Shown: positions 1 to 64,000 of the stretch, one piece after another
Position numbering within the stretch: position 1 is the stretch's first letter
Layout: each line of letters opens with the position of its first letter
From: Lingula anatina
Lineage: Eukaryota > Animalia > Brachiopoda
DNA: 64,000 nucleotides
Assembly: GCA_051362555.1 (NCBI GenBank)
Contig: CM120641.1
Coordinates: 12,524,001 to 12,588,000, forward strand
Direction: 5' to 3'
The notes under the pieces: generated by a model
What the model was told of the DNA's origin: nothing
Database searches by the model: none
The model's input: only the letters and a program-made list of their open reading frames with translations
Program-made: the position numbers and the translations under genes

Positions 1-1002
1 ATGACAGCCTAAGTACGGTTATAAGTTGGGTAACAATCACCATGTCATTTAGGGATTTATTGATTTTATGTCATATTGACTTATTAAATGCTTCATACAG
101 TACTTCAATGGATAAGATGAAGTGAACAATATTCAAACTTTAATTAGGATCACGGATTTAAGCCAGTCTCTTTAAAATGTGTTCTATGTTTCCATATTTT
201 CTAAGGAGGGTGTTCAATATTAACTTGAGTACAATATGACTCGTATAAGGTAGATGGTCAAAAGAGGGCACAAAATGCCTTGAAAATGCCCTGAATTTGG
301 AGCCAGGATTCTAAGAAATTTTTAGTATCTGTTCGACTTGTCACTCTGGTGCATGACTCCAACTGCTTGAGATATGTTATGCTGCCTCAGTTATCCCTGG
401 TGCTCCTATGACCTTTTCCAATACAGTTATGAAAGCGAGTTTTCCATGTCAGAGTATATTAGGTTGTAGAGTAAACTGCGGGTGGATGTTTGCTTGAAGC
501 ATCTTTGAACATGAGTGTTACATTTTCCACTTACGAAGTAGTATCCAATTAGTAAGTTATTAACATGCGGAAACTGTTCTTTTGATGAAACATGTCCAAG
601 AAGATTAGGGATTATTTGGAAGTGTTTGAATGTTTGTTGGTGTGTTGTGTAAAAGTGAATAAAAAATTTTAATGGTGGTGTTCAGTTAACTACAGTATGT
701 TAAGTGTTTTAATTGTAAAAGTTGATTTATTTTCAAGATAAGAAAGGGCCAGGATGAAGTGAAATAATTTTTGGAAATTTTAGTCACAAATTTTAATATT
801 TTTTGCTCATTTTCCTTTTTTTCTATTAAAATGAAGAAGTGCTTTTATTCATGATATTAATTGGCTGTTCTAAATTTGAAAATAAGATTTATTTCAGTTT
901 TGTGACAACAGAAAATAACATCAAATTTTTGGTTATGTCACTTATCTAGAATGAGTGGTCTTTTATTTGCAAGCATTTAGAACAGTTTTTTTTTCTTTGC
1001 AG

Positions 1003-1208
1003 GTCACTTGGTTCTTCAACGGTGAACCTATTGTTAGAAAAGAATACAGAATCATCATGGAGAGTGATCGCCACACCCTCTATATACAGGAGGTGCGCCC
1101 TGAAGACGCAGGCAGGTTTTCTGTATCAGCAGAGAATGCCTCTGGCAAAGCAACATGCTCAGCTCTCCTGGTAATGGAGGGTACTCCAGGTGTTACCTCT
1201 CCTACAAG
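1003..1208 (+). CDS. Exon, Ig C-terminal half (VTWFFNG...PGVTSPTR)
   Basis: ttgcag|GTC; AG|gtgaat; phase 0-2, matches next acceptor. Confidence 0.85.
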
Positions 1209-4200
1209 GTGAATATAAGAATGAATCTTTACTTTTCTTATAACCCGTTGTGCTACATATAGAACTAACTACAGAAAACTGTTGAAAAATATTACACTTG
1301 TCAAAGAGACAGAATTTGAAGATAACTAAATGGAGAAGAGGAAAAGAGAAATGCACAATATTATTATGGTGCTCAAGAAAGTTCCTGTGACATGTTCCAC
1401 AACATGCTTCCAGTTTTTCTTGTTGAAGTTGGTCTAAGCTCAAAATAGTTATGTAAAGAAAACATACAGTATCCATAAGTTATGGGGAATAAAAAAGAAA
1501 TCAACCTTTTTAAACCTCTTCTCTCTCACCTGTAGGCAAATGGTGTCCCCGGTTGCCCAGGCCCCAGTGTCTCCACATGCCACAATGAAACAGACCCGAA
1601 CCATTACTAGGGAGGAGAGAGAGGTAATCTACAGAGAGATGGAATACGAAGGTCAAGTGGACAGGGGTCAGTACACAACCACTCTCCAGAGGAAGGACAC
1701 CGAGACCACCAAGGCTTTACCCTGGGAGAAACCCCGGGATGAAACATATCAGTCAACCATGGAGCAGCAGCTGAAACCCAAGTTTCAGCCCATTGACATG
1801 ACTATTGCTATCCCAGTGGCTCCCAAGTTTATCGAGCCCATTAAGAGCATTGCTGCCAGAGAGGGAACACAAGTCACTTTCCAAGGCTGTGTCACTGGTA
1901 AGTTTATTTATCATTGGGGTGTTTTGGAAATTATTATTATTTTTGTGACTGGGTGTAGTGCCTTGGTGAGGACACAGAAGATAGACAGTTGAGCAGGAAT
2001 ATTGAATTGAAATTTTCTGTTTTTAGCAAATGACCTGTGAATTTGTCACAAATGAGGCATTGATTCAGTTTAAACAGTGAAATTACTACCTGTGCAAAAA
2101 AAGAAAAATCAATAAAAATCTGGATGCGTATACTTAAGTGACCTTTTTTCCTGCCAAGATGGTTTATTTTCAAGTTTGGGATATGTCATTAAAGCATTCT
2201 TCAAATTGCCCAGAGCATAACTTTGCAATGAATCCCTGCATTCTCCTTTCATTTCCTGGCTTAAATGCTATCAATTAGACCTAAAAAGAGCACCATGAAT
2301 TAGCTACAGGGAGTCCCCAACATTTTCAGATTGAATTAAGTTTAAGGCGTTAGAATAAAATGTAATGTAGTTTATGACCTGGGATTTTTTTTGAAGTATT
2401 AAAACCTGGTATGTTATAAAGCTGTTGCAGAGTGTGTGTGGTGTGTGTGAGGTGTACAGATGTTAGGTGACAGTGTGAGGTTTGAAACATGGAGGAGAAA
2501 GGAGGGTTTGGTAGTGTGTAACTGCAAGTATATGGGCAGGAATTGCTGAACATCTGCTTCTTTTTCAACCATGGACATCTATTCTTGTTTTTACTATGGG
2601 GGTAGGCAAACTCGGAAACCTGTATTCAGCCCTTAAAAGATATAGTGCAAAAATGGTGGATTGTGCTGTGTGATTTTAAACTAAGCATCAGTAATGATCC
2701 ATTTAAGAAGTACCAACCTGTATTAACCAGTGAACGGTGCAAAGAATTAAAAAGAGACGAGTGGCAATTGAACAAGATTTTGTTTGTATTGGTTGAATTT
2801 TACCACTTATGAAAGAACAATAATGATATTTGTGATAATTTTCAGGCAAGCCTGAGCCCACCATCAAATGGTACAAGGAAGGCAAAGACATCACCCACCG
2901 ACCAGATGTCCAGACATCGTACCGTGATGGACGGGTTGCCCTTACCATTCCAAAGATTACGAAACAGGACCAAGGCAATTTTACCTGTACAGCATCCAAT
3001 ACTGCAGGCATGGCTTCCAGTAGTTCAGAGCTCATTGTGAAAGGTATGCTGGTTGTGATATATCTGTTTAGATCTTAGATGAAAATAGGCACACTTGTAA
3101 AGATAGGTGATACAGGAGTTCATGTCATCATCATCACCTTGAGTGAATGAGTTGAGCACTTGGTGGTTGTCCAAGGAAGCTCTCCAGTATGTATTTAGTA
3201 GGGTCTCCAAAATTACCAAACATTTTAAACAGTTAAATACCACAGTTTACAAGACTTTAAACCAGAATAAGAGAAACCGATCAATTTTATTGCTCAGGGA
3301 AATTTGAAAAGTTTCATATATCGAGTCAAGATAAAAGAAATGATAAAAAATTTTCTCTTCCCACTATTTTACGAGACATAATTGTAGGTTTAAAAAGTTT
3401 TAGATTAAGTTTGAGTCATAACTTCACTGCTAGAAACATTCGATTGACAAAAGGTAGTATTGTATAGACACTTTTAAGGTTATCTAAACATCCAATTTTC
3501 ATTTGGCTGTTAGCATTTGCTTATTGGAATGTTTTGCAATTGAGCACATCATATTAAACAGCAGAGACATTAAAACAGTCTCCAGTTTCTAAACCTGTCC
3601 AAGATTCATCATTTTGAAGTACTGTGGCATGTAATGCCTTATTGAACGAGATCAATTTGAAGAGCACTTATCATTTATCACAATTCCAAGAAGGCTACAG
3701 AAAATACTGAGAATTTTCCAAACTGTATTCTCTTTCTTTGACCTACCATTTTCGTTGTTTTTGCCTTTCAGTTTGTTTATCATTTCCAATAGTTAATTTA
3801 GTAGAAACAGGATTAAATAAGACTTGTCGCAATGGAGAGAAGAGATGGAGAAAGTGTGTGTGTTTGTTTTTAGTACTCTCTGGCTCTTGTTACCTGTCTG
3901 TGTATTAATAGAGTCTCCATATATGGCTGGTAGGGTGCAGGCAAGGATTAGCTGTACTGTGGTATATAGTGGTGGGTGGAAGGCAGCATGAGGCAGGCCA
4001 CACACACCTGGCTGCAGCATGCTGTAATCACTGATCCAGCAATTGGTCTCAACATAAATTTTTGGTCGATGAAGGGGCGTTGCAGGGAAATGCCTGGGGT
4101 TTATTCACTTTGAGTTAAAATCTGATAGCTTGCAAGCTAATTGTAAAATGAAAATGGGTTCAAGCCCACTCGAAAAAAATCTTTATAGATAAAGGGTTAG

Positions 4201-7200
4201 GTGTAAGCCTGCACTACAAAAAGCAGTTTCATGTTTTTTGACCAAGTAAATAATTCGGGTAATTTTAAGAGATCTGCTGCGCTGTGAACTACGAGCATCA
4301 TTAAGTGGATAATTTAAAAAAATTATATTTAAATCTGATAAACATAAAAATATAGTGAGGATAAAGATAAAGATAAAACTATTCTTTTCTTCACCACCCA
4401 TATATTCATGAATACAAATGGTTTCACACTCACCTTTTTCTCAAATGTTAATCAACATTTCAGAGGAAGTGGTATAAAGTGAGCATCTTTTTTTTGTTAT
4501 TGTTGAAGGTCAGATTGGTATACATTTGGATCAGACGCTGCTTGTTAGACCTTTGGTTGCATACACTGAGAATGTCAATTAGCCACGATAATTACATATA
4601 CATCACTATACTTTCTGAGAAATGATTCGAGAAAATACCTGTTCTGCTGATTACAAGATCTTTGGCTGTTTGACCTTTAGTTATGAAACTTGTATTACAT
4701 ATATTTATAGCATTTTCTGCTTTTTATGCCAGTTTTCATATGATATGATTGGTTATTGATATTTTAAAAGAATATAGACAAAATATTCCTAGAAGGAAAT
4801 ATTCATTTTCTTTTTAAGTAGTTATCGTATTGTTGGCCATTTGGTTTTGTAGTAAGGTGTTCTGTAATTTTTTATATTTTACGCCACATGGTAAGTTGCT
4901 CAATATTGCACCTTATTCTACATTTAAGTGATACTGCAGGCAATATAGAAAGAAGCTCAGTAAGGATCTGCCTCGTGCCTGTCTAAATAGACTCATCTTA
5001 AGAGATATACCTTGAGAAGTTTCATAAGAGATTTACCTATACATATTTCTGTAAATTTTTCATTGTATTTTTAATGCAAGACTTAATGAGGAAATGTCAA
5101 GAATTGAATTAATGATTTACTATAAGACTGCTATGTTTTAAATATGCTCCTGGGGGCTTTGAGAAAACATATCAGTTGAGATGTGATTTATTGGCCCTTG
5201 AAACACCTGGGAATTTGCTGGCTTTATCTAAATGGCTCATGACCACAAACGATAACAAAACACATGGAGCAACCCATTAACATCACGCACTTAAGCTGTC
5301 ACATCTTGAGATATATACAAAAAAAAACTATATAGATTATTAAAGACATTTAACATATTCCATAAGTTCTCAATGAGAGCAGAACCTGCTGGGATTATTA
5401 CTGGTAAACTGACAGTGGAAGTTGTGCAGAAATCTGATCCCAATGGCTGTAGTTGTATTCAGCTTTCCCTATTTTGCCAGCTTTCACCTGCGCCTTTGCA
5501 GCTGACAAGCACCTAATCTTAGCCTGGCATTCCCAGGATGCTACAGGGGGCTCAGCACTGCTGCTGCCACTGCTCCAGCCCTCTTCTCACTCACACACTT
5601 ACACCGGCTCTGGAACTGTACATAGGTCTCCCTGAACACCAACAGTCAACTTTTTGTATATATATATACACCTAGCCGCATAGTGTTAGGCTTAACATGG
5701 TCGGCTCTTGTCTTGATTAAGTGTTGGACAAAGGACTTTCGATTTTCGTATTCTTTACTGTGAGGTCTTGGGGATTATTATACGATACTTGGATTATTAC
5801 AATAGAAAGCCATGTGGCAGGAGTTAATTCAGTGGAGTCTGGGGGTGCCAGACCCAGTAGGCAAGTGGAGTGTTGTTTTTGATATTGTTTTTCTAAGATT
5901 ATGGTTATGATATATAAGACCCTTATGGGTATCCTTTGGTTATCTTTAGTTATAGAATAAAAAGTTTCATAATTTAATTGACCTGATTTTGATTTTGTTT
6001 ATGTAAAAGTTGTTGTGGTATTTAATATGATAATAACATTGGTACTTACACATAATTATATGGATATTTTTGAAGAAAAATGTTAATAACTATTTTTATT
6101 CAGTCATCAGAGATCTTTAGTATAATTTTGTTTTGATGACAGTACCAACTGATATTTTTATATTATGAAATATAATAAGAAAACACTAGAACACAACTTC
6201 ATGAATTGAAAAAGTTCAAACTATTCTATTACAGTAAAGTTTGTTTTTTTAAAAATCCTTGTACCCTGATATTTTTCTCGATAAAGGCTATGATTAATAT
6301 TTTAACAGCAAATAGTTACGTGAAGAAATGTTTTAGGATTAATGAGCTATTTCTACATTGACATTCTTTTTACAAAATCTTATTTTCACTTGCAGCCAAC
6401 ATGATTCCGCCCAGCTTCCCTCAGCGTCTCCAGAGCCGTGAAGTTCACGAGGGAAAGGCGGTGAAGCTGATGGTGCGTGTTGCAGGAACACCAACACCCA
6501 CCGTCTCATGGTATCGTGAGGGCGCACACATTATCAGTTCGCCTGATTTTGAAATCCTGCAGGAAGGGGATCTACACACGCTGCACATTCCCGAAGTTTT
6601 CTATGAGGATTCTGGGAAATTTACCGTCGCCGCTGTTAACCCAGCTGGTGAAGCAAGATGCACGGCAGAGCTGATTGTAGAAGGTACATACAATATATGT
6701 ATCTTGAATATTGTCTCAGGAAATAATAGTCAGACTGAAAAACCTATGTTATGGACCTGCTCCAAAATATTTTTTTGTAATTTTTCTGAGATTTTGGCAG
6801 ACAGGATAATGACAGTAAAAATAAAACTTCACAAAGGCCCATGACATAGGCCACATAGAAATAGCACTGATTTTTTATGACATTCCCAAATGATCTATTC
6901 AGTCTGTCTGACACTACCTTATTCCTAATGAACCTAACATATAATAACCATTCTGTGGTTCAGAGAAAAGTAACAGCCATTAGCCTGCTTGAGGGATATT
7001 TAGAGCAAGCATTATATCAAGGTTACTCTTTGGAGGGCACAGGGTTGTTTCTAAAAGGTTCCCTGTAGTGTCTGTATAATATGAGATTTGTATGATGTTT
7101 AAGTATAGAGGATACTACACCTGCCGCCTGTATGTAACTTTTCCTAGACATATAGCACCTATCTCAGTTATCCTGCTGTAATCCAAGCTAGATGCAGAAT

Positions 7201-10200
7201 TTATATATATAGCATATTATGCTGTTTCTTTACCCTTCACCTGAATAATGTTTGATTGGCTTCAAAACTAACTTAAAGTACAGTGACTTTAGCAACTATG
7301 GGGTCATGATATATTTATGAAGTTAAAGCAGTTTATGATTTTGATAATCTGAGCCATGTTTCTGCAGACCCTAACACCTGGAAAATATAAAACTATAGTA
7401 GCTTCCTTCCTAATTATATTTATAGGATATATCAAATATGGCTCATCAATTTCTGTAGATTTAGAACCTGATGAAAGTAACAACTTTTAAAATGAACAAA
7501 ACACTCAAGATAGTTGATTAAATTTTTATCATATCATGCTTTAACCAATTTTTGCACTTTTTTAAACAAGAACAAGTTTGTCATTAACTATTGATCACCA
7601 TAACATCATGGTATTAGCTTCACACAAGAATGAATGACCTGGCCCTAAGTTAAAGAAGAAATTGAATTTGTCTCCCTTTATAAACACAGTTCTGAAATGA
7701 ATTTATGATACACCCTTTTTATGATATTGTTAATAGTTATTACATGTAATTAGTGAATGTGTCTATCCTCTCCTAGTCCCCACTGACAGGGAGCGTACGT
7801 CCCCCTCACCCCCAAGACCTTGGCAGCAGGTGCAAGAGACAACTAGGAAGATAGAACAGACTGTCTTCCTGTCTCAAGAGAAGAAAGTACCACACAAACC
7901 GGTGGCTCCACCTACACCAAAAGTTGCTGTGGCACCACAGAAACCAGTGGCAGCGCCACCACACCCACCGGCACCAAAGTATGCCAAGATGGGCCCTGAA
8001 CCAGGGATGCCTAAGATAATGAAGGTGAGTGAATCCCTTGATGTGCTAAAAGATTTATCACAAGTATAAGCTCATGGTTCAGTTACTGTTAGGAGTTGGG
8101 AATGATAACTTTAAGATAATCTTAAGAATATCTTGTTCTCTTTCCATGTTCTCTATCTTGTTCTCTTTCCATGATCATGAGGTTTAAAATGATGTACGGT
8201 GGTTCTTGGTTATCAGTTAATCATAACATAAAAATAGCATTTTAATTCAAGTGCCATAATAATGTTTGGATATTTTATTCTTTCTATGGTCATTAGGTTT
8301 TTCAATATTTCATAATATGAAAGTAACGTTCACATTATTTCAGCCTCTCCGCGACCATGTGGTACGAGAGGGCCACAAGGTTGTGCTGGAGGTCCATGTC
8401 CAGGCCGTCCCAGAGCCCATCATCAAGTGGTACAGGGAGGAGGTTGAGATCCACCACTCACCAGACTTCATGCTACACTACAGCAAGGGCATTGCAACAC
8501 TCACCATTGCTGAATGCTTCCCGGAGGATTCTGGGAAATACGTGTGTGTGGCTACCAATGCTCATGGGTCTCAGAGGACACAGTGCTTCTTGAGGGTTGA
8601 AGGTAAGATAAATAGGGATTTAAGAATTTTGAATGGCAATTTGAGATAAAATGGAACTATTGACATGGATTGTTGAAAGATTTTGTTTCAAATTTTTGGA
8701 ATAAAAAAAAAGAATCCTTAAATTTGTGTGTAATTAAGTTTATTTTTCTCTTGCTAGGTGCCCCAGTCAAACAGGCACCACCTCCTCCCCCCAAACCAGT
8801 GAAAGCACCACCAGTGCAGAAGATAGCAGCACCACCACCAGCTCAGAAGGTGGCAGCACCAGCTCCACCACCACCAGTACAAAGGGTGGCACCAGCACCA
8901 GTTGCACCACCAGCACCACCGCCGCCACCTCCGTCACCAAAGAAAAAAGCTAAGGGTGTGGTTCCACAGATTGTTGAGAAGCCGGTCAACCAACCCTTGT
9001 TGGAAGGACATCCGGCCATGTTTGCAACCCGTGTGACAGGTCAACCAACGCCAGAGGTCATCTGGAGCCACAGAGGACACCCTATCAAAGAGTCTACCAG
9101 GTAAGAATCTGTTGTATAGATTGTTGCAGATATGGTTATTTAGCTGATGAAATAGTGGCTTTTGTACAGTGGAGTGAATACTCCTTGTCAAAATATGAGT
9201 CAAAGTTCAGATTATTATATAAAATTAAAAAAGTGTCATTGGTGACTTTCCATTTAATGCAAATATGAAACTCCTTTAATCTGTCTGCATCACCAGACTC
9301 GGCAATGTATATTATTTGTGTTGCAAAAAAATTCACCATATGTCTTCACTTTTTCTAGACACAGAATAGATGTGGACGTCTTCACAGGGATCACTAGACT
9401 CCACATCAATGTGTGTTATCCCGAAGATGAGGGAGATTACACATGTACTGCAGTCAACCCAGTAGGGGAAAGCTCAGCCACTGCTTATCTACTAGGACAA
9501 GGTAATGATTGTAGTTTTGCAGACTTAAGAAACGGAAAAATTGTCATAAAATCTCATGATGCTTATACCGGTCATAAAAAATTATAGAAATCCAAATTTT
9601 TGTGCAGTTTTGATGGCTTGTCACAAAAGGATCTAGGAGTGATGTTGTGACTTGAAAATCTGTCTCACCTTGATGACAGCTTTCTTCTATGCTGTTGGAA
9701 ATGTTTGATATACCGGCCCTAGCATTGTCACAGTGAAACTTTTAGAGAACTGTTCACTCTATAAGGAATTGAGATATAAGAGGTGTTTATAACACTGTAT
9801 GAAACCATCACTTTTTGGCAAAATAAAAATCATTCCAAAGAATGCATTTGATATGAAAAGAAAAAGACAAACATCATCAACACCAGATATAACCAGTACC
9901 TTTCTCTGTTGTTATTCACCTAACTATACCATTTACATGATGGAATTCACAAGGGTGTGCTTCAGGTGTTGAATCTGTTATATAAATTTAGCTTAAGGTG
10001 TGATTTATCTGATAGCTTAAAATCTTCCCTTCAGTTTTAAATTATATGAGTCACTGTCTTGTCAGGAACTGAGTTTAAAACCATCATTCAACTGTACCAT
10101 TGAACTTAAGAGGCTCTTATCTTAGTGTCTGCTCTTTGATATTTGGAATTTGTGTGGGTTAGCACTCGTGGTTGATTTGTAAAGACCCACATATCATGGT

Positions 10201-13200
10201 TTGATTGGTTGTTATGAACTATTTTACTTGACAGGTAATTTGAGGTATTCAGTGTTCTGTCTTGAGTCAGACATGTATGTGATTACCTGTCTGGTTGAAA
10301 AAAAAAACTGCCTGAAGAAGTAGAAGTTTTTGTCACTTTTTAGCAGAATAGATTCTTCAATGCTTCATCTCCTGAAAGAAATGATAATTCTATTAAAATG
10401 ATTATACCCAATCTGCTGTACTTTTCTATAATTAAATTGAGTCTTTAAAGATACAAGTAGTCAGACGTAGCTATGAACATATAATATAGGTCATGTCATG
10501 AAACTTTACATATTTTTTTGAAAACTTTGTTTCCCCTGATGTAGGTAAATTCACAGAATGGCAAAGAGAAGAAGAGATGGCTAAGAGAAAAGCTCTAGAA
10601 ATGGAGAAGCAGCGCTCCCTGGTGTCAGAACTAGAAACCAGGATGACGTCTCCATTGCCCAAGAAGGCAGTCCCAGAATTCTTCAAGCCAAAGAAAGAAC
10701 CCACTTACATGTCTGATGTCTCCATGACTTCAGATGATGAGGCAAGGAGAAGGACACCAACTGGTCCACCTGTAAGTACAATATGCTTTCATGTTTGATA
10801 AAGCTTAGTTTCATTTTTAAAACAAAGTGATTGAATGATTGAAAATATCCTAGAGGATTTATTTTGAATTCATTGAAAGAATATTTAAAAGAAAAAGAAT
10901 CACAATCCAGGTACTCTGTTATGGTTGCTCTTATTTTTAAAGAGTAGCAAATTTATGTAGTATAGTTCATCATTTTTCATGATTTGTGTATTTCATTGTA
11001 GCACTTCAAAGTGTCCAAATTTGAAGAACGTTTGATGACAGAGATTGACGTCCGTGATGGTCGTACTACCAGTGCCAGTGAGGCAGAGTATGAGTCTGAG
11101 CCTCTAGACAGGAGTGTCTCTGACCGTCTGGCCAAGGCCCCAGAAATAGTGACCAGCATGAAGAACTTTAAGCTGATGGAGGGCAATGATGCTACATTTG
11201 TGTGCAGAGTAACTTCTCATCCCAGACCAAAGGTAGGCCAGGCCTGAACATGGTGGGAAGCTGGTATAGAGCATACAGTGTTGATTCATTGCATACAATG
11301 TTGTTTATGGTATACATTTTTGGGATGTGGTATATTCCATTCAGTTGGAAAAAATTTTGATTCTCATCTGTGAATAGTGAAAGCATAAGAAAATTCTATT
11401 TGGAAAACATATAATGTTATAATTTTTTAATATGAAAGATGCTTAGGTAAATGGAACACATTTTAACTACTTGGTTTAGTATCTCAGCTAACACAGTCTT
11501 TTCCGTTTAAACTCAGATCCAATGGTTCAAGGATGGAAAACGGATCTATGCATCACCCCGCATAGAAATCAAGTTTTCACCTGATGGCTATGTGACTTTA
11601 CGTATCAAAGAAGCACGTCCCGATGACACAGGGTACTACACCATGCTAGCCATTAACACTGCTGGCAAGGCAACTTGCAGTGCCGAGCTCTATGTAGATG
11701 CCTTGCCTAAGATTGATGAGAGTTCTTATATTCGACCAGAGTCACTTGCTCGAATGAGAAGAAGGTAAGTGTTCATATAATCTTAGTTTATGAAATGAAA
11801 TAGTTTGTAAACTTCCTGCTCATATGACATTGTACATTAGGCAGCCTCCGCTTTTTGTTTTTTTCTGGTTTTTAGCTGTTAAGTTTTAACTGATGATGAC
11901 AGTGAAAAATAACTATTTATAACCAATAGATGCTGAACAATTATATTCTGTTTCAAAGAAATGATACTTGGTAAAGATAGCTCAAAACATTCCCTGTCTT
12001 ATGTTCTGCTTACTCCTTAAGAGAATATGGCCATTATCTAAGCATTGCAATTCTACCTTTTTATTGTAGAGAGAGCAAAACATCTGTCTCCTCATTTGAA
12101 GGCAGTGAAAGTGGCACTGAGGAGAGACACTTCAAGCCTCGTTTTAGACAAGTCCCACAAGACCTAGAGGTCAGAGAGGGTCACGTGGCCAGGTTTGACT
12201 GTATGGTATCTGGCCGCCCCCATCCTGCTGTGGAGTGGTACAGGAATGGAGTGCATATCTTGGATGATGCTGTGCACAAGGTGAGAGGCAGTTACTGTAG
12301 TAAGGGGAGGTGCCTCAAAGACACTTCAGACACTCAGGCCTTCCCAACTACCAGACTCGGCACCTACGGGTCCAGAATAAACCGGTATATCTGACCACAC
12401 TACCCGTTTTCAAGGTGTGTGTCAGATCGCATAAAAGAGTGTCATACCCTATCACAAATTCTGTAAGCCTACCTGTCATCTTGGTATCGCGCCTCGTTTT
12501 CGTCAAGTAGGAGTCGCATGAATACAACAGACGACCCCCTCAATCAGGGGGTGGAAACGTGCTACTTATATGATTAAGACGAGCCTAGCCGTCAGTACCG
12601 GTTATTGTTTTGTGACCTTGAGGAGCAATTAGGTTTGGTCGTTGCGGCACGCATCAACAGTAGTTGAACTACCACACCTGGGTCTTTTGTTTTTGACAAC
12701 TGTTCACTCGTCATCGAGGCGCTTGTTCAAGACTACAGGCTGATATCTACTAGTACTACCAGTGGCTTCATTAGTAACGTTCCCACAATACTTAAGTTTT
12801 CTGTCCGTGCGTACAAACCCTGAAAAAGGACAGCCTCGCTGACGAGAACAATGGACGTTTCTCACCCCTCTCTAGGATTACCCCTGCCCTCAATCTCGTC
12901 CATCCCGGTAGTCACGAAAATATTTAACCCCCGACAGAATATGCTTCTGCTATCAAAATTAGGTCTACTTTTCTAAATTAATATATAAGTTTGCAAGTTC
13001 TTATTTACAAAACATCAATGGCTATGTCCGAACCTAAATTTTATGTTAAAAATTGCGGTACTGTCAGATTTTAACATAAACAGAGAAAATTGCAGCAGCG
13101 CATGAATCTAGATGAGATGCACTACTTTCCAACCCCGCTTAGGATCATTGCTATCACATCGCGCACCAGGCAAAATCGGTGTGGTGGCTGATACTCTGTA

Positions 13201-16200
13201 ATGCGATCTGACACACACCTTGAAAACGGGTAGTGTGTTCTGATAAACCGGTTTATACTGGACCTGTAGGTGCCGAGTCTGGTAGTTGGGAAGGCCTGGA
13301 CACTTTACCTCTGAAGATAACTTTCTTTAAAAAATAACCCACATCCTTTATCATCTTGTGAGTATATCTTGAGGAACTTTTTAATTGATTATGAAGGATG
13401 TTTACTTTACCAGTAATCACTAATCCACTGTATTTCAGGTTGTTGTAAATGAAGAAGGCGTTCACTCTCTGATCATCAGGGTGGTCACAGAGCAGGAGGC
13501 TGGTACTTACACATGCATTGCTACCAACAAGGGTGGCACTGACATGTTCCAGGTCAACCTGAACATACTGCGTGAGTGAACTTGTATTGTAGTTGTCAAG
13601 TTTTCTTTTTTTCATGCAGATATGTTGTTATTTATTTTTAAATAATTTTTTGAGGCTCTAATATTCAGTATCTATTTGGAATTATTTTTAGTGCTTATAG
13701 AATTGTCCAAATGTCAATTTGCTCTCTGTCAGTTTTAATGGTGGCATGTACTGCAAAAAGTATATGACCTTGATATACATTGCTAAGGGTAACTAAAAAT
13801 ATTGACCCTCAAAACAATGTTTCATTAAAAAATTACCATATCATTATGACAGAGACCCAGCACCTTATGCCACCACGTTTCACAGACCGCATGCACAACA
13901 TCTCCGTGAAGGCGCACACACCAGTCACCTTCCACTGCGCAGCCACAGGCGTCCCAGTGCCCATGATGAGCTGGCAGAAGGATGGCATCTACATCACCCC
14001 CACAGACAAGTACAGGGTAGAGACAGACCAGGGCCGATCTTCTCTGTATATTGATAACCCCGATGGCTCTGATAATGCCTGGTTTCAGTGCTCTGCTGTT
14101 AATATCGCTGGCAGTGCATCTACCAGGGCCAAGCTCACTGTAGAAGGTAAAAAGAAGGAATGAATGGAATTATTGTGTATGCATATGCTTGTTATTTAGA
14201 TAAATCAAAATTAACTGTAACAGGTAGGCTCAGGATCTGCAGAATATTTTATTTTTGTTTAAACATATTGATAACTGTATGTTTCTGAAATTCGTATGAT
14301 GGCACTAAGAAGATCTTATTTGCAAAGGAAAAAGGAAAAAAGTTCAACTTTAAACATGACTATCACTCTGTAGAACTAATAGGGGTATTAGCTGTGTGTT
14401 TTTGACACCCAGTTAGGGGTAATTGGATTGTTAACTGACTGGCACCTGGACAGGTGATTGACTCAGTATATTAGAGATAAGGTCATCCATTTCTGTAGTA
14501 ATAGGGTCTTTGTCCAGGTGTGGTCCAGAAAGTGTCAGGTCATTTTAACTTCAGCAAATGCTTGGATCATTTCTGCTTTCTTGTGTATTGTATCATAGCA
14601 AGACACCTTGATTAAGTATGGTAAAAATGGATGGTTTTAAAGGCTTGGGACTAAAATTGAAGATCTTATAAATTCATTTCCAGTCGAGACTAAGAAGAAG
14701 GAACCAGAAAGGAAACTGAACATTCCCAAGGCCAAGGCTGTGGCACCAGGGTAAGAATAAACTTAATTTGAATGATAAAATGCAAACACTTGTGTAAAAT
14801 TTACTACAAATAAAGAATTGTCTATATTTGATATTAAAGTGAGACAGAATGTTCCTTTTCAGGTTAAAAACTCCTGTTTAAAACTATGTAGCTGGGTGAC
14901 AGACATGCCAGATGTCAACATTTATTATATTTTTTACTTTGCAGACTTTGCTTTTTTTTTTAGACTTTTAAACATGTTGTATTACAGGTTAGTTAAATTT
15001 GCTATATGAAGTTAAAAAACAGCAATATGCTATTTCAGACAAAGAGATATTGACTTACAATAATATGTGGTGACTGAATTTTTGATAGCGTATTTACAAT
15101 GGTATTGATAGATACAACTGAAGGTTTTTGTGATTTTTGACCATCTGCCATTTATTGTAGCACACTGCCTGTCTCACCTGCACCTATTGCCATACGCAGG
15201 ACTGAGGAAACAATGGAGGTAGACCTGGGGTCCCCACCTGGCTCCCCAGACAAACCTGACCCGGGCTCCCCTCCATATTATCAGATCATAGGCTACTCTG
15301 ACGAATATGCTAGTGGTGTCGCTAAGATTATAAACTATGTGGATTTGCCAAGGTTTGATGTGGCATGTTCTGAGTTTCTAGATGTGGTACATGCATGTCT
15401 GTTGTCGGTTCAGCGTAAGAGGTCTAAAGCCCCCGTTTCTTTGGTCTTTTCTTATTTTGATAGAGATGCTCTTCTTCTCACCTGAGATGAGCATGTGTAT
15501 TTCCCTGCACTCTGTCAGTGCTATTTCGATGCATGATGTGAAGCACATGAAAAATGAAACCTTTTGGTGCTTTTTGCAAAATCTGTAGACATTTGCAAAG
15601 GTAAATCATTAGATTTGTATATACGCATGTGACCTTTAAGTAGCCATTTTATATGGCCTACTTTGGAAACTTCTTCAAGTTTCATTGAAGAAAATTCAAC
15701 TAAAATTTCAGGGGCATGTTTAGATATGTAAATAGAAAAATCATTCTGTTGTGTTTCTGTGAAAAGATGAGAGGACATGTTAAGGCAGATCACCTGCATG
15801 CCAGTAGAAAATTGCACTGCAATATTTTAAGCTGACATATAGGCTTAATTCTTTCTATATACTATACTCCCCTTCTCTCTTCTCTTCTCTGTAGAGCAAC
15901 TTCTCCTGATCTTCCACCTATCACTATACTACAGTTAGACAAGGAGCGTAAGATGCTGAAGATTGTATCACCTCCAAGTTCTCCAGTTAAACTTAAGTCA
16001 CCACCTACTTCACCTGTTAAGCCAAAAACACCACCTGTTGTGCCAGCGAAGCCGAAATCACCTCTGGTCTCACCAGTTATGCCCAAAGCACCACCAAGTG
16101 CACCAGTTAAGGCCAAATCACCACCGTGCACACCGGTGAAAGAAAAGTCACCACCTTCCTCACCACTTAAACCAGACCCTGGCTCTCCTCCTTACTATCA

Positions 16201-19200
16201 GATCATTTCCTACTCTGATGAGAATGCATCTGGCATAGCTAAGATCACAGCTTACACAGACTTCACAAGGTTTGCATAGATGGCATGTTTGTTGTGCATG
16301 GTCCAAGTTCAAAGTACAATTCTTGCTCTTCTGAAAAATTGTTTCATGAACTGTACCCAAGATGATGAAGGTGTTTATTTCTACTGATGTGTAAACAATG
16401 TTAGCAGATACATTCTATAGATCTCAAGGTAACTGTTAAAACCTTCTTATAGTGGAGTTCTAATCCCTTGGAAGAAGTTGTAGACTGTTTGTAGACATTC
16501 CCAACACTCTTGAGGAGGAATTAGTTTTAACACTTTTGCTTATCTTCATATTTGCTCCACAGAGAATTGCAGGAGATGCTTGAAAGGCACAAAGAGGAGT
16601 GGCTCATTCCTATGAGCCCTGAATCTGCAGAGGGAATCCCCACAGAGAGGTCCATGATGGAGATAGATCTACAGAAATCAAGGTCTGTTGGTATTTGCAT
16701 GGTGTGGAGATGGAAAATAAATTACTTTATTCCAACCATAGATTTAGAAACCACTAACTTTATTAAGGAGTGTAATTAGAGGTCAAAGCATGGATTTATC
16801 TTCTTTTCAAGATTGAAGTCAAGCAGATTATATTGCTAGTGTGATTACCAAAAGCATGCCAAAAATTGAATTAGGTCTGCTCTCAAGTAATGTGAAAGTA
16901 ACAAGCATGTGATTTCCTGCAAAGTGATGAAAAAGGGTGCGCATGATACTTTTTGATTGAACTTTATTCAAAAGATTTGGTTACAAGATTGTACTTTTGA
17001 GAAAGGAGAATGGAGCAGTAGTACTAGTAATCAGATCATTGCCAATAATTGACCTTTGTTTTCACCTTCAGTCCTGAGCCCGATCTATATGCCAATGGCT
17101 ACCAAAGCCCTCCTCCAAAGGATGTGCCAGTCCCATCAAAGGGAGGCCTACCTCACAGTTTGTCAGAGGCCAAGATGACTTTGTTGAACTTCCTGCCTCA
17201 TGATATCTCCCAAAGACCTGAGCCGACAGTTGCTTTTGCATTTGGTGACAAAGGTCTTGAGATGTTCCCTCATGAGACCCAGACCCCTCCAACCACCCCT
17301 AACCCTGAAGCTGATATCAGTCTCCCCCATTGGAAGTCTCAGGGTTCTGTCCCTCCTGCTATTTACCCCATGGAGGTAGATGCTGAAGACATTGAAGATA
17401 ATATTATGTCTGATAAACCTTATAAGCCATGGAACAATGGAGATTTGGATGAAGGAGTTCAGTGGAATGGAGTCCAGGAGGATGGTGATGTTTTCGATGT
17501 AGACATGAGGTGCTTACCTATTCTCTTGGCATGGTAGACTCACTGTCAGTATTTTTGCAAGAAAGTCATTTCTGTTCAAAATAGGGACATATCACCTTTG
17601 TTATCATTATATATTTATGCAGTTGATGGTTGTGCATTGAAAGCTTGGTGTAGTGTCACTTTTGGTCGGTTTTCATTCTTGGTTCACTTTCACTTCGGTT
17701 CAAATTACTGTATAAAAATTATGCAAGGCATTTTAATCTGTTCTTGGCCAAACTGGCACTGGTGTGCATGATGTTCTCAGATATTCCATATCAGGTGTTG
17801 GTGGTTGAGTTATGAAACTTGGATAGATAACAGACAGTAGATAATTCACTCAGGCTCTTTTTCTCTCTTGGCACTGAATGATGAAGGTTATTGTAATATT
17901 ATCAGTGAATAATGTCAGTTGTATAATGCAAGATAGCACCTGTTGTTATTGTTCGTTGGTTGGTCCTCAACTGTATGGATATCATCTTCTGTTACCAACT
18001 GTTACTATTTTTATTGTTTTTTGTTTTTTGCATGGAGGCATTGGATTTCATGTTAAGGGCTGAAGATGTTTGACTGATGGCTTATTGATCTGTTTCAAAG
18101 TGTTATTGCTATGCGTTGTGATCAAAGTTTATGATAAGAAAATGTGAGCTATGCTGAACATTGATGCATAGATCATGTAAAGGAGGATTTTGCTTATTTG
18201 TTTCTGTGTTGGTTCTTTACAACCCAATAGGTATTAATGCAATGCTAATCGTTTCTCTTTCCTACATCATTTTGATCAGCATGGTTTGAGTAGTTTTTAA
18301 ATCATTTGACCTGTATTCATAATTTCTAACTTTTTCCATATTCTAGATTTAGTTTGTTTTTCAAGGTCGTTTTGTTGTTTTGAAGCATGGAGCTTCCAGC
18401 AGAGCATGGCCATTGATGAAATGAAGAGAATAGTTATTTAATCCCATTTTGTTCTTTCCTTTAGGGAGGAGGAGGAAGAAGAGCCTAAGCCTCATTGGAT
18501 GGTTAAGCTAAGGTTGATATTCTTTTGAAGCTATGCAAATGAAATAAATACTTAACATAATTAAGTTTACATATTAATTTCATTACAGCGACAGTAACAC
18601 TGTTATTTAAACATTGATCTATACTTGTACTATGCATACTAAACTTTCATATTTTCAAAACTTGAATTGTAACATTTATTATGTACTCCTAATATCTTCT
18701 TAACACCTTAAATCACTTCTTCTCTTTTAATTTTTAGCAACTTTCTTATTTAATTTATACCTTTTTCTCACCTTTGAATACTGCTCTTTTTAACACACCT
18801 CTGGTTGTCTATTAAGGCACGTAGAGCGCTACTCTCCACCTGCTCCTGAGTCTCCCACTACTCCTGTTAAAACAGAGGCTGCGCCTGAAATCAGGTTTGT
18901 TCCCATGTGGTTGTCTGTCTATGGACTGTCTATCTGTCAAAGTGTAACAAAAGGCTGAGCCAATATGATGTTGAAGTTTGAATAGGTTTGTGTTTGTCAT
19001 GTTGATAAGTTCTCAATGAAATATTGTTATTCCATGTCAGCAGCAAGGCAACATAAACTTCAGATTGCTTAAGAAGGACACAACTTTTCCAAAACTTAAT
19101 ATATCTTACTTCCATATCAATTGTTAAATTCTTACTTTTCTTTTTGTTCTTATTGCCTTCTACATTTCATATGCTTGTCTTCTTCTACTTCCAACTATCT

Positions 19201-22200
19201 CATTTCAGACCAGTTCAGGCACCTGTGCTCCCCAAGCCAGCAGTGGCTGCCTTCACTCCTCCAGCACCTCCACCACCCAAACCTGTCACTTTCAAGGTGG
19301 TACCTCCTAAGAAAGCTCCACCTCCAACTGCCCCTAAGCCAACCTGGGCTGAGCTGGAGTTTGCTCCACCACAGCCACCTCCAGCTCCTGTCAGGAGGCG
19401 CCCTAAAACCATATCTAAAGTAGAATGGCCTCCTGCACCTGTTCCTGCAGAAACTGCAGAGTGGGAGCCTCCTGATGTGCTGCCACCTATTGCAGGGGCA
19501 AGCCCAGGATGGAGGCATGTCAGTGCACCTGTAGGTGGGGTTTCTATTGTCCCTCCCCCGGCACAAGGTGGGTTTGAACCATCTGGTGTACCACCTTTTG
19601 TGACTTCAGAAGGTTTTGAGCCGAGGTCGATGGAGCCTAGGCAGCCATCTCCACCTAAGCTGGTTGCCGCCCAAGTTTCTTTTGACAAGAGGTCTGTCTT
19701 TATTTCTTTGCTTGCCTTTGACCTTTTAGTATTTTCTTTCTGCTCGATAGTTCCTTTAAATCTGTTTCAGCATAGTGAGTTGGCAATTTTCATCATAACT
19801 TTTATTTAATAAGTTATCATGTTTGAATATTTTAGTTGATTTTTCAATGTTTGATTGCATGCATTTTTAGTGAAGAAGTTAAGGCAGATGACTTTGAAGA
19901 CCCTAGCATGATTCAACAAGATTTGGATCCTGTAACACATTTCCAACAGATATCTACTAAAAGCATTGATGATGATGATGATGATGATGATTATGATGAT
20001 GTTGAGCTTTGTAATAGAGAAATAGATGTTTACAGTGATGCTGGTGGCACTGAACAAATTGGTGCAGTTGTTATTGGTGATGACCATGCTGACCATGAAC
20101 TTGATGGCAGTACTCAGATAGTCAGTGAACAAAGACATAATGTTACTGAGACCAGGGTTCAAAGTGAACAGATTTTTGAAAGTATAGAGACGGATAATGC
20201 AGTCAGTGGACAGGATGACACTGCTATCAGTGTTGATAGTGAAAAAACTGTGCATACTGTTGAGCATGCTTTCAAAAACTTTGAGCCAACAGATTTTGAT
20301 GATGTTGTGGATGATTTTAACTCTGGTAAATTGAGTGTGTCAGTAACAACTGCATGGAGACCCCTGTCTGATGATGTTTCCCAGAAGCCCTTCGAAGATA
20401 TTCCTCAGCAGAAAACTGAAGTCACAGTTGAGCAGATGGCGCTGCAGCAGGAAGATGACAGGTGCGCCATCTATCTGCTAATACATACTGGGGCAGATGG
20501 GGCAACACGAACACTTGCTTATAATAACAAATGCTTAAAGTTATGTCTAACAAACTAACGGTCATTTTATTTCAGAGGAGAGTTTTCTTAATTTTTGCAT
20601 GTATTTTGCTCTGCTTTAGGGACTGCTTATATATCCAATTATAGCCTGGAGTATAAGAGGTTTTCCTTTTGAAGAGAATCTTGCTTTGAAAATGTAATGC
20701 TTTCCAACTTTCAGGATTTTCTGTTGGCTTTGGTTTATTAAAACTTTAGTTACAGACTGCAATTATATTTAAATCAGGTGGCATTTGGTGTTGAGGATTG
20801 CTACACTCTATATTTCTTGCTGGGAGAAGCTTTTGCTTTATGATCTATTGGCCAGTAAAATTTAAATGTTTAACTTTAAAATTACATCTCTTATTGTATG
20901 TGCTATGACTGTCTACCACAAGTGCACACACACATTCAAAAAACGGATATATTAAATTTATTTTGAAGATGATACAGGGTAAGCGTGTGTCATTCCTTTA
21001 TTGCTGTTGTGACATTTCAGACCTGGTGCCCCTCCTGCGCCAGCGCCTACCGCCTTACAGGTGGTCTCTGTGGACACTCCAACAGAAAGGTAGCATTTTC
21101 TGTTCATTGCTTAATGCTTGGTATCATATCATGCTTGTACAATTGTCTTTGTCTACTGTCTCACAGCACTTTTAACCATATATAAATAGGCATCAATGTT
21201 CTTTTTACTTATAACAGATTCCAAACAACCCATTATTTATTGAATGGTGATCGTTATTTGGATGACCATTAAGTGAAATCAAATGCCCATGTTCATAGTG
21301 CTTTGGCTAACCCATCACCTTTTCTATTGTTTATTTGTCAGTTTTGATTTTTATCTTCTACTTATTATATGGCTAAAAGTTTGGCAGTGTATTATTGAGT
21401 GTATAATCTTGTGATATACCAGGCTTTATGTATGAACATGTGCACCGCTTCGCCAGTTTCACATCATGGGAGAAATGCTTTAATGCTTATATGTGCTTAT
21501 TGTCTTGTTTAACTGCATATCCTAAACTGGCAGGTTGACTTAAGTCAATGGAATATCATTGCAGTACTTACTTAACTTACTTACTTAACGAAAGGCATTT
21601 AATTGTATGCAAATGTTTCCTTTACCGTTCTTCTTATTTTTTAATGTTTCAGTATTTGTTTACATGTTGAAAATTGTTTAACAAACTGCTATTATGACTA
21701 ATCTTAAATGTTTCCTTATATTATTATATTTATAAAAGCTATGTTTTTGCATGCATTTACAGCTTATAGCTTAATATTTCATGTTAACTTATGTTTCACC
21801 TCTAATTGGGTCACGTTTTTGGATCTCAGTGTAAAAGCTATCTTTAAAATAAATGTGCTTGCTTGTTTTGTCTGTTTGGTTATGGGGTTGACACTTATGT
21901 AATCTGTTTGCTTGTATGTTAATTATAATTTCTAATTTTTATCATTTTGCACATTGTTAGAGTTATAGACTGGTAAACACATATTTAATGATCACTGTTT
22001 TGCTTATATCATTCTTCAGATTTTATACATTCTATGATTTTTTTTTTTGTCATTTTTTAGGTATTATTGTAGTTAAATAGTTGCAGTTTTTATGATCATT
22101 TTCTGTATGTTTTTTATGAATAGGTTTATGTTCATATCATTTCTATTGTTTATTTTTCATAAAAAAGCCATTTATTTTATGATACCGTGGTATACCATTG

Positions 22201-25200
22201 CGTTATTATATGTAGAGTGAACAGAAATGACCTTCCTATTATATAATTCTCTGGCCAGATGTATTACATGGAATCCACTGTGGCAATTTCAAGTTGACAG
22301 AGAATCCAGATTGCTTATAATCTCTATTTATTCCCTATTGTAGAACTGCACCATGGAGGAAGGCTAGACCAACCACACCCCCTAAGGTACCCCCTAAGCC
22401 AATGAGGGTGACTATTCCAGTAGGTGCACCTGTCCCAGGGGCACCACTCCAGGTTTCCACAGAGAGCAGAGTTTTACCAGAACAGCCCACTGCAGAAAGG
22501 TTCATATCGCATGACCTGTGTGCAGTTGTTTTCTCATTGTTATCATTTATTTTAATTGGTTTTCAGCCACCCCACCCTGCATGCTTCATTTTTGTTTTCA
22601 CCGAGTCTGTGTTTAAATATGGATTTTTCTTTTTGTGTATGAATGTGTAATTTTGTGTATTTTTGTTTTAGCAAAGGGAAAAATATCAGTTATCACCCAG
22701 ACATGCTGCACTATGTTAGAGATTCAGTATTTGAATTGCTTTGTGTACAACAAACCCCATGTTGAATGTAAAAAGTGACTGTTTTTTTTAAATTAAAACC
22801 TTTTCATTTACTTTGCCATTCTCCTTATAGAGCATTGCCATTGCTTAATACTTAAATAGATGTTTATTTAGTACAAACTTTGCTTTTTGCCTTGAATTTT
22901 TTTTAATTGCCTAAAAAATTAATTCACACAAAATCGCTTTTTGCTTTAGAGATACCTAAGTTAGGGTTTATTATTATTATTTTGCACATTTCACATTTTT
23001 TTATTTTGACTAATAAGTATGATTTTGAATAGATGCTTTTTTTCTTTTAAAAATTGCCTACGTAGTGATATTTTTTTCAGCATCTTTTTTCTAACAAATT
23101 TTTATTTGCTGTAAGATGTGAATTCTTATCCAATTTTACTTTATTTTAGTTGCTATTTTTAATCCAATTATCATATAGAGAACTTCAAAATAATTTCAAA
23201 GTAGAAAACAATAACAGTTAACTTAGCTGTTTTTTAGCAACAAGTATCTTCTGTTGCTTCATCTTTTCTCCTATATGTTTGACTTACTTAGACATAACTT
23301 AATTATTTTACAATTTTGGCGAGATGGCAGTTCCAGTTGGAGAAATTGGTAATGAAAGGGTTTTTGGGCTGTTTTGAGTAATACCAGTTAACAAAGATTT
23401 TTTCCTTTCTGTCACTGAATTCTCTCCTGAATAGAGTGAAACTGTATGTGCGAAAAGATTTGTCTAAATGTCTTTTTCTCCCATTCTCTTTCCTTTGTGT
23501 TTTTCCCGTTACGTGCACAGGGAACCCTTCAAGCCTCAAAAGATGAGGAAAGATGTGTTGATCCTGAGATCATCCAGGTTAGATCCTATGAACAGTTTGT
23601 TAGGTGTGACATTCATTGTGCTGAATGTGATGCTCAAGCGTGCTGTGATATATATATTCAAAGTTTTGGCTCAAAACCTCTTCTGAGTTTCAGTGCAAAT
23701 ATTATAATTCTGGTAAAATGTTTCCAGGCTTGAAGCTAAAAGGAATGATGCTTTTTGATATTCAGCTTCCATTAATTAATTAATTTGGAGATGAAACATT
23801 GTTATTTCATTGAAAAAATCTACCAACTTTTCTCCCATTTTGGTAATCACAACCTATTGTTAATCTGACCTGCTGCTTTGGTGAGACGCAACCACCTGCT
23901 GCCATGGTTAATTCTTCTCTTAATGCATATCAGACATACCTATCATTTTCTGCTCTCAGCTAATGCAAAATCTGGCATTCCTTCACATAGAAAAGTCCAT
24001 GGTTCCACTTTGCTTTCATGTTGCACACTAACTGTAAATATTGTAACTCTCATCAGTGAAGGAAACAGTCCCCCCCCCCCCCCCCCCAAATGAGTTTTGT
24101 GTCATGATTTCAGTGCTGTCAGTTTTGATTTCAGGTTCTTGGCAATGTTCACTTAATTATTACCCACTCATTGCTATTTTCCAATTGTTTTCCAGGTGTG
24201 TTTTGTTTTACATTGTTGCATTGTCTGCATGAGAATCCTCACATTTTATAATCCCATTGGTGACAATTCTGCATGTATGCCTGGCTATAACCCAACCTTG
24301 AGCTTGTCCTTGATCTTATTTAACCAATTACTCATTTACCATGTGATCATTTCAGTGGTGCTGCAGCTCACAAAGAATATATCCTATATGGGGAGCCACC
24401 AGCTCCAGCAGATATCTATGACAAGAGCAAACAGAGACCTCCAGAGTTCAAAACAAGACCCAAAGACTTGCCACAACTGGTAGAGACAGATGCCGCCCAT
24501 TTTGAGTGCCGCCTGGTACCAGTGGGTGACCCACACATGGTGGTGGAGTGGTTCTTTAATGGACAACTTCTCCGTCATGGTAAGTCATTTGGAAGAAAGG
24601 GATATTTCAAGGGAGTAGGATAGCCATTTTGATTTTTAACCAAAGTGTGATCTTGACTAACTGGGAAATTTAGCTTACACCTGTTATTGCAAAAAAAAAA
24701 AAAAAAAAAAATGCGGTATATTTTATTAGCATGTTTTCAAGCCTTCAGTTTTGTGGTGAAATAAGTTATTCTATCACTGTTTAGTTGCTCTCTGGCTCTT
24801 TATTGTTATGAAAAATGAAACTGATTTTTCTTCTTATTTCAGGGCATCGTTTCAGAACTACTCATGACTTTGGTTTTGTTGCTCTGGACATACTGTACAC
24901 CTACCCAGAGGACTCGGGAGAATATGTTGTCAGGGCCACTAACTACTACGGTACTGATGAGGCTAGGGCAGTACTCAAGTGTAAAGGTGGGTGCAAAATA
25001 TCCATTGTAGGAGGTTTTTACCATGAATAATGATGATGACACCACAAGAAACCTTGCAACACTTAAATACTTGAGTTCAGGTGAAGGAAGCGAATTGTTC
25101 AGCCATTTATCTTAAAAATTTATCACTGACAGGATGTCCGTTTTGATGTTTTATTGCTGTTTTACTCACTGTGTAGGGTAAATTTATCCTTGAGTTATGC

Positions 25201-28200
25201 CAGATCACAATGTAACCTATCTACAACTTGAATTCTATGCTGGGACAAGTAATGAAAGCTTTCTTTGTGTCTAATACTTTTCATTCTATTTTAATCTTTC
25301 AGGCAAGCGTTCTGTGATTATGGAAACACAACTGCCTGAAGGCATGGAAGGAGTCCAAAGATTGCAGCAAATGGAGGAATGGATGGGAATGTGAGTCTTG
25401 TTTTGCTCAGATATCTTGTCTTGGGTCATAGAGACATCTGTTGGACTGCTTGTCAACTAAGTATTTCTCAGAGATGAATTTATCATATACTAATAGCAGT
25501 TTAGATCCCTACTATTAGTCAAAAGTCACTGTTTTTTTTTTTTTTTTTGTTTTTTTTTGTGAATCAAAAGTTGTTGCTTTTATAATTGTAGACCCAGAGA
25601 TGAGACTGATGCAGAGAAACCCAAACCCAAAGAGCCACCCAGATTTGTCCTTACCATGGAAAGTGAGGAGGTAGAGGAGGGGGATACTGCCAAGTTCATG
25701 GTGAAAGTAGATGGACATCCCCGTCCTAGAGTGACTTGGTGGCACAACCAGAGCATTGTTAGAGATGTAAGTGGTGCAGCTTGTCTTGTTTTGAATTGTG
25801 TGTCTTATGAGCTTTTTAATTGTGAAAAAAATATTTCTCAGTAACACAGGTGTGTAGTTATAGTAAAAATGTCAAGTGGATGAGGTTATTTATCATGAAT
25901 TTATAAGACATGTTAGATCTTAGCATGCAGTTCAGCTGCCCAGAAAAGATGAAATTTTGTCATTAGTTAAGGAAGGTGAAAAAAAAAATGGAAAGAAAAG
26001 ATACCAAAGGTGTATAATGTATACTTAAAAATTTGTTGTATTTTTTTGCAGGGAGCCAGATTCAAGATCCACTATGATGGTATGATCCACTACCTGTACA
26101 TTCCAAAGTGCAGAGAGTACAACCAGGGTGAGGTGCGCTGTGTGGCCAGGAACACGGAGGGACAGGTCGAGTGCTCCACCACCCTCAAGGTGAAGCCTCA
26201 AGAAGACTGGAGAGCCAGGCTGAAGAGAACTCCAGAACGTATGTCTTTTTTTTTTATATATGTGGTTGGAATATGCTTAAGTATATATGTATCAGAAAAA
26301 TTCAGTTTGATTTACACTGAACAACATTATTTGGATTTAATGGAAAGAAGATTTAGTATAAAATCCCGTATATTTATTTATAGCCATGTGGGGAGTAGTT
26401 ACAACCCATGGACCCAAGGCAGTAATTGAGAGCATAGAGGTCCTGGATAAGATCATGAAACCCAAAGATAGATCACAGATCAGGCAGGTTGAAAAAGGTA
26501 AGGAATTAAATATTGATACACATACAGAATTGCACTGTGTAGACAAAGTCTTGTTTAAAATGTTAAATCTTGGGGTTGCAGAGTTTCTGGTTGTATGTTA
26601 TCCCATTTTCTACCAAAAATTCATTTTAATCATTTTAGAAAAACAAGAGAAGATCAGTGCCTATGTTGTCCCAGAAAACAAGATGGCGGAGAGGGAGCTT
26701 CTTCAGACCCATGTTGACCTGCGCCATGCTAGCGCCACAAGTGATCTACTGCGCCACTCTCCCACAATGGAGACAGATGCAGAGGTACACATTGAAAGAG
26801 CTAAGGTACAGCTAGCAGCAGAAACTGATGAGGGAGCAGAGGCCAGGAAGAAGGTATGAATAAGAAGAAGCTGTTTCTGTGTGTGTGAAATCAAATAAGA
26901 CCTTAACATATATGCTGTGTTCTTTTGATGACATTGTTCACTTTGCTGCCAATGTGATCTACCAATATTATATGCAAGATCAACATAAGCAGTTTACTTA
27001 TTTTATTCTGTCATATTTAGGCCCTGCTAGAAAGAAAAGAGCCCCCAGTTTTCACGAAACCTGTGGAGCCCATCAAGACCAAGGAAGGGGTTGCTGTCAG
27101 GTTTGACGTGGAGTTCACTGGGTTTCCCACTCCAAACATCACATGGTACAGGGACAGCTTCCAGATTCAACCTTCTAGGGACTTCCAGGTATGGACAAGG
27201 GATAAAAAGAAGATTATGATTGGTTTACTTTTTTTTTGGTAAAAAATTCCATCATCTATAATGGATTTTTTGAAAATGACAGCTTAGAACAGAAAGTAGG
27301 ATGAGAAGGGCTGGTTTGCTAACTGTGGAACTCTGGTATTGGAAACAGGTACTAATTGTGACATTTTGTTTTAATGCCGTTTCAGATCTCCACTCAGTCG
27401 ACAAAGAGCACCCTGTTTATCCCAGAGGTGTTCCCAGAAGATGATGGCATGTATACAGTGAAGGCATCCAACCCATATGGCATGGTGGTCAGCAAGGGTA
27501 AACTGACTGTGCTGCGTAAGTGACATACATTTGATAATAAATGTATATAATAAATTGATCATTACATTCTTGTTGAATAAGTTTTCAGATTGCTACTAGA
27601 TAGAAATATTTTAGAGTGCTTTTTCTTGTTGAATAAGTTTTAAGAGTGCTATTAGATAGATATATTTTTTGCAAAAATATGATAATTGAATGATTTTCTC
27701 ATCTTTTGAAATTATTTGCATTTCTCACAAGAAATGGCATAAAGCACTTAACAGAGATGCTGCAGATGTATCCATTTTCCTTGAAAAAATTATAACCATA
27801 TTGCTTTTAGATCACCTTTCATGAAATACTCACTGTCACAAATACAGATCGCTGTCACTGTCATGATTGACAACCGTACTATTTTAGCTGCCGATGTTAA
27901 GGATGTGAAGAAAGACTCTCCCCCAGAGTTCCGTATCATGCTCAGAGACACCCGTGTGATAGAGCACCACCCAGCGACATTTGACTGTCAGGTACTGGGA
28001 CATCCTACACCAACTGTCTTCTGGAGGAAGGTAGGATATGTATTGAGTTTAAGGAATACATTATACTTGATGATGTTGATGATTAGAAATGTGAGGAGCT
28101 GGAGGATAATGGTTTCTATAGTAGTGTGTTAGTGGTGTTTATTATAACAACAATAATGACATTTGACTGTTTGTACTACATTTGTTAAGTATGTACCTTT

Positions 28201-29579
28201 TTGGTCCATGCTTTTTTTATTATGATTACTTGCTAAAATTTCTGTAAGAAATATCCCCATTATTTATCATGGTGGTTCCCTGACATCCAAAAAACATAAA
28301 ACTTTTGGTGTTACAACTGACCTTTATTTTTATCAGAATGGCAAGAAACTGGAAGAAAACATCCGCTGGAAATTCATTTATCCAGAACATGAGCATGGCA
28401 GCCATACCTTCCTGATCTATGAAACGATGCCTGAAGACCAAGGCACATATGAGTGCATTGCTGAAAACCCAACTGGCAAGGCTACATCCGTGGCCAAACT
28501 GACTGTGGAAAGTAAGAATGATTCTTATTTTTAAGTGATAGGTATTCAGAAAGAGCAAAAAAAAAAAAAATAGAATAAAATAAATAATAATAAATAAATA
28601 AATAAAATGAAATGAAATGAAGGTCTTTTTGGAGTGTTGAAAGAACTATCAAATGACTAAACTGGGCTGCAGATCTGGACATCCACTAGATAATGAAATC
28701 AAATTCATTATTGTTTGTGTGACAATTTTGTGTTTAGTCCATTTGAAATTATGATTGACTAAGATGCAGTTCAAAAATTTCATTTTAAGAATATCCCCCC
28801 TTGTTATTTTAGCTGCCAAAGTTCCAGCAACACCAGAGACTCCAGCCCCTGAGCAGAAAGTCCCCCAGGTGGCGCCAAAGGTAGATCTCAAGATGGTGGA
28901 CCTGACTGTAAAAGAAGGAGAAGTAGCCACTTTCAAATGCAAGATTACTGGATCGCCAAGTAAGCATGTGGAATGGCAGTGGCAGAATAAAATATAAAAG
29001 TGGTGACAGGGTGTATTGCAAATTGGCAAAACTTACACAAATTCAGCATGCTTAAAATTTAACAGTATATTGAAATAGCAAAGTTTTATATTTGATAACT
29101 TAAAACATTTTACAATACACAGCATTATGTCTTCAAGCACATTATTTTTGTCATCTAATTTTGGGCTCGCAGTGTCTGTCAGTAGGTGTAATAGGTGTTA
29201 GGTGTAGGTGACTAGTTATTGTAAGTCTTAATATAGATAAAAATTGTGTATAAATAGCTGGATATTGAATAATCTTCATAAACTTGACTTTTTTGTTGTT
29301 TAAGAAATGATATGGTTATTTCTTATAGCCCCAGTTATTACCTGGTACCTAGACAACCAGGTCATCAAGCCATCCAAGTACTTCAAGATGGAGACTGTGG
29401 GTCCTGTCCACACCCTGACTGTCACCGAGGCCTTCCCAGAGGATGAGGGGCAGTACAGGTGTACTGCTGTCAACCCCAGTGGAGAGGCTTCTACCACAGC
29501 CTACCTCAACATAATAAGTAAGTTGATTGGGATGCAGAAGGTGCATTTTACTCTGGCAAAATAAGACTGGCTGATTTCA

Positions 29580-29623
<44 letters not shown>

Positions 29624-32600
29624 AAAGGGAGACTAGAAAAGCACTTACAGAGTCTGAACTCTGACTAGGCAGCTCAGTTTTAGTCATTGATTAATTGATG
29701 GTTCACCACCAAAGTCACATCTCTTCTAAGTTAGCCCATGTCTGACCTATCCTGAAAACCTGAAAACCAACAAAAGCAAATACATTTATCTCCTTGGTAG
29801 AGTTGGTCTAATAGACATATTAAGAAGTAAGCTGTAGACCTCAGTGTTGTTATAGCCATAATTATCATCAACTGATAGACATCAGTCATTTAATGTTGAA
29901 CTTTTGTAGTGCCAAGATGTATGTGTGATAAAGACCTGATAGCAATCCATTGATAATATTTAAGTACTTACGTGGAGGGTTCATAAGTTAAATTTAACAC
30001 AGAGCAGTACATTTTCTTGTTAACAGAATCATGTTTTGTATTTTCCTTCTTTCTAGTGCCTGTTACAGAAGAAGAAAAACCACCAGCTGAGGAGGTTGAA
30101 GGACCACGTTTCATCAAGCCTATTGCCAGTGTGGACATCATGGAGGGCAACCCTGTCACTTTTGAAGCTCAAATTGAAGGCAAGCCTGCCCCCGAGGTCA
30201 CCTGGTTCAGAGAGGGTGTGGCCATTAAACCTTCAGCCGACTTCCAGGTACTTCTGTAAAATAAAAACTTACAGGAATTTTATGAAAGTTTTTACTCTTT
30301 AGTCTTGGTTTTATGGACAGATATTCATTTTGATTCAACATTTGAAAGTAAGAATTGTGACACCATAAAGATGTTGTCATAAAGTGACTTGGAATCAGAA
30401 TTTTACCCATTAACAATTTATTGATGATGTGGATACAGCTGTAATATTATTTCTTTATTGTAAGCATACATTATATTACATTTTAACAATAAAAATACGT
30501 TTTAATATATATTCATGGTATTGATAGCAGTTGAGCAGTTAAGTGTCACAATAACATTGCAACATTGAATCATTTTCAGATTCTGAAAGAAGGCAACCGC
30601 GCAGTCCTGATCATTAAAGAGGCATTCCCAGAGGATTCTGGCATTATCACCATTCAGATCAAGAACTCTGTGGGTGTGGCCGAATGCTCTGCACAGCTCT
30701 ATGTGGAAGGTAACTCCCACTGGCAGGAATTAGCATGTGTTTTGCACAAATATTTTTTTCCTTTTCAATCCCAGCGGAGTCCGGCTAGCGGGGCACACCC
30801 ATGGGGCGTATGGGTTTGGTCCGACAGCCTGGCTGTTGCATTTTTCTTTTGAAGACATTTGGTGGAGCTAGTTCAGTCTAAACTGGTGAAGCTAATTGTT
30901 AATGATATTTTTATATGACTGTGTGGAACTTTGCCTCTCTTAGTCCACAGATTCTGTGTTGAGTTCTTTATCTCAGCTTGAGCAGTTTGAAAAGTGTGCT
31001 GAATCTGATGTTTGAGGTATGAGGAATGAGAAATGATACTGAATGAAAAGCATGGTGTTGACAAGTGTTCAGGTTGCGAGTTGTTATTGTTGTTTGTTTG
31101 ATTCATTTGATTTTTTTTTACAAAATAATGTTGGAATTCATACAAATTTGTTTGTTAAACCACATATTTGTGATCATGTTCTATTTTTTAAGATTTATTC
31201 TAACATTTATCTGAGGAATACCATTGTGTCAGCATGCAATCTTATTCAAATCTTGGAAAAAAGATCACATTTATTTTCATTTATCAAATTTGATTGCATG
31301 TCGTGTTTGATTGATTTCACATTTTGTTTCATATTATTTCTCTTGGAAATATGATTTTAAAAATTCAGCATGCCACTTTATACTTTATAAAAACATCACG
31401 AGGGCATGTTTTTGGAGTTAAGATGAAGTGACAAATAAATCTAATAACATTTGGGAGAAGATGACTCTATAGCAAACAAGCATGCCACCCCAAAGGAGTT
31501 TATCCAGATGAAAGGTTAATATACAACTCGGCTGCATGGGTTTGGAGTGAACAGAAAGTGGCTCCATCTGTCAGCTGCATGAGTTTGAAGTGAAGATAGT
31601 GGCACCACCTATTGGCTTGAAGAGAAATCAAACAGTGCATGAAACAAAAAGCCAGAAGTTAACCAGATTTTTTGCACCAAGTAGTAAGTATATTCAGTCA
31701 CCTGCTAAAAGCATGCTTCAGATAGCATTAGGAAGGTCCCTATTTGAATATATATAAACTTTTACATATATATTCATTATGTCCCAATTTCTAAAAGTGC
31801 CTTAATACAATGTATTCACTTTAAGGTTCACTGCTTAATTGCCGTATTAGATGCTTAAGAGTTTTGAAGTGCATTTCTATCTAGTAGGTCCGTATTTTCT
31901 GTATTTTTTAGATGCTTTGTTTGTTAAAACAATTTTAAGAGCTTTTTGTTTTCAGAAAGTTTTTTGAAAAAGTTGTATGTTTGATTTTATTTACTGATCA
32001 GAAATAACTTTCCATTTAATTTACTTAAATATATCTTTAAAAAGGCATTTCAACATAACAAGTCTAAGGATATTTGTTCTCTGTAAGTTTTTTATTTACT
32101 TGTTGTTTTTATCATTGCATTACTGTGTTGCCATTGTAGAAGAAGTTAGCTCCCATGAAAAGGAGGTTACTGATGCTACATATGTGCTGCAGATGCCAGA
32201 TATAGATCAAGAGGAAAGGGAACTCACTGAAAAGATCATATCTGAAGTATGTGTGATACACAAAAATGAAGGAAATTTTTTGAAAGGATTTACGGAAAAA
32301 ATTATCACAAAGACCAAGATGAATTCTTTCTGGTTAATGTAAAAAAAAAAAAGAAATTTGCATTTAACTCTGGCAGAAAATGTTTTACAACAAAAGTTAG
32401 CAAATTTTACAAAAAATTTAACAAGTTTGGAAAGTGGACTTTTTAAGGAAAAGTGTTGCAAAATAATTTTTAGTTTGAGATGAAAATTAACTTAAATAGT
32501 TTGACACGTTTTCAGATCTTACATTTAAAATCATTATTAATCTGTTATTATTTGTTTCAGGAGGAGCTCGAAAAAGACCAGCAGAGAGAGGTTGAGGTCC

Positions 32601-35600
32601 GCATTGGCAAGATTTCTCAGCCAATCAAACCAGCTGTTATCAAACCTATAGTCCCAACAATCACTGTAGGCAGAGGAAAGACTGCCAGGTATTTACTGAA
32701 TGTTTCATGATTGAAAAAGTAAAAGAGATGGATGCATTATATCTTTCTTTCTGTGCCTTTTACATTTTTTATTAAATAAGAGAAAAATGATTTGCTTAGA
32801 TTTTAAGAGCAAACAAAGAATAGAATCATGAGATTTTTGAATTTTGTGTACTGAAGTAATTCTTAACGATGCAGAGGTCAACAGAAATAATATAAACAAA
32901 GTGCTTTATTATTTAGTTTAGGTTTTATAGCATTGTATCATGTAGAGTTTGATATCTATGATTATTCTGTTTCAGACTTGATGTCCAGGTTGCAAGTTTC
33001 CCACCTCCCAAATTTAAATGGTTTGTCAACGGCATGGAGATTGTTCCATCCAAGAAGTTCCAGGTTTTCATGGAAGGTAGCGTCATCTCTCTGATTATAG
33101 TCAACGTTGACGAGAAGGACCTTGGCGAGTATGTGCTCCGGGTCTGGAATGATATGGGAGAAGTTGTCTGCAAGACCACTCTCAACATACCAGGTAGGTG
33201 TTACTCTCATTTATTTTTACTCATATATTTATAATCAGTATGAGCTACACATTCTGGGCATGCCCTACAACAAAAATAATATAGGATAAAATTTGATTAC
33301 TGAGTGACTTTTGTTTAGTGATTGTGCATGATGGTTGATTCGTAGAAAGAATAGAGTGAATATAAAGTTGTTTTATCATTTGTAGCTTCAGAAAAGGAGG
33401 TTGTAATCACAATGCCTCCAGAATTCAAGAAGCCACCTAGACAAGAGGTCAAGACGCAGCCAGGAAAAGTAGCCAAGTATGTTCACTGCATGATTGAAAA
33501 CAACTACTTAATTTCCACTCGTTTGATGATAGTAGTGATTTTGAAGAATCTGGTTGTCTGACATAAAAAATACTAATCAATGATCTTATGCTTGTTAGTG
33601 ATGTCAAGACTGCTTTTTGCATCACAAAAATTGTATTTTTTATGCTGGTACAAAAAATTCCTAAGAAAATTATAACTGAGGAAGAAACAGAGTTGGTGTC
33701 AGTTTTGATGTAAACCAATGGCAAGTACTCGTGTTATTCTCAGGATTGAATGCTTGGTCCAGGCCTACCCACCACCAAAGGTTACTTGGTACAAGGACAA
33801 GGACATAGAACTCCAGCAGTCTTCTAAATACCAGATGACCACCAAGGAACATGTGGTCATTAATGAGCGTATCTGTATCTTGACCATCAATGATATCCAG
33901 CCTGAAGACACTGGGGATTACACTGTCCGTGCTGAGAACAAGCTTGGTGAAGTAACCTGTAGGACTTCTCTGGTCATTGCTCGTAAGTGGACTAAAATAG
34001 TGATTATGTTTCAGCACATTGTATATTTAATGATCTTTTTTCATTTATTTTATAACAAAATGCTTTAATGTTTAGATTAAGTGATTGGTACTGTTGTTAT
34101 TTTATTATAAATTTCCATTGTTGATTTTAATGAAACCAAATTAATTATGGAAAAAACATGTATTTTAGCTGAAACTAAGGATATAGAATTGGTTGAGGGA
34201 GTGGAGACAGTCACCACCACCACAGTGACTGAGAAAGTGACCAGAACCATGGACTATACTGAGGAGGAAGAGGACAGGAGAATGACTGTCACCAGAGGTC
34301 CTCCACAGTTCACAGAGCCACTGAAACCTGAGATCAGAGTGCCTGTCAGAGGCATTGCCAGGTACTGTTTTTATTAACTCTCCTGAATCCTTAAACACAA
34401 AGCTTGATATGCAATGCACTGTTAAGTCAATTTGATGTTGCAAATAAAGTGTGTGGATCAGGTTATCACTATGACCTCAACTAAACTCTTAACACTTGCA
34501 GACAGTGCATAGTATGTTTCTGCATAACACAACCACCATCCTTTTTCCAGACTGGAGTGTGTTGTCCAGGCCCAGCCACCACCCATTGTGTCCTGGTATG
34601 TTAATGGAGAGGAGCTGTACCCAGGTCCTCACTACGAAATCTTGACTGAGGATGACAAGGCAGTCCTGCTTATCATTGATGTTGGTCCTCAGGATACTGG
34701 AGAGTATACATGTAGGGCCAAGTCTGAGGAAGGAGAGGCCATCAGCAGTACTACTCTCTATGTTGGTGAGTGTGAAGTGCATTTATATCTAATAATACAT
34801 ATATCATGTTTATGTCTATATTAAAACTCTTGAAATTGGTCCTGGTTTTGAGTTCTAGAGTGAGCTGTGCTTTGGAACAGTGGCTTTCCCTATGTTATTT
34901 AACTTGCTCGAGTTCTGTGATATAGTTTCTTATTAATCAAAAAATAATTTTTCAAAAAATAAGAAATAAAAAAATAAATAATTGGTAAATGAAATGAATA
35001 AAATGAAAATAAGGAGTTGGTATTTTGAATTACACTTTAAACAAATCTGATGAAAATCAAAGCACCATAGCAGAAGGATAACTGTGTCTATGATATAACA
35101 GAACCAGAAAGAGCTGTTGAGCAGCAACCACCCAGCAAAGAAGAAGAGATGATCCCACCAGAGTTCACCAAGCCCTTGGAGCCATTCGTTGCCACCGATG
35201 GTGATGAAGTTGTCATGCGCATCAATGTCACCGGCAAACCTGCTCCATCAGTCTCCTGGTACTTCAATGACAACTGCATTGATGACAGCGAGGATTTCAT
35301 TATCAAGTATAACCCAGACACTGGGGACAGTGTCTTGACTATTGTGGAGGTGTTCCCTGAAGATCAAGGAGAGTACAAATGTGTGGCTCTGAACCCTGTG
35401 GGAGAGGCTGTCTGTGTGGCTGGGCTGCAGGTGCTGGATGTGATCTCCACAACTGAAGAGGAACCCATGCCTGATGTCATGACAATGTCTGCCACGGTGA
35501 GGGGTCCCTTGGTAATAAAGTTACATTTGATAGTGATTTATTCTTAAAAGATCAGGTGTATTTTAAAGTAGTTCATTTGTGAGCTGTTTTATGTTCCCTT

Positions 35601-38600
35601 AGCTTCCCCAGGAAAGAAACTTTAAAATAATTAAATTAAGCTGCGATGAAGTATTATGTGTTTATATGTTATATTCTATTAATGCCAGGTATGGATAGTG
35701 ATATATGTCTCATTTGTGAATGTCAATGTCAACAGACCAGCTGAGCAAAGAAATTTGAAAGTGGATTTATCCCTAAATTTCAAGATATCCTGTTTCAGAG
35801 TGAGACAATAGAACAAGCCTATGAAGCAGAACAGGCTGCTTTCACCATTCAGATCCCTGCAATGGGACCTGAAGAGGAAGAGCAGGAGATGGAGGTGGAA
35901 GAGACCCCAGAGATTGTCATAGAAGAGAGAAGAGAGGTAGTCACTACAACCACGGATGACACGGAAGAAGCTTTCACTGTAGAGATTTTTGCAGAAGAAG
36001 AGGCACCAGAAGAGGAAGTGCCAGAGGAAAAACCAGCTGTTGTTGAGGTGCCAGTATCAAAACCAGAAGAGGCACCAAAAGAGGCACCAAAAGAGGCTCC
36101 AGTGGAAGAGAAACCAGCTGTCCCAATTGCCACAGAGGCTAAAGCAGAGCCAACACCAGAGGTTGCTCCTACTCAAGAGGTGGAGATGACTTTGCAGGTG
36201 AAACAGGAGCCTGTAACTCCCAGCCCAACTCCTATTACTGGCGAAGAACAAGTGGAAACTGCTGATGTAACTCAGGTAATTGGAGCTGTGCAGCAAATCT
36301 TGATTGACACCAAAGGGAAGGAAGATGTCGCCATAGACAGCACTACCAGAACTGAAGAGACTATCACACAGGATCAGGTGGATACACCTTCCAGGGTGAC
36401 TGAGACCATTACCGTGGAGAAAGACCAACAACCTGAGGCTGTTGAGATGCAATTTGTCATCGAAGAACAGCCACAGGTCACAGAGGAAGTCACGAGGGTC
36501 GAGACTCAGGTGACAGAGGTACGGGAAGAGATGATTCCACCTAAATTCACTGTCCCCATCAAACCCCAGGCAGTCAAGGATGGCGATGAGGTGACCTTCA
36601 CCTGTACTGTGATCGGGAAACCCACTCCTAAAATCACCTGGTACAAGGATCATAAAGAGTTTGACTTGAACAGCGATATGAGGATCGCTTTTGATGAAGA
36701 GACTGGAGTTGCCACATTTGAGTTGTTGTTTGTCACTCAAGATGATCAGGCCATCTACACTGTGTGTGCTGAGAACCCTGCTGGCAAGGCCACAGTCACA
36801 GCTAACTTGATTGTGCTGCGTAAGTAGCCTTCACATTATAGAATTCTAAGAAATTTTAGGGAGATACAGAATCACTTGATAAAACTGATAAAAATACCAT
36901 GTATAATGATTATAGAGTAAAAGTAACTGTAACTAAAAGTTATGATGAGAAGTTTTGAAAATTCACTTTCTCTTTATTTTTTTCTACAATGGATTTGAAA
37001 AAGAAATTGATGCAGACATTTAATGTCCATATTTTAATAAGAAAAATAAGTATTAAAGTGAAATTATGAAGATCTCATCTTTTCCTTGTAGCTGCTGATG
37101 CTGGCCCCATCACCTCCACTACTACCACAGTGATGGAGAAGGAAGGCATAGTGGTCATGGATGAGAGAGGTCCTCAGTTTACCAAGATGCCGGAGCCAGT
37201 GCAGGTCACAGAGGGGCAGGATGCTAAGTAAGTTTTGAAAAAATCCAAAAGTATGTATACTGTATAATTAATACAGATAGTGCTATGCCTATAGCCTGCT
37301 GAGCTGGATGCCCACCAGTGGCCACACTGGCAGCTTTCATCAGGTGAAAAGCTTAAAACTGTAAGCTGACAGTTTTTACATGTGATTCATATGCATTGCT
37401 GTATATAGAGTAGTTGTCAGTGAGGTGTACAGAAAGTTGGTCATTGAGAATTAGGAAAGTATGTGGCCTCCATTTTTGGGTAATGTCCAAAGATGTGCTA
37501 ATTTTTCTTTCACACGGCATATTAATTTGCAATTTGTCTTTTATATAAGACTAAATAAATGTAGATAAATATGAGTACTGCCTATTAAATTTAGGTCTTT
37601 TGATTGGAAGTGCTGGATGTGAGTCCCTAATGAATGTCTTCCATGTGATCTAACTAACTGTTAATTGCTTACATTTCATTGTTAGGTTTGAAATTCAAGT
37701 TACTGGAAGCCCGGTGCCAACAGTTACCTGGTACAAGAGTGGTGTGGAGATCCACCCCTCAGACAGAGTGACCATTACTGTTGACAGTGGCCTGTCTGTT
37801 CTGAACATAAGCAAGGTCACTCCAGATGACAGTGGTGACTATGCGGTCAAAGCAGTCAATGAGTTTGGAGAGATGACCTGCAGGACAATGCTGATAATAA
37901 GGAGTAAGTAACTAGATGAAGACTCTCTTTGGATATTAATTTATCTTATTCTGATAAAAGTTTGTGTGTAAAGTGCTTGTTAGGTTATTTTTGACTTTTG
38001 TGAATCATTCTCATTTGACTTGTTTGTAATTTTAGAGGTACAAGAAGAGATGCACCCACCAAAATTCACCAAGCCTATAAAGCCACAGGTATGTCTTAAT
38101 TAAAGGTCACTGGAAAATGCAAATAACCTCAAAAAACCTATTCTAAATTGATAGTATGTGATGTAATAAAGTAATGGATTTGACATGCAGTGAAAAAAAT
38201 GTGACAGTTTTCATCATCTTCATTACAGGTTGTTCAAGATGGTGAGGATGTGACATTCAGTGCAGTGGTCACTGGAAAACCAACACCAGAAGTCACTTGG
38301 TATAGGGACCAGGTGGTTATCACCCCCAACGAGGACATTTCCATTACTTTTAATGAAGAAACTGGTGAATGCACACTGTTATTACGTGAAGTTTTCCCAG
38401 AGGACAGTGCTGTATACACTATTACTGCCACTAACCCTGCTGGGAAAGCTACCATTACAGCCAACCTGGTTGTGACTGAAAGTAAGTAACTAGAATCAAG
38501 TGGAGAAAAAAAAATTCACTGTTTATTTCAGCAGTAAATAATCATTCTTTTCCCTTAATGTTGTGGTATTTGTTAGAAAAACTAATTGTATCGGTGTACA

Positions 38601-41600
38601 TGTTAAGGTACATTCCAAGTGGTAGTATTGATGACTTATAATTTCCTTTTGGAAACAACTTCATTTTAAAGAAAACCTACGCAAGTATCTTACGAACATT
38701 TGATGTATTATACTGACTGTCAATTAAAAGTTTCATTTCCCCTTAAGAGCAATTTGTCCATGGTATAAATTCAAATATGAAGTAGTGGCATCTAAATTGA
38801 TATTATGTAGCCTAGAATAATTTATACCTTTTAAATTTTCATAAGAAATGGAGGAAACTGTAGAAGTGATCCAGGTTCAGCCAGAGAAAATGGATGTGTC
38901 TGAGACCAGGGAAGTGACCAGAGTGGTCCAGCAGGAGGTTGTGGATGAGGCAGGTGACATGCAGCCCCCCAGGTTCTCAAAGCCTATTCAGCCACAGGTA
39001 AGAACTAAAATGCCTTGGCTAAAACCATGAGGCTAAGTGAAAAAACTTTCTTTTGGCCTTTTGCAAATGGCAGAGAGTGAACCTATGAAGCAGAAAAAAT
39101 ATTTGACAAATAAAAAAAGAAAAAAATACTCAAGATGTAGTTGATAGATAACAATTTCGTAGTAGCAGTTTAATATGTATGATGAGAAGGGTGAATTCTT
39201 ACATTTTCAGGTTGTGAATGATGGTGATGATGTGACATTCAGCTGTGTTGTCTCTGGTCAACCTACCCCAGAGGTCACATGGTACAGGGACCAGGAGAAA
39301 CTGACCCCCAATGAGGATATTACCATCACGTATAAAGAAGAGACTGGTGAATGTACTCTTTTGATGTATGGTATCTTTCCTGAAGATGCCGCCGTTTATT
39401 CTGTGACAGCCACCAACCCAGTGGGCAAAGCTACCATCTCTGCCAATTTGATTGTGCAGAGTAAGTGTATTAGAATGACTCATTTTGATGATATTTTGAT
39501 AACGATGTCAACTGATGATAGTTCATAAAATTACATAGAAATAAAAAAAAAGATATTTATGTTAAGAACCAGCATTGTATACGTATTGACTTATTAGTTT
39601 TTGGGTTAAAAGGCATAGTTTAGCTGTTTTAGAAATAAAATGTGTACACAGCTTATGGTTAGACAATTTCTGAGCAATGAGGCAAATTAAAATTATTATT
39701 TTTTAAAAGAAAGTTATCAGTCATATGCCATATATAAAAATTCAGGTCCAGAAGAGGGTCCTATCATTGAGACCACAACTACTGTCGTCAAGAAAGAAAC
39801 CATCTCACAGATTTCCGAGTCAGAAGGTGAGACAGAGAGGCACTTGACTGTAATTGAGCAGCAATCCCCAGAGTTCACCAAGACACTGAAGCAGACGACA
39901 GAGGTCACAGAGGGAGAAACCGCTGTGTAGGTTCCCATTTGTTCTTACCCTGTTTTATGGATTTCTCAGCCATGACATATAAAGAAACTGTTCAGAAGAC
40001 GGGTGGTAGTGTCCTATTTTGTAGTTATAGTCATGCAATTCTTGTTTTGAAAATGAAGAAAGGAAGTTTAAATTAAAATAAAAGCTTGAAGGTTAAATGG
40101 ACAAAACCTTGTTTTATAAAAATGTTAAAAATCTTTTAGAAAAAAAGAAAGAAAAAAAGGCAAGTCAGAAGATTTTAAATACAAGTGTTTATTTACAGAC
40201 TTAAAGTTGAGATAGAGGCTGAGCCCAAGCCTAAGGTCACATGGCATGTCAATGGGCTGGAAGTCATGCCCAGCAAACACCTTCAGGTGGATGTCATGGA
40301 GAAAGTCTCTGTGTTGAAGATATTTAATGTGACACCTGAGGATGCAGGGGACTATGTATGCAAGGCTGAGAATGAGCTGGGAGAGATGTCTTGTACTACC
40401 ACTCTTGTTGTTAACAGTGAGTTTGATTTTCCGTTGAAGTTATTATAAAATTAAATGCGAAAAAAATGACTGTTTATATGGCAGGTCAGTTACAGGTAGT
40501 ATTTACAATTACACCAATTAATGAAAAGGCCAAAGATGGTTTTGGTTCTTGTTCACAAAATTACTTGGAACCCAGGTAAATTTTTCTGTTGGTTTAGTGG
40601 ATATTGAAGTGAATTAAGCTAATGTATAGCCCTTCAAGTTAAATTTTGTTTAAAATGATGTACAAAGAGTTTTAAGGTTTTAAAAGGAAAATAATTTTTA
40701 TATCTTTGTTTATAGAGCCAAAGACTGTTGAACTTAAACCAGCCCCTGGGGATAAGGTCCCAGTAACAGAAAAACCAGCAGAGCAGGCTACTGCAGGCAA
40801 GCTACCAGCCTCATCAGAATCTTCCTCAAAATCTGAGTCTGAACAAGAAAAATTCCCTGAAAAAGAGGGTGAACGTTCCCCAACAGAGCCAGTTGAAATG
40901 CCTGTAGAAGAACAAGTGCCAGAAGAACAGCCAGTTGTGATTGGTGAGGCACCAGACTTCATCAAGCCTCTCTGCTCACAGAATGTCATGGATGGAGACA
41001 GTGTCACTTTCCATGTGAAATTCACAGGTTACCCAGCACCAACAATCACATGGTTTCATAATAAAAAACTTGTTGAACCAGGACCTGACTTCAGACTGGG
41101 CACTGACCGTGAAAGAGGGGACAGCATTCTTCTTATCCCAGAGGTCTTCCCTGAGGATAAAGGAGAATACATGGCAATAGCAGTCAATGACTTTGGCATG
41201 GCCGAGACAACATGCAGGCTCATTATAATAAGTAAGTTCACAATTATATAAAGATTAATTGCCAACCTTAGAATTACTTAAAATTTCTTAATAATAGATA
41301 TCATACAGGTGAAAAAGAAACAAAGGTTCCCCCATTTTTTATATGTTTTAAAATTTTGTAATATACTTTATGAATTTAAAAGTGATGAATTTGATGAATT
41401 TGCTCTGTTGACATTGCCATAAATCATGCTCATTTGGTTTTTAGCATCAGAATCGGAGCAGTCCTTTGATTCCTCTGAAGAAGAGAAATCTTACAAAGTG
41501 GTAAAAGATACAGATGTTCATACCCAGATGACACAGATATCTCAGCAACAGCTGCCGGAGGAGCTTCAAATCCGGATCCAGTCTCCAGAACAGCCTGTTC

Positions 41601-44600
41601 CAGGAGAAGATGAGGAGCATTACCAGGAGACAGTGGAGGTCCAGGAGTACAGAGATGCCTCTCAGGAATACGAGATCAAATTTGAACCACACAAGCCAGT
41701 CACAAGCACGGCGGAAGTGCAGCAAGTTTTACAACCACAGCCTCAAGGGTACAAGATGGACATTGAAATTCAGGGTGCCCCCAGTGAGACCAGCTCCATT
41801 GTGGTGCAGCCAAAAAGTGAAGAGGTTTCTCCTGAAGTACGCCAGACTCAGCAAGTCATTATCAGTTTGGAACACCCAGAGAAAAAGAGCACTGAGGTGC
41901 GCAGAGAGGAGACTCACACAGAAGAGGTTGATGGGACAGTGAAACATGAAATCCGTACCATGGTATCCAAAGAGAGTGAAATCACAACATCAGATGTGGA
42001 AGAGACAGAGGAGTACTGGACTGAGACTTTGTCCGAGTCAGAGAAAGAAGTTATGCTGCAGGAAGAGTATGTGGTGCCAGAGGAAGTCCCTGAGTGGGCA
42101 GTAGCACCACAGTTCACTTGGGGTCTCATGTCTCTGAAAGTCATGGATGGAGAGGAGGTGAAATTTTGCTGTGAAGTCACTGGCACTCCCTCACCCACAA
42201 TCACCTGGTACAAGAACAATAAACTGCTTAAAGAGAACCAGGACTTTAAGATGGAGTATAGCCCAGAGTCTCACTCCTGCACTCTGATGATAGTAGAAGT
42301 CTTCCCTCAAGATTCTGGAGAATACAAGTGTGTGGCTAGGAATATTGCAGGCCAGGCTATAACATCTGCTATGCTGGAGGTTGAATGTAAGTTTGATACC
42401 AGATGTTTATTGTTTGTAACCATAATCTTATTTATTGTTAAAAGTGTATTCTGATAGACAAATTGTATTTTCTTTAACATATCAGTTTTTAGCTTTGCAG
42501 TATTTATAGACTCTTATACTCTTGTATTTATAAATTTTGTCAGATTTGGGATGGCACACGTTTGATTGCTTATCTTCTTTTACAGCCTATGAATATGTTG
42601 CTGATACGGAAGAAGCTTCAGAATCCTTGATGTCATCAGCCTCAGTAGGGTCAGCTTCCCCAGTCAGGCTTGCCAGCACTGATCAGGTCACATTGCTGTC
42701 AGAAACACACCAAATTGTTGAAGAACTAGAGAGACTCAGAGCCCACATTCACGAGCAGTTTTCCAGTGGAGAATCTGAAAAATCAGAGGTTACGGCCAAA
42801 ACTTGGAAGACTCAGCTTTCTGAAGAGGTGTTTGAAGCTACTCCTCAAGACATGAAACCTGAGGAAGCCAAGGACTTACCTGTTAGTGTCTCAGAAATGT
42901 CTGTAACACCAGGAGAAGTCACAGTTACCTTTGATTCTTCCAAAATTTCTCAGGAAGAGAAGAAAGTTGAGCAACAAGTAGCCAAAGATGAAACAGACTT
43001 TGTGAGTGAGGTATCTTTTGAGACTACTCCTCAGCAGTTACAGAAACAAGAGATTATCATTGAATTTGGAAAACCAGCTCCATCAACAACAGAAATGAGG
43101 GCTGCAGCTCAAGGGCCAGTTGAGGAACAACTCGTTGTTGAAGAAATACCAGCAGAAATCCAACCAGATGTTGCTGAGAGAAAGGAGATCACAGTTGAAG
43201 TAGCAAAGCCAGAGACTGAACGTAAAGAAATGGTAGCACAACCTCAGCTAATGACAACAACCGAAGAGGTAGCTGAAGAGGAATTCTATGATGCTTTGGA
43301 AGAACATGCCATGAAAGATGAGGAAGTGTCAGCTGAGCTTCAAACCACTGTTCCAAAAAGGCCAGAGTCTAGGACAGTACAACAGCAAATTGAAACAGTT
43401 GAACAAACAATAGAAGACTTCAAAGATGGTCCTAAACAGACTTCTGTTCAACCTGAAGAAACTATACAAGAACTTGGGGAAGCTGAAAGAGCTGTGCCTG
43501 AAAGTAGGGCATCAGAGCAAAAGCACATCACTGAACACATGGTTTCAGAAGATGTTTTGCCTGATGTGGGTGAAGAAACAAAGAGTGAAGAGCAGATAAT
43601 TGTTGAATTAAAACCCTCTGAAGCAAAAGGTACCGAAGCTCTTACTGAAGAACAACAAACAATTGCTGAACAAGAGGCTGCTGAACATGTGGCTCCAGTT
43701 GAAGAAGAAACCAAAGGCACTGAAGAAGTCAGAGTTGATTTGGCTGGTGCTGCGAAAGCTGCAGAAGAAACTAGAACAGAAGAACAAAAGGCAGTCTTAG
43801 AACAAGAGGCTGCTGAACATGTGGCTCCAGAGGAAGAAGAAACCAAAGGCACTGAAGAAGTCAGAGTTGATTTGGCTGGTGCTGACAAAGCTGCAGAAGA
43901 AACTAGAACAGAAGAACAAAAGGCAGTCTTGGAGCAAGAGGCTGCTGAACATGTGGCTCCAGTCGAAGAAGAAACCAAAGGCACTGAAGAAGTCAGGGTT
44001 GATTTAGCTGGTGCTGAGAAAGGTGCAGAAGAAACTAGAACAGCAGAACAAAAGACAGTCTTAGAACAAGAGGCTGCTGAACATGTGGCTCCAGTTGAAG
44101 AAGAAACCAAAGGCACTGAAGAAGTCAGAGTTGATTTGGCTGGTGCTGACAAAGCTGCAGAAGAAACTAGAACAGAAGAACAAAAGGCAATCACTGAACA
44201 AGAGGCTGCTGAACATGTGGCTCCAGTTGAAGAAGACACCAAAGGCACTGAAGAAGTCAGGGTTGATTTGGCTGGTGCTGACAAAGCTGCAGAAGAAACT
44301 AGAACAGAAGAACAAAAGGCAATCACTGAACAAGAGGCTGCTGAACACGAGGCTCCAGTTGAGGAAGAAACCAAAGGCACTGAAGAAGTCAGGGTTGATT
44401 TGGCTGGTGCTGACAAAGCTGCAGAAGAAACTAGAACAGAAGAACAAAAGGCAGTCATGGAGCAAGAGGCTGCTGAACATGAGGCTCCAGTGGAAGAAGA
44501 AACCAAAGGCACTGAAGAAGTCAGGGTTGATTTAGCTGGTGCTGAGAAAGCTGCAGAAGAAACAAGAACAGCAGAACAAAAGACAGTCTTAGAACAAGAG

Positions 44601-47600
44601 GCTGCTGAACATGAGGCTCCAGTTGAAGAAGAAACCAAAGGCACTGAAGAAGTCAGGGTTGATTTGGCTGGTGCTGACAAAGCTGCAGAAGAAACTAGAT
44701 CAGCAGAACAAAAGACAATCACTGAACAAGAGGCTGCTGAACATGTGGCTCCAGCTGAAGAAGAAACCAAAGGCACTGAAGAAGTCAGAGTTGATTTGGC
44801 TGGTGCTGAGAAAGCTGCAGAAGAAACTAGAACAGCAGAACAAAAGACAATCACAGAACAAGAGGTTGCTGAACATGTGGCTCCAGAGGAAGAAGAAACC
44901 AAAGGCACTGAAGAAGTCAGAGTTGATTTGGCTGGTGCTGAGAAAGCTGCAGAAGAAACTAGAACAGCAGAGCAAAAGACAATCACAGAACAAGAGGCTG
45001 CTGAACATGTGGCTCCAGAGGAAGAAGAAACCAAAGGCACTGAAGAAGTCAGAGTTGATTTGGCTGGTGCTGAGAAAGCTGCAGAAGAAACTAGAACAGC
45101 AGAACAAAAGACAGTCTTAGAACAAGAGGCTGCTGAACATGTGGCTCCAGTTGAAGAAGAAACCAAAGGCACTGAAGAAGTCAGGGTTGATTTGGCTGGT
45201 GCTGACAAAGCTGCAGAAGAAACTAGAACAGCAGAACAAAAGACAGTCTTAGAACAAGAGGCTGCTGAACATGTGGCTCCAGTTGAAGAAGAAACCAAAG
45301 GCACTGAAGAAGTCAGGGTTGATTTGGCTGGTGCTGACAAAGCTGCAGAAGAAACTAGAACAGAAGAACAAAAGGCAATCACTGAACAAGAGGCTGCTGA
45401 ACATGTGGCTCCAGTTGAAGAAGACACCAAAGGCACTGAAGAAGTCAGAGTTGATTTGGCTGGTGGTGAGAAAGCTGCAGAAGAAACTAGAACAGAAGAA
45501 CAAAAGGCAATCACTGAACAAGAGGCTGCTGAACATGTGGCTCCAGCTGAAGAAGAAACCAAAGGCACTGAAGAAGTCAGAGTTGATTTGGCTGGTGCTG
45601 AGAAAGCTGCAGAAGAAACTAGAACAGCAGAACAAAAGACAATCACAGAACAAGAGGCTGCTGAACATGTGGCTCCAGAGGAAGAAGAAACCAAAGGCAC
45701 TGAAGAAGTCAGAGTTGATTTGGCTGGTGCTGAGAAAGCTGCAGAAGAAACTAGAACAGAAGAACAAAAGGCAGACTTAGAACAAGAGGTTGCTGAACAT
45801 GTGGCTCCAGTTGAAGAAGTAACCAAAGGCACAGAAGAAGTCAGGGTTGATTTAGCTGGTGCTGAGAAAGCTGCAGAAGAAACTAGAACAGAAGAACAAA
45901 AGGCAGACTTAGAACAAGAGGCTGCTGAACACGAAGCTCCAATTGAAGAAGAAACCAAAGGCACTGAAGAAGTCAGAGTTGATTTGGCTGGTGCTGAGAA
46001 AGCTGCAGAAGAAACTAGAACAGAAGAACAAAAGGCAGACTTAGAACAAGAGGTTGCTGAACATGTGGCTCCAGTTGAAGAAGAGACCAAAGGCACTGAA
46101 GAAGTCAGGGTTGATTTGGGTGGTGCTGACAAAGCTGCAGAAGAAACTAGAACAGAAGAACAAAAGGCAATCACTGAACAAGAGGCTGCTGAACACGAGG
46201 CTCCAGTTGAGGAAGAAACCAAAGGCACTGAAGAAGTCAGAGTTGATTTGGCTGGTGCTGACAAAGCTGCAGAAGAAACTAGAACAGAAGAACAAAAGGC
46301 AGACTTAGAACAAGAGGCTGCTGAACACGAGGCTCCAATTGAAGAAGAAACTAAAGGCACTGAAGAAGTCAGAGTTGATTTGGCTGGTGCTGACAAAGCT
46401 GCAGAAGAAACTAGAACAGCAGAACAAAAGACAATCACAGAACAAGAGGCTGCTGAACATGTGGCTCCAGAGGAAGAAGAAACCATAGGCACTGAAGAAG
46501 TCAGGGTTGATTTGGCTGGTGCTGACAAAGCTGCAGAAGAAACTAGAACAGCAGAGCAAAAGACAATCACAGAACAAGAGGCTGCTGAACATGTGACTCC
46601 AGAGGAAGAAGAAACCAAAGGCACTGAAGAAATCAGGGTTGATTTGGCTGGTGCTGACAAAGCTGCAGAAGAAACTAGAACAGCAGAGCAAAAGACAATC
46701 ACAGAACAAGAGGCTGCTGAACATGTGACTCCAGAGGAAGAAGAAACCAAAGGCACTGAAGAAGTCAGAGTTGATTTGGCTGGTGCTGACAAAGCTGCAG
46801 AAGAAACTAGAACAGCAGAGCAAAAGACAATCACAGAACAAGAGGCTGCTGAACATGTGGCTCCAGAGGAAGAAGAAACCAAAGGCACTGAAGAAGTCAG
46901 AGTTGATTTGGCTGGTGCTGAGAAAGCTGCAGAAGAAACGAGAACAGCAGAACAAAAGGCAGTCTTAGAACAAGAGGCAGCTGAACATTTGGCACCAGAG
47001 GAAGAAGAAACCAAAGGCACTGAAGAAGTCAGAGTTGATTTGGCTGGTGCTGAGAAAGCTGCAGAAGAAACTAGAACAGCAGAGCAAAAGACAATCACAG
47101 AACAAGAGGCTGCTGAACATGTGGCCCCAGTTGAAGAAGAAACCAAAGGCACTGAAGAAGTCAGAGTTGATTTGGCTGGTGCTGAGAAAGCGGCAGAAGA
47201 AACTAGAACAGCAGAACAAAAGGCAGTCTTAGAACAAGAGGCTGCTGAACATGTGGCTCCAGTAGAAGAAGAAACCAAAGGCACTGAAGAAGTCAGGGTT
47301 GATTTGGCTGGTGCTGAGAAAGCTGCAGAAGAAACTAGAACAGCAGAACAAAAGGCAGTCTTAGAACAAGAGGCTGCTGAACACGTTGCTCCAGTTGAAG
47401 AAGAAACCAAAGTCACCGAAGAAGTTAGGGTTGACTTGGCTGGTGCTGATAAGGTTACAGAACAATCAAGAACAGAGGAACAACAGGCAATCACAATACC
47501 AGAGATGACAGAGGAGGTTGTTCCTGAGAGTAGGGAAACACCTTCTTCAGATGAGATAGTAAGTGACCTTGCTGAAGCAGAAAAACAAACTGCAGAGACT

Positions 47601-50600
47601 AGAGCTGAAGAACAGAAAGCTCCAGCAGAGCTAGAAGAAGCAGCTGAAGTTGCATCTGCTCTGGAAGAAAAGAAGGAGATGGAGGAAGTAACAACAGAGT
47701 TAACATCAGCAGAGACACAAGCCCCACAAACAATGACACAGGAACAGGTCTCATTAACTGTTGAAGAATCTACTGAACAGACACCTAGTGAGGTCTCAGA
47801 GGAAGCCAAGAGTGCCAAAGAATCTTTGGTTGAATTAGGTAAAGCTGATGAGAAATCTGAAGTCACAGTGCAAGAAACCTGGAGTGAGGAGGAAATGCAG
47901 GAGATAAAACAATATGCAGAAGAAGTATCCAGTGTTATTGTGTCTCAAGCACAAGAGATATTGGTAGACTCTATCACATCAACTACTCCAAAAATGACCT
48001 TGGAAGAAGAAGAAGTTGTTCCTGTTCAGCTAACTCAGAAACTTGAAATTGAAGAAACCCCATTGGTTCAGAAACCAGAAGAAGTTGAAACCTCCGAAGA
48101 AAGTATTCTAGTAACACAAAAGGTGGAGACTGTTGAGGTGCCTGAGGATAGCCTACTAGTTGCACCTAGCTTTGATAACATGCTGGAAGATGTTACCACC
48201 AGGGAAGGAAAACAAGTAAAATTCCAGGTCATTGTTAGAGGAGTACCAACACCTAAAGTCACATGGTATTTGGATGAAGAAGAAATAGAAGAAACTGAAG
48301 AAACATTTGTAATGACTTATGAGCGCAATGTAGCCACACTTATTATCTTGAAAGTTGTACCTGAGGATGAAGGAGATTACATGGTTAAGGCAGAGAATGC
48401 AGCAGGAGAGTGTACATCCACTGCGTTTCTTCAAGTGCTTGGGCCTGAAGAAGATAAGCCAGAAGAAGAGGAGGAGGAAGAAGAAATGTTCGAGGAAACT
48501 GTTGTGGAAGAAAAGAAATCGTGGGTTGAAGTGAGAACTGATCTTGTTCAGAAACCAAAACCTGAGGATGAAGAGAAATTTAGAGAGACCATCACTGTTG
48601 AAAAACCCGAACAAGAAGTGGAAGAAGAAGAGGAAACATTTGAAGAAACTGTTATAGAAGACAAGAAATCTTGGGTGGAGGTCAGAACTGATGTTGTCCG
48701 AAAGAAACCAAAAATAGAGCAAACATCTGAGGAGACTGTAACTGTTCAAAAAACACTCCAAGAATTGGAGATGGCAGGAGACACTATACTGGTTTCACAA
48801 AAACCAGAAACAATAGAACTTCCCCAAGAAATGGCGCCTGAGATGTTCCAAGAGACCATCTTGGTTGAAAAACAACCACAACCAGTTGATGTTGAAATAA
48901 CTACACAAAAGCCACAACCACAAACATTCCAAGAAGCTATCTCCATTGAGAAAGGCCCAGAAGAAGGAGGCCCACAGGAGAGAACACAAATTGAAAAATC
49001 TTTTGAGGTTATGGAAACAGAATTTGGGACAACTACAATTGAAAGGCAGCAGACAACTACCACAGTGCAGTTTGAATTTGAAAAGCCAGAACAAAGGGAG
49101 ACAACAGTAGAAATAACAGAGTTGACAGCACCCGTGTTTGAGATACCATTGACTGATGTCACTTGCCGAGAGAGGCACTCAGTCACTCTAGAATGCCGAG
49201 TCACTGGGGTCCCCATGCCTCAGGTGAGATGGTACTTAGATGAAGATGAACTAGAACTTACTTCCAACTACAAGGTTACTTATGATAGAGGTGTCTGTAA
49301 GCTGGTTATACTTGAGGTATCAGATGCAGATGAAGGGGAGTACATGGTGAAAGCTGTCAATGAAGCTGGTGAGAGCACCTCCACAGGATATCTCACTGTA
49401 GAAGGTAGGTAAAAGGAGAATCACTTGTTATGCATCATATTGTTATACTTGGACATGACATAATACCGTTTAATGCTGTTTGAAAGAAATGCAAATTTGA
49501 TGAAATGTTTTGTGCACATTCAATTGAGTTTCTTCAAAATTCTATGCACTTCCTTAAGCTGAATGCCTTGAACTCGTGATATGAATAAAATTTGGGGGTA
49601 TTTTATATTAAACAAATTTGCATGTAATACATTTGAATAAAACTTGCTAAAGAATTCGAAATATATGTTTGCATTGCAGCACCTGAAGAAGAACAACCAA
49701 GGGAGACAACTGAGGAGACAGTCCAAATTGTTCAACATGTGGCTGACGTGACAGAAACAGTGGTTGAACAAATCACAGAAGTTGAGGAGCTCAGAGAAGT
49801 TCCTGTCTTCACTAGAACTCTTCACACTATAGATACAGTAGAAGGCAAGCCAGTGACTTTCGAATGTTATGTCACAGGTCACCCTGAGCCAACGATTAAG
49901 TGGTATCAGGTAAGTTCTTTTGGAAGGTTCATTGATGTTAGGAAATATTGATATAATTATGGAGATATGTGTGATCAGTGTTTGTGCAGAGTTTGATTTA
50001 TTGTAGTAGATGCCTTAATTTTTTCAGCAATGCATATCATGAAATAGCTAGAAAATTTCTTGAAAGTGTGAATAGATGAGAGTGCATTAAAAGATTGAAT
50101 ATCCTGAATTTAAAATGTTAATATCTAAGAAATAATTGTTTTCGTAAAATAGCACATTTACGATGCCTTCTGTAATAGATATTTGAAAAAAAAAATTTTT
50201 TTAAAGATTAAATGTTTATGCCTTTTTTTATAATAATAGGAGAATGTTGAGATCCAGACCAGTGATCACCTGCAGATAAGTTACAAAGATGGCCGTTGCA
50301 CACTTCACATACCCAGCTGTACACTGGAGGATGAAGCAGACTATGTGTGCGAGGCCGTTAATGAAGCTGGCAAAATTACAACATGGGCCGAACTTTTCGT
50401 TGAAAGTAAGCCACTGTTGATATTGCTTCGGCTCATTCTATTTTTGGTGTGTTTAGCAAGAGCAGTAGTAAGTATGGTGTCTGCTGCCTCTATTGCACTA
50501 GTGAGTTGTGTAGGATAGGTGGTGACAGTCAAAGTCAAGACAGGCTGGGAGCAACATTTTATAGAAGACACGGGGTGTATATTGGGTGGACTCGAGATGT

Positions 50601-53600
50601 AGATGCTATTGAGATAGAATTTCTCAAAAAAGTTTTTTGCTTTGCTATGATTTGGGCTGTTTATTTGTTGCCCTTATAGGTTTATAAGCTTTGCAACACT
50701 ATCTTTATTTTGTCTTATCCTGGGTGAAACTCTTTTCAACAGCGTTTATAGATATTCACCAGAAGATGGAAATTTCTTTAGTTTTCTTTTAGAAATTTTC
50801 TTTGGATTTACATTATGTTATGGAATGTTAATTATTTGATTGTTATTGCTTTGGTAAACCGTAAGATGGCTGTATATCATTTCACATGAGTTAATATGCT
50901 GTATTTTATTTATTTTTCTTTTTTCATCTTTTTTTTGCATTTCATTTTGTTTTTAATCACATAGTACTAGGTTCTAGTTCTAGGTAGCTTTGATAGAATA
51001 ACATAGTGCTCGTCAAAAGTTTAATTTTAATGCTAACTACAGAATTCAGTATTGACATGAGGTTTTGGAACATTGCATTTCCTGACAATGTTAGGACCAA
51101 TCCTGCATTCTCATTATGCAGATAATAATTTTTAGCACAATATGTGCCTCACTTTTATATAATTCTAATTCTACCTGTCATATGTCATAATATTTATGCT
51201 AGTCTTGGGGGAACTTTTTAAAACCTTTTTATCTTAATACTTCACTTCACTAAATACTTCATTTTCCTCAGCTTTCCACTCTTCTTAACTTAACTTCCTC
51301 TCTCTCTGGGGGTACATTCTACTTTAAGTTTGCACTGCTGTTGAAAGTGAAACCAATCACAGAAAACCCAATCAGAAGTGTTATTTTGTTCCTTGTCAGA
51401 AACATCTAACTAATTGCTCAGTTCTACAGTAATATTGAACACAGTGATTAATATATTTCCAAAATTTGCCGCCTCCCAGAACAAATGCAAATAACCTTTC
51501 ATTTTCAGTAACCCTATTATGTTTATTGGTAAGCTACCAAGCCATTCATCCTACAAATAACCCTCATAACTTAACATTAAAATAACCATTCCATATCTAA
51601 CTTAAAAACTCAACCTTGCCACAAGTATATAATTTTACTTTCTTTTCCCTTATTTGTACAGAGGCTATTGAAGAAGTTCTTTATGAAGAGTTCTATGAAA
51701 TTGAAGTTGACATACTCCTCAAGTGGCAGAAATCCCAATCAAGACAAAAGTCTGACAAAGAACTGATACCCCGGATTCTATAGTCGCGCTTTCCACTTTA
51801 TAAAAGCTTCTTTAAAAATTAAGCTTAGCATCATGGGAGCATTGAGATGAAATAGGTCAAACAGAAGAAAACAATCAAATCTTTTCTTGAACTATTAAAA
51901 GAAAAATTAGAAAACAAAATTAAAGAGCTGTTGGTGTGTCACTTAAACTATTTGGAATTACAAAAACATTTGGCATGTCTTCCCATTCTTCTTAGTTTTA
52001 CCGTCTGTTAGAACTTGTGTGAGTGCTGTCAGTGACCCTCCTCCCATGATGCTTTGCTCTGGTATGTTGTATATAATGTGATATAAATGAAATCTCTATT
52101 GTGATTGGTTGGGTTCACTTTCAACAGCATGGAAACAAATTAATCCATTTTTCCTAGTAATTATATATCTATATCCTTCACTCTGCAAACTAAAGAGCAG
52201 TAAGCTAACTGATTTATATCTTGTAAATCTAAATCACAATCATAACACAATAGGATTAGACATTCACCATCATATAGCTGGTAGTACTATTTAGATAGAA
52301 ACGGAACTTATTAAAATCCAGAGATTTGGAATATCTTGATTTTTAGAATGTGAAAAGGCTGAGGAAAGTGAACTCGATCAAACTCGTGAAGTTGAAGTCA
52401 CACATCAGGATGATAAAGCAAGATGTACAATAGGTTGGCAACCCCTCCCCATAGTGATGGTGGAAGATGGCAGCATGTGGATATTTATGATCATTTTCAT
52501 GCTATTGGCTATCGCCGTACAATTCATTGCGTGGCTCCTTAGTATTTCAGCAAATTCTTCAGACTTTACGTAATGATAATGACTTTCACAAATCAAACTT
52601 TTTTCTAGATCATGGCTGCTGAGGATGCAGCCTTTGAGAATTACATATTCTAAGAGTGATGCTGTTATTGTCACTTTGTTACTATGCTTGGTGTCTTTTT
52701 TTGAAGTTGTTACAGCATGGAACTTTTTGGCTGTCAGGCTATGAGATTGTTAAACCTTCTGCATTTGTTTAGTAGCATTTGTTATGTAGTCTCACCAGTT
52801 TCTTTTATATTCCACCCTTATGTGGTATACCCAATACAATTTCTAAGTCAAGAGGCTTGTGCAATGAAAAACTAACCAAATGCAGTAGGTAGTATTGAAA
52901 AACAATGTACCTAAGTTATTTCTAAGCAGGTGAGCTGCTAATTACATTTCAATAAAGAGGGGAGCCAGTAGGTAATTTTTAGAAATTTGACAAGTTGCCG
53001 TAGGATGATTAATAGTAGAAAAAAATTAGAGGTTTGGGAAAATTGGTGTGACTTCAATGAAAACATTGTAAATAGTGCGCATAGATGTAATAATAAAAGT
53101 ACTGTCTTTGTCATCGCAAACTGTATTTTGTTAATAATGAATTTTTATTTGTCATATCTGATCTGTATTGAAATTAAGCTCTAAACTTGCTGCACTCCCT
53201 GTAACTGCACTGTAAAACCCCTACGATCGTGCTCTGAATGCACCATGCTATATACGCTCACCTGCAGATGTAATTTAGGTAGACTGTCGTGTATCCCTTC
53301 TACCCATTGTATGTGTGTTGATTTGGTGTACTGTACATAACATATTGGAGTCAAGGTAGATATAGCTTTTAAGATGGTATGTGATATAAGATTAGAGTGG
53401 ATTTCAACCAACAAAGCTGTATTTATTAGTAGATTCCTTGATGTATTGTGAACCTCATATCAATGCATGTTCTTGCAAATGGATGTACCTAATGGAGCAT
53501 GTGCTATTATGAAAATCCCAAGTTTGTACTTACTTTTTTGAAAAGTTGTTTCATTGAATTTTGGCATGAACCAGCCCTCCAGACATTTTGTCAGCATTTA

Positions 53601-53869
53601 AATGATATGGAGTTTTAGGTGGGTTTTTTTCTGATATATTTATTGATTATTTGAAATTATACTTGCATTTTTGCATTTTAAAAGAAAATATTATGTAAAA
53701 CACAATATTATGCAATGGTTTGTGCATATGTTCTCATAATTGTTTTTATAGCATGTTTTTGATAATAAAAAAGGTTTAAATGCTCCTGATGCATGTGCCA
53801 TGTGTGAAAATGTCAATCACTTTTATGTATGTGGGTGTGGTTGTTCAAGTGTAAGTTTGCACAGTGTGA

Positions 53870-53919
<50 letters not shown>

Positions 53920-56900
53920 AATGGTTGTAAGTCCAGTGTACAATTGACACTGTTTGACAGAGTTCTTCTCTCACCATCTACCCCTTCTAAAAAAATATGC
54001 ACTTGGTTTTGTAGAAAATTTTGGAGCACAATCACATGTCCCAGTCCCTAGTTGTTACCTCATTTGTCACCTTTGTGCTGTGCATGATTGTACTGGGGTG
54101 CATCGCATGGTTCCTATTGGAATTGCCTGTAAGTTGGGTTTTGGAGGCTACTAGAATTTTTGGTAGCCAATGAAGGGAGGGAGTCTTTGAATAACATGGC
54201 AGCAAAGTGACAGAGAGGACTAGCATTGCTTATGAGATTTGGCACAAAGACATAAAATTTTTCAGTGTATCCAAAATGCTCATGTTTGTGTTTCACTTAT
54301 ACCAGTGCAAATTTTTTCTGCTGTTATCATTTTCTGTTTTGAATGCTTGATTTTGCATTTCCAACCCAATGATTGTATTAGAATTGAGCCAATGGTATTT
54401 GTGCAAAATGCATAAATGGTAAAATGTCTTGATTTTTTAAACCACTCTGGTTTTATATACAGTATATGAAGAAAAAATTCATTTTTGGAAAAAAATAACA
54501 TGAAGATTACAAGACATTTTGCCCATGTTTCTTATTGTTTTGTGGTGATGGGTTTTGATACTAAATTATTCTTTTAGAGCAACTTTGGTTTTAACCCCTG
54601 TATTGGATGCTTGTTTGAACAGAAATAGTTTTTCCCGCTGACTTGAAGCTTTGCTGAATTGAAGAAAAGTGACATTCACAGCCTAACTATACTTGAGTTA
54701 CACACAAAAAGATTATTCTATGAACAAATCAACTCTTGCCTTAGGCTACTGACTAAGGCTAAATAAATTGAACACAGTCGTACAAGTTAAATATGCCTGA
54801 GAAACTATTTTTAATTGATACTTTTCCAAATTTCAAAATTTCAGGAAAAAAAGGTCACCTAGTTTCACTCTGATATTCTATTTTGTGACATGGTAGCTTT
54901 GATACTTGACATCAGTATTACACACAATTATTGTTTCAAAACCACTTTAGACTGACTCAAAAATGTTTTAAATGCTTCCAAAGAAATATGTTCATGCATA
55001 TAAAACCTGCAGTTTTTTATTGAAGAAACAAATGGCTTATTACATGGTTATTAAGTATGACAAATTAATGACCCCATTCTGTTCTGCCATTGGTCCAAAT
55101 TATTTCAGTGCTTGCTGTTGTATATCAAGTACCAACAAAAATCAAAAGCCATTCCAAAACTTCACTCGGGATATATCACATGACTTGGGAACATCTTTGT
55201 TTGCTCAACCTAAAAAAGAAAGTATGTAACAAATAATGGGGATAAATACACATGCATATAATTATCCATCATTAATTGTCAAACAATGATATATTATCAA
55301 AATATTAATTAATTAATACTAATGACTAAAAATTGTGAAGAATATCATTAGCCTTTTATTTTTGAGCATTGAATTGTTGCAAAAAACTCTGTCACTTTTC
55401 TCTTTAGTGTCAGATTCAATAGATTTAAACAACACTCAAAATGTTATATTTAAATGATGTGCTATTCAACATAATTCATACATCTCATGTATGTAAAGTC
55501 TACCTACTATTTACACCAACGTACAAAAGTGATACAAAAACAAAGTGATCTTTTATGGAACAACTTTTGTCAAAAATATTTCACAAGAATCACGGGAATT
55601 TAAAGCAGGCCTGTTCATATGGTAACTTAAATATTGTAATGTAACATCATACAAACTCAAACTTAAACTCAAATTCCTCTGTGGCATAAATGTATCATTT
55701 TAAGACAAGGAATGTTTTAATATCATCATGATCACACAGTACATTTCTCAATTAATTTGCTTGGAAAAGTAATAAACCTGAGGTAGCTGGTGACAGGAGT
55801 TTCATTAAAAAGTTTTGGGGCAAACCTTAGACTTCTCAAACTGTTGAGATAAGCAGTCTTTTGGATGCCTTGTTAAAGGAATATCGTTGACTAAATAACA
55901 CAGTTGAGATTGTATTTCAACACTAGTCCAAGATTGAGTTGGCCTGTAAGCTTTATGGTAAATGGTCTGTTAAACACTCACTTCACAGAGTTTTGTAATA
56001 AGAAAAGGGAAGTGCCTTGTTAATAAATTCAGATTTCTTGTTCAATCTCTACTTATCACACCTCAGGCAGTTATACAGATGAAAATCACAGTATTTTTTT
56101 AAATCCAGTGATTGTATTTTAATTATTTTTCTCTAAAATGAAATGGATTGATTTGTGCTTCAAACCCAGCATTAAAAAAGAAGTCCTAAATGTGTGCAGT
56201 GCTTTTTGAATTATTATGCTCTTTAAGATGCAGATTATAAGATTTGGCTAGTTATGCATATATACTTGCCCAAAATATTCAGAAACATCGTTAATTTGAG
56301 TACTTATAAAATAACCATATGAGCTAAGGTAAATATTTTAACCAAATATTGGTGGTTAATGCACGTACCATTCTTTACATTTTTAAACTGAAGATTTCCC
56401 CCATTACATTGAATAGTCTATAATTATTTTAAAAAAACTTCATGTTTCTGAGCTTTTATGGTCAAGTGTATTTTGATCTTCAGCAGAATTCTCCCTTAAA
56501 TCTTGTCTCTGTAAAATACAATATAATTCAGTGTAATCTCAAATCAGAGTAAAAAATCTGTTTTTCCAAAGAAACATAATACCAAGATGAACCTAGATGT
56601 GGAACCAGCAATTTAAAAGGAAAAGGGAAGTGCGTGACTTTTTCATTCATATTTCGGTTATCAATATGTTGTGAATTCTTACATTTTTTTATCGAAGGCA
56701 AAAATAAGATTGATGATATTTCTGAGAGACTGTTTTAAGAAAAAACTGTAAAATGATGAATTAGCCTATAAAATGGCATGCATTATTTGCTGATCATAGA
56801 ATTTTTTTTTTTATTGAAGTATTATAGTGGAAAGAGTACATAGACAACAGTGAGAGAACACTTGTACTACACCACAAATATTACACAAACTCCACTTTGA

Positions 56901-59900
56901 ACAACAATTGCAGAATATTAATTTCATATTAAAAAATTCCAGAATATTAATTTCATATTAAAAAATTCCTCCATGTTGATCAGTACTGACTGAGTTACTC
57001 TATTTAAAATCTTCACACTTTTAACTGTGAAATATTATTGTGTAATTTCAAAATTAAAAAGTATATACATTAAGAAAAGAGCAATATTTCTTTACAATGA
57101 AAATATTCCAATTTTCCACATTCCCCTTAATTCAGTATTATAGCCATGTGAAAATTGTCTTTTATCAGATCAAATAAATGGAAAATAGAAAGGTGTTTCA
57201 TGTGTTTAAGTGTCTGTACAGACTGTCAGGCATTTTCATTTAAACAATTTCAACCGTGATAAGATGTAGTTTTATGTGAACGGAAAAAGAAATGTGGTGC
57301 AGAAATGCCAAGGTTCAGCAATGAAAGTTTATGTTGCTAAAGCCAAGATTACATTTGAAAATGTGTAAATGTAATCTAGGCTTTAATTGATGACAAATAA
57401 TATTGCCATGTAGTAGAACAATTAGGTTGTAAGCACAGTGTGGAGGTATTCACAAACTTTTAAGGGAACTTTCCAGCAGATGTGTTAAACTAAACCGTTG
57501 ATGAAGAATCTTGTTGTCTAGATGATAATAATGATGATATGGAAAAAAAAAGAAATCGTAAAATTATTAATTGAAGGTAAAAAAGTAGAATAGAAAGATG
57601 TAAAATGTTAAATTTTGGTGAAAAATGAAAACATGATATTGAAATATGTGGCAACAAAAAACTTGATGCACTGTCCTGCTGATTGTATGCTACCATAAGA
57701 AATGATTTCCTAGGAGTAACATTCCATCCTGAGTAGCTTTACAAGGTGGCAAGTATTTTTTTCACTTTAAGATATTGTAGTGGCAGCATGAATGAATACT
57801 TGAATTGCATGAACTTTTTTATCCGTTTGCTAATATTATGACACTTTTCTAAACTGTAATTGATTTCACATATTTTTTTCAATTTCTTTAACTTCTAGAA
57901 GAGACCACAGATGTTGAAGAAGAAGAAGAAGAACAAACAACTGTCACAGAAGAAGTAGAGGAAACTACCACAGTTACCCAAGAAATAATCCAAGAAGTTA
58001 CACCAGGGGAGATCTTTACTGAACAGATTTCTGTTCAGGCACCTGCACAGCAGCCCACTCCAGTAGAACTGGTATTTGAAGTACCAAAAGAACAAGTCAC
58101 TGAAGAAGAAACAATTATTACAACAGAAACAACTGAAGTTACCAAACCTGAAGTTGCCCCAGTTGTGGAAGAGGTTATTGAAGAGGAAACAAAAGAAGTA
58201 GAAACTGTCATTGAAGAAGTAACAGAGGTACCTAAGCCTGATGTGTCTGAGGTATCAGGAGAGACCATCACTATAGAAAAGGAACTACCACAGCCCGTGT
58301 CTGAAGTTAAGCCATCTGTGACAGTTGGTGAAGCTGTGGAGTTGACATTTGATGTGGGAGACAAGTTGGCACCTGGAGTAACCCCAGCTGAGGTCCAGAT
58401 TTCCTTCCCCAAGGATGAGAAACCAGAGCAACAGGTATTTGAACAGGTGCTACAGAAACCAGAGGAGGAGGGTGTTCCTCTCCAAAAGGCAGAGCCTGAA
58501 ATCCCTGTACAAGTAGAGTCTCACAGAGAAGAAATAACGATTGGTGTAGAGGAAAAAGAAACCAAACTCCTCCCCACAACAGAACAGGTTGAACTAACAG
58601 CCCCAGTTGTAGAGAAACCTGAAGTTGGTGAGGCACCTGTCTTTGTCAAGCCACTTAGTAATATAACAGAAACTGAAGGAAAGCTTGTCCGATTTGAATG
58701 CAAAGTTACTGGTCATCCAAAGCCAGATATCACTTGGTCACTTGATGAAGAACAGCTTGTCGATGAGCAAGTGTATGATTTCATTGAACTTGAAGATGGA
58801 ACCTGTGTACTGGTCATCCAAGAAACATTCCCTGAAGATGAAGGGGAATATACCTGTAAGGCTGTCAACCAACATGGACAGGCAACCAGCACTGCAGAGC
58901 TGTTCCTGAAAGGTAAGAATGTTGATATGACTGACCTTGTTGGCAGTAAAATCTCATTTTGGTTCCCCATTTATATTGTGAACATAGCATTACAAAAGGC
59001 CTCCCATCAGTATGAAATACTTTTTATGCATCAACAACTTTTTTGTTGTTCAAAGATCTAGCTTAATCTGTCATGCACTATCTCTTGTCTTAAACCCATG
59101 AAAAATATCTTTATTACAGTCATTCTACAAATAAGTTTAAAGAAACATTTGTCATTGACTTTTATTATACCTATATTCTATTATCTTTTCTATCTTCCAC
59201 ACACCCTTGGCTTGGAGTGCTATTTCTTCATTTTGACCTTGGTTTGTTGAATTTGGCATGTCTGTTTGTTGGTGTTTCATATATGTGATGAAGTTATATG
59301 AATTTTATTGAATGATTTGATGATTTGTTGTGTTGATCATTTTGCGTGTTGAAATATTTTGTGTGATTTTGGAATGCATGCTTGCCTGAACTTGGAGATT
59401 AAATAAAGGAGTAAGTCATGAATTAATTTTGTCACAACAAAATTGGTTGCTTATATAGTTCATTATTGATGTTCTTTTTGTATGGTACTTGTTTATGTAT
59501 GATGATTTATGTAAATTTTATAAATATGTGTGCATAAACTTTGCCATAGAGGAATATGAAGGATGGCTAATGTATTTGATAGGGTTATACAAAACAGGTT
59601 ACTAACAGTTAGATTTAGTAAATAACACTTTGTGGATGTTTCTCTTTCATAAGGCACTTACACCAGGATGGCTTTTGATATTGTTATTATTTTTGTACCT
59701 TAAGTAATACATAATTTGGATTCACGGTGCACATACACTAAAACAGCTTTTCACTGATAATGTTACATAGAGCACTTCAGTTGGGTTCCAATGATTATAC
59801 TTTAAGGTGGAATTAAAGGGTTTGATAGACTTGCTATGCAAGTATGTACTTCCGTGAGCTTCCAATTTTAGCACATGTTATAACAGCATCTGTTGGATTT

Positions 59901-62900
59901 TGCATGGACTGGCTACTTTACTAAGTAACAAGGGTGTAGTGGTAAGATGTCAAATGAATAGGTTTACATACATGTGCATTTGGTTGACTATTTACATAGC
60001 AGAACCAAAGGCTCCAAGTGATGTAAAGACAAATGAAGCTAAAGCAACAGAAGATGCCATATTAGCTGAAGCAGTGGAAGAAGAATTGGTTGATGAATCA
60101 ATTGCAGGGTGGCAGTCAGATGTGATTCCCAAATCTATAGAAGGAAGAGAAGAACAGATTTCATCTGAAGCTGAAGCAGAGCAGGCTGTTGCACCAGCTA
60201 CAACAAAAGAACAGACAGCACAGTTGGAATACGAAATTCCAGAAAAAGTTGCTGTAGAGGCTGTAGTCACACAGCCTGAAGAAGAAATTTCACAAAAGAA
60301 ATTGCTTACTGAAGCCAAAACAGAAGAGGTGGCCAGTGTTGAACTTGAGATCACCGAGGAAACTAAGCCTGAGGAGGTATCTCCTGCTCCTAGTGAGGAA
60401 GTACCATCTGAGGTTAAGGACGCAGAAAAGAAATTGCCTTCTGAAGCCAAAACTGAAGAACAGGTGGCCAGTGTTGAACTTGAGATCACAGAGGAAACTA
60501 AGCCAGAGGAGGTATCTACTGCTCCTAGTGAGGAAGTACCATCTGAGGTTAAGGAGGCAGAAAAGAAATTGCCTTCTGAAGCCAAAACTGAAGAACAGAT
60601 AGCCTCTATTGAACTTGAGATCACAGAGGAAACTAAACCTGAGGAGGTATCTACTGCTCCTAGTGAGGAAGTACCATCTGAGGTAAAGGAGGCAGAAAAG
60701 AGACTTCCATCAGAAGCCAAAACCGAAGAACAGGTGGCCAGTGTTGAACTTGAGATCACAGAGGAAACTAAGCCTGAGGAGGTGTCTACTGCACCTAGTG
60801 AGGAAGTTCCATCTGAGGTTAGGGAGGCAGAAAAGAAATTGCCTTCTGAAGCCAAAACCGAAGAACAGGTGGCCAGTGTTGAACTTGAGATCACAGAGGA
60901 AACTAAACCTGATGAGGTATCTACTGCTCCTAGTGAGGAAGTACCATCTGAGGTTAAGGAGGCAGAAAAGAAATTGCCTACTGAAGCCAAAACCGAAGAA
61001 CAGGTGGCCAGTGTTGAACTTGAGATCACAGAGGAAACTAAGCCTGAGGAGGTATCTACTGCTCCTAGTGAGGAAGTACCATCTGAGGTAAAGGAGGCAG
61101 AAAAGAAATTGCCTTCTGAAGCCAAAACAGAAGAACAGGTTGCCTCTATTGAACTTGAGATCACCGAGGAAACTAAGCCTGAGGAGGTATCTACTGCTCC
61201 CAGTGAGGAAGTGCCATCTGAGGTTAAGGAGGCAGAAAAGAAATTGCCTACTGAAGCCAAAACCGAAGAACAGGTGGCCAGTGTTGAACTTGAGATCACA
61301 AAGGAAACTAAGCCTGAGGAGGTATCTACTGCTCCTAGTAAGGAAGTACCATCTGAGGTAAAGGAGGCAGAAAAGAAATTGCCTTCTGAAGCCAAAACAG
61401 AAGAACAGGTTGCCTCTATTGAACTTGAGATCACCGAGGAAACTAAGCCTGAGGAGGTATCTACTGCTCCCAGTGAGGAAGTGCCATCTGAGGTAAAGGA
61501 GGCAGAAAAGAAATTGCCTACTGAAGCCAAAACCGAAGAACAGGTGGCCAGTGTTGAACTTGAGATCACAGAGGAAACTAAGCCTGAGGAGGTGTCTACT
61601 GCTCCTAGTGAGGAAGTACCATCTGAGGTTAAGGAGGCAGAAAAGAAATTGCCTTCTGAAGCCAAAACTGAAGAACAGGTTGCCTCTATTGAACTTGAGA
61701 TCACAGAGGAAACTAAGCCTGAGGAGGTATCTACTGCTCCTAGTGAGGAAGTACCATCTGAGGTTAAGGAGGCAGAAAAGAAATTGCCTTCTGAAGCCAA
61801 AACAGAAGAACAGGTTGCCTCTATTGAACTTGAGATCACTGAGGAAACTAAGCCTGAGGAGGTATCTACTGCTCCCAGTGAGGAAGTGCCATCTGAGGTT
61901 AAGGAGGCAGAAAAGAAATTGCCTTCTGAAGCCAAAACCGTAGAACAGGTGGCCAGTGTTGAGCTTGAGATCACAGAGGAAACTAAACCTGATGAGGTAT
62001 CTACTGCTCCTAGTGAGGAAGTACCATCTCAGGTTAAGGAGGCAGAAAAGAAATTGCCTACTGAAGCCAAAACCGAAGAACAGGTGGCCAGTGTTGAACT
62101 TGAGATCACAGAGGAAACTAAGCCTGATGAGGTATCTAGTGCTCCTAGTGAGGAAGTTCCATGTGAGGTTAAGGAGGCAGAAAAGAAATTGCCTTCTGAA
62201 GCCAAAACCGAAGAACAGGTGGCCAGTGTTGAACTTGAGATCACAGAGGAAACTAAGCCTGATGAGGTATCTACTGCTCCCAGAGAGGAAGTGCCATCTG
62301 AGGTTAAGGAGGCAGAAAAGAAATTGCCTACTGAAGCCAAAACCGAAGAACAGGTGGCCAGTGTTGAACTTGAGATCACAGAGGAAACTAAGCCTGAGGA
62401 GGTATCTACTGCTCCTAGTGAGGAAGTACCATCTGAGGTAAAGGAGGCAGAAAAGAAATTGCCTTCTGAAGCCAAAACAGAAGAACAGGTTGCCTCTATT
62501 GAACTTGAGATCACCGAGGAAACTAAGCCTGAGGAGGTATCTACTGCTCCCAGTGAGGAAGTGCCATCTGAGGTTAAGGAGGCAGAAAAGAAATTGCCTA
62601 CTGAAGCCAAAACCGAAGAACAGGTGGCCAGTGTTGAACTTGAGATCACAGAGGAAACTAAGCCTGAGGAGGTATCTACTGCTCCTAGTGAGGAAGTACC
62701 ATCTGAGGTTAAGGAGGCAGAAAAGAAATTGCCTTCTGAAGCCAAAACTGAAGAACAGGTTGCCTCTATTGAACTTGAGATCACAGAGGAAACTAAACCT
62801 GAGGAGGTATCTACTGCTCCTAGTGAGGAAGTACCATCTGAGGTAAAGGAGGCAGAAAAGAGACTTCCATCAGAAGCCAAAACAGAAGAACAGGTGGCCA

Positions 62901-64000
62901 GTGTTGAACTTGAGATCACAGAGGAAACTAAGCCTGAGGAGGTGTCTACTGCACCTAGTGAGGAAGTACCATCTGAGGTTAAGGAAGCAGAAAAGAAATT
63001 GCCTTCTGAAGCCAAAACCGAAGAACAGGTGGCCAGTGTTGAGCTTGAGATCACAGAGGAAACTAAGCCTGATGAGGTATCTACTGCTCCTAGTGAGGAA
63101 GTACCATCTGAGGTTATGGAGGCAGAAAAGAAATTGCCTACTGAAGCCAAAACTGAAGAACAGGTGGCCAGTGTAAAACTTGAGATCACAGAGGAAACTA
63201 AGCCTGAGGAGGTATCTACTGCTCCTAGTGAGGAAGTACCATCTGAGGTTAAGGAGGCAGAAAAGAAATTGCCTACTGAAGCCAAAACCGAAGAACAGGT
63301 GGCCAGTGTTGAACTTGAGATCACAGAGGAAACTAAGCCTGAGGAGGTATCTACTGCTCCTAGTGAGGAAGTACCATCTAAGGTTAAGGAGGCAGAAAAG
63401 AAATTGCCTATTGAAGCCAAAACCGAAGAACAGGTGGCCAGTGTTAAACTTGAGATCACAGAGGAAACTAAGCCTGAGGAGGTATCTACTGCTCCCAGTG
63501 AGGAAGTGCCATCTGAGGTTAAGGATGCAGAAAAGAAATTGCCTTCTGAAGCCAAAACAGAAGAACAGGTTGCCTCTATTGAACTTGAGATCACCGAGGA
63601 AACTAAGCCTGAAGAGGTATCTACTGCTCCCAGTGAGGAAGTGCCATCTGAGGTTAAGGAGGCAGAAATGAAATTGCCTACTGAAGCCAAAACCGAAGAA
63701 CAGGTGGCCAGTGTTGAACTTGAGATCACAGAGGAAACTAAGCCTGATGAGGTATCTACTGCTCCTAGTGAGGAAGTACCATCTGAGGTTAAGGAGGCAG
63801 AAAAGAAATTGCCTACTGAAGCCAAAACCGAAGAACAGGTGGCCAGTGTTGAACTTGAGATCACAGAGGAAACTAAGCCTGATGAGGTATCTACTGCTCC
63901 TAGTGAGGAAGTACCATCTGAGGTTAAGGAGGCAGAAAAGAAATTGCCTACTGAAGCCAAAACCGAAGAACAGGTGGCCAGTGTTGAACTTGAGATCACA
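1003..64000 (+). CDS. TTN: Titin/sallimus(kettin)-like giant sarcomeric protein gene, internal part; multi-exon, 5' and 3' ends outside window
   Basis: About 29 I-set Ig domains (PxF..W..D.G.Y.C.A.N..G) plus PEVK-like segments joined by phase-compatible splice sites; titin/kettin-type motifs FEERL, EPERKLNIP, HFECRLVPVGDP, THDFGFVALDI, ETQLPEG. Family call is strong; strict orthology symbol is tentative. Confidence 0.9.
1536..1897 (+). CDS. Exon, linker plus Ig N-half
   Basis: tgtag|G; G|gtaagt; phase 2-1; APKFIEPI. Confidence 0.9.
2846..3043 (+). CDS. Exon, Ig C-half (KPEPTIKWYKEG...ELIVK)
   Basis: ttcag|GC; G|gtatgc; absent from the + ORF track. Confidence 0.9.
3917..3926. promoter_or_regulatory. 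CArG box (SRF site), candidate intronic muscle enhancer
   Basis: CCATATATGG is a perfect CC(A/T)6GG; CACCTG E-box about 80 bp downstream in a GC-richer patch. Confidence 0.4.
5485..5668 (+). promoter_or_regulatory. Candidate internal promoter
   Basis: E-boxes CACCTG 5485 and CAGCTG 5499; TATA run 5657-5668 about 150 bp upstream of a Kozak-like ATG. Confidence 0.5.
5812..5860 (+). CDS. Candidate alternative first coding exon MWQELIQWSLGVPDPV
   Basis: aaagccATG; ends AG|GCAAGT (GC-AG consensus); phase 1 matches acceptor at 6396. Confidence 0.6.
6396..6683 (+). CDS. Exon, complete Ig
   Basis: tgcag|CC; G|gtacat; phase 1-1. Confidence 0.92.
7777..8024 (+). CDS. Exon, Pro/Lys-rich linker
   Basis: cctag|TC; AAG|gtgagt; phase 1-0. 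Confidence 0.88.
8344..8602 (+). CDS. Exon, Ig
   Basis: ttcag|CCT; G|gtaaga. Confidence 0.92.
8758..9100 (+). CDS. Exon, poly-Pro linker plus Ig N-half
   Basis: gctag|GT; AG|gtaaga; phase 1-2. Confidence 0.9.
9359..9501 (+). CDS. Exon, Ig C-half
   Basis: tctag|A; G|gtaatg. Confidence 0.9.
10545..10771 (+). CDS. Exon, charged linker
   Basis: gtag|GT; CCT|gtaagt; phase 1-0. Confidence 0.85.
11002..11232 (+). CDS. Exon, FEERL motif plus Ig N-half
   Basis: tgtag|CAC; AAG|gtaggc. Confidence 0.9.
11517..11764 (+). CDS. Exon, Ig C-half (IQWFKDGKRI...)
   Basis: ctcag|ATC; AG|gtaagt. Confidence 0.9.
12070..12280 (+). CDS. Exon, linker plus Ig N-half
   Basis: tgtag|A; AAG|gtgaga. Confidence 0.9.
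12335..13298. mobile_element. Non-autonomous DNA transposon (MITE-like, hAT-like CAGG termini)
   Basis: 110-bp TIRs 12335-12444 and 13189-13298 with about 8 mismatches; flanking GACACT direct repeat at 12329-12334 and 13299-13304; CpG-richer interior; no transposase ORF. Confidence 0.88.
13439..13571 (+). CDS. Exon, Ig C-half (VVVNEEGVHSLII...)
   Basis: ttcag|GTT; C|gtgagt. Confidence 0.9.
13853..14146 (+). CDS. Exon, complete Ig
   Basis: gacag|AG; G|gtaaaa. Confidence 0.88.
14684..14750 (+). CDS. Exon ETKKKEPERKLNIPKAKAVAP, upstream anchor of cassette bank
   Basis: tccag|TC; GG|gtaaga; phase 1-2. Confidence 0.85.
15161..15352 (+). CDS. Cassette exon A (192 nt)
   Basis: tgtag|C; AG|gtttga; phase 2-2; paralogous to 3' end of B. 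Confidence 0.8.
15895..16269 (+). CDS. Cassette exon B (375 nt), KSPP repeats
   Basis: long pyrimidine tract gtag|A; AG|gtttgc; phase 2-2. Confidence 0.82.
16563..16682 (+). CDS. Cassette exon C (120 nt)
   Basis: cacag|A; AG|gtctgt; phase 2-2. Confidence 0.75.
17072..17509 (+). CDS. Cassette exon D (438 nt)
   Basis: ttcag|T; AG|gtgctt; phase 2-2. Confidence 0.78.
18465..18512 (+). CDS. Cassette microexon E (48 nt) EEEEEEPKPHWMVKLR
   Basis: ctttag|G; AG|gttgat; phase 2-2. Confidence 0.72.
18817..18894 (+). CDS. Cassette exon F (78 nt) HVERYSPPAPESPTTPVKTEAAPEI
   Basis: ttaag|G after long C/T tract; AG|gtttgt; phase 2-2. Confidence 0.68.
19209..19691 (+). CDS. Cassette exon G (483 nt), Pro-rich
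   Basis: ttcag|A; AG|gtctgt; phase 2-2. Confidence 0.82.
19871..20461 (+). CDS. Cassette exon H (591 nt), acidic with poly-Asp
   Basis: tttag|T; AG|gtgcgc; phase 2-2. Confidence 0.78.
21021..21089 (+). CDS. Cassette exon I (69 nt) PGAPPAPAPTALQVVSVDTPTE
   Basis: ttcag|A; AG|gtagca; phase 2-2. Confidence 0.72.
22344..22499 (+). CDS. Cassette exon J (156 nt)
   Basis: tgtag|A; AG|gttcat; phase 2-2. Confidence 0.75.
23521..23577 (+). CDS. Cassette exon K (57 nt) EPFKPQKMRKDVLILRSS
   Basis: cacag|G after long pyrimidine tract; AG|gttaga; phase 2-2. Confidence 0.68.
24356..24579 (+). CDS. Exon, downstream anchor of cassette bank; kettin-type Ig N-half
   Basis: ttcag|T; G|gtaagt; ADIYDKSKQRPPEFK...HFECRLVPVGDP. 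Confidence 0.9.
24843..24986 (+). CDS. Exon, kettin-type Ig C-half
   Basis: HRFRTTHDFGFVALDILYTYPEDSG; G|gtgggt. Confidence 0.92.
25303..25390 (+). CDS. Exon, kettin/titin linker (ETQLPEGMEGVQRLQQME)
   Basis: ttcag|GC; AT|gtgagt. Confidence 0.88.
25592..25766 (+). CDS. Exon, Ig N-half
   Basis: tgtag|A; GAT|gtaagt. Confidence 0.9.
26052..26238 (+). CDS. Exon, Ig C-half plus EDWRARLKRTPE
   Basis: tgcag|GGA; C|gtatgt. Confidence 0.9.
26384..26497 (+). CDS. Exon, linker
   Basis: tatag|CC; G|gtaagg; phase 1-1. Confidence 0.8.
26639..26853 (+). CDS. Exon, linker
   Basis: tttag|AA; AAG|gtatga. Confidence 0.82.
27021..27188 (+). CDS. Exon, Ig N-half
   Basis: tttag|GCC; CAG|gtatgg; EPPVFTKP. Confidence 0.9.
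27386..27515 (+). CDS. Exon, Ig C-half
   Basis: ttcag|ATC; C|gtaagt. Confidence 0.9.
27888..28030 (+). CDS. Exon, Ig N-half
   Basis: tttag|CT; AAG|gtagga. Confidence 0.9.
28337..28511 (+). CDS. Exon, Ig C-half
   Basis: atcag|AAT; A|gtaaga. Confidence 0.9.
28813..28959 (+). CDS. Exon, linker plus Ig N-half
   Basis: tttag|CT; A|gtaagc. Confidence 0.88.
29329..29517 (+). CDS. Exon, Ig C-half
   Basis: tatag|CC; A|gtaagt. Confidence 0.9.
29582..29621. repeat. (CA)20 microsatellite
   Basis: Read directly. Confidence 0.95.
30057..30247 (+). CDS. Exon, Ig N-half
   Basis: tctag|TG; CAG|gtactt. Confidence 0.9.
30580..30709 (+). CDS. Exon, Ig C-half
   Basis: ttcag|ATT; G|gtaact. Confidence 0.9.
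30775..30788 (+). CDS. Candidate stop-containing alternative (terminal) exon, A-E-S-G-stop
   Basis: Strong acceptor tttttttccttttcaatcccag|CG GAG TCC GGC TAG, phase 1, 65 nt after donor 30709; AATAAA at 31434. Confidence 0.5.
32140..32246 (+). CDS. Exon, acidic linker
   Basis: tgtag|AA; GAA|gtatgt. Confidence 0.82.
32561..32688 (+). CDS. Exon, type-B Ig N-part
   Basis: ttcag|GAG; AG|gtattt. Confidence 0.85.
32976..33193 (+). CDS. Exon, type-B Ig C-part
   Basis: ttcag|A; G|gtaggt. Confidence 0.9.
33386..33476 (+). CDS. Exon, type-B Ig N-part
   Basis: tgtag|CT; AA|gtatgt; MPPEFKKP. Confidence 0.85.
33744..33982 (+). CDS. Exon, type-B Ig C-part
   Basis: ctcag|G; C|gtaagt. Confidence 0.9.
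34169..34361 (+). CDS. Exon, linker plus type-B Ig N-part
   Basis: tttag|CT; AG|gtactg. Confidence 0.88.
34551..34765 (+). CDS. Exon, type-B Ig C-part
   Basis: tccag|A; G|gtgagt. Confidence 0.9.
35102..35496 (+). CDS. Exon, type-A Ig
   Basis: aacag|AA; ACG|gtgagg. Confidence 0.88.
35799..36819 (+). CDS. Exon, PEVK-like segment plus type-A Ig
   Basis: ttcag|AGT; C|gtaagt. Confidence 0.9.
37092..37227 (+). CDS. Exon, linker plus type-B Ig N-part
   Basis: tgtag|CT; AA|gtaagt. Confidence 0.88.
37686..37903 (+). CDS. Exon, type-B Ig C-part
   Basis: gttag|G; A|gtaagt. Confidence 0.9.
38036..38088 (+). CDS. Exon, type-A Ig N-part (MHPPKFTKPIKPQ)
   Basis: tttag|AG; CAG|gtatgt. Confidence 0.85.
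38229..38481 (+). CDS. Exon, type-A Ig C-part
   Basis: tacag|GTT; A|gtaagt. Confidence 0.9.
38846..38997 (+). CDS. Exon, linker plus type-A Ig N-part
   Basis: ataag|AA; CAG|gtaaga. Confidence 0.82.
39211..39460 (+). CDS. Exon, type-A Ig C-part
   Basis: ttcag|GTT; A|gtaagt. Confidence 0.9.
39746..39926 (+). CDS. Exon, linker plus type-B Ig N-part
   Basis: ttcag|GT; GT|gtaggt. Confidence 0.82.
40199..40416 (+). CDS. Exon, type-B Ig C-part
   Basis: tacag|A; A|gtgagt. Confidence 0.9.
40716..41231 (+). CDS. Exon, PEVK-like linker plus type-A Ig
   Basis: tatag|AG; A|gtaagt. Confidence 0.9.
41445..42386 (+). CDS. Exon, Glu-rich linker plus type-A Ig
   Basis: tttag|CA; T|gtaagt. Confidence 0.9.
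42586..49404 (+). CDS. Giant exon 1 (6819 nt): Glu-rich elastic region, 44-aa repeat array, two Ig
   Basis: tacag|CC; G|gtaggt; open frame throughout; phase 1-1. Confidence 0.9.
43666..47490 (+). repeat. Coding tandem array, about 29 x 132 bp (EQEAAEHVAPVEEETKGTEEVRVDLAGADKAAEETRTEEQKAIT)
   Basis: caagagg anchor at 43671, 43803 ... 47367 (28 intervals of 132). Confidence 0.95.
49680..49909 (+). CDS. Exon, linker plus Ig N-half
   Basis: tgcag|CA; CAG|gtaagt. Confidence 0.9.
50240..50405 (+). CDS. Exon, Ig C-half
   Basis: aatag|GAG; A|gtaagc. Confidence 0.9.
51662..51783 (+). CDS. Candidate alternative terminal exon (AIEEVLYEEFYEIEVDILLKW...PRIL-stop)
   Basis: Branch-like ctaac and pyrimidine tract, tacag|AG; phase 1; Glu-rich frame to TAG 51781; ATTAAA at 51894 and 51919. 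Confidence 0.55.
52347..52433 (+). CDS. Candidate cassette exon (87 nt) CEKAEESELDQTREVEVTHQDDKARCTI
   Basis: tttttag|AA; G|gttggc; phase 1-1; composition like the titin linkers; GCATG just downstream. Confidence 0.55.
   Translation, partial: NVKRLRKVNSIKLVKLKSHIRMIKQDVQ
53871..53912. repeat. (TG)21 microsatellite
   Basis: Read directly. Confidence 0.95.
56911..56968. repeat. Perfect 29-bp tandem duplication
   Basis: cagaatattaatttcatattaaaaaattc x2. Confidence 0.9.
57899..58912 (+). CDS. Exon, PEVK-like segment plus Ig
   Basis: tctag|AA; G|gtaaga; phase 1-1. Confidence 0.9.
60000..64000 (+). CDS. Giant exon 2 (partial, over 4 kb), 45-aa PEVK-like repeat array
   Basis: catag|CA GAA CCA; frame open to window end, so missing from the ORF track. 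Confidence 0.88.
60295..64000 (+). repeat. Coding tandem array, at least 27 x 135 bp (EAKTEEQVASVELEITEETKPEEVSTAPSEEVPSEVKEAEKKLPS)
   Basis: gaacttgagatcac at 60341, 60476 and onward; period 135. Confidence 0.95.

Follow-up and report, generated by a model that had tools for sequence, protein, structure and literature searches.

An alternatively spliced bank of symmetric phase-2 exons in a titin linker of the brachiopod Lingula anatina

The window analysed here is a 64,000-nt stretch of the Lingula anatina genome (GCA_051362555.1, contig CM120641.1, positions 12,524,001 to 12,588,000, forward strand), and all coordinates are counted from its first letter. Ig exons are found all along it, in the tandem-Ig arrangement of titin/connectin, and the exons flanking the region of interest match Pfam I-set; the end of the window falls within the gene. 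Bat titin (P0048) and a titin-like protein of Saccoglossus (P0058) match collinearly at 13.8–14.1, 24.4–24.6 and 24.8–25.0 kb, with an additional match of P0048 at 26.0–26.3 kb, and the Ig-linker-Ig block is, as judged from these protein matches, orthologous to that of the named titins. The Ig upstream of the linker (62–63% identity with gastropod proteins) is by comparison of this kind orthologous to the Ig in the corresponding position in titins of vertebrates, hemichordates and arthropods. The motifs at the two anchors, EPERKLNIPK and YGE..DIYDK, had been placed about 20 aa apart in vertebrate titin by a sequence-only reading of the window, and are separated by 19 residues in bat titin. With A3 as a single-sequence homolog query, 1 match was obtained; a profile search was dominated by arthropod kettin repeats, and searches limited to 2000 aa retrieved no full-length mollusc or annelid titin covering both anchors. 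In a one-domain tree, the window clustered with a gastropod and related loci at a support of 91/91, which falls short of the threshold applied.

Table 1. Features of the exon bank and its flanks (positions within the window)
Feature	Position	Strand	Properties	Evidence
Upstream Ig (I-set) exon	13855..14146	+		Pfam I-set E 1.5e-19; joined to A5 in 62 and 59 reads
A5, 5' anchor exon	14684..14750	+	67 nt; from phase 1 into phase 2; donor GTAAGA (strong)	RNA joints to E1 and E8
E1	15161..15352	+	192 nt; GCATG at donor +11	Joints A5-E1, E1-E2, E1-E3
E2	15895..16269	+	375 nt; basic, Pro-rich, 13 SP/TP sites; true cassette	Included in X4/X5, skipped in X8/X9
E3	16563..16682	+	120 nt; acidic; in proline chain	Joints E2-E3, E1-E3, E3-E5
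E4	17072..17509	+	438 nt; candidate exon	Sequence alone; bypassed in all listed joints
E5	18465..18512	+	48 nt; Glu-rich	Joints E3-E5, E5-E6
E6	18817..18894	+	78 nt	Joints E5-E6, E6-E7
E7	19209..19691	+	483 nt; 29% Pro	Joints E6-E7, E7-E9
E8	19871..20461	+	591 nt; net -43 (acidic); alternative to E1 as the exon following A5	A5-E8 joints
E9	21021..21089	+	69 nt	Joints E7-E9, E9-E10, E9-A3
E10	22344..22499	+	156 nt; Pro-rich; GCATG at donor +10; co-skipped with E11	RNA joints
E11	23521..23577	+	57 nt; cassette	Joints E10-E11, E11-A3, skip E10-A3
A3, 3' anchor exon	24356..24579	+	Donor GTAAGT; linker end and first half of single kettin-type Ig	
Densest intronic GCATG zone	15353..18464	+		20 of 27 intronic copies

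Between the anchors lie 11 non-Ig exons (E1–E11), whose lengths, AG acceptors, open phase-2 frames, multiple-of-three sizes and terminal AG, as claimed from the sequence, were all confirmed in the DNA, as were the GTAAG donors of both anchors and the donor hexamers of the bank (GTTTGA, GTTTGC, GTCTGT, GTGCTT, GTTGAT, GTTTGT, GTCTGT, GTGCGC, GTAGCA, GTTCAT and GTTAGA, from E1 to E11). The further claim that every junction codon is Arg or Ser holds as far as the exon-final AG is concerned (11/11), and fails at the first junction, where A5 ends in GG and gives Gly. Donors were compared with 21 Ig-end donors of the window (20 from protein motifs, and those seen in RNA): a pyrimidine at donor +3 was found in 8/11 bank exons versus 0/21 Ig-end donors (p = 1.6e-5), AG at donor +4/+5 in 1/11 versus 14/21, and the exon-final AG of the bank in 8/21 Ig-end exons. 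The exon-final AG probably just compensates, in the ordinary way, for donors that are weak on the intron side. The 3' part of E1 is duplicated with the end of E2 (71% DNA identity across 143 nt), and apart from these ends the bank exons are mutually non-homologous. No extra strong coding exon between the anchors was found by a phase-blind exon scan trained on the window, or in read depth. Two other donors, one for E1 at 15414 that looked stronger and one for E4 at 17375, were rejected, both being frame-shifting and absent from RNA.

The insert had also been described as disordered and of low complexity. Low complexity was borne out, and no Pfam family was matched above cut-off by the seven longest exons, which were those scanned; charge-hydropathy, on the other hand, placed E1, E2, E7 and E9 (4/11) on the ordered side, and the disorder reading is retained because proline is abundant and Pfam domains are lacking. 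Faint Pfam matches on E3 and E8 (E ~0.1, far under cut-off) were taken as chance. The insert of the main chain contains 42–52% P+E+V+K in every 250-aa window, passing the PEVK rule of >40% in windows of that size (PMC12063666); E4 (0.34) and E8 (0.27) fail it. The PPAK motif occurs 0 times in the insert, with no such Pfam match on the seven longest bank exons. Within the proline insert, 43 PxxP and 26 SP/TP sites were counted.

RNA evidence was taken from seven runs (of X1–X9, without X3 and X6), each sampled at 6–30%, as short reads in which exons are unphased, X4 and X5 being the deep runs. Joints confirmed the exact predicted boundaries at both ends for 9 of the 11 exons, and for E8 on the acceptor side, showing that the bank consists of real, alternatively spliced exons in the titin linker. 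No E4 joint was present among the listed joints of the seven runs, with a depth of 0 in X4/X5 and of ~1.7 in X7. In X4/X5 a single main chain was observed, E1-2-3-5-6-7-9-10-11 (526 aa, 23% proline), bypassing E4 and E8, with 33–85 reads on 8 of its 10 joints, 20/38 on E10-E11, 59/59 on E11-A3, and 0 on A5-E8. Inclusion joints of E2 carried 52–85 reads in these runs, and its skipping (E1-E3) was seen in X8 (6 reads) and X9 (2 reads). E11 was ~90% included in X4/X5, the E10-A3 skip having 4 and 5 reads against the E10-E11 and E11-A3 counts above, and joint skipping of E10 and E11 was seen as E9-A3. Both exits from A5 were used within single runs in X7, X8 and X9 (A5-E1 2/7/3 reads, A5-E8 6/3/7 reads), which also drop E2, E11 or E10+E11 at times. 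The A5-E8 reads of these three runs stem from few independent starts (2, 1 and 5), and the runs come from a diverged population, with many near-fixed differences from the window. In a separate study, X1 had depth on E8 and almost none on E1–E7, and X2 had the proline exons and no E8, both from few reads. Of the insert range of 0–869 aa proposed from the sequence, the upper figure agrees with the sum of the 11 exons (869 codons), but neither extreme was seen: among the listed joints there was no anchor-to-anchor joint (the 0-aa form), and neither the E7-E8 joint nor an E4 joint that an 869-aa form would need.

The introns of the bank contain 27 sense-strand copies of GCATG in 6998 nt, compared with 7.9±2.8 in shuffled sequence (3.4-fold, z 7.3; 0/1000 shuffles reach 27), while for the reverse complement the count is as expected by chance (9 vs 7.7). 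GCATG is the top enriched 5-mer after a poly-C run, and no excess was found in the constitutive stretches of the window. A copy lies ≤45 nt from the donor in 5/11 bank exons (E1–E4 and E10) versus 0/21 Ig donors (p = 0.002), and E8 carries TGCATG within its acceptor tract and three GCATG inside the exon. By motif count, this sense-strand enrichment is that of RBFOX-regulated cassette exons. RBFOX proteins are reported to promote inclusion when bound downstream of an exon and skipping when bound upstream (PMC11216089), and the positions fit this rule for E1, E2, E3, E10 and E8, with a misfit at E4 (downstream motif, skipped in deep runs). The placement at five donors and at the E8 acceptor would fit an RBFOX switch.

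The explanation we prefer, with a probability of about 0.62, is that a symmetric exon bank lies in an old phase-2 intron of a lophotrochozoan-type titin, and is spliced either as a Pro-rich chain (with E2, E11 or E10+E11 optional) or via E8, a choice that is likely set by RBFOX and is predicted to make a flexible spacer before the kettin-type Ig longer or shorter and to change its charge. Where RBFOX is active, it would promote the weak donors of E1–E4 and E10 by binding the GCATG that closely follows them, and would block E8 by binding TGCATG in its acceptor tract and the three copies within it; where RBFOX is low, the weak exons E1–E7 would be bypassed and A5 joined to E8. MBNL-type YGCY sites may assist (TGCTT is enriched). 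More tentatively, the proline insert of 330–526 aa could act as a PEVK-like spring and docking region, and the 197-aa E8 form as a shorter acidic spacer in different muscle or cell types.

The sequence-only reading had instead proposed free mix-and-match, with exons chosen independently to give hundreds of forms and up to 2048. Every subset of the 11 exons does preserve the frame, three skips (E2, E11 and E10+E11) look independent, and sampling was shallow, joints being known from the listed ones; however, these comprise 14 of the 78 possible forward joints, giving six complete paths and one E8 path without a seen exit, and include no lone skip of E1, E3, E5, E6, E7 or E9 and no skip-all joint. 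With ~50 reads on a joint, the probability that a 10% skip escapes both X4 and X5 is 0.016 (0.30 for a 5% skip), and free combination is regarded as highly improbable. An essentially constitutive, lineage-specific spacer, whose minor skips are noise tolerated through symmetry and whose E8 and E2 differences reflect population or species, would account for the one chain in X4/X5, for the divergence of X7–X9, and for the mostly strong-donor symmetric exons without GCATG excess at two related loci (L003 and L016). Against this stand the comparable counts of both A5 exits inside each of X7, X8 and X9, the difference between X1 (E8) and X2 (proline exons) within one study, though on few reads, and a strongly non-random motif placement, which together make a constitutive spacer very unlikely.

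The E8 path could also end in E8, as an alternative last exon in which read-through of the weak GTGCGC donor gives a short titin. No joint or loose end leaving E8 is listed, against 16 reads entering it, and past the donor the frame is open for 31 codons to a stop near 20556, with ATTAAA at 20737 and 20951; on the other side, the oligo-dT runs show no accumulation of reads past E8 (depth 0 at 20652–20985), the acidic composition stops exactly at AG|GT, and with reads ~10% divergent in 3' E8 and few independent starts an exit joint could escape. We consider this ending quite unlikely, and in-frame rejoining of E8 to downstream exons is assumed in the preferred explanation. Finally, the switch could be real and depend chiefly on a factor other than RBFOX (CELF/Bruno, MBNL or RBM20/24-like), GCATG playing a lesser part. 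The Drosophila titin (sls) events tested are reported as Bru1-dependent and unchanged on Rbfox1 knockdown (PMC8742874), TGCTT is enriched (37 vs 21.7), and five of the included exons (E5, E6, E7, E9 and E11) have no GCATG close to the donor. A different main driver is nevertheless unlikely, given that GCATG shows the strongest non-homopolymer enrichment (z 7.3), at positions matching inclusion or exclusion for the five exons named above.

Arthropod-like loci (L056 and L058) have an intron of the same phase in roughly the same position, and from this comparison the host phase-2 intron looks ancient. The linker is 53–58 aa in vertebrates, a hemichordate and arthropods, and is longer in a gastropod and at related loci, which carry symmetric phase-2 exons of their own. 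L030 has six candidate 3n phase-2 exons, five of them ending in AG, and 15 GCATG versus 8.6 expected (7/300 shuffles reach it); L003 and L016 have three conserved symmetric exons, mostly with strong donors and no GCATG excess. We infer that the phase symmetry reflects exon birth and duplication in this intron and not a combinatorial code, because the exons settled in one old phase-2 intron and those of L003 and L016 are symmetric despite mostly strong donors and no GCATG excess. A possible common motif, plausible by position, was noted in the E1/E2 ends, one L030 exon and three repeats of a Haliotis insert. Its cross-profile scores are not significant (E 1.7 and 15; E1 against L030, E 0.009), an Atlas search with the repeat gave no usable match, and the apparent sharing is treated as a lead only. 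E8 is fast-evolving by its variants, 16 of the 18 listed changing a residue.

Vertebrates and flies are well known to tune titin through splicing, and the bank may work like titin PEVK or Z-repeat splicing, at a site not found described: in the literature searched, no description was found of the splicing of this linker or of mollusc/annelid-type titins. In the PEVK of vertebrate TTN and of Drosophila sallimus (exons 31–32), low-complexity P/E/V/K-rich exons are reported to be spliced in or out to set spring length (PMC12063666, PMC5874998). The main insert shares with it the 40% PEVK window rule, but the bank sits close to the N-terminal Z-line block, in a conserved linker of 53–58 aa between two Ig domains, and not in the main I-band PEVK, has no PPAK and an acidic alternative exon, and its exons are mostly unrelated to each other. 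We take this linker to correspond to a position within human TTN exons 14–36. Those exons are reported as constitutive in adult skeletal muscle (PMC5874998). Titin Z-repeats (TTN exons 8–14, with 11–13 variable) are small, variably included exons proposed to tune the Z-disc (PMC7370890, PMC5874998, PMC12241362), and the bank resembles them in being variably included and in belonging to the Z-disc portion of titin; Z-repeats, however, bind alpha-actinin, are homologous to one another and lie between Ig Z2 and Z3, whereas the bank exons lie several Ig domains further on, lack Pfam matches above cut-off (7/7 scanned), and are non-repeat save for the E1/E2 ends. The bank is followed by an Ig of the kettin type, and binding to actin and alpha-actinin is reported for kettin Ig-spacer units (PMC3207145); but arthropods repeat this Ig many times with a short linker, and here there is one copy with an expanded linker. 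As in the RBFOX-regulated muscle cassettes metavinculin exon 19 and paxillin exon 7, where clustered intronic GCATG has a position-dependent effect (PMC11216089), GCATG clusters around alternative exons; here the regulation predicted from motifs would have to affect a block of several exons together with the exon that competes with it. The novex-3 terminal-exon titin isoform is a possible parallel for E8, yet there is no 3' end evidence at E8. Unlike a Dscam-type mutually exclusive array, nine exons are included together and the exons are non-homologous.

The splice choice likely tunes muscle spacing or elasticity, and may, as the sequence-only reading proposed, adjust Z-disk or dense-body binding by muscle type. 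On a wider and rather doubtful reading, lophotrochozoan titins may have gained a second, Z-proximal spring by exons filling one ancient phase-2 intron, where deuterostomes and arthropods kept the 53–58 aa linker, with one RBFOX-read switch choosing between an acidic, fast-evolving spacer and a basic Pro-rich spring that can reach 526 aa, and marking different muscle types (obliquely striated as opposed to smooth or catch, for instance). The bank cautions that phase symmetry by itself does not amount to combinatorial use, and illustrates the growth of a symmetric exon bank inside an old intron. It is a compact, testable case, with one intron, two competing exits, a motif map predicting the direction of RBFOX action and a linker length fixed in other bilaterians, and it would provide isoform markers for spiralian muscle types.

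All 11 cassette exons (E1–E11) that the sequence-only reading had placed between the 5′ and 3′ anchor exons (A5, A3) of the titin linker were present with the lengths and donors it gave, each open in phase 2, of 3n length and ending in AG, together 869 codons. RNA joints were counted in seven of the nine runs available under the species label (6–30% of each run read), of which X4 and X5 are deep and stranded. Joint reads in X4/X5 followed the proline chain: A5–E1 47/44, E1–E2 52/52, E2–E3 81/85, E3–E5 49/33, E5–E6 36/33, E6–E7 62/48, E7–E9 58/41, E9–E10 45/57, E10–E11 20/38 and E11–A3 59/59, with E10–A3 at 4/5 and A5–E8 at 0/0; depth was 0 on E4 and at most 0.5 on E8, versus about 38 on E7. 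One more joint, beyond those listed alongside these, is probably E9–A3, which qualifies in X7. In X7/X8/X9, A5–E1 had 2/7/3 reads, A5–E8 6/3/7 (A5–E8 starts 2, 1 and 5), E1–E3 0/6/2 and E9–A3 3/1/1, X2 adding two E9–A3 reads. In X1 a handful of reads covered E8 and hardly any covered E1–E7, and X2 showed the opposite pattern. Among the joints listed for the seven runs, none involved E4, left E8, joined E7 to E8 or joined A5 to A3.

Nine of the 11 exons were thereby borne out by RNA joints at both ends, E8 at its acceptor and E4 at neither end. The proposed mix-and-match use is supported as several routes, and is not supported as free combination, with at least 14 of 78 possible joints seen; the joints listed allow six complete paths, plus the E8 path, and insert lengths of 330–526 aa (four of the six computed). 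If a chain exon were skipped at 10%, the skip would escape notice in both X4 and X5 with probability 0.016; at 5% the probability is 0.30, so rare splice forms are possible at this read depth.

Coordinates and properties of the anchors, cassette exons and candidate exons
Feature	Position	Strand	Remark
A5, 5′ anchor exon	14684–14750		
E1	15161–15352		
E2	15895–16269		
E3	16563–16682		
E4	17072–17509		
E5	18465–18512		
E6	18817–18894		
E7	19209–19691		
E8	19871–20461		acidic
E9	21021–21089		
E10	22344–22499		
E11	23521–23577		
A3, 3′ anchor exon	24356–24579		
Small acidic open exon candidate	51662–51784	+	good acceptor, stop at end
Candidate terminal exon	52347–52572	+	TTTTTAG acceptor in front
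L030 (related locus) inter-anchor candidates			six 3n phase-2 exons (96, 117, 36, 27, 372, 60 nt), five AG-ended

The reference set for the cassette donors was 21 donors of exons that end Ig domains within the window. A pyrimidine at +3 was found in 8/11 cassette versus 0/21 Ig donors, AG at +4/+5 in 1/11 versus 14/21, and exon-final AG in 11/11 versus 8/21; intronic AG was present in 12 of the 13 Ig donors without exonic AG. Exonic AG offsetting weak intronic bases is the usual compensation within a donor and, because of this Ig-donor pattern, the AG ends are most simply ordinary donor compensation, not the suggested guard against stops. The AG ends themselves stand, but junctions are not always Arg/Ser, the first encoding Gly because A5 ends in GG.

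The bank introns (6998 nt) contain 27 copies of GCATG, against 7.9 ± 2.8 in 1000 dinucleotide shuffles (none reaching 27); the reverse complement is at chance level there, and GCATG shows no excess in window stretches 1–13850, 24580–30800 and 32000–41400. Copies lie 10–20 nt past the donors of E1, E2, E3, E4 and E10 (5/11 versus 0/21 Ig donors, p = 0.002), one TGCATG lies within the final 15 nt ahead of E8, and three GCATG lie within E8. Since, according to PMC11216089, the motif favours inclusion when downstream of an exon and skipping when upstream, this placement would predict both observed routes, proline chain and E8. E4 is skipped despite GCATG after its donor, five included exons have none close by, and the fly sls events tested depended on Bru1, not on Rbfox1 (PMC8742874); for these reasons we only infer RBFOX control of bank splicing from the motifs. 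A second dense GCATG cluster, without obvious exon inside, lies at 31050–31711 (+) (10 copies versus 1.5 expected in 30850–32000; 0/500 shuffles), and may be a deep-intronic regulatory element of a nearby exon. Further downstream, the candidate terminal exon encodes acidic sequence followed by 19 hydrophobic residues (mean hydropathy 2.7), with the stop roughly 10 residues beyond them; a titin isoform ending there might be tail-anchored in a membrane. The surrounding 50420–57900 is also enriched in GCATG (14 versus 6.6). The small acidic exon candidate is possibly another alternative end.

The exons flanking the bank encode I-set Ig domains (Pfam), the downstream one of kettin type, and bat titin (P0048) and a Saccoglossus titin-like protein (P0058) align collinearly across both anchors. 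Best named matches were gastropod proteins for the upstream Ig (62–63%) and for A3 (P0061, 59%), and a one-domain tree grouped the window with gastropod proteins and loci L003 and L030 (support 91/91); on these matches and this grouping the gene is named, by sequence, a lophotrochozoan-type titin. Elsewhere on the + strand, very long open exons at 42534–49409 (2292 aa) and 59858–64000 (over 1380 aa) hold Glu/Lys-rich tandem repeats similar to those in the elastic parts of I-band titins from invertebrates, and at 7737–9101 two more linker exons, again proline-rich, separate Ig domains upstream of the bank.

Of 13 proteins measured, nine had an Ig-to-Ig linker of 53–58 aa (those of bat, lamprey and Saccoglossus, two from named insects and four others), one had 131 aa and another 39 aa (pattern match probably early), with the pattern unmatched in two; skipping the whole bank would leave 49 aa, a form not among the joints listed. 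Of 28 genomic loci inspected, a set with much redundancy, 27 have a phase-2 acceptor ahead of the A3-like exon; an A5-like exon with a phase-2 end is present in L003, L016 and L030, and arthropod-like L056 and L058 each carry one short intron, also of phase 2, displaced by two to four codons from the same place. Between the anchors, L003 and L016 each hold three 3n phase-2 exons, conserved between loci, with mostly strong donors and no GCATG excess, and L030 shows a mild GCATG excess and six candidates from DNA only (three plus one low-scoring hit by phase-blind scan, two by eye). L028 looks spliced and contains a proline-rich insert, Haliotis P0303 has >300 aa of proline-rich sequence past an A5-like motif, and E1 and E2 carry a duplicated end (71% identity over 143 nt). 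Because of these loci, inserts and duplication the bank is, as judged from sequence, a lineage trait that grew within an old intron; we infer that a new exon in a phase-2 intron keeps frame only if 3n, regulated later or not. P0303 also repeats a short motif (361–427, 609–642) like the E1/E2 end and L030 exon 3505–3600, a likeness by eye and position with a non-significant profile score.

The bank works like titin PEVK and Z-repeat splicing (PMC5874998, PMC7370890, PMC12241362), but its exons are not Z-repeats, it lacks the PPAK repeats of PEVK (0 in the dominant insert), and its organisation is not that of a Dscam-type array. Among the papers listed by searches of freely accessible literature, none dealt with how this linker, or titin of molluscs or annelids, is spliced; titin serves as a striated-muscle marker in Platynereis (PMC5167519).

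The seven longest cassette exons matched no Pfam family above cut-off, and by charge-hydropathy 7/11 exons plot as disordered. The dominant 526-aa insert is 23% proline, with net charge +9, PEVK residues at 42–52% in every 250-aa window, 43 PxxP and 26 SP/TP; E8 has net charge −43 and no PxxP. Near-fixed differences set the X7–X9 reads apart from the window at many sites; these runs probably come from another population, and may represent a separate population or cryptic species. Among their best-supported variants listed, 2/16 in flanking exons, 6/15 in proline-chain exons and 16/18 in E8 change residues (E8 versus flanking, p = 1.4e-5). Across 19871–20300 the reads differ by up to ~10%, nearly all non-silent, those in flanking Ig exons being nearly only silent. 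These counts point to low protein-level constraint on E8, or positive selection, and its variability suits a spacer in which charge and length outweigh sequence. If sallimus, with its PEVK splicing (PMC12063666), and the actin-binding Ig-spacer units of kettin (PMC3207145) are taken as analogues, the insert would most likely determine how far the kettin-type module lies from the N-terminal Ig block and how compliant the connection is.
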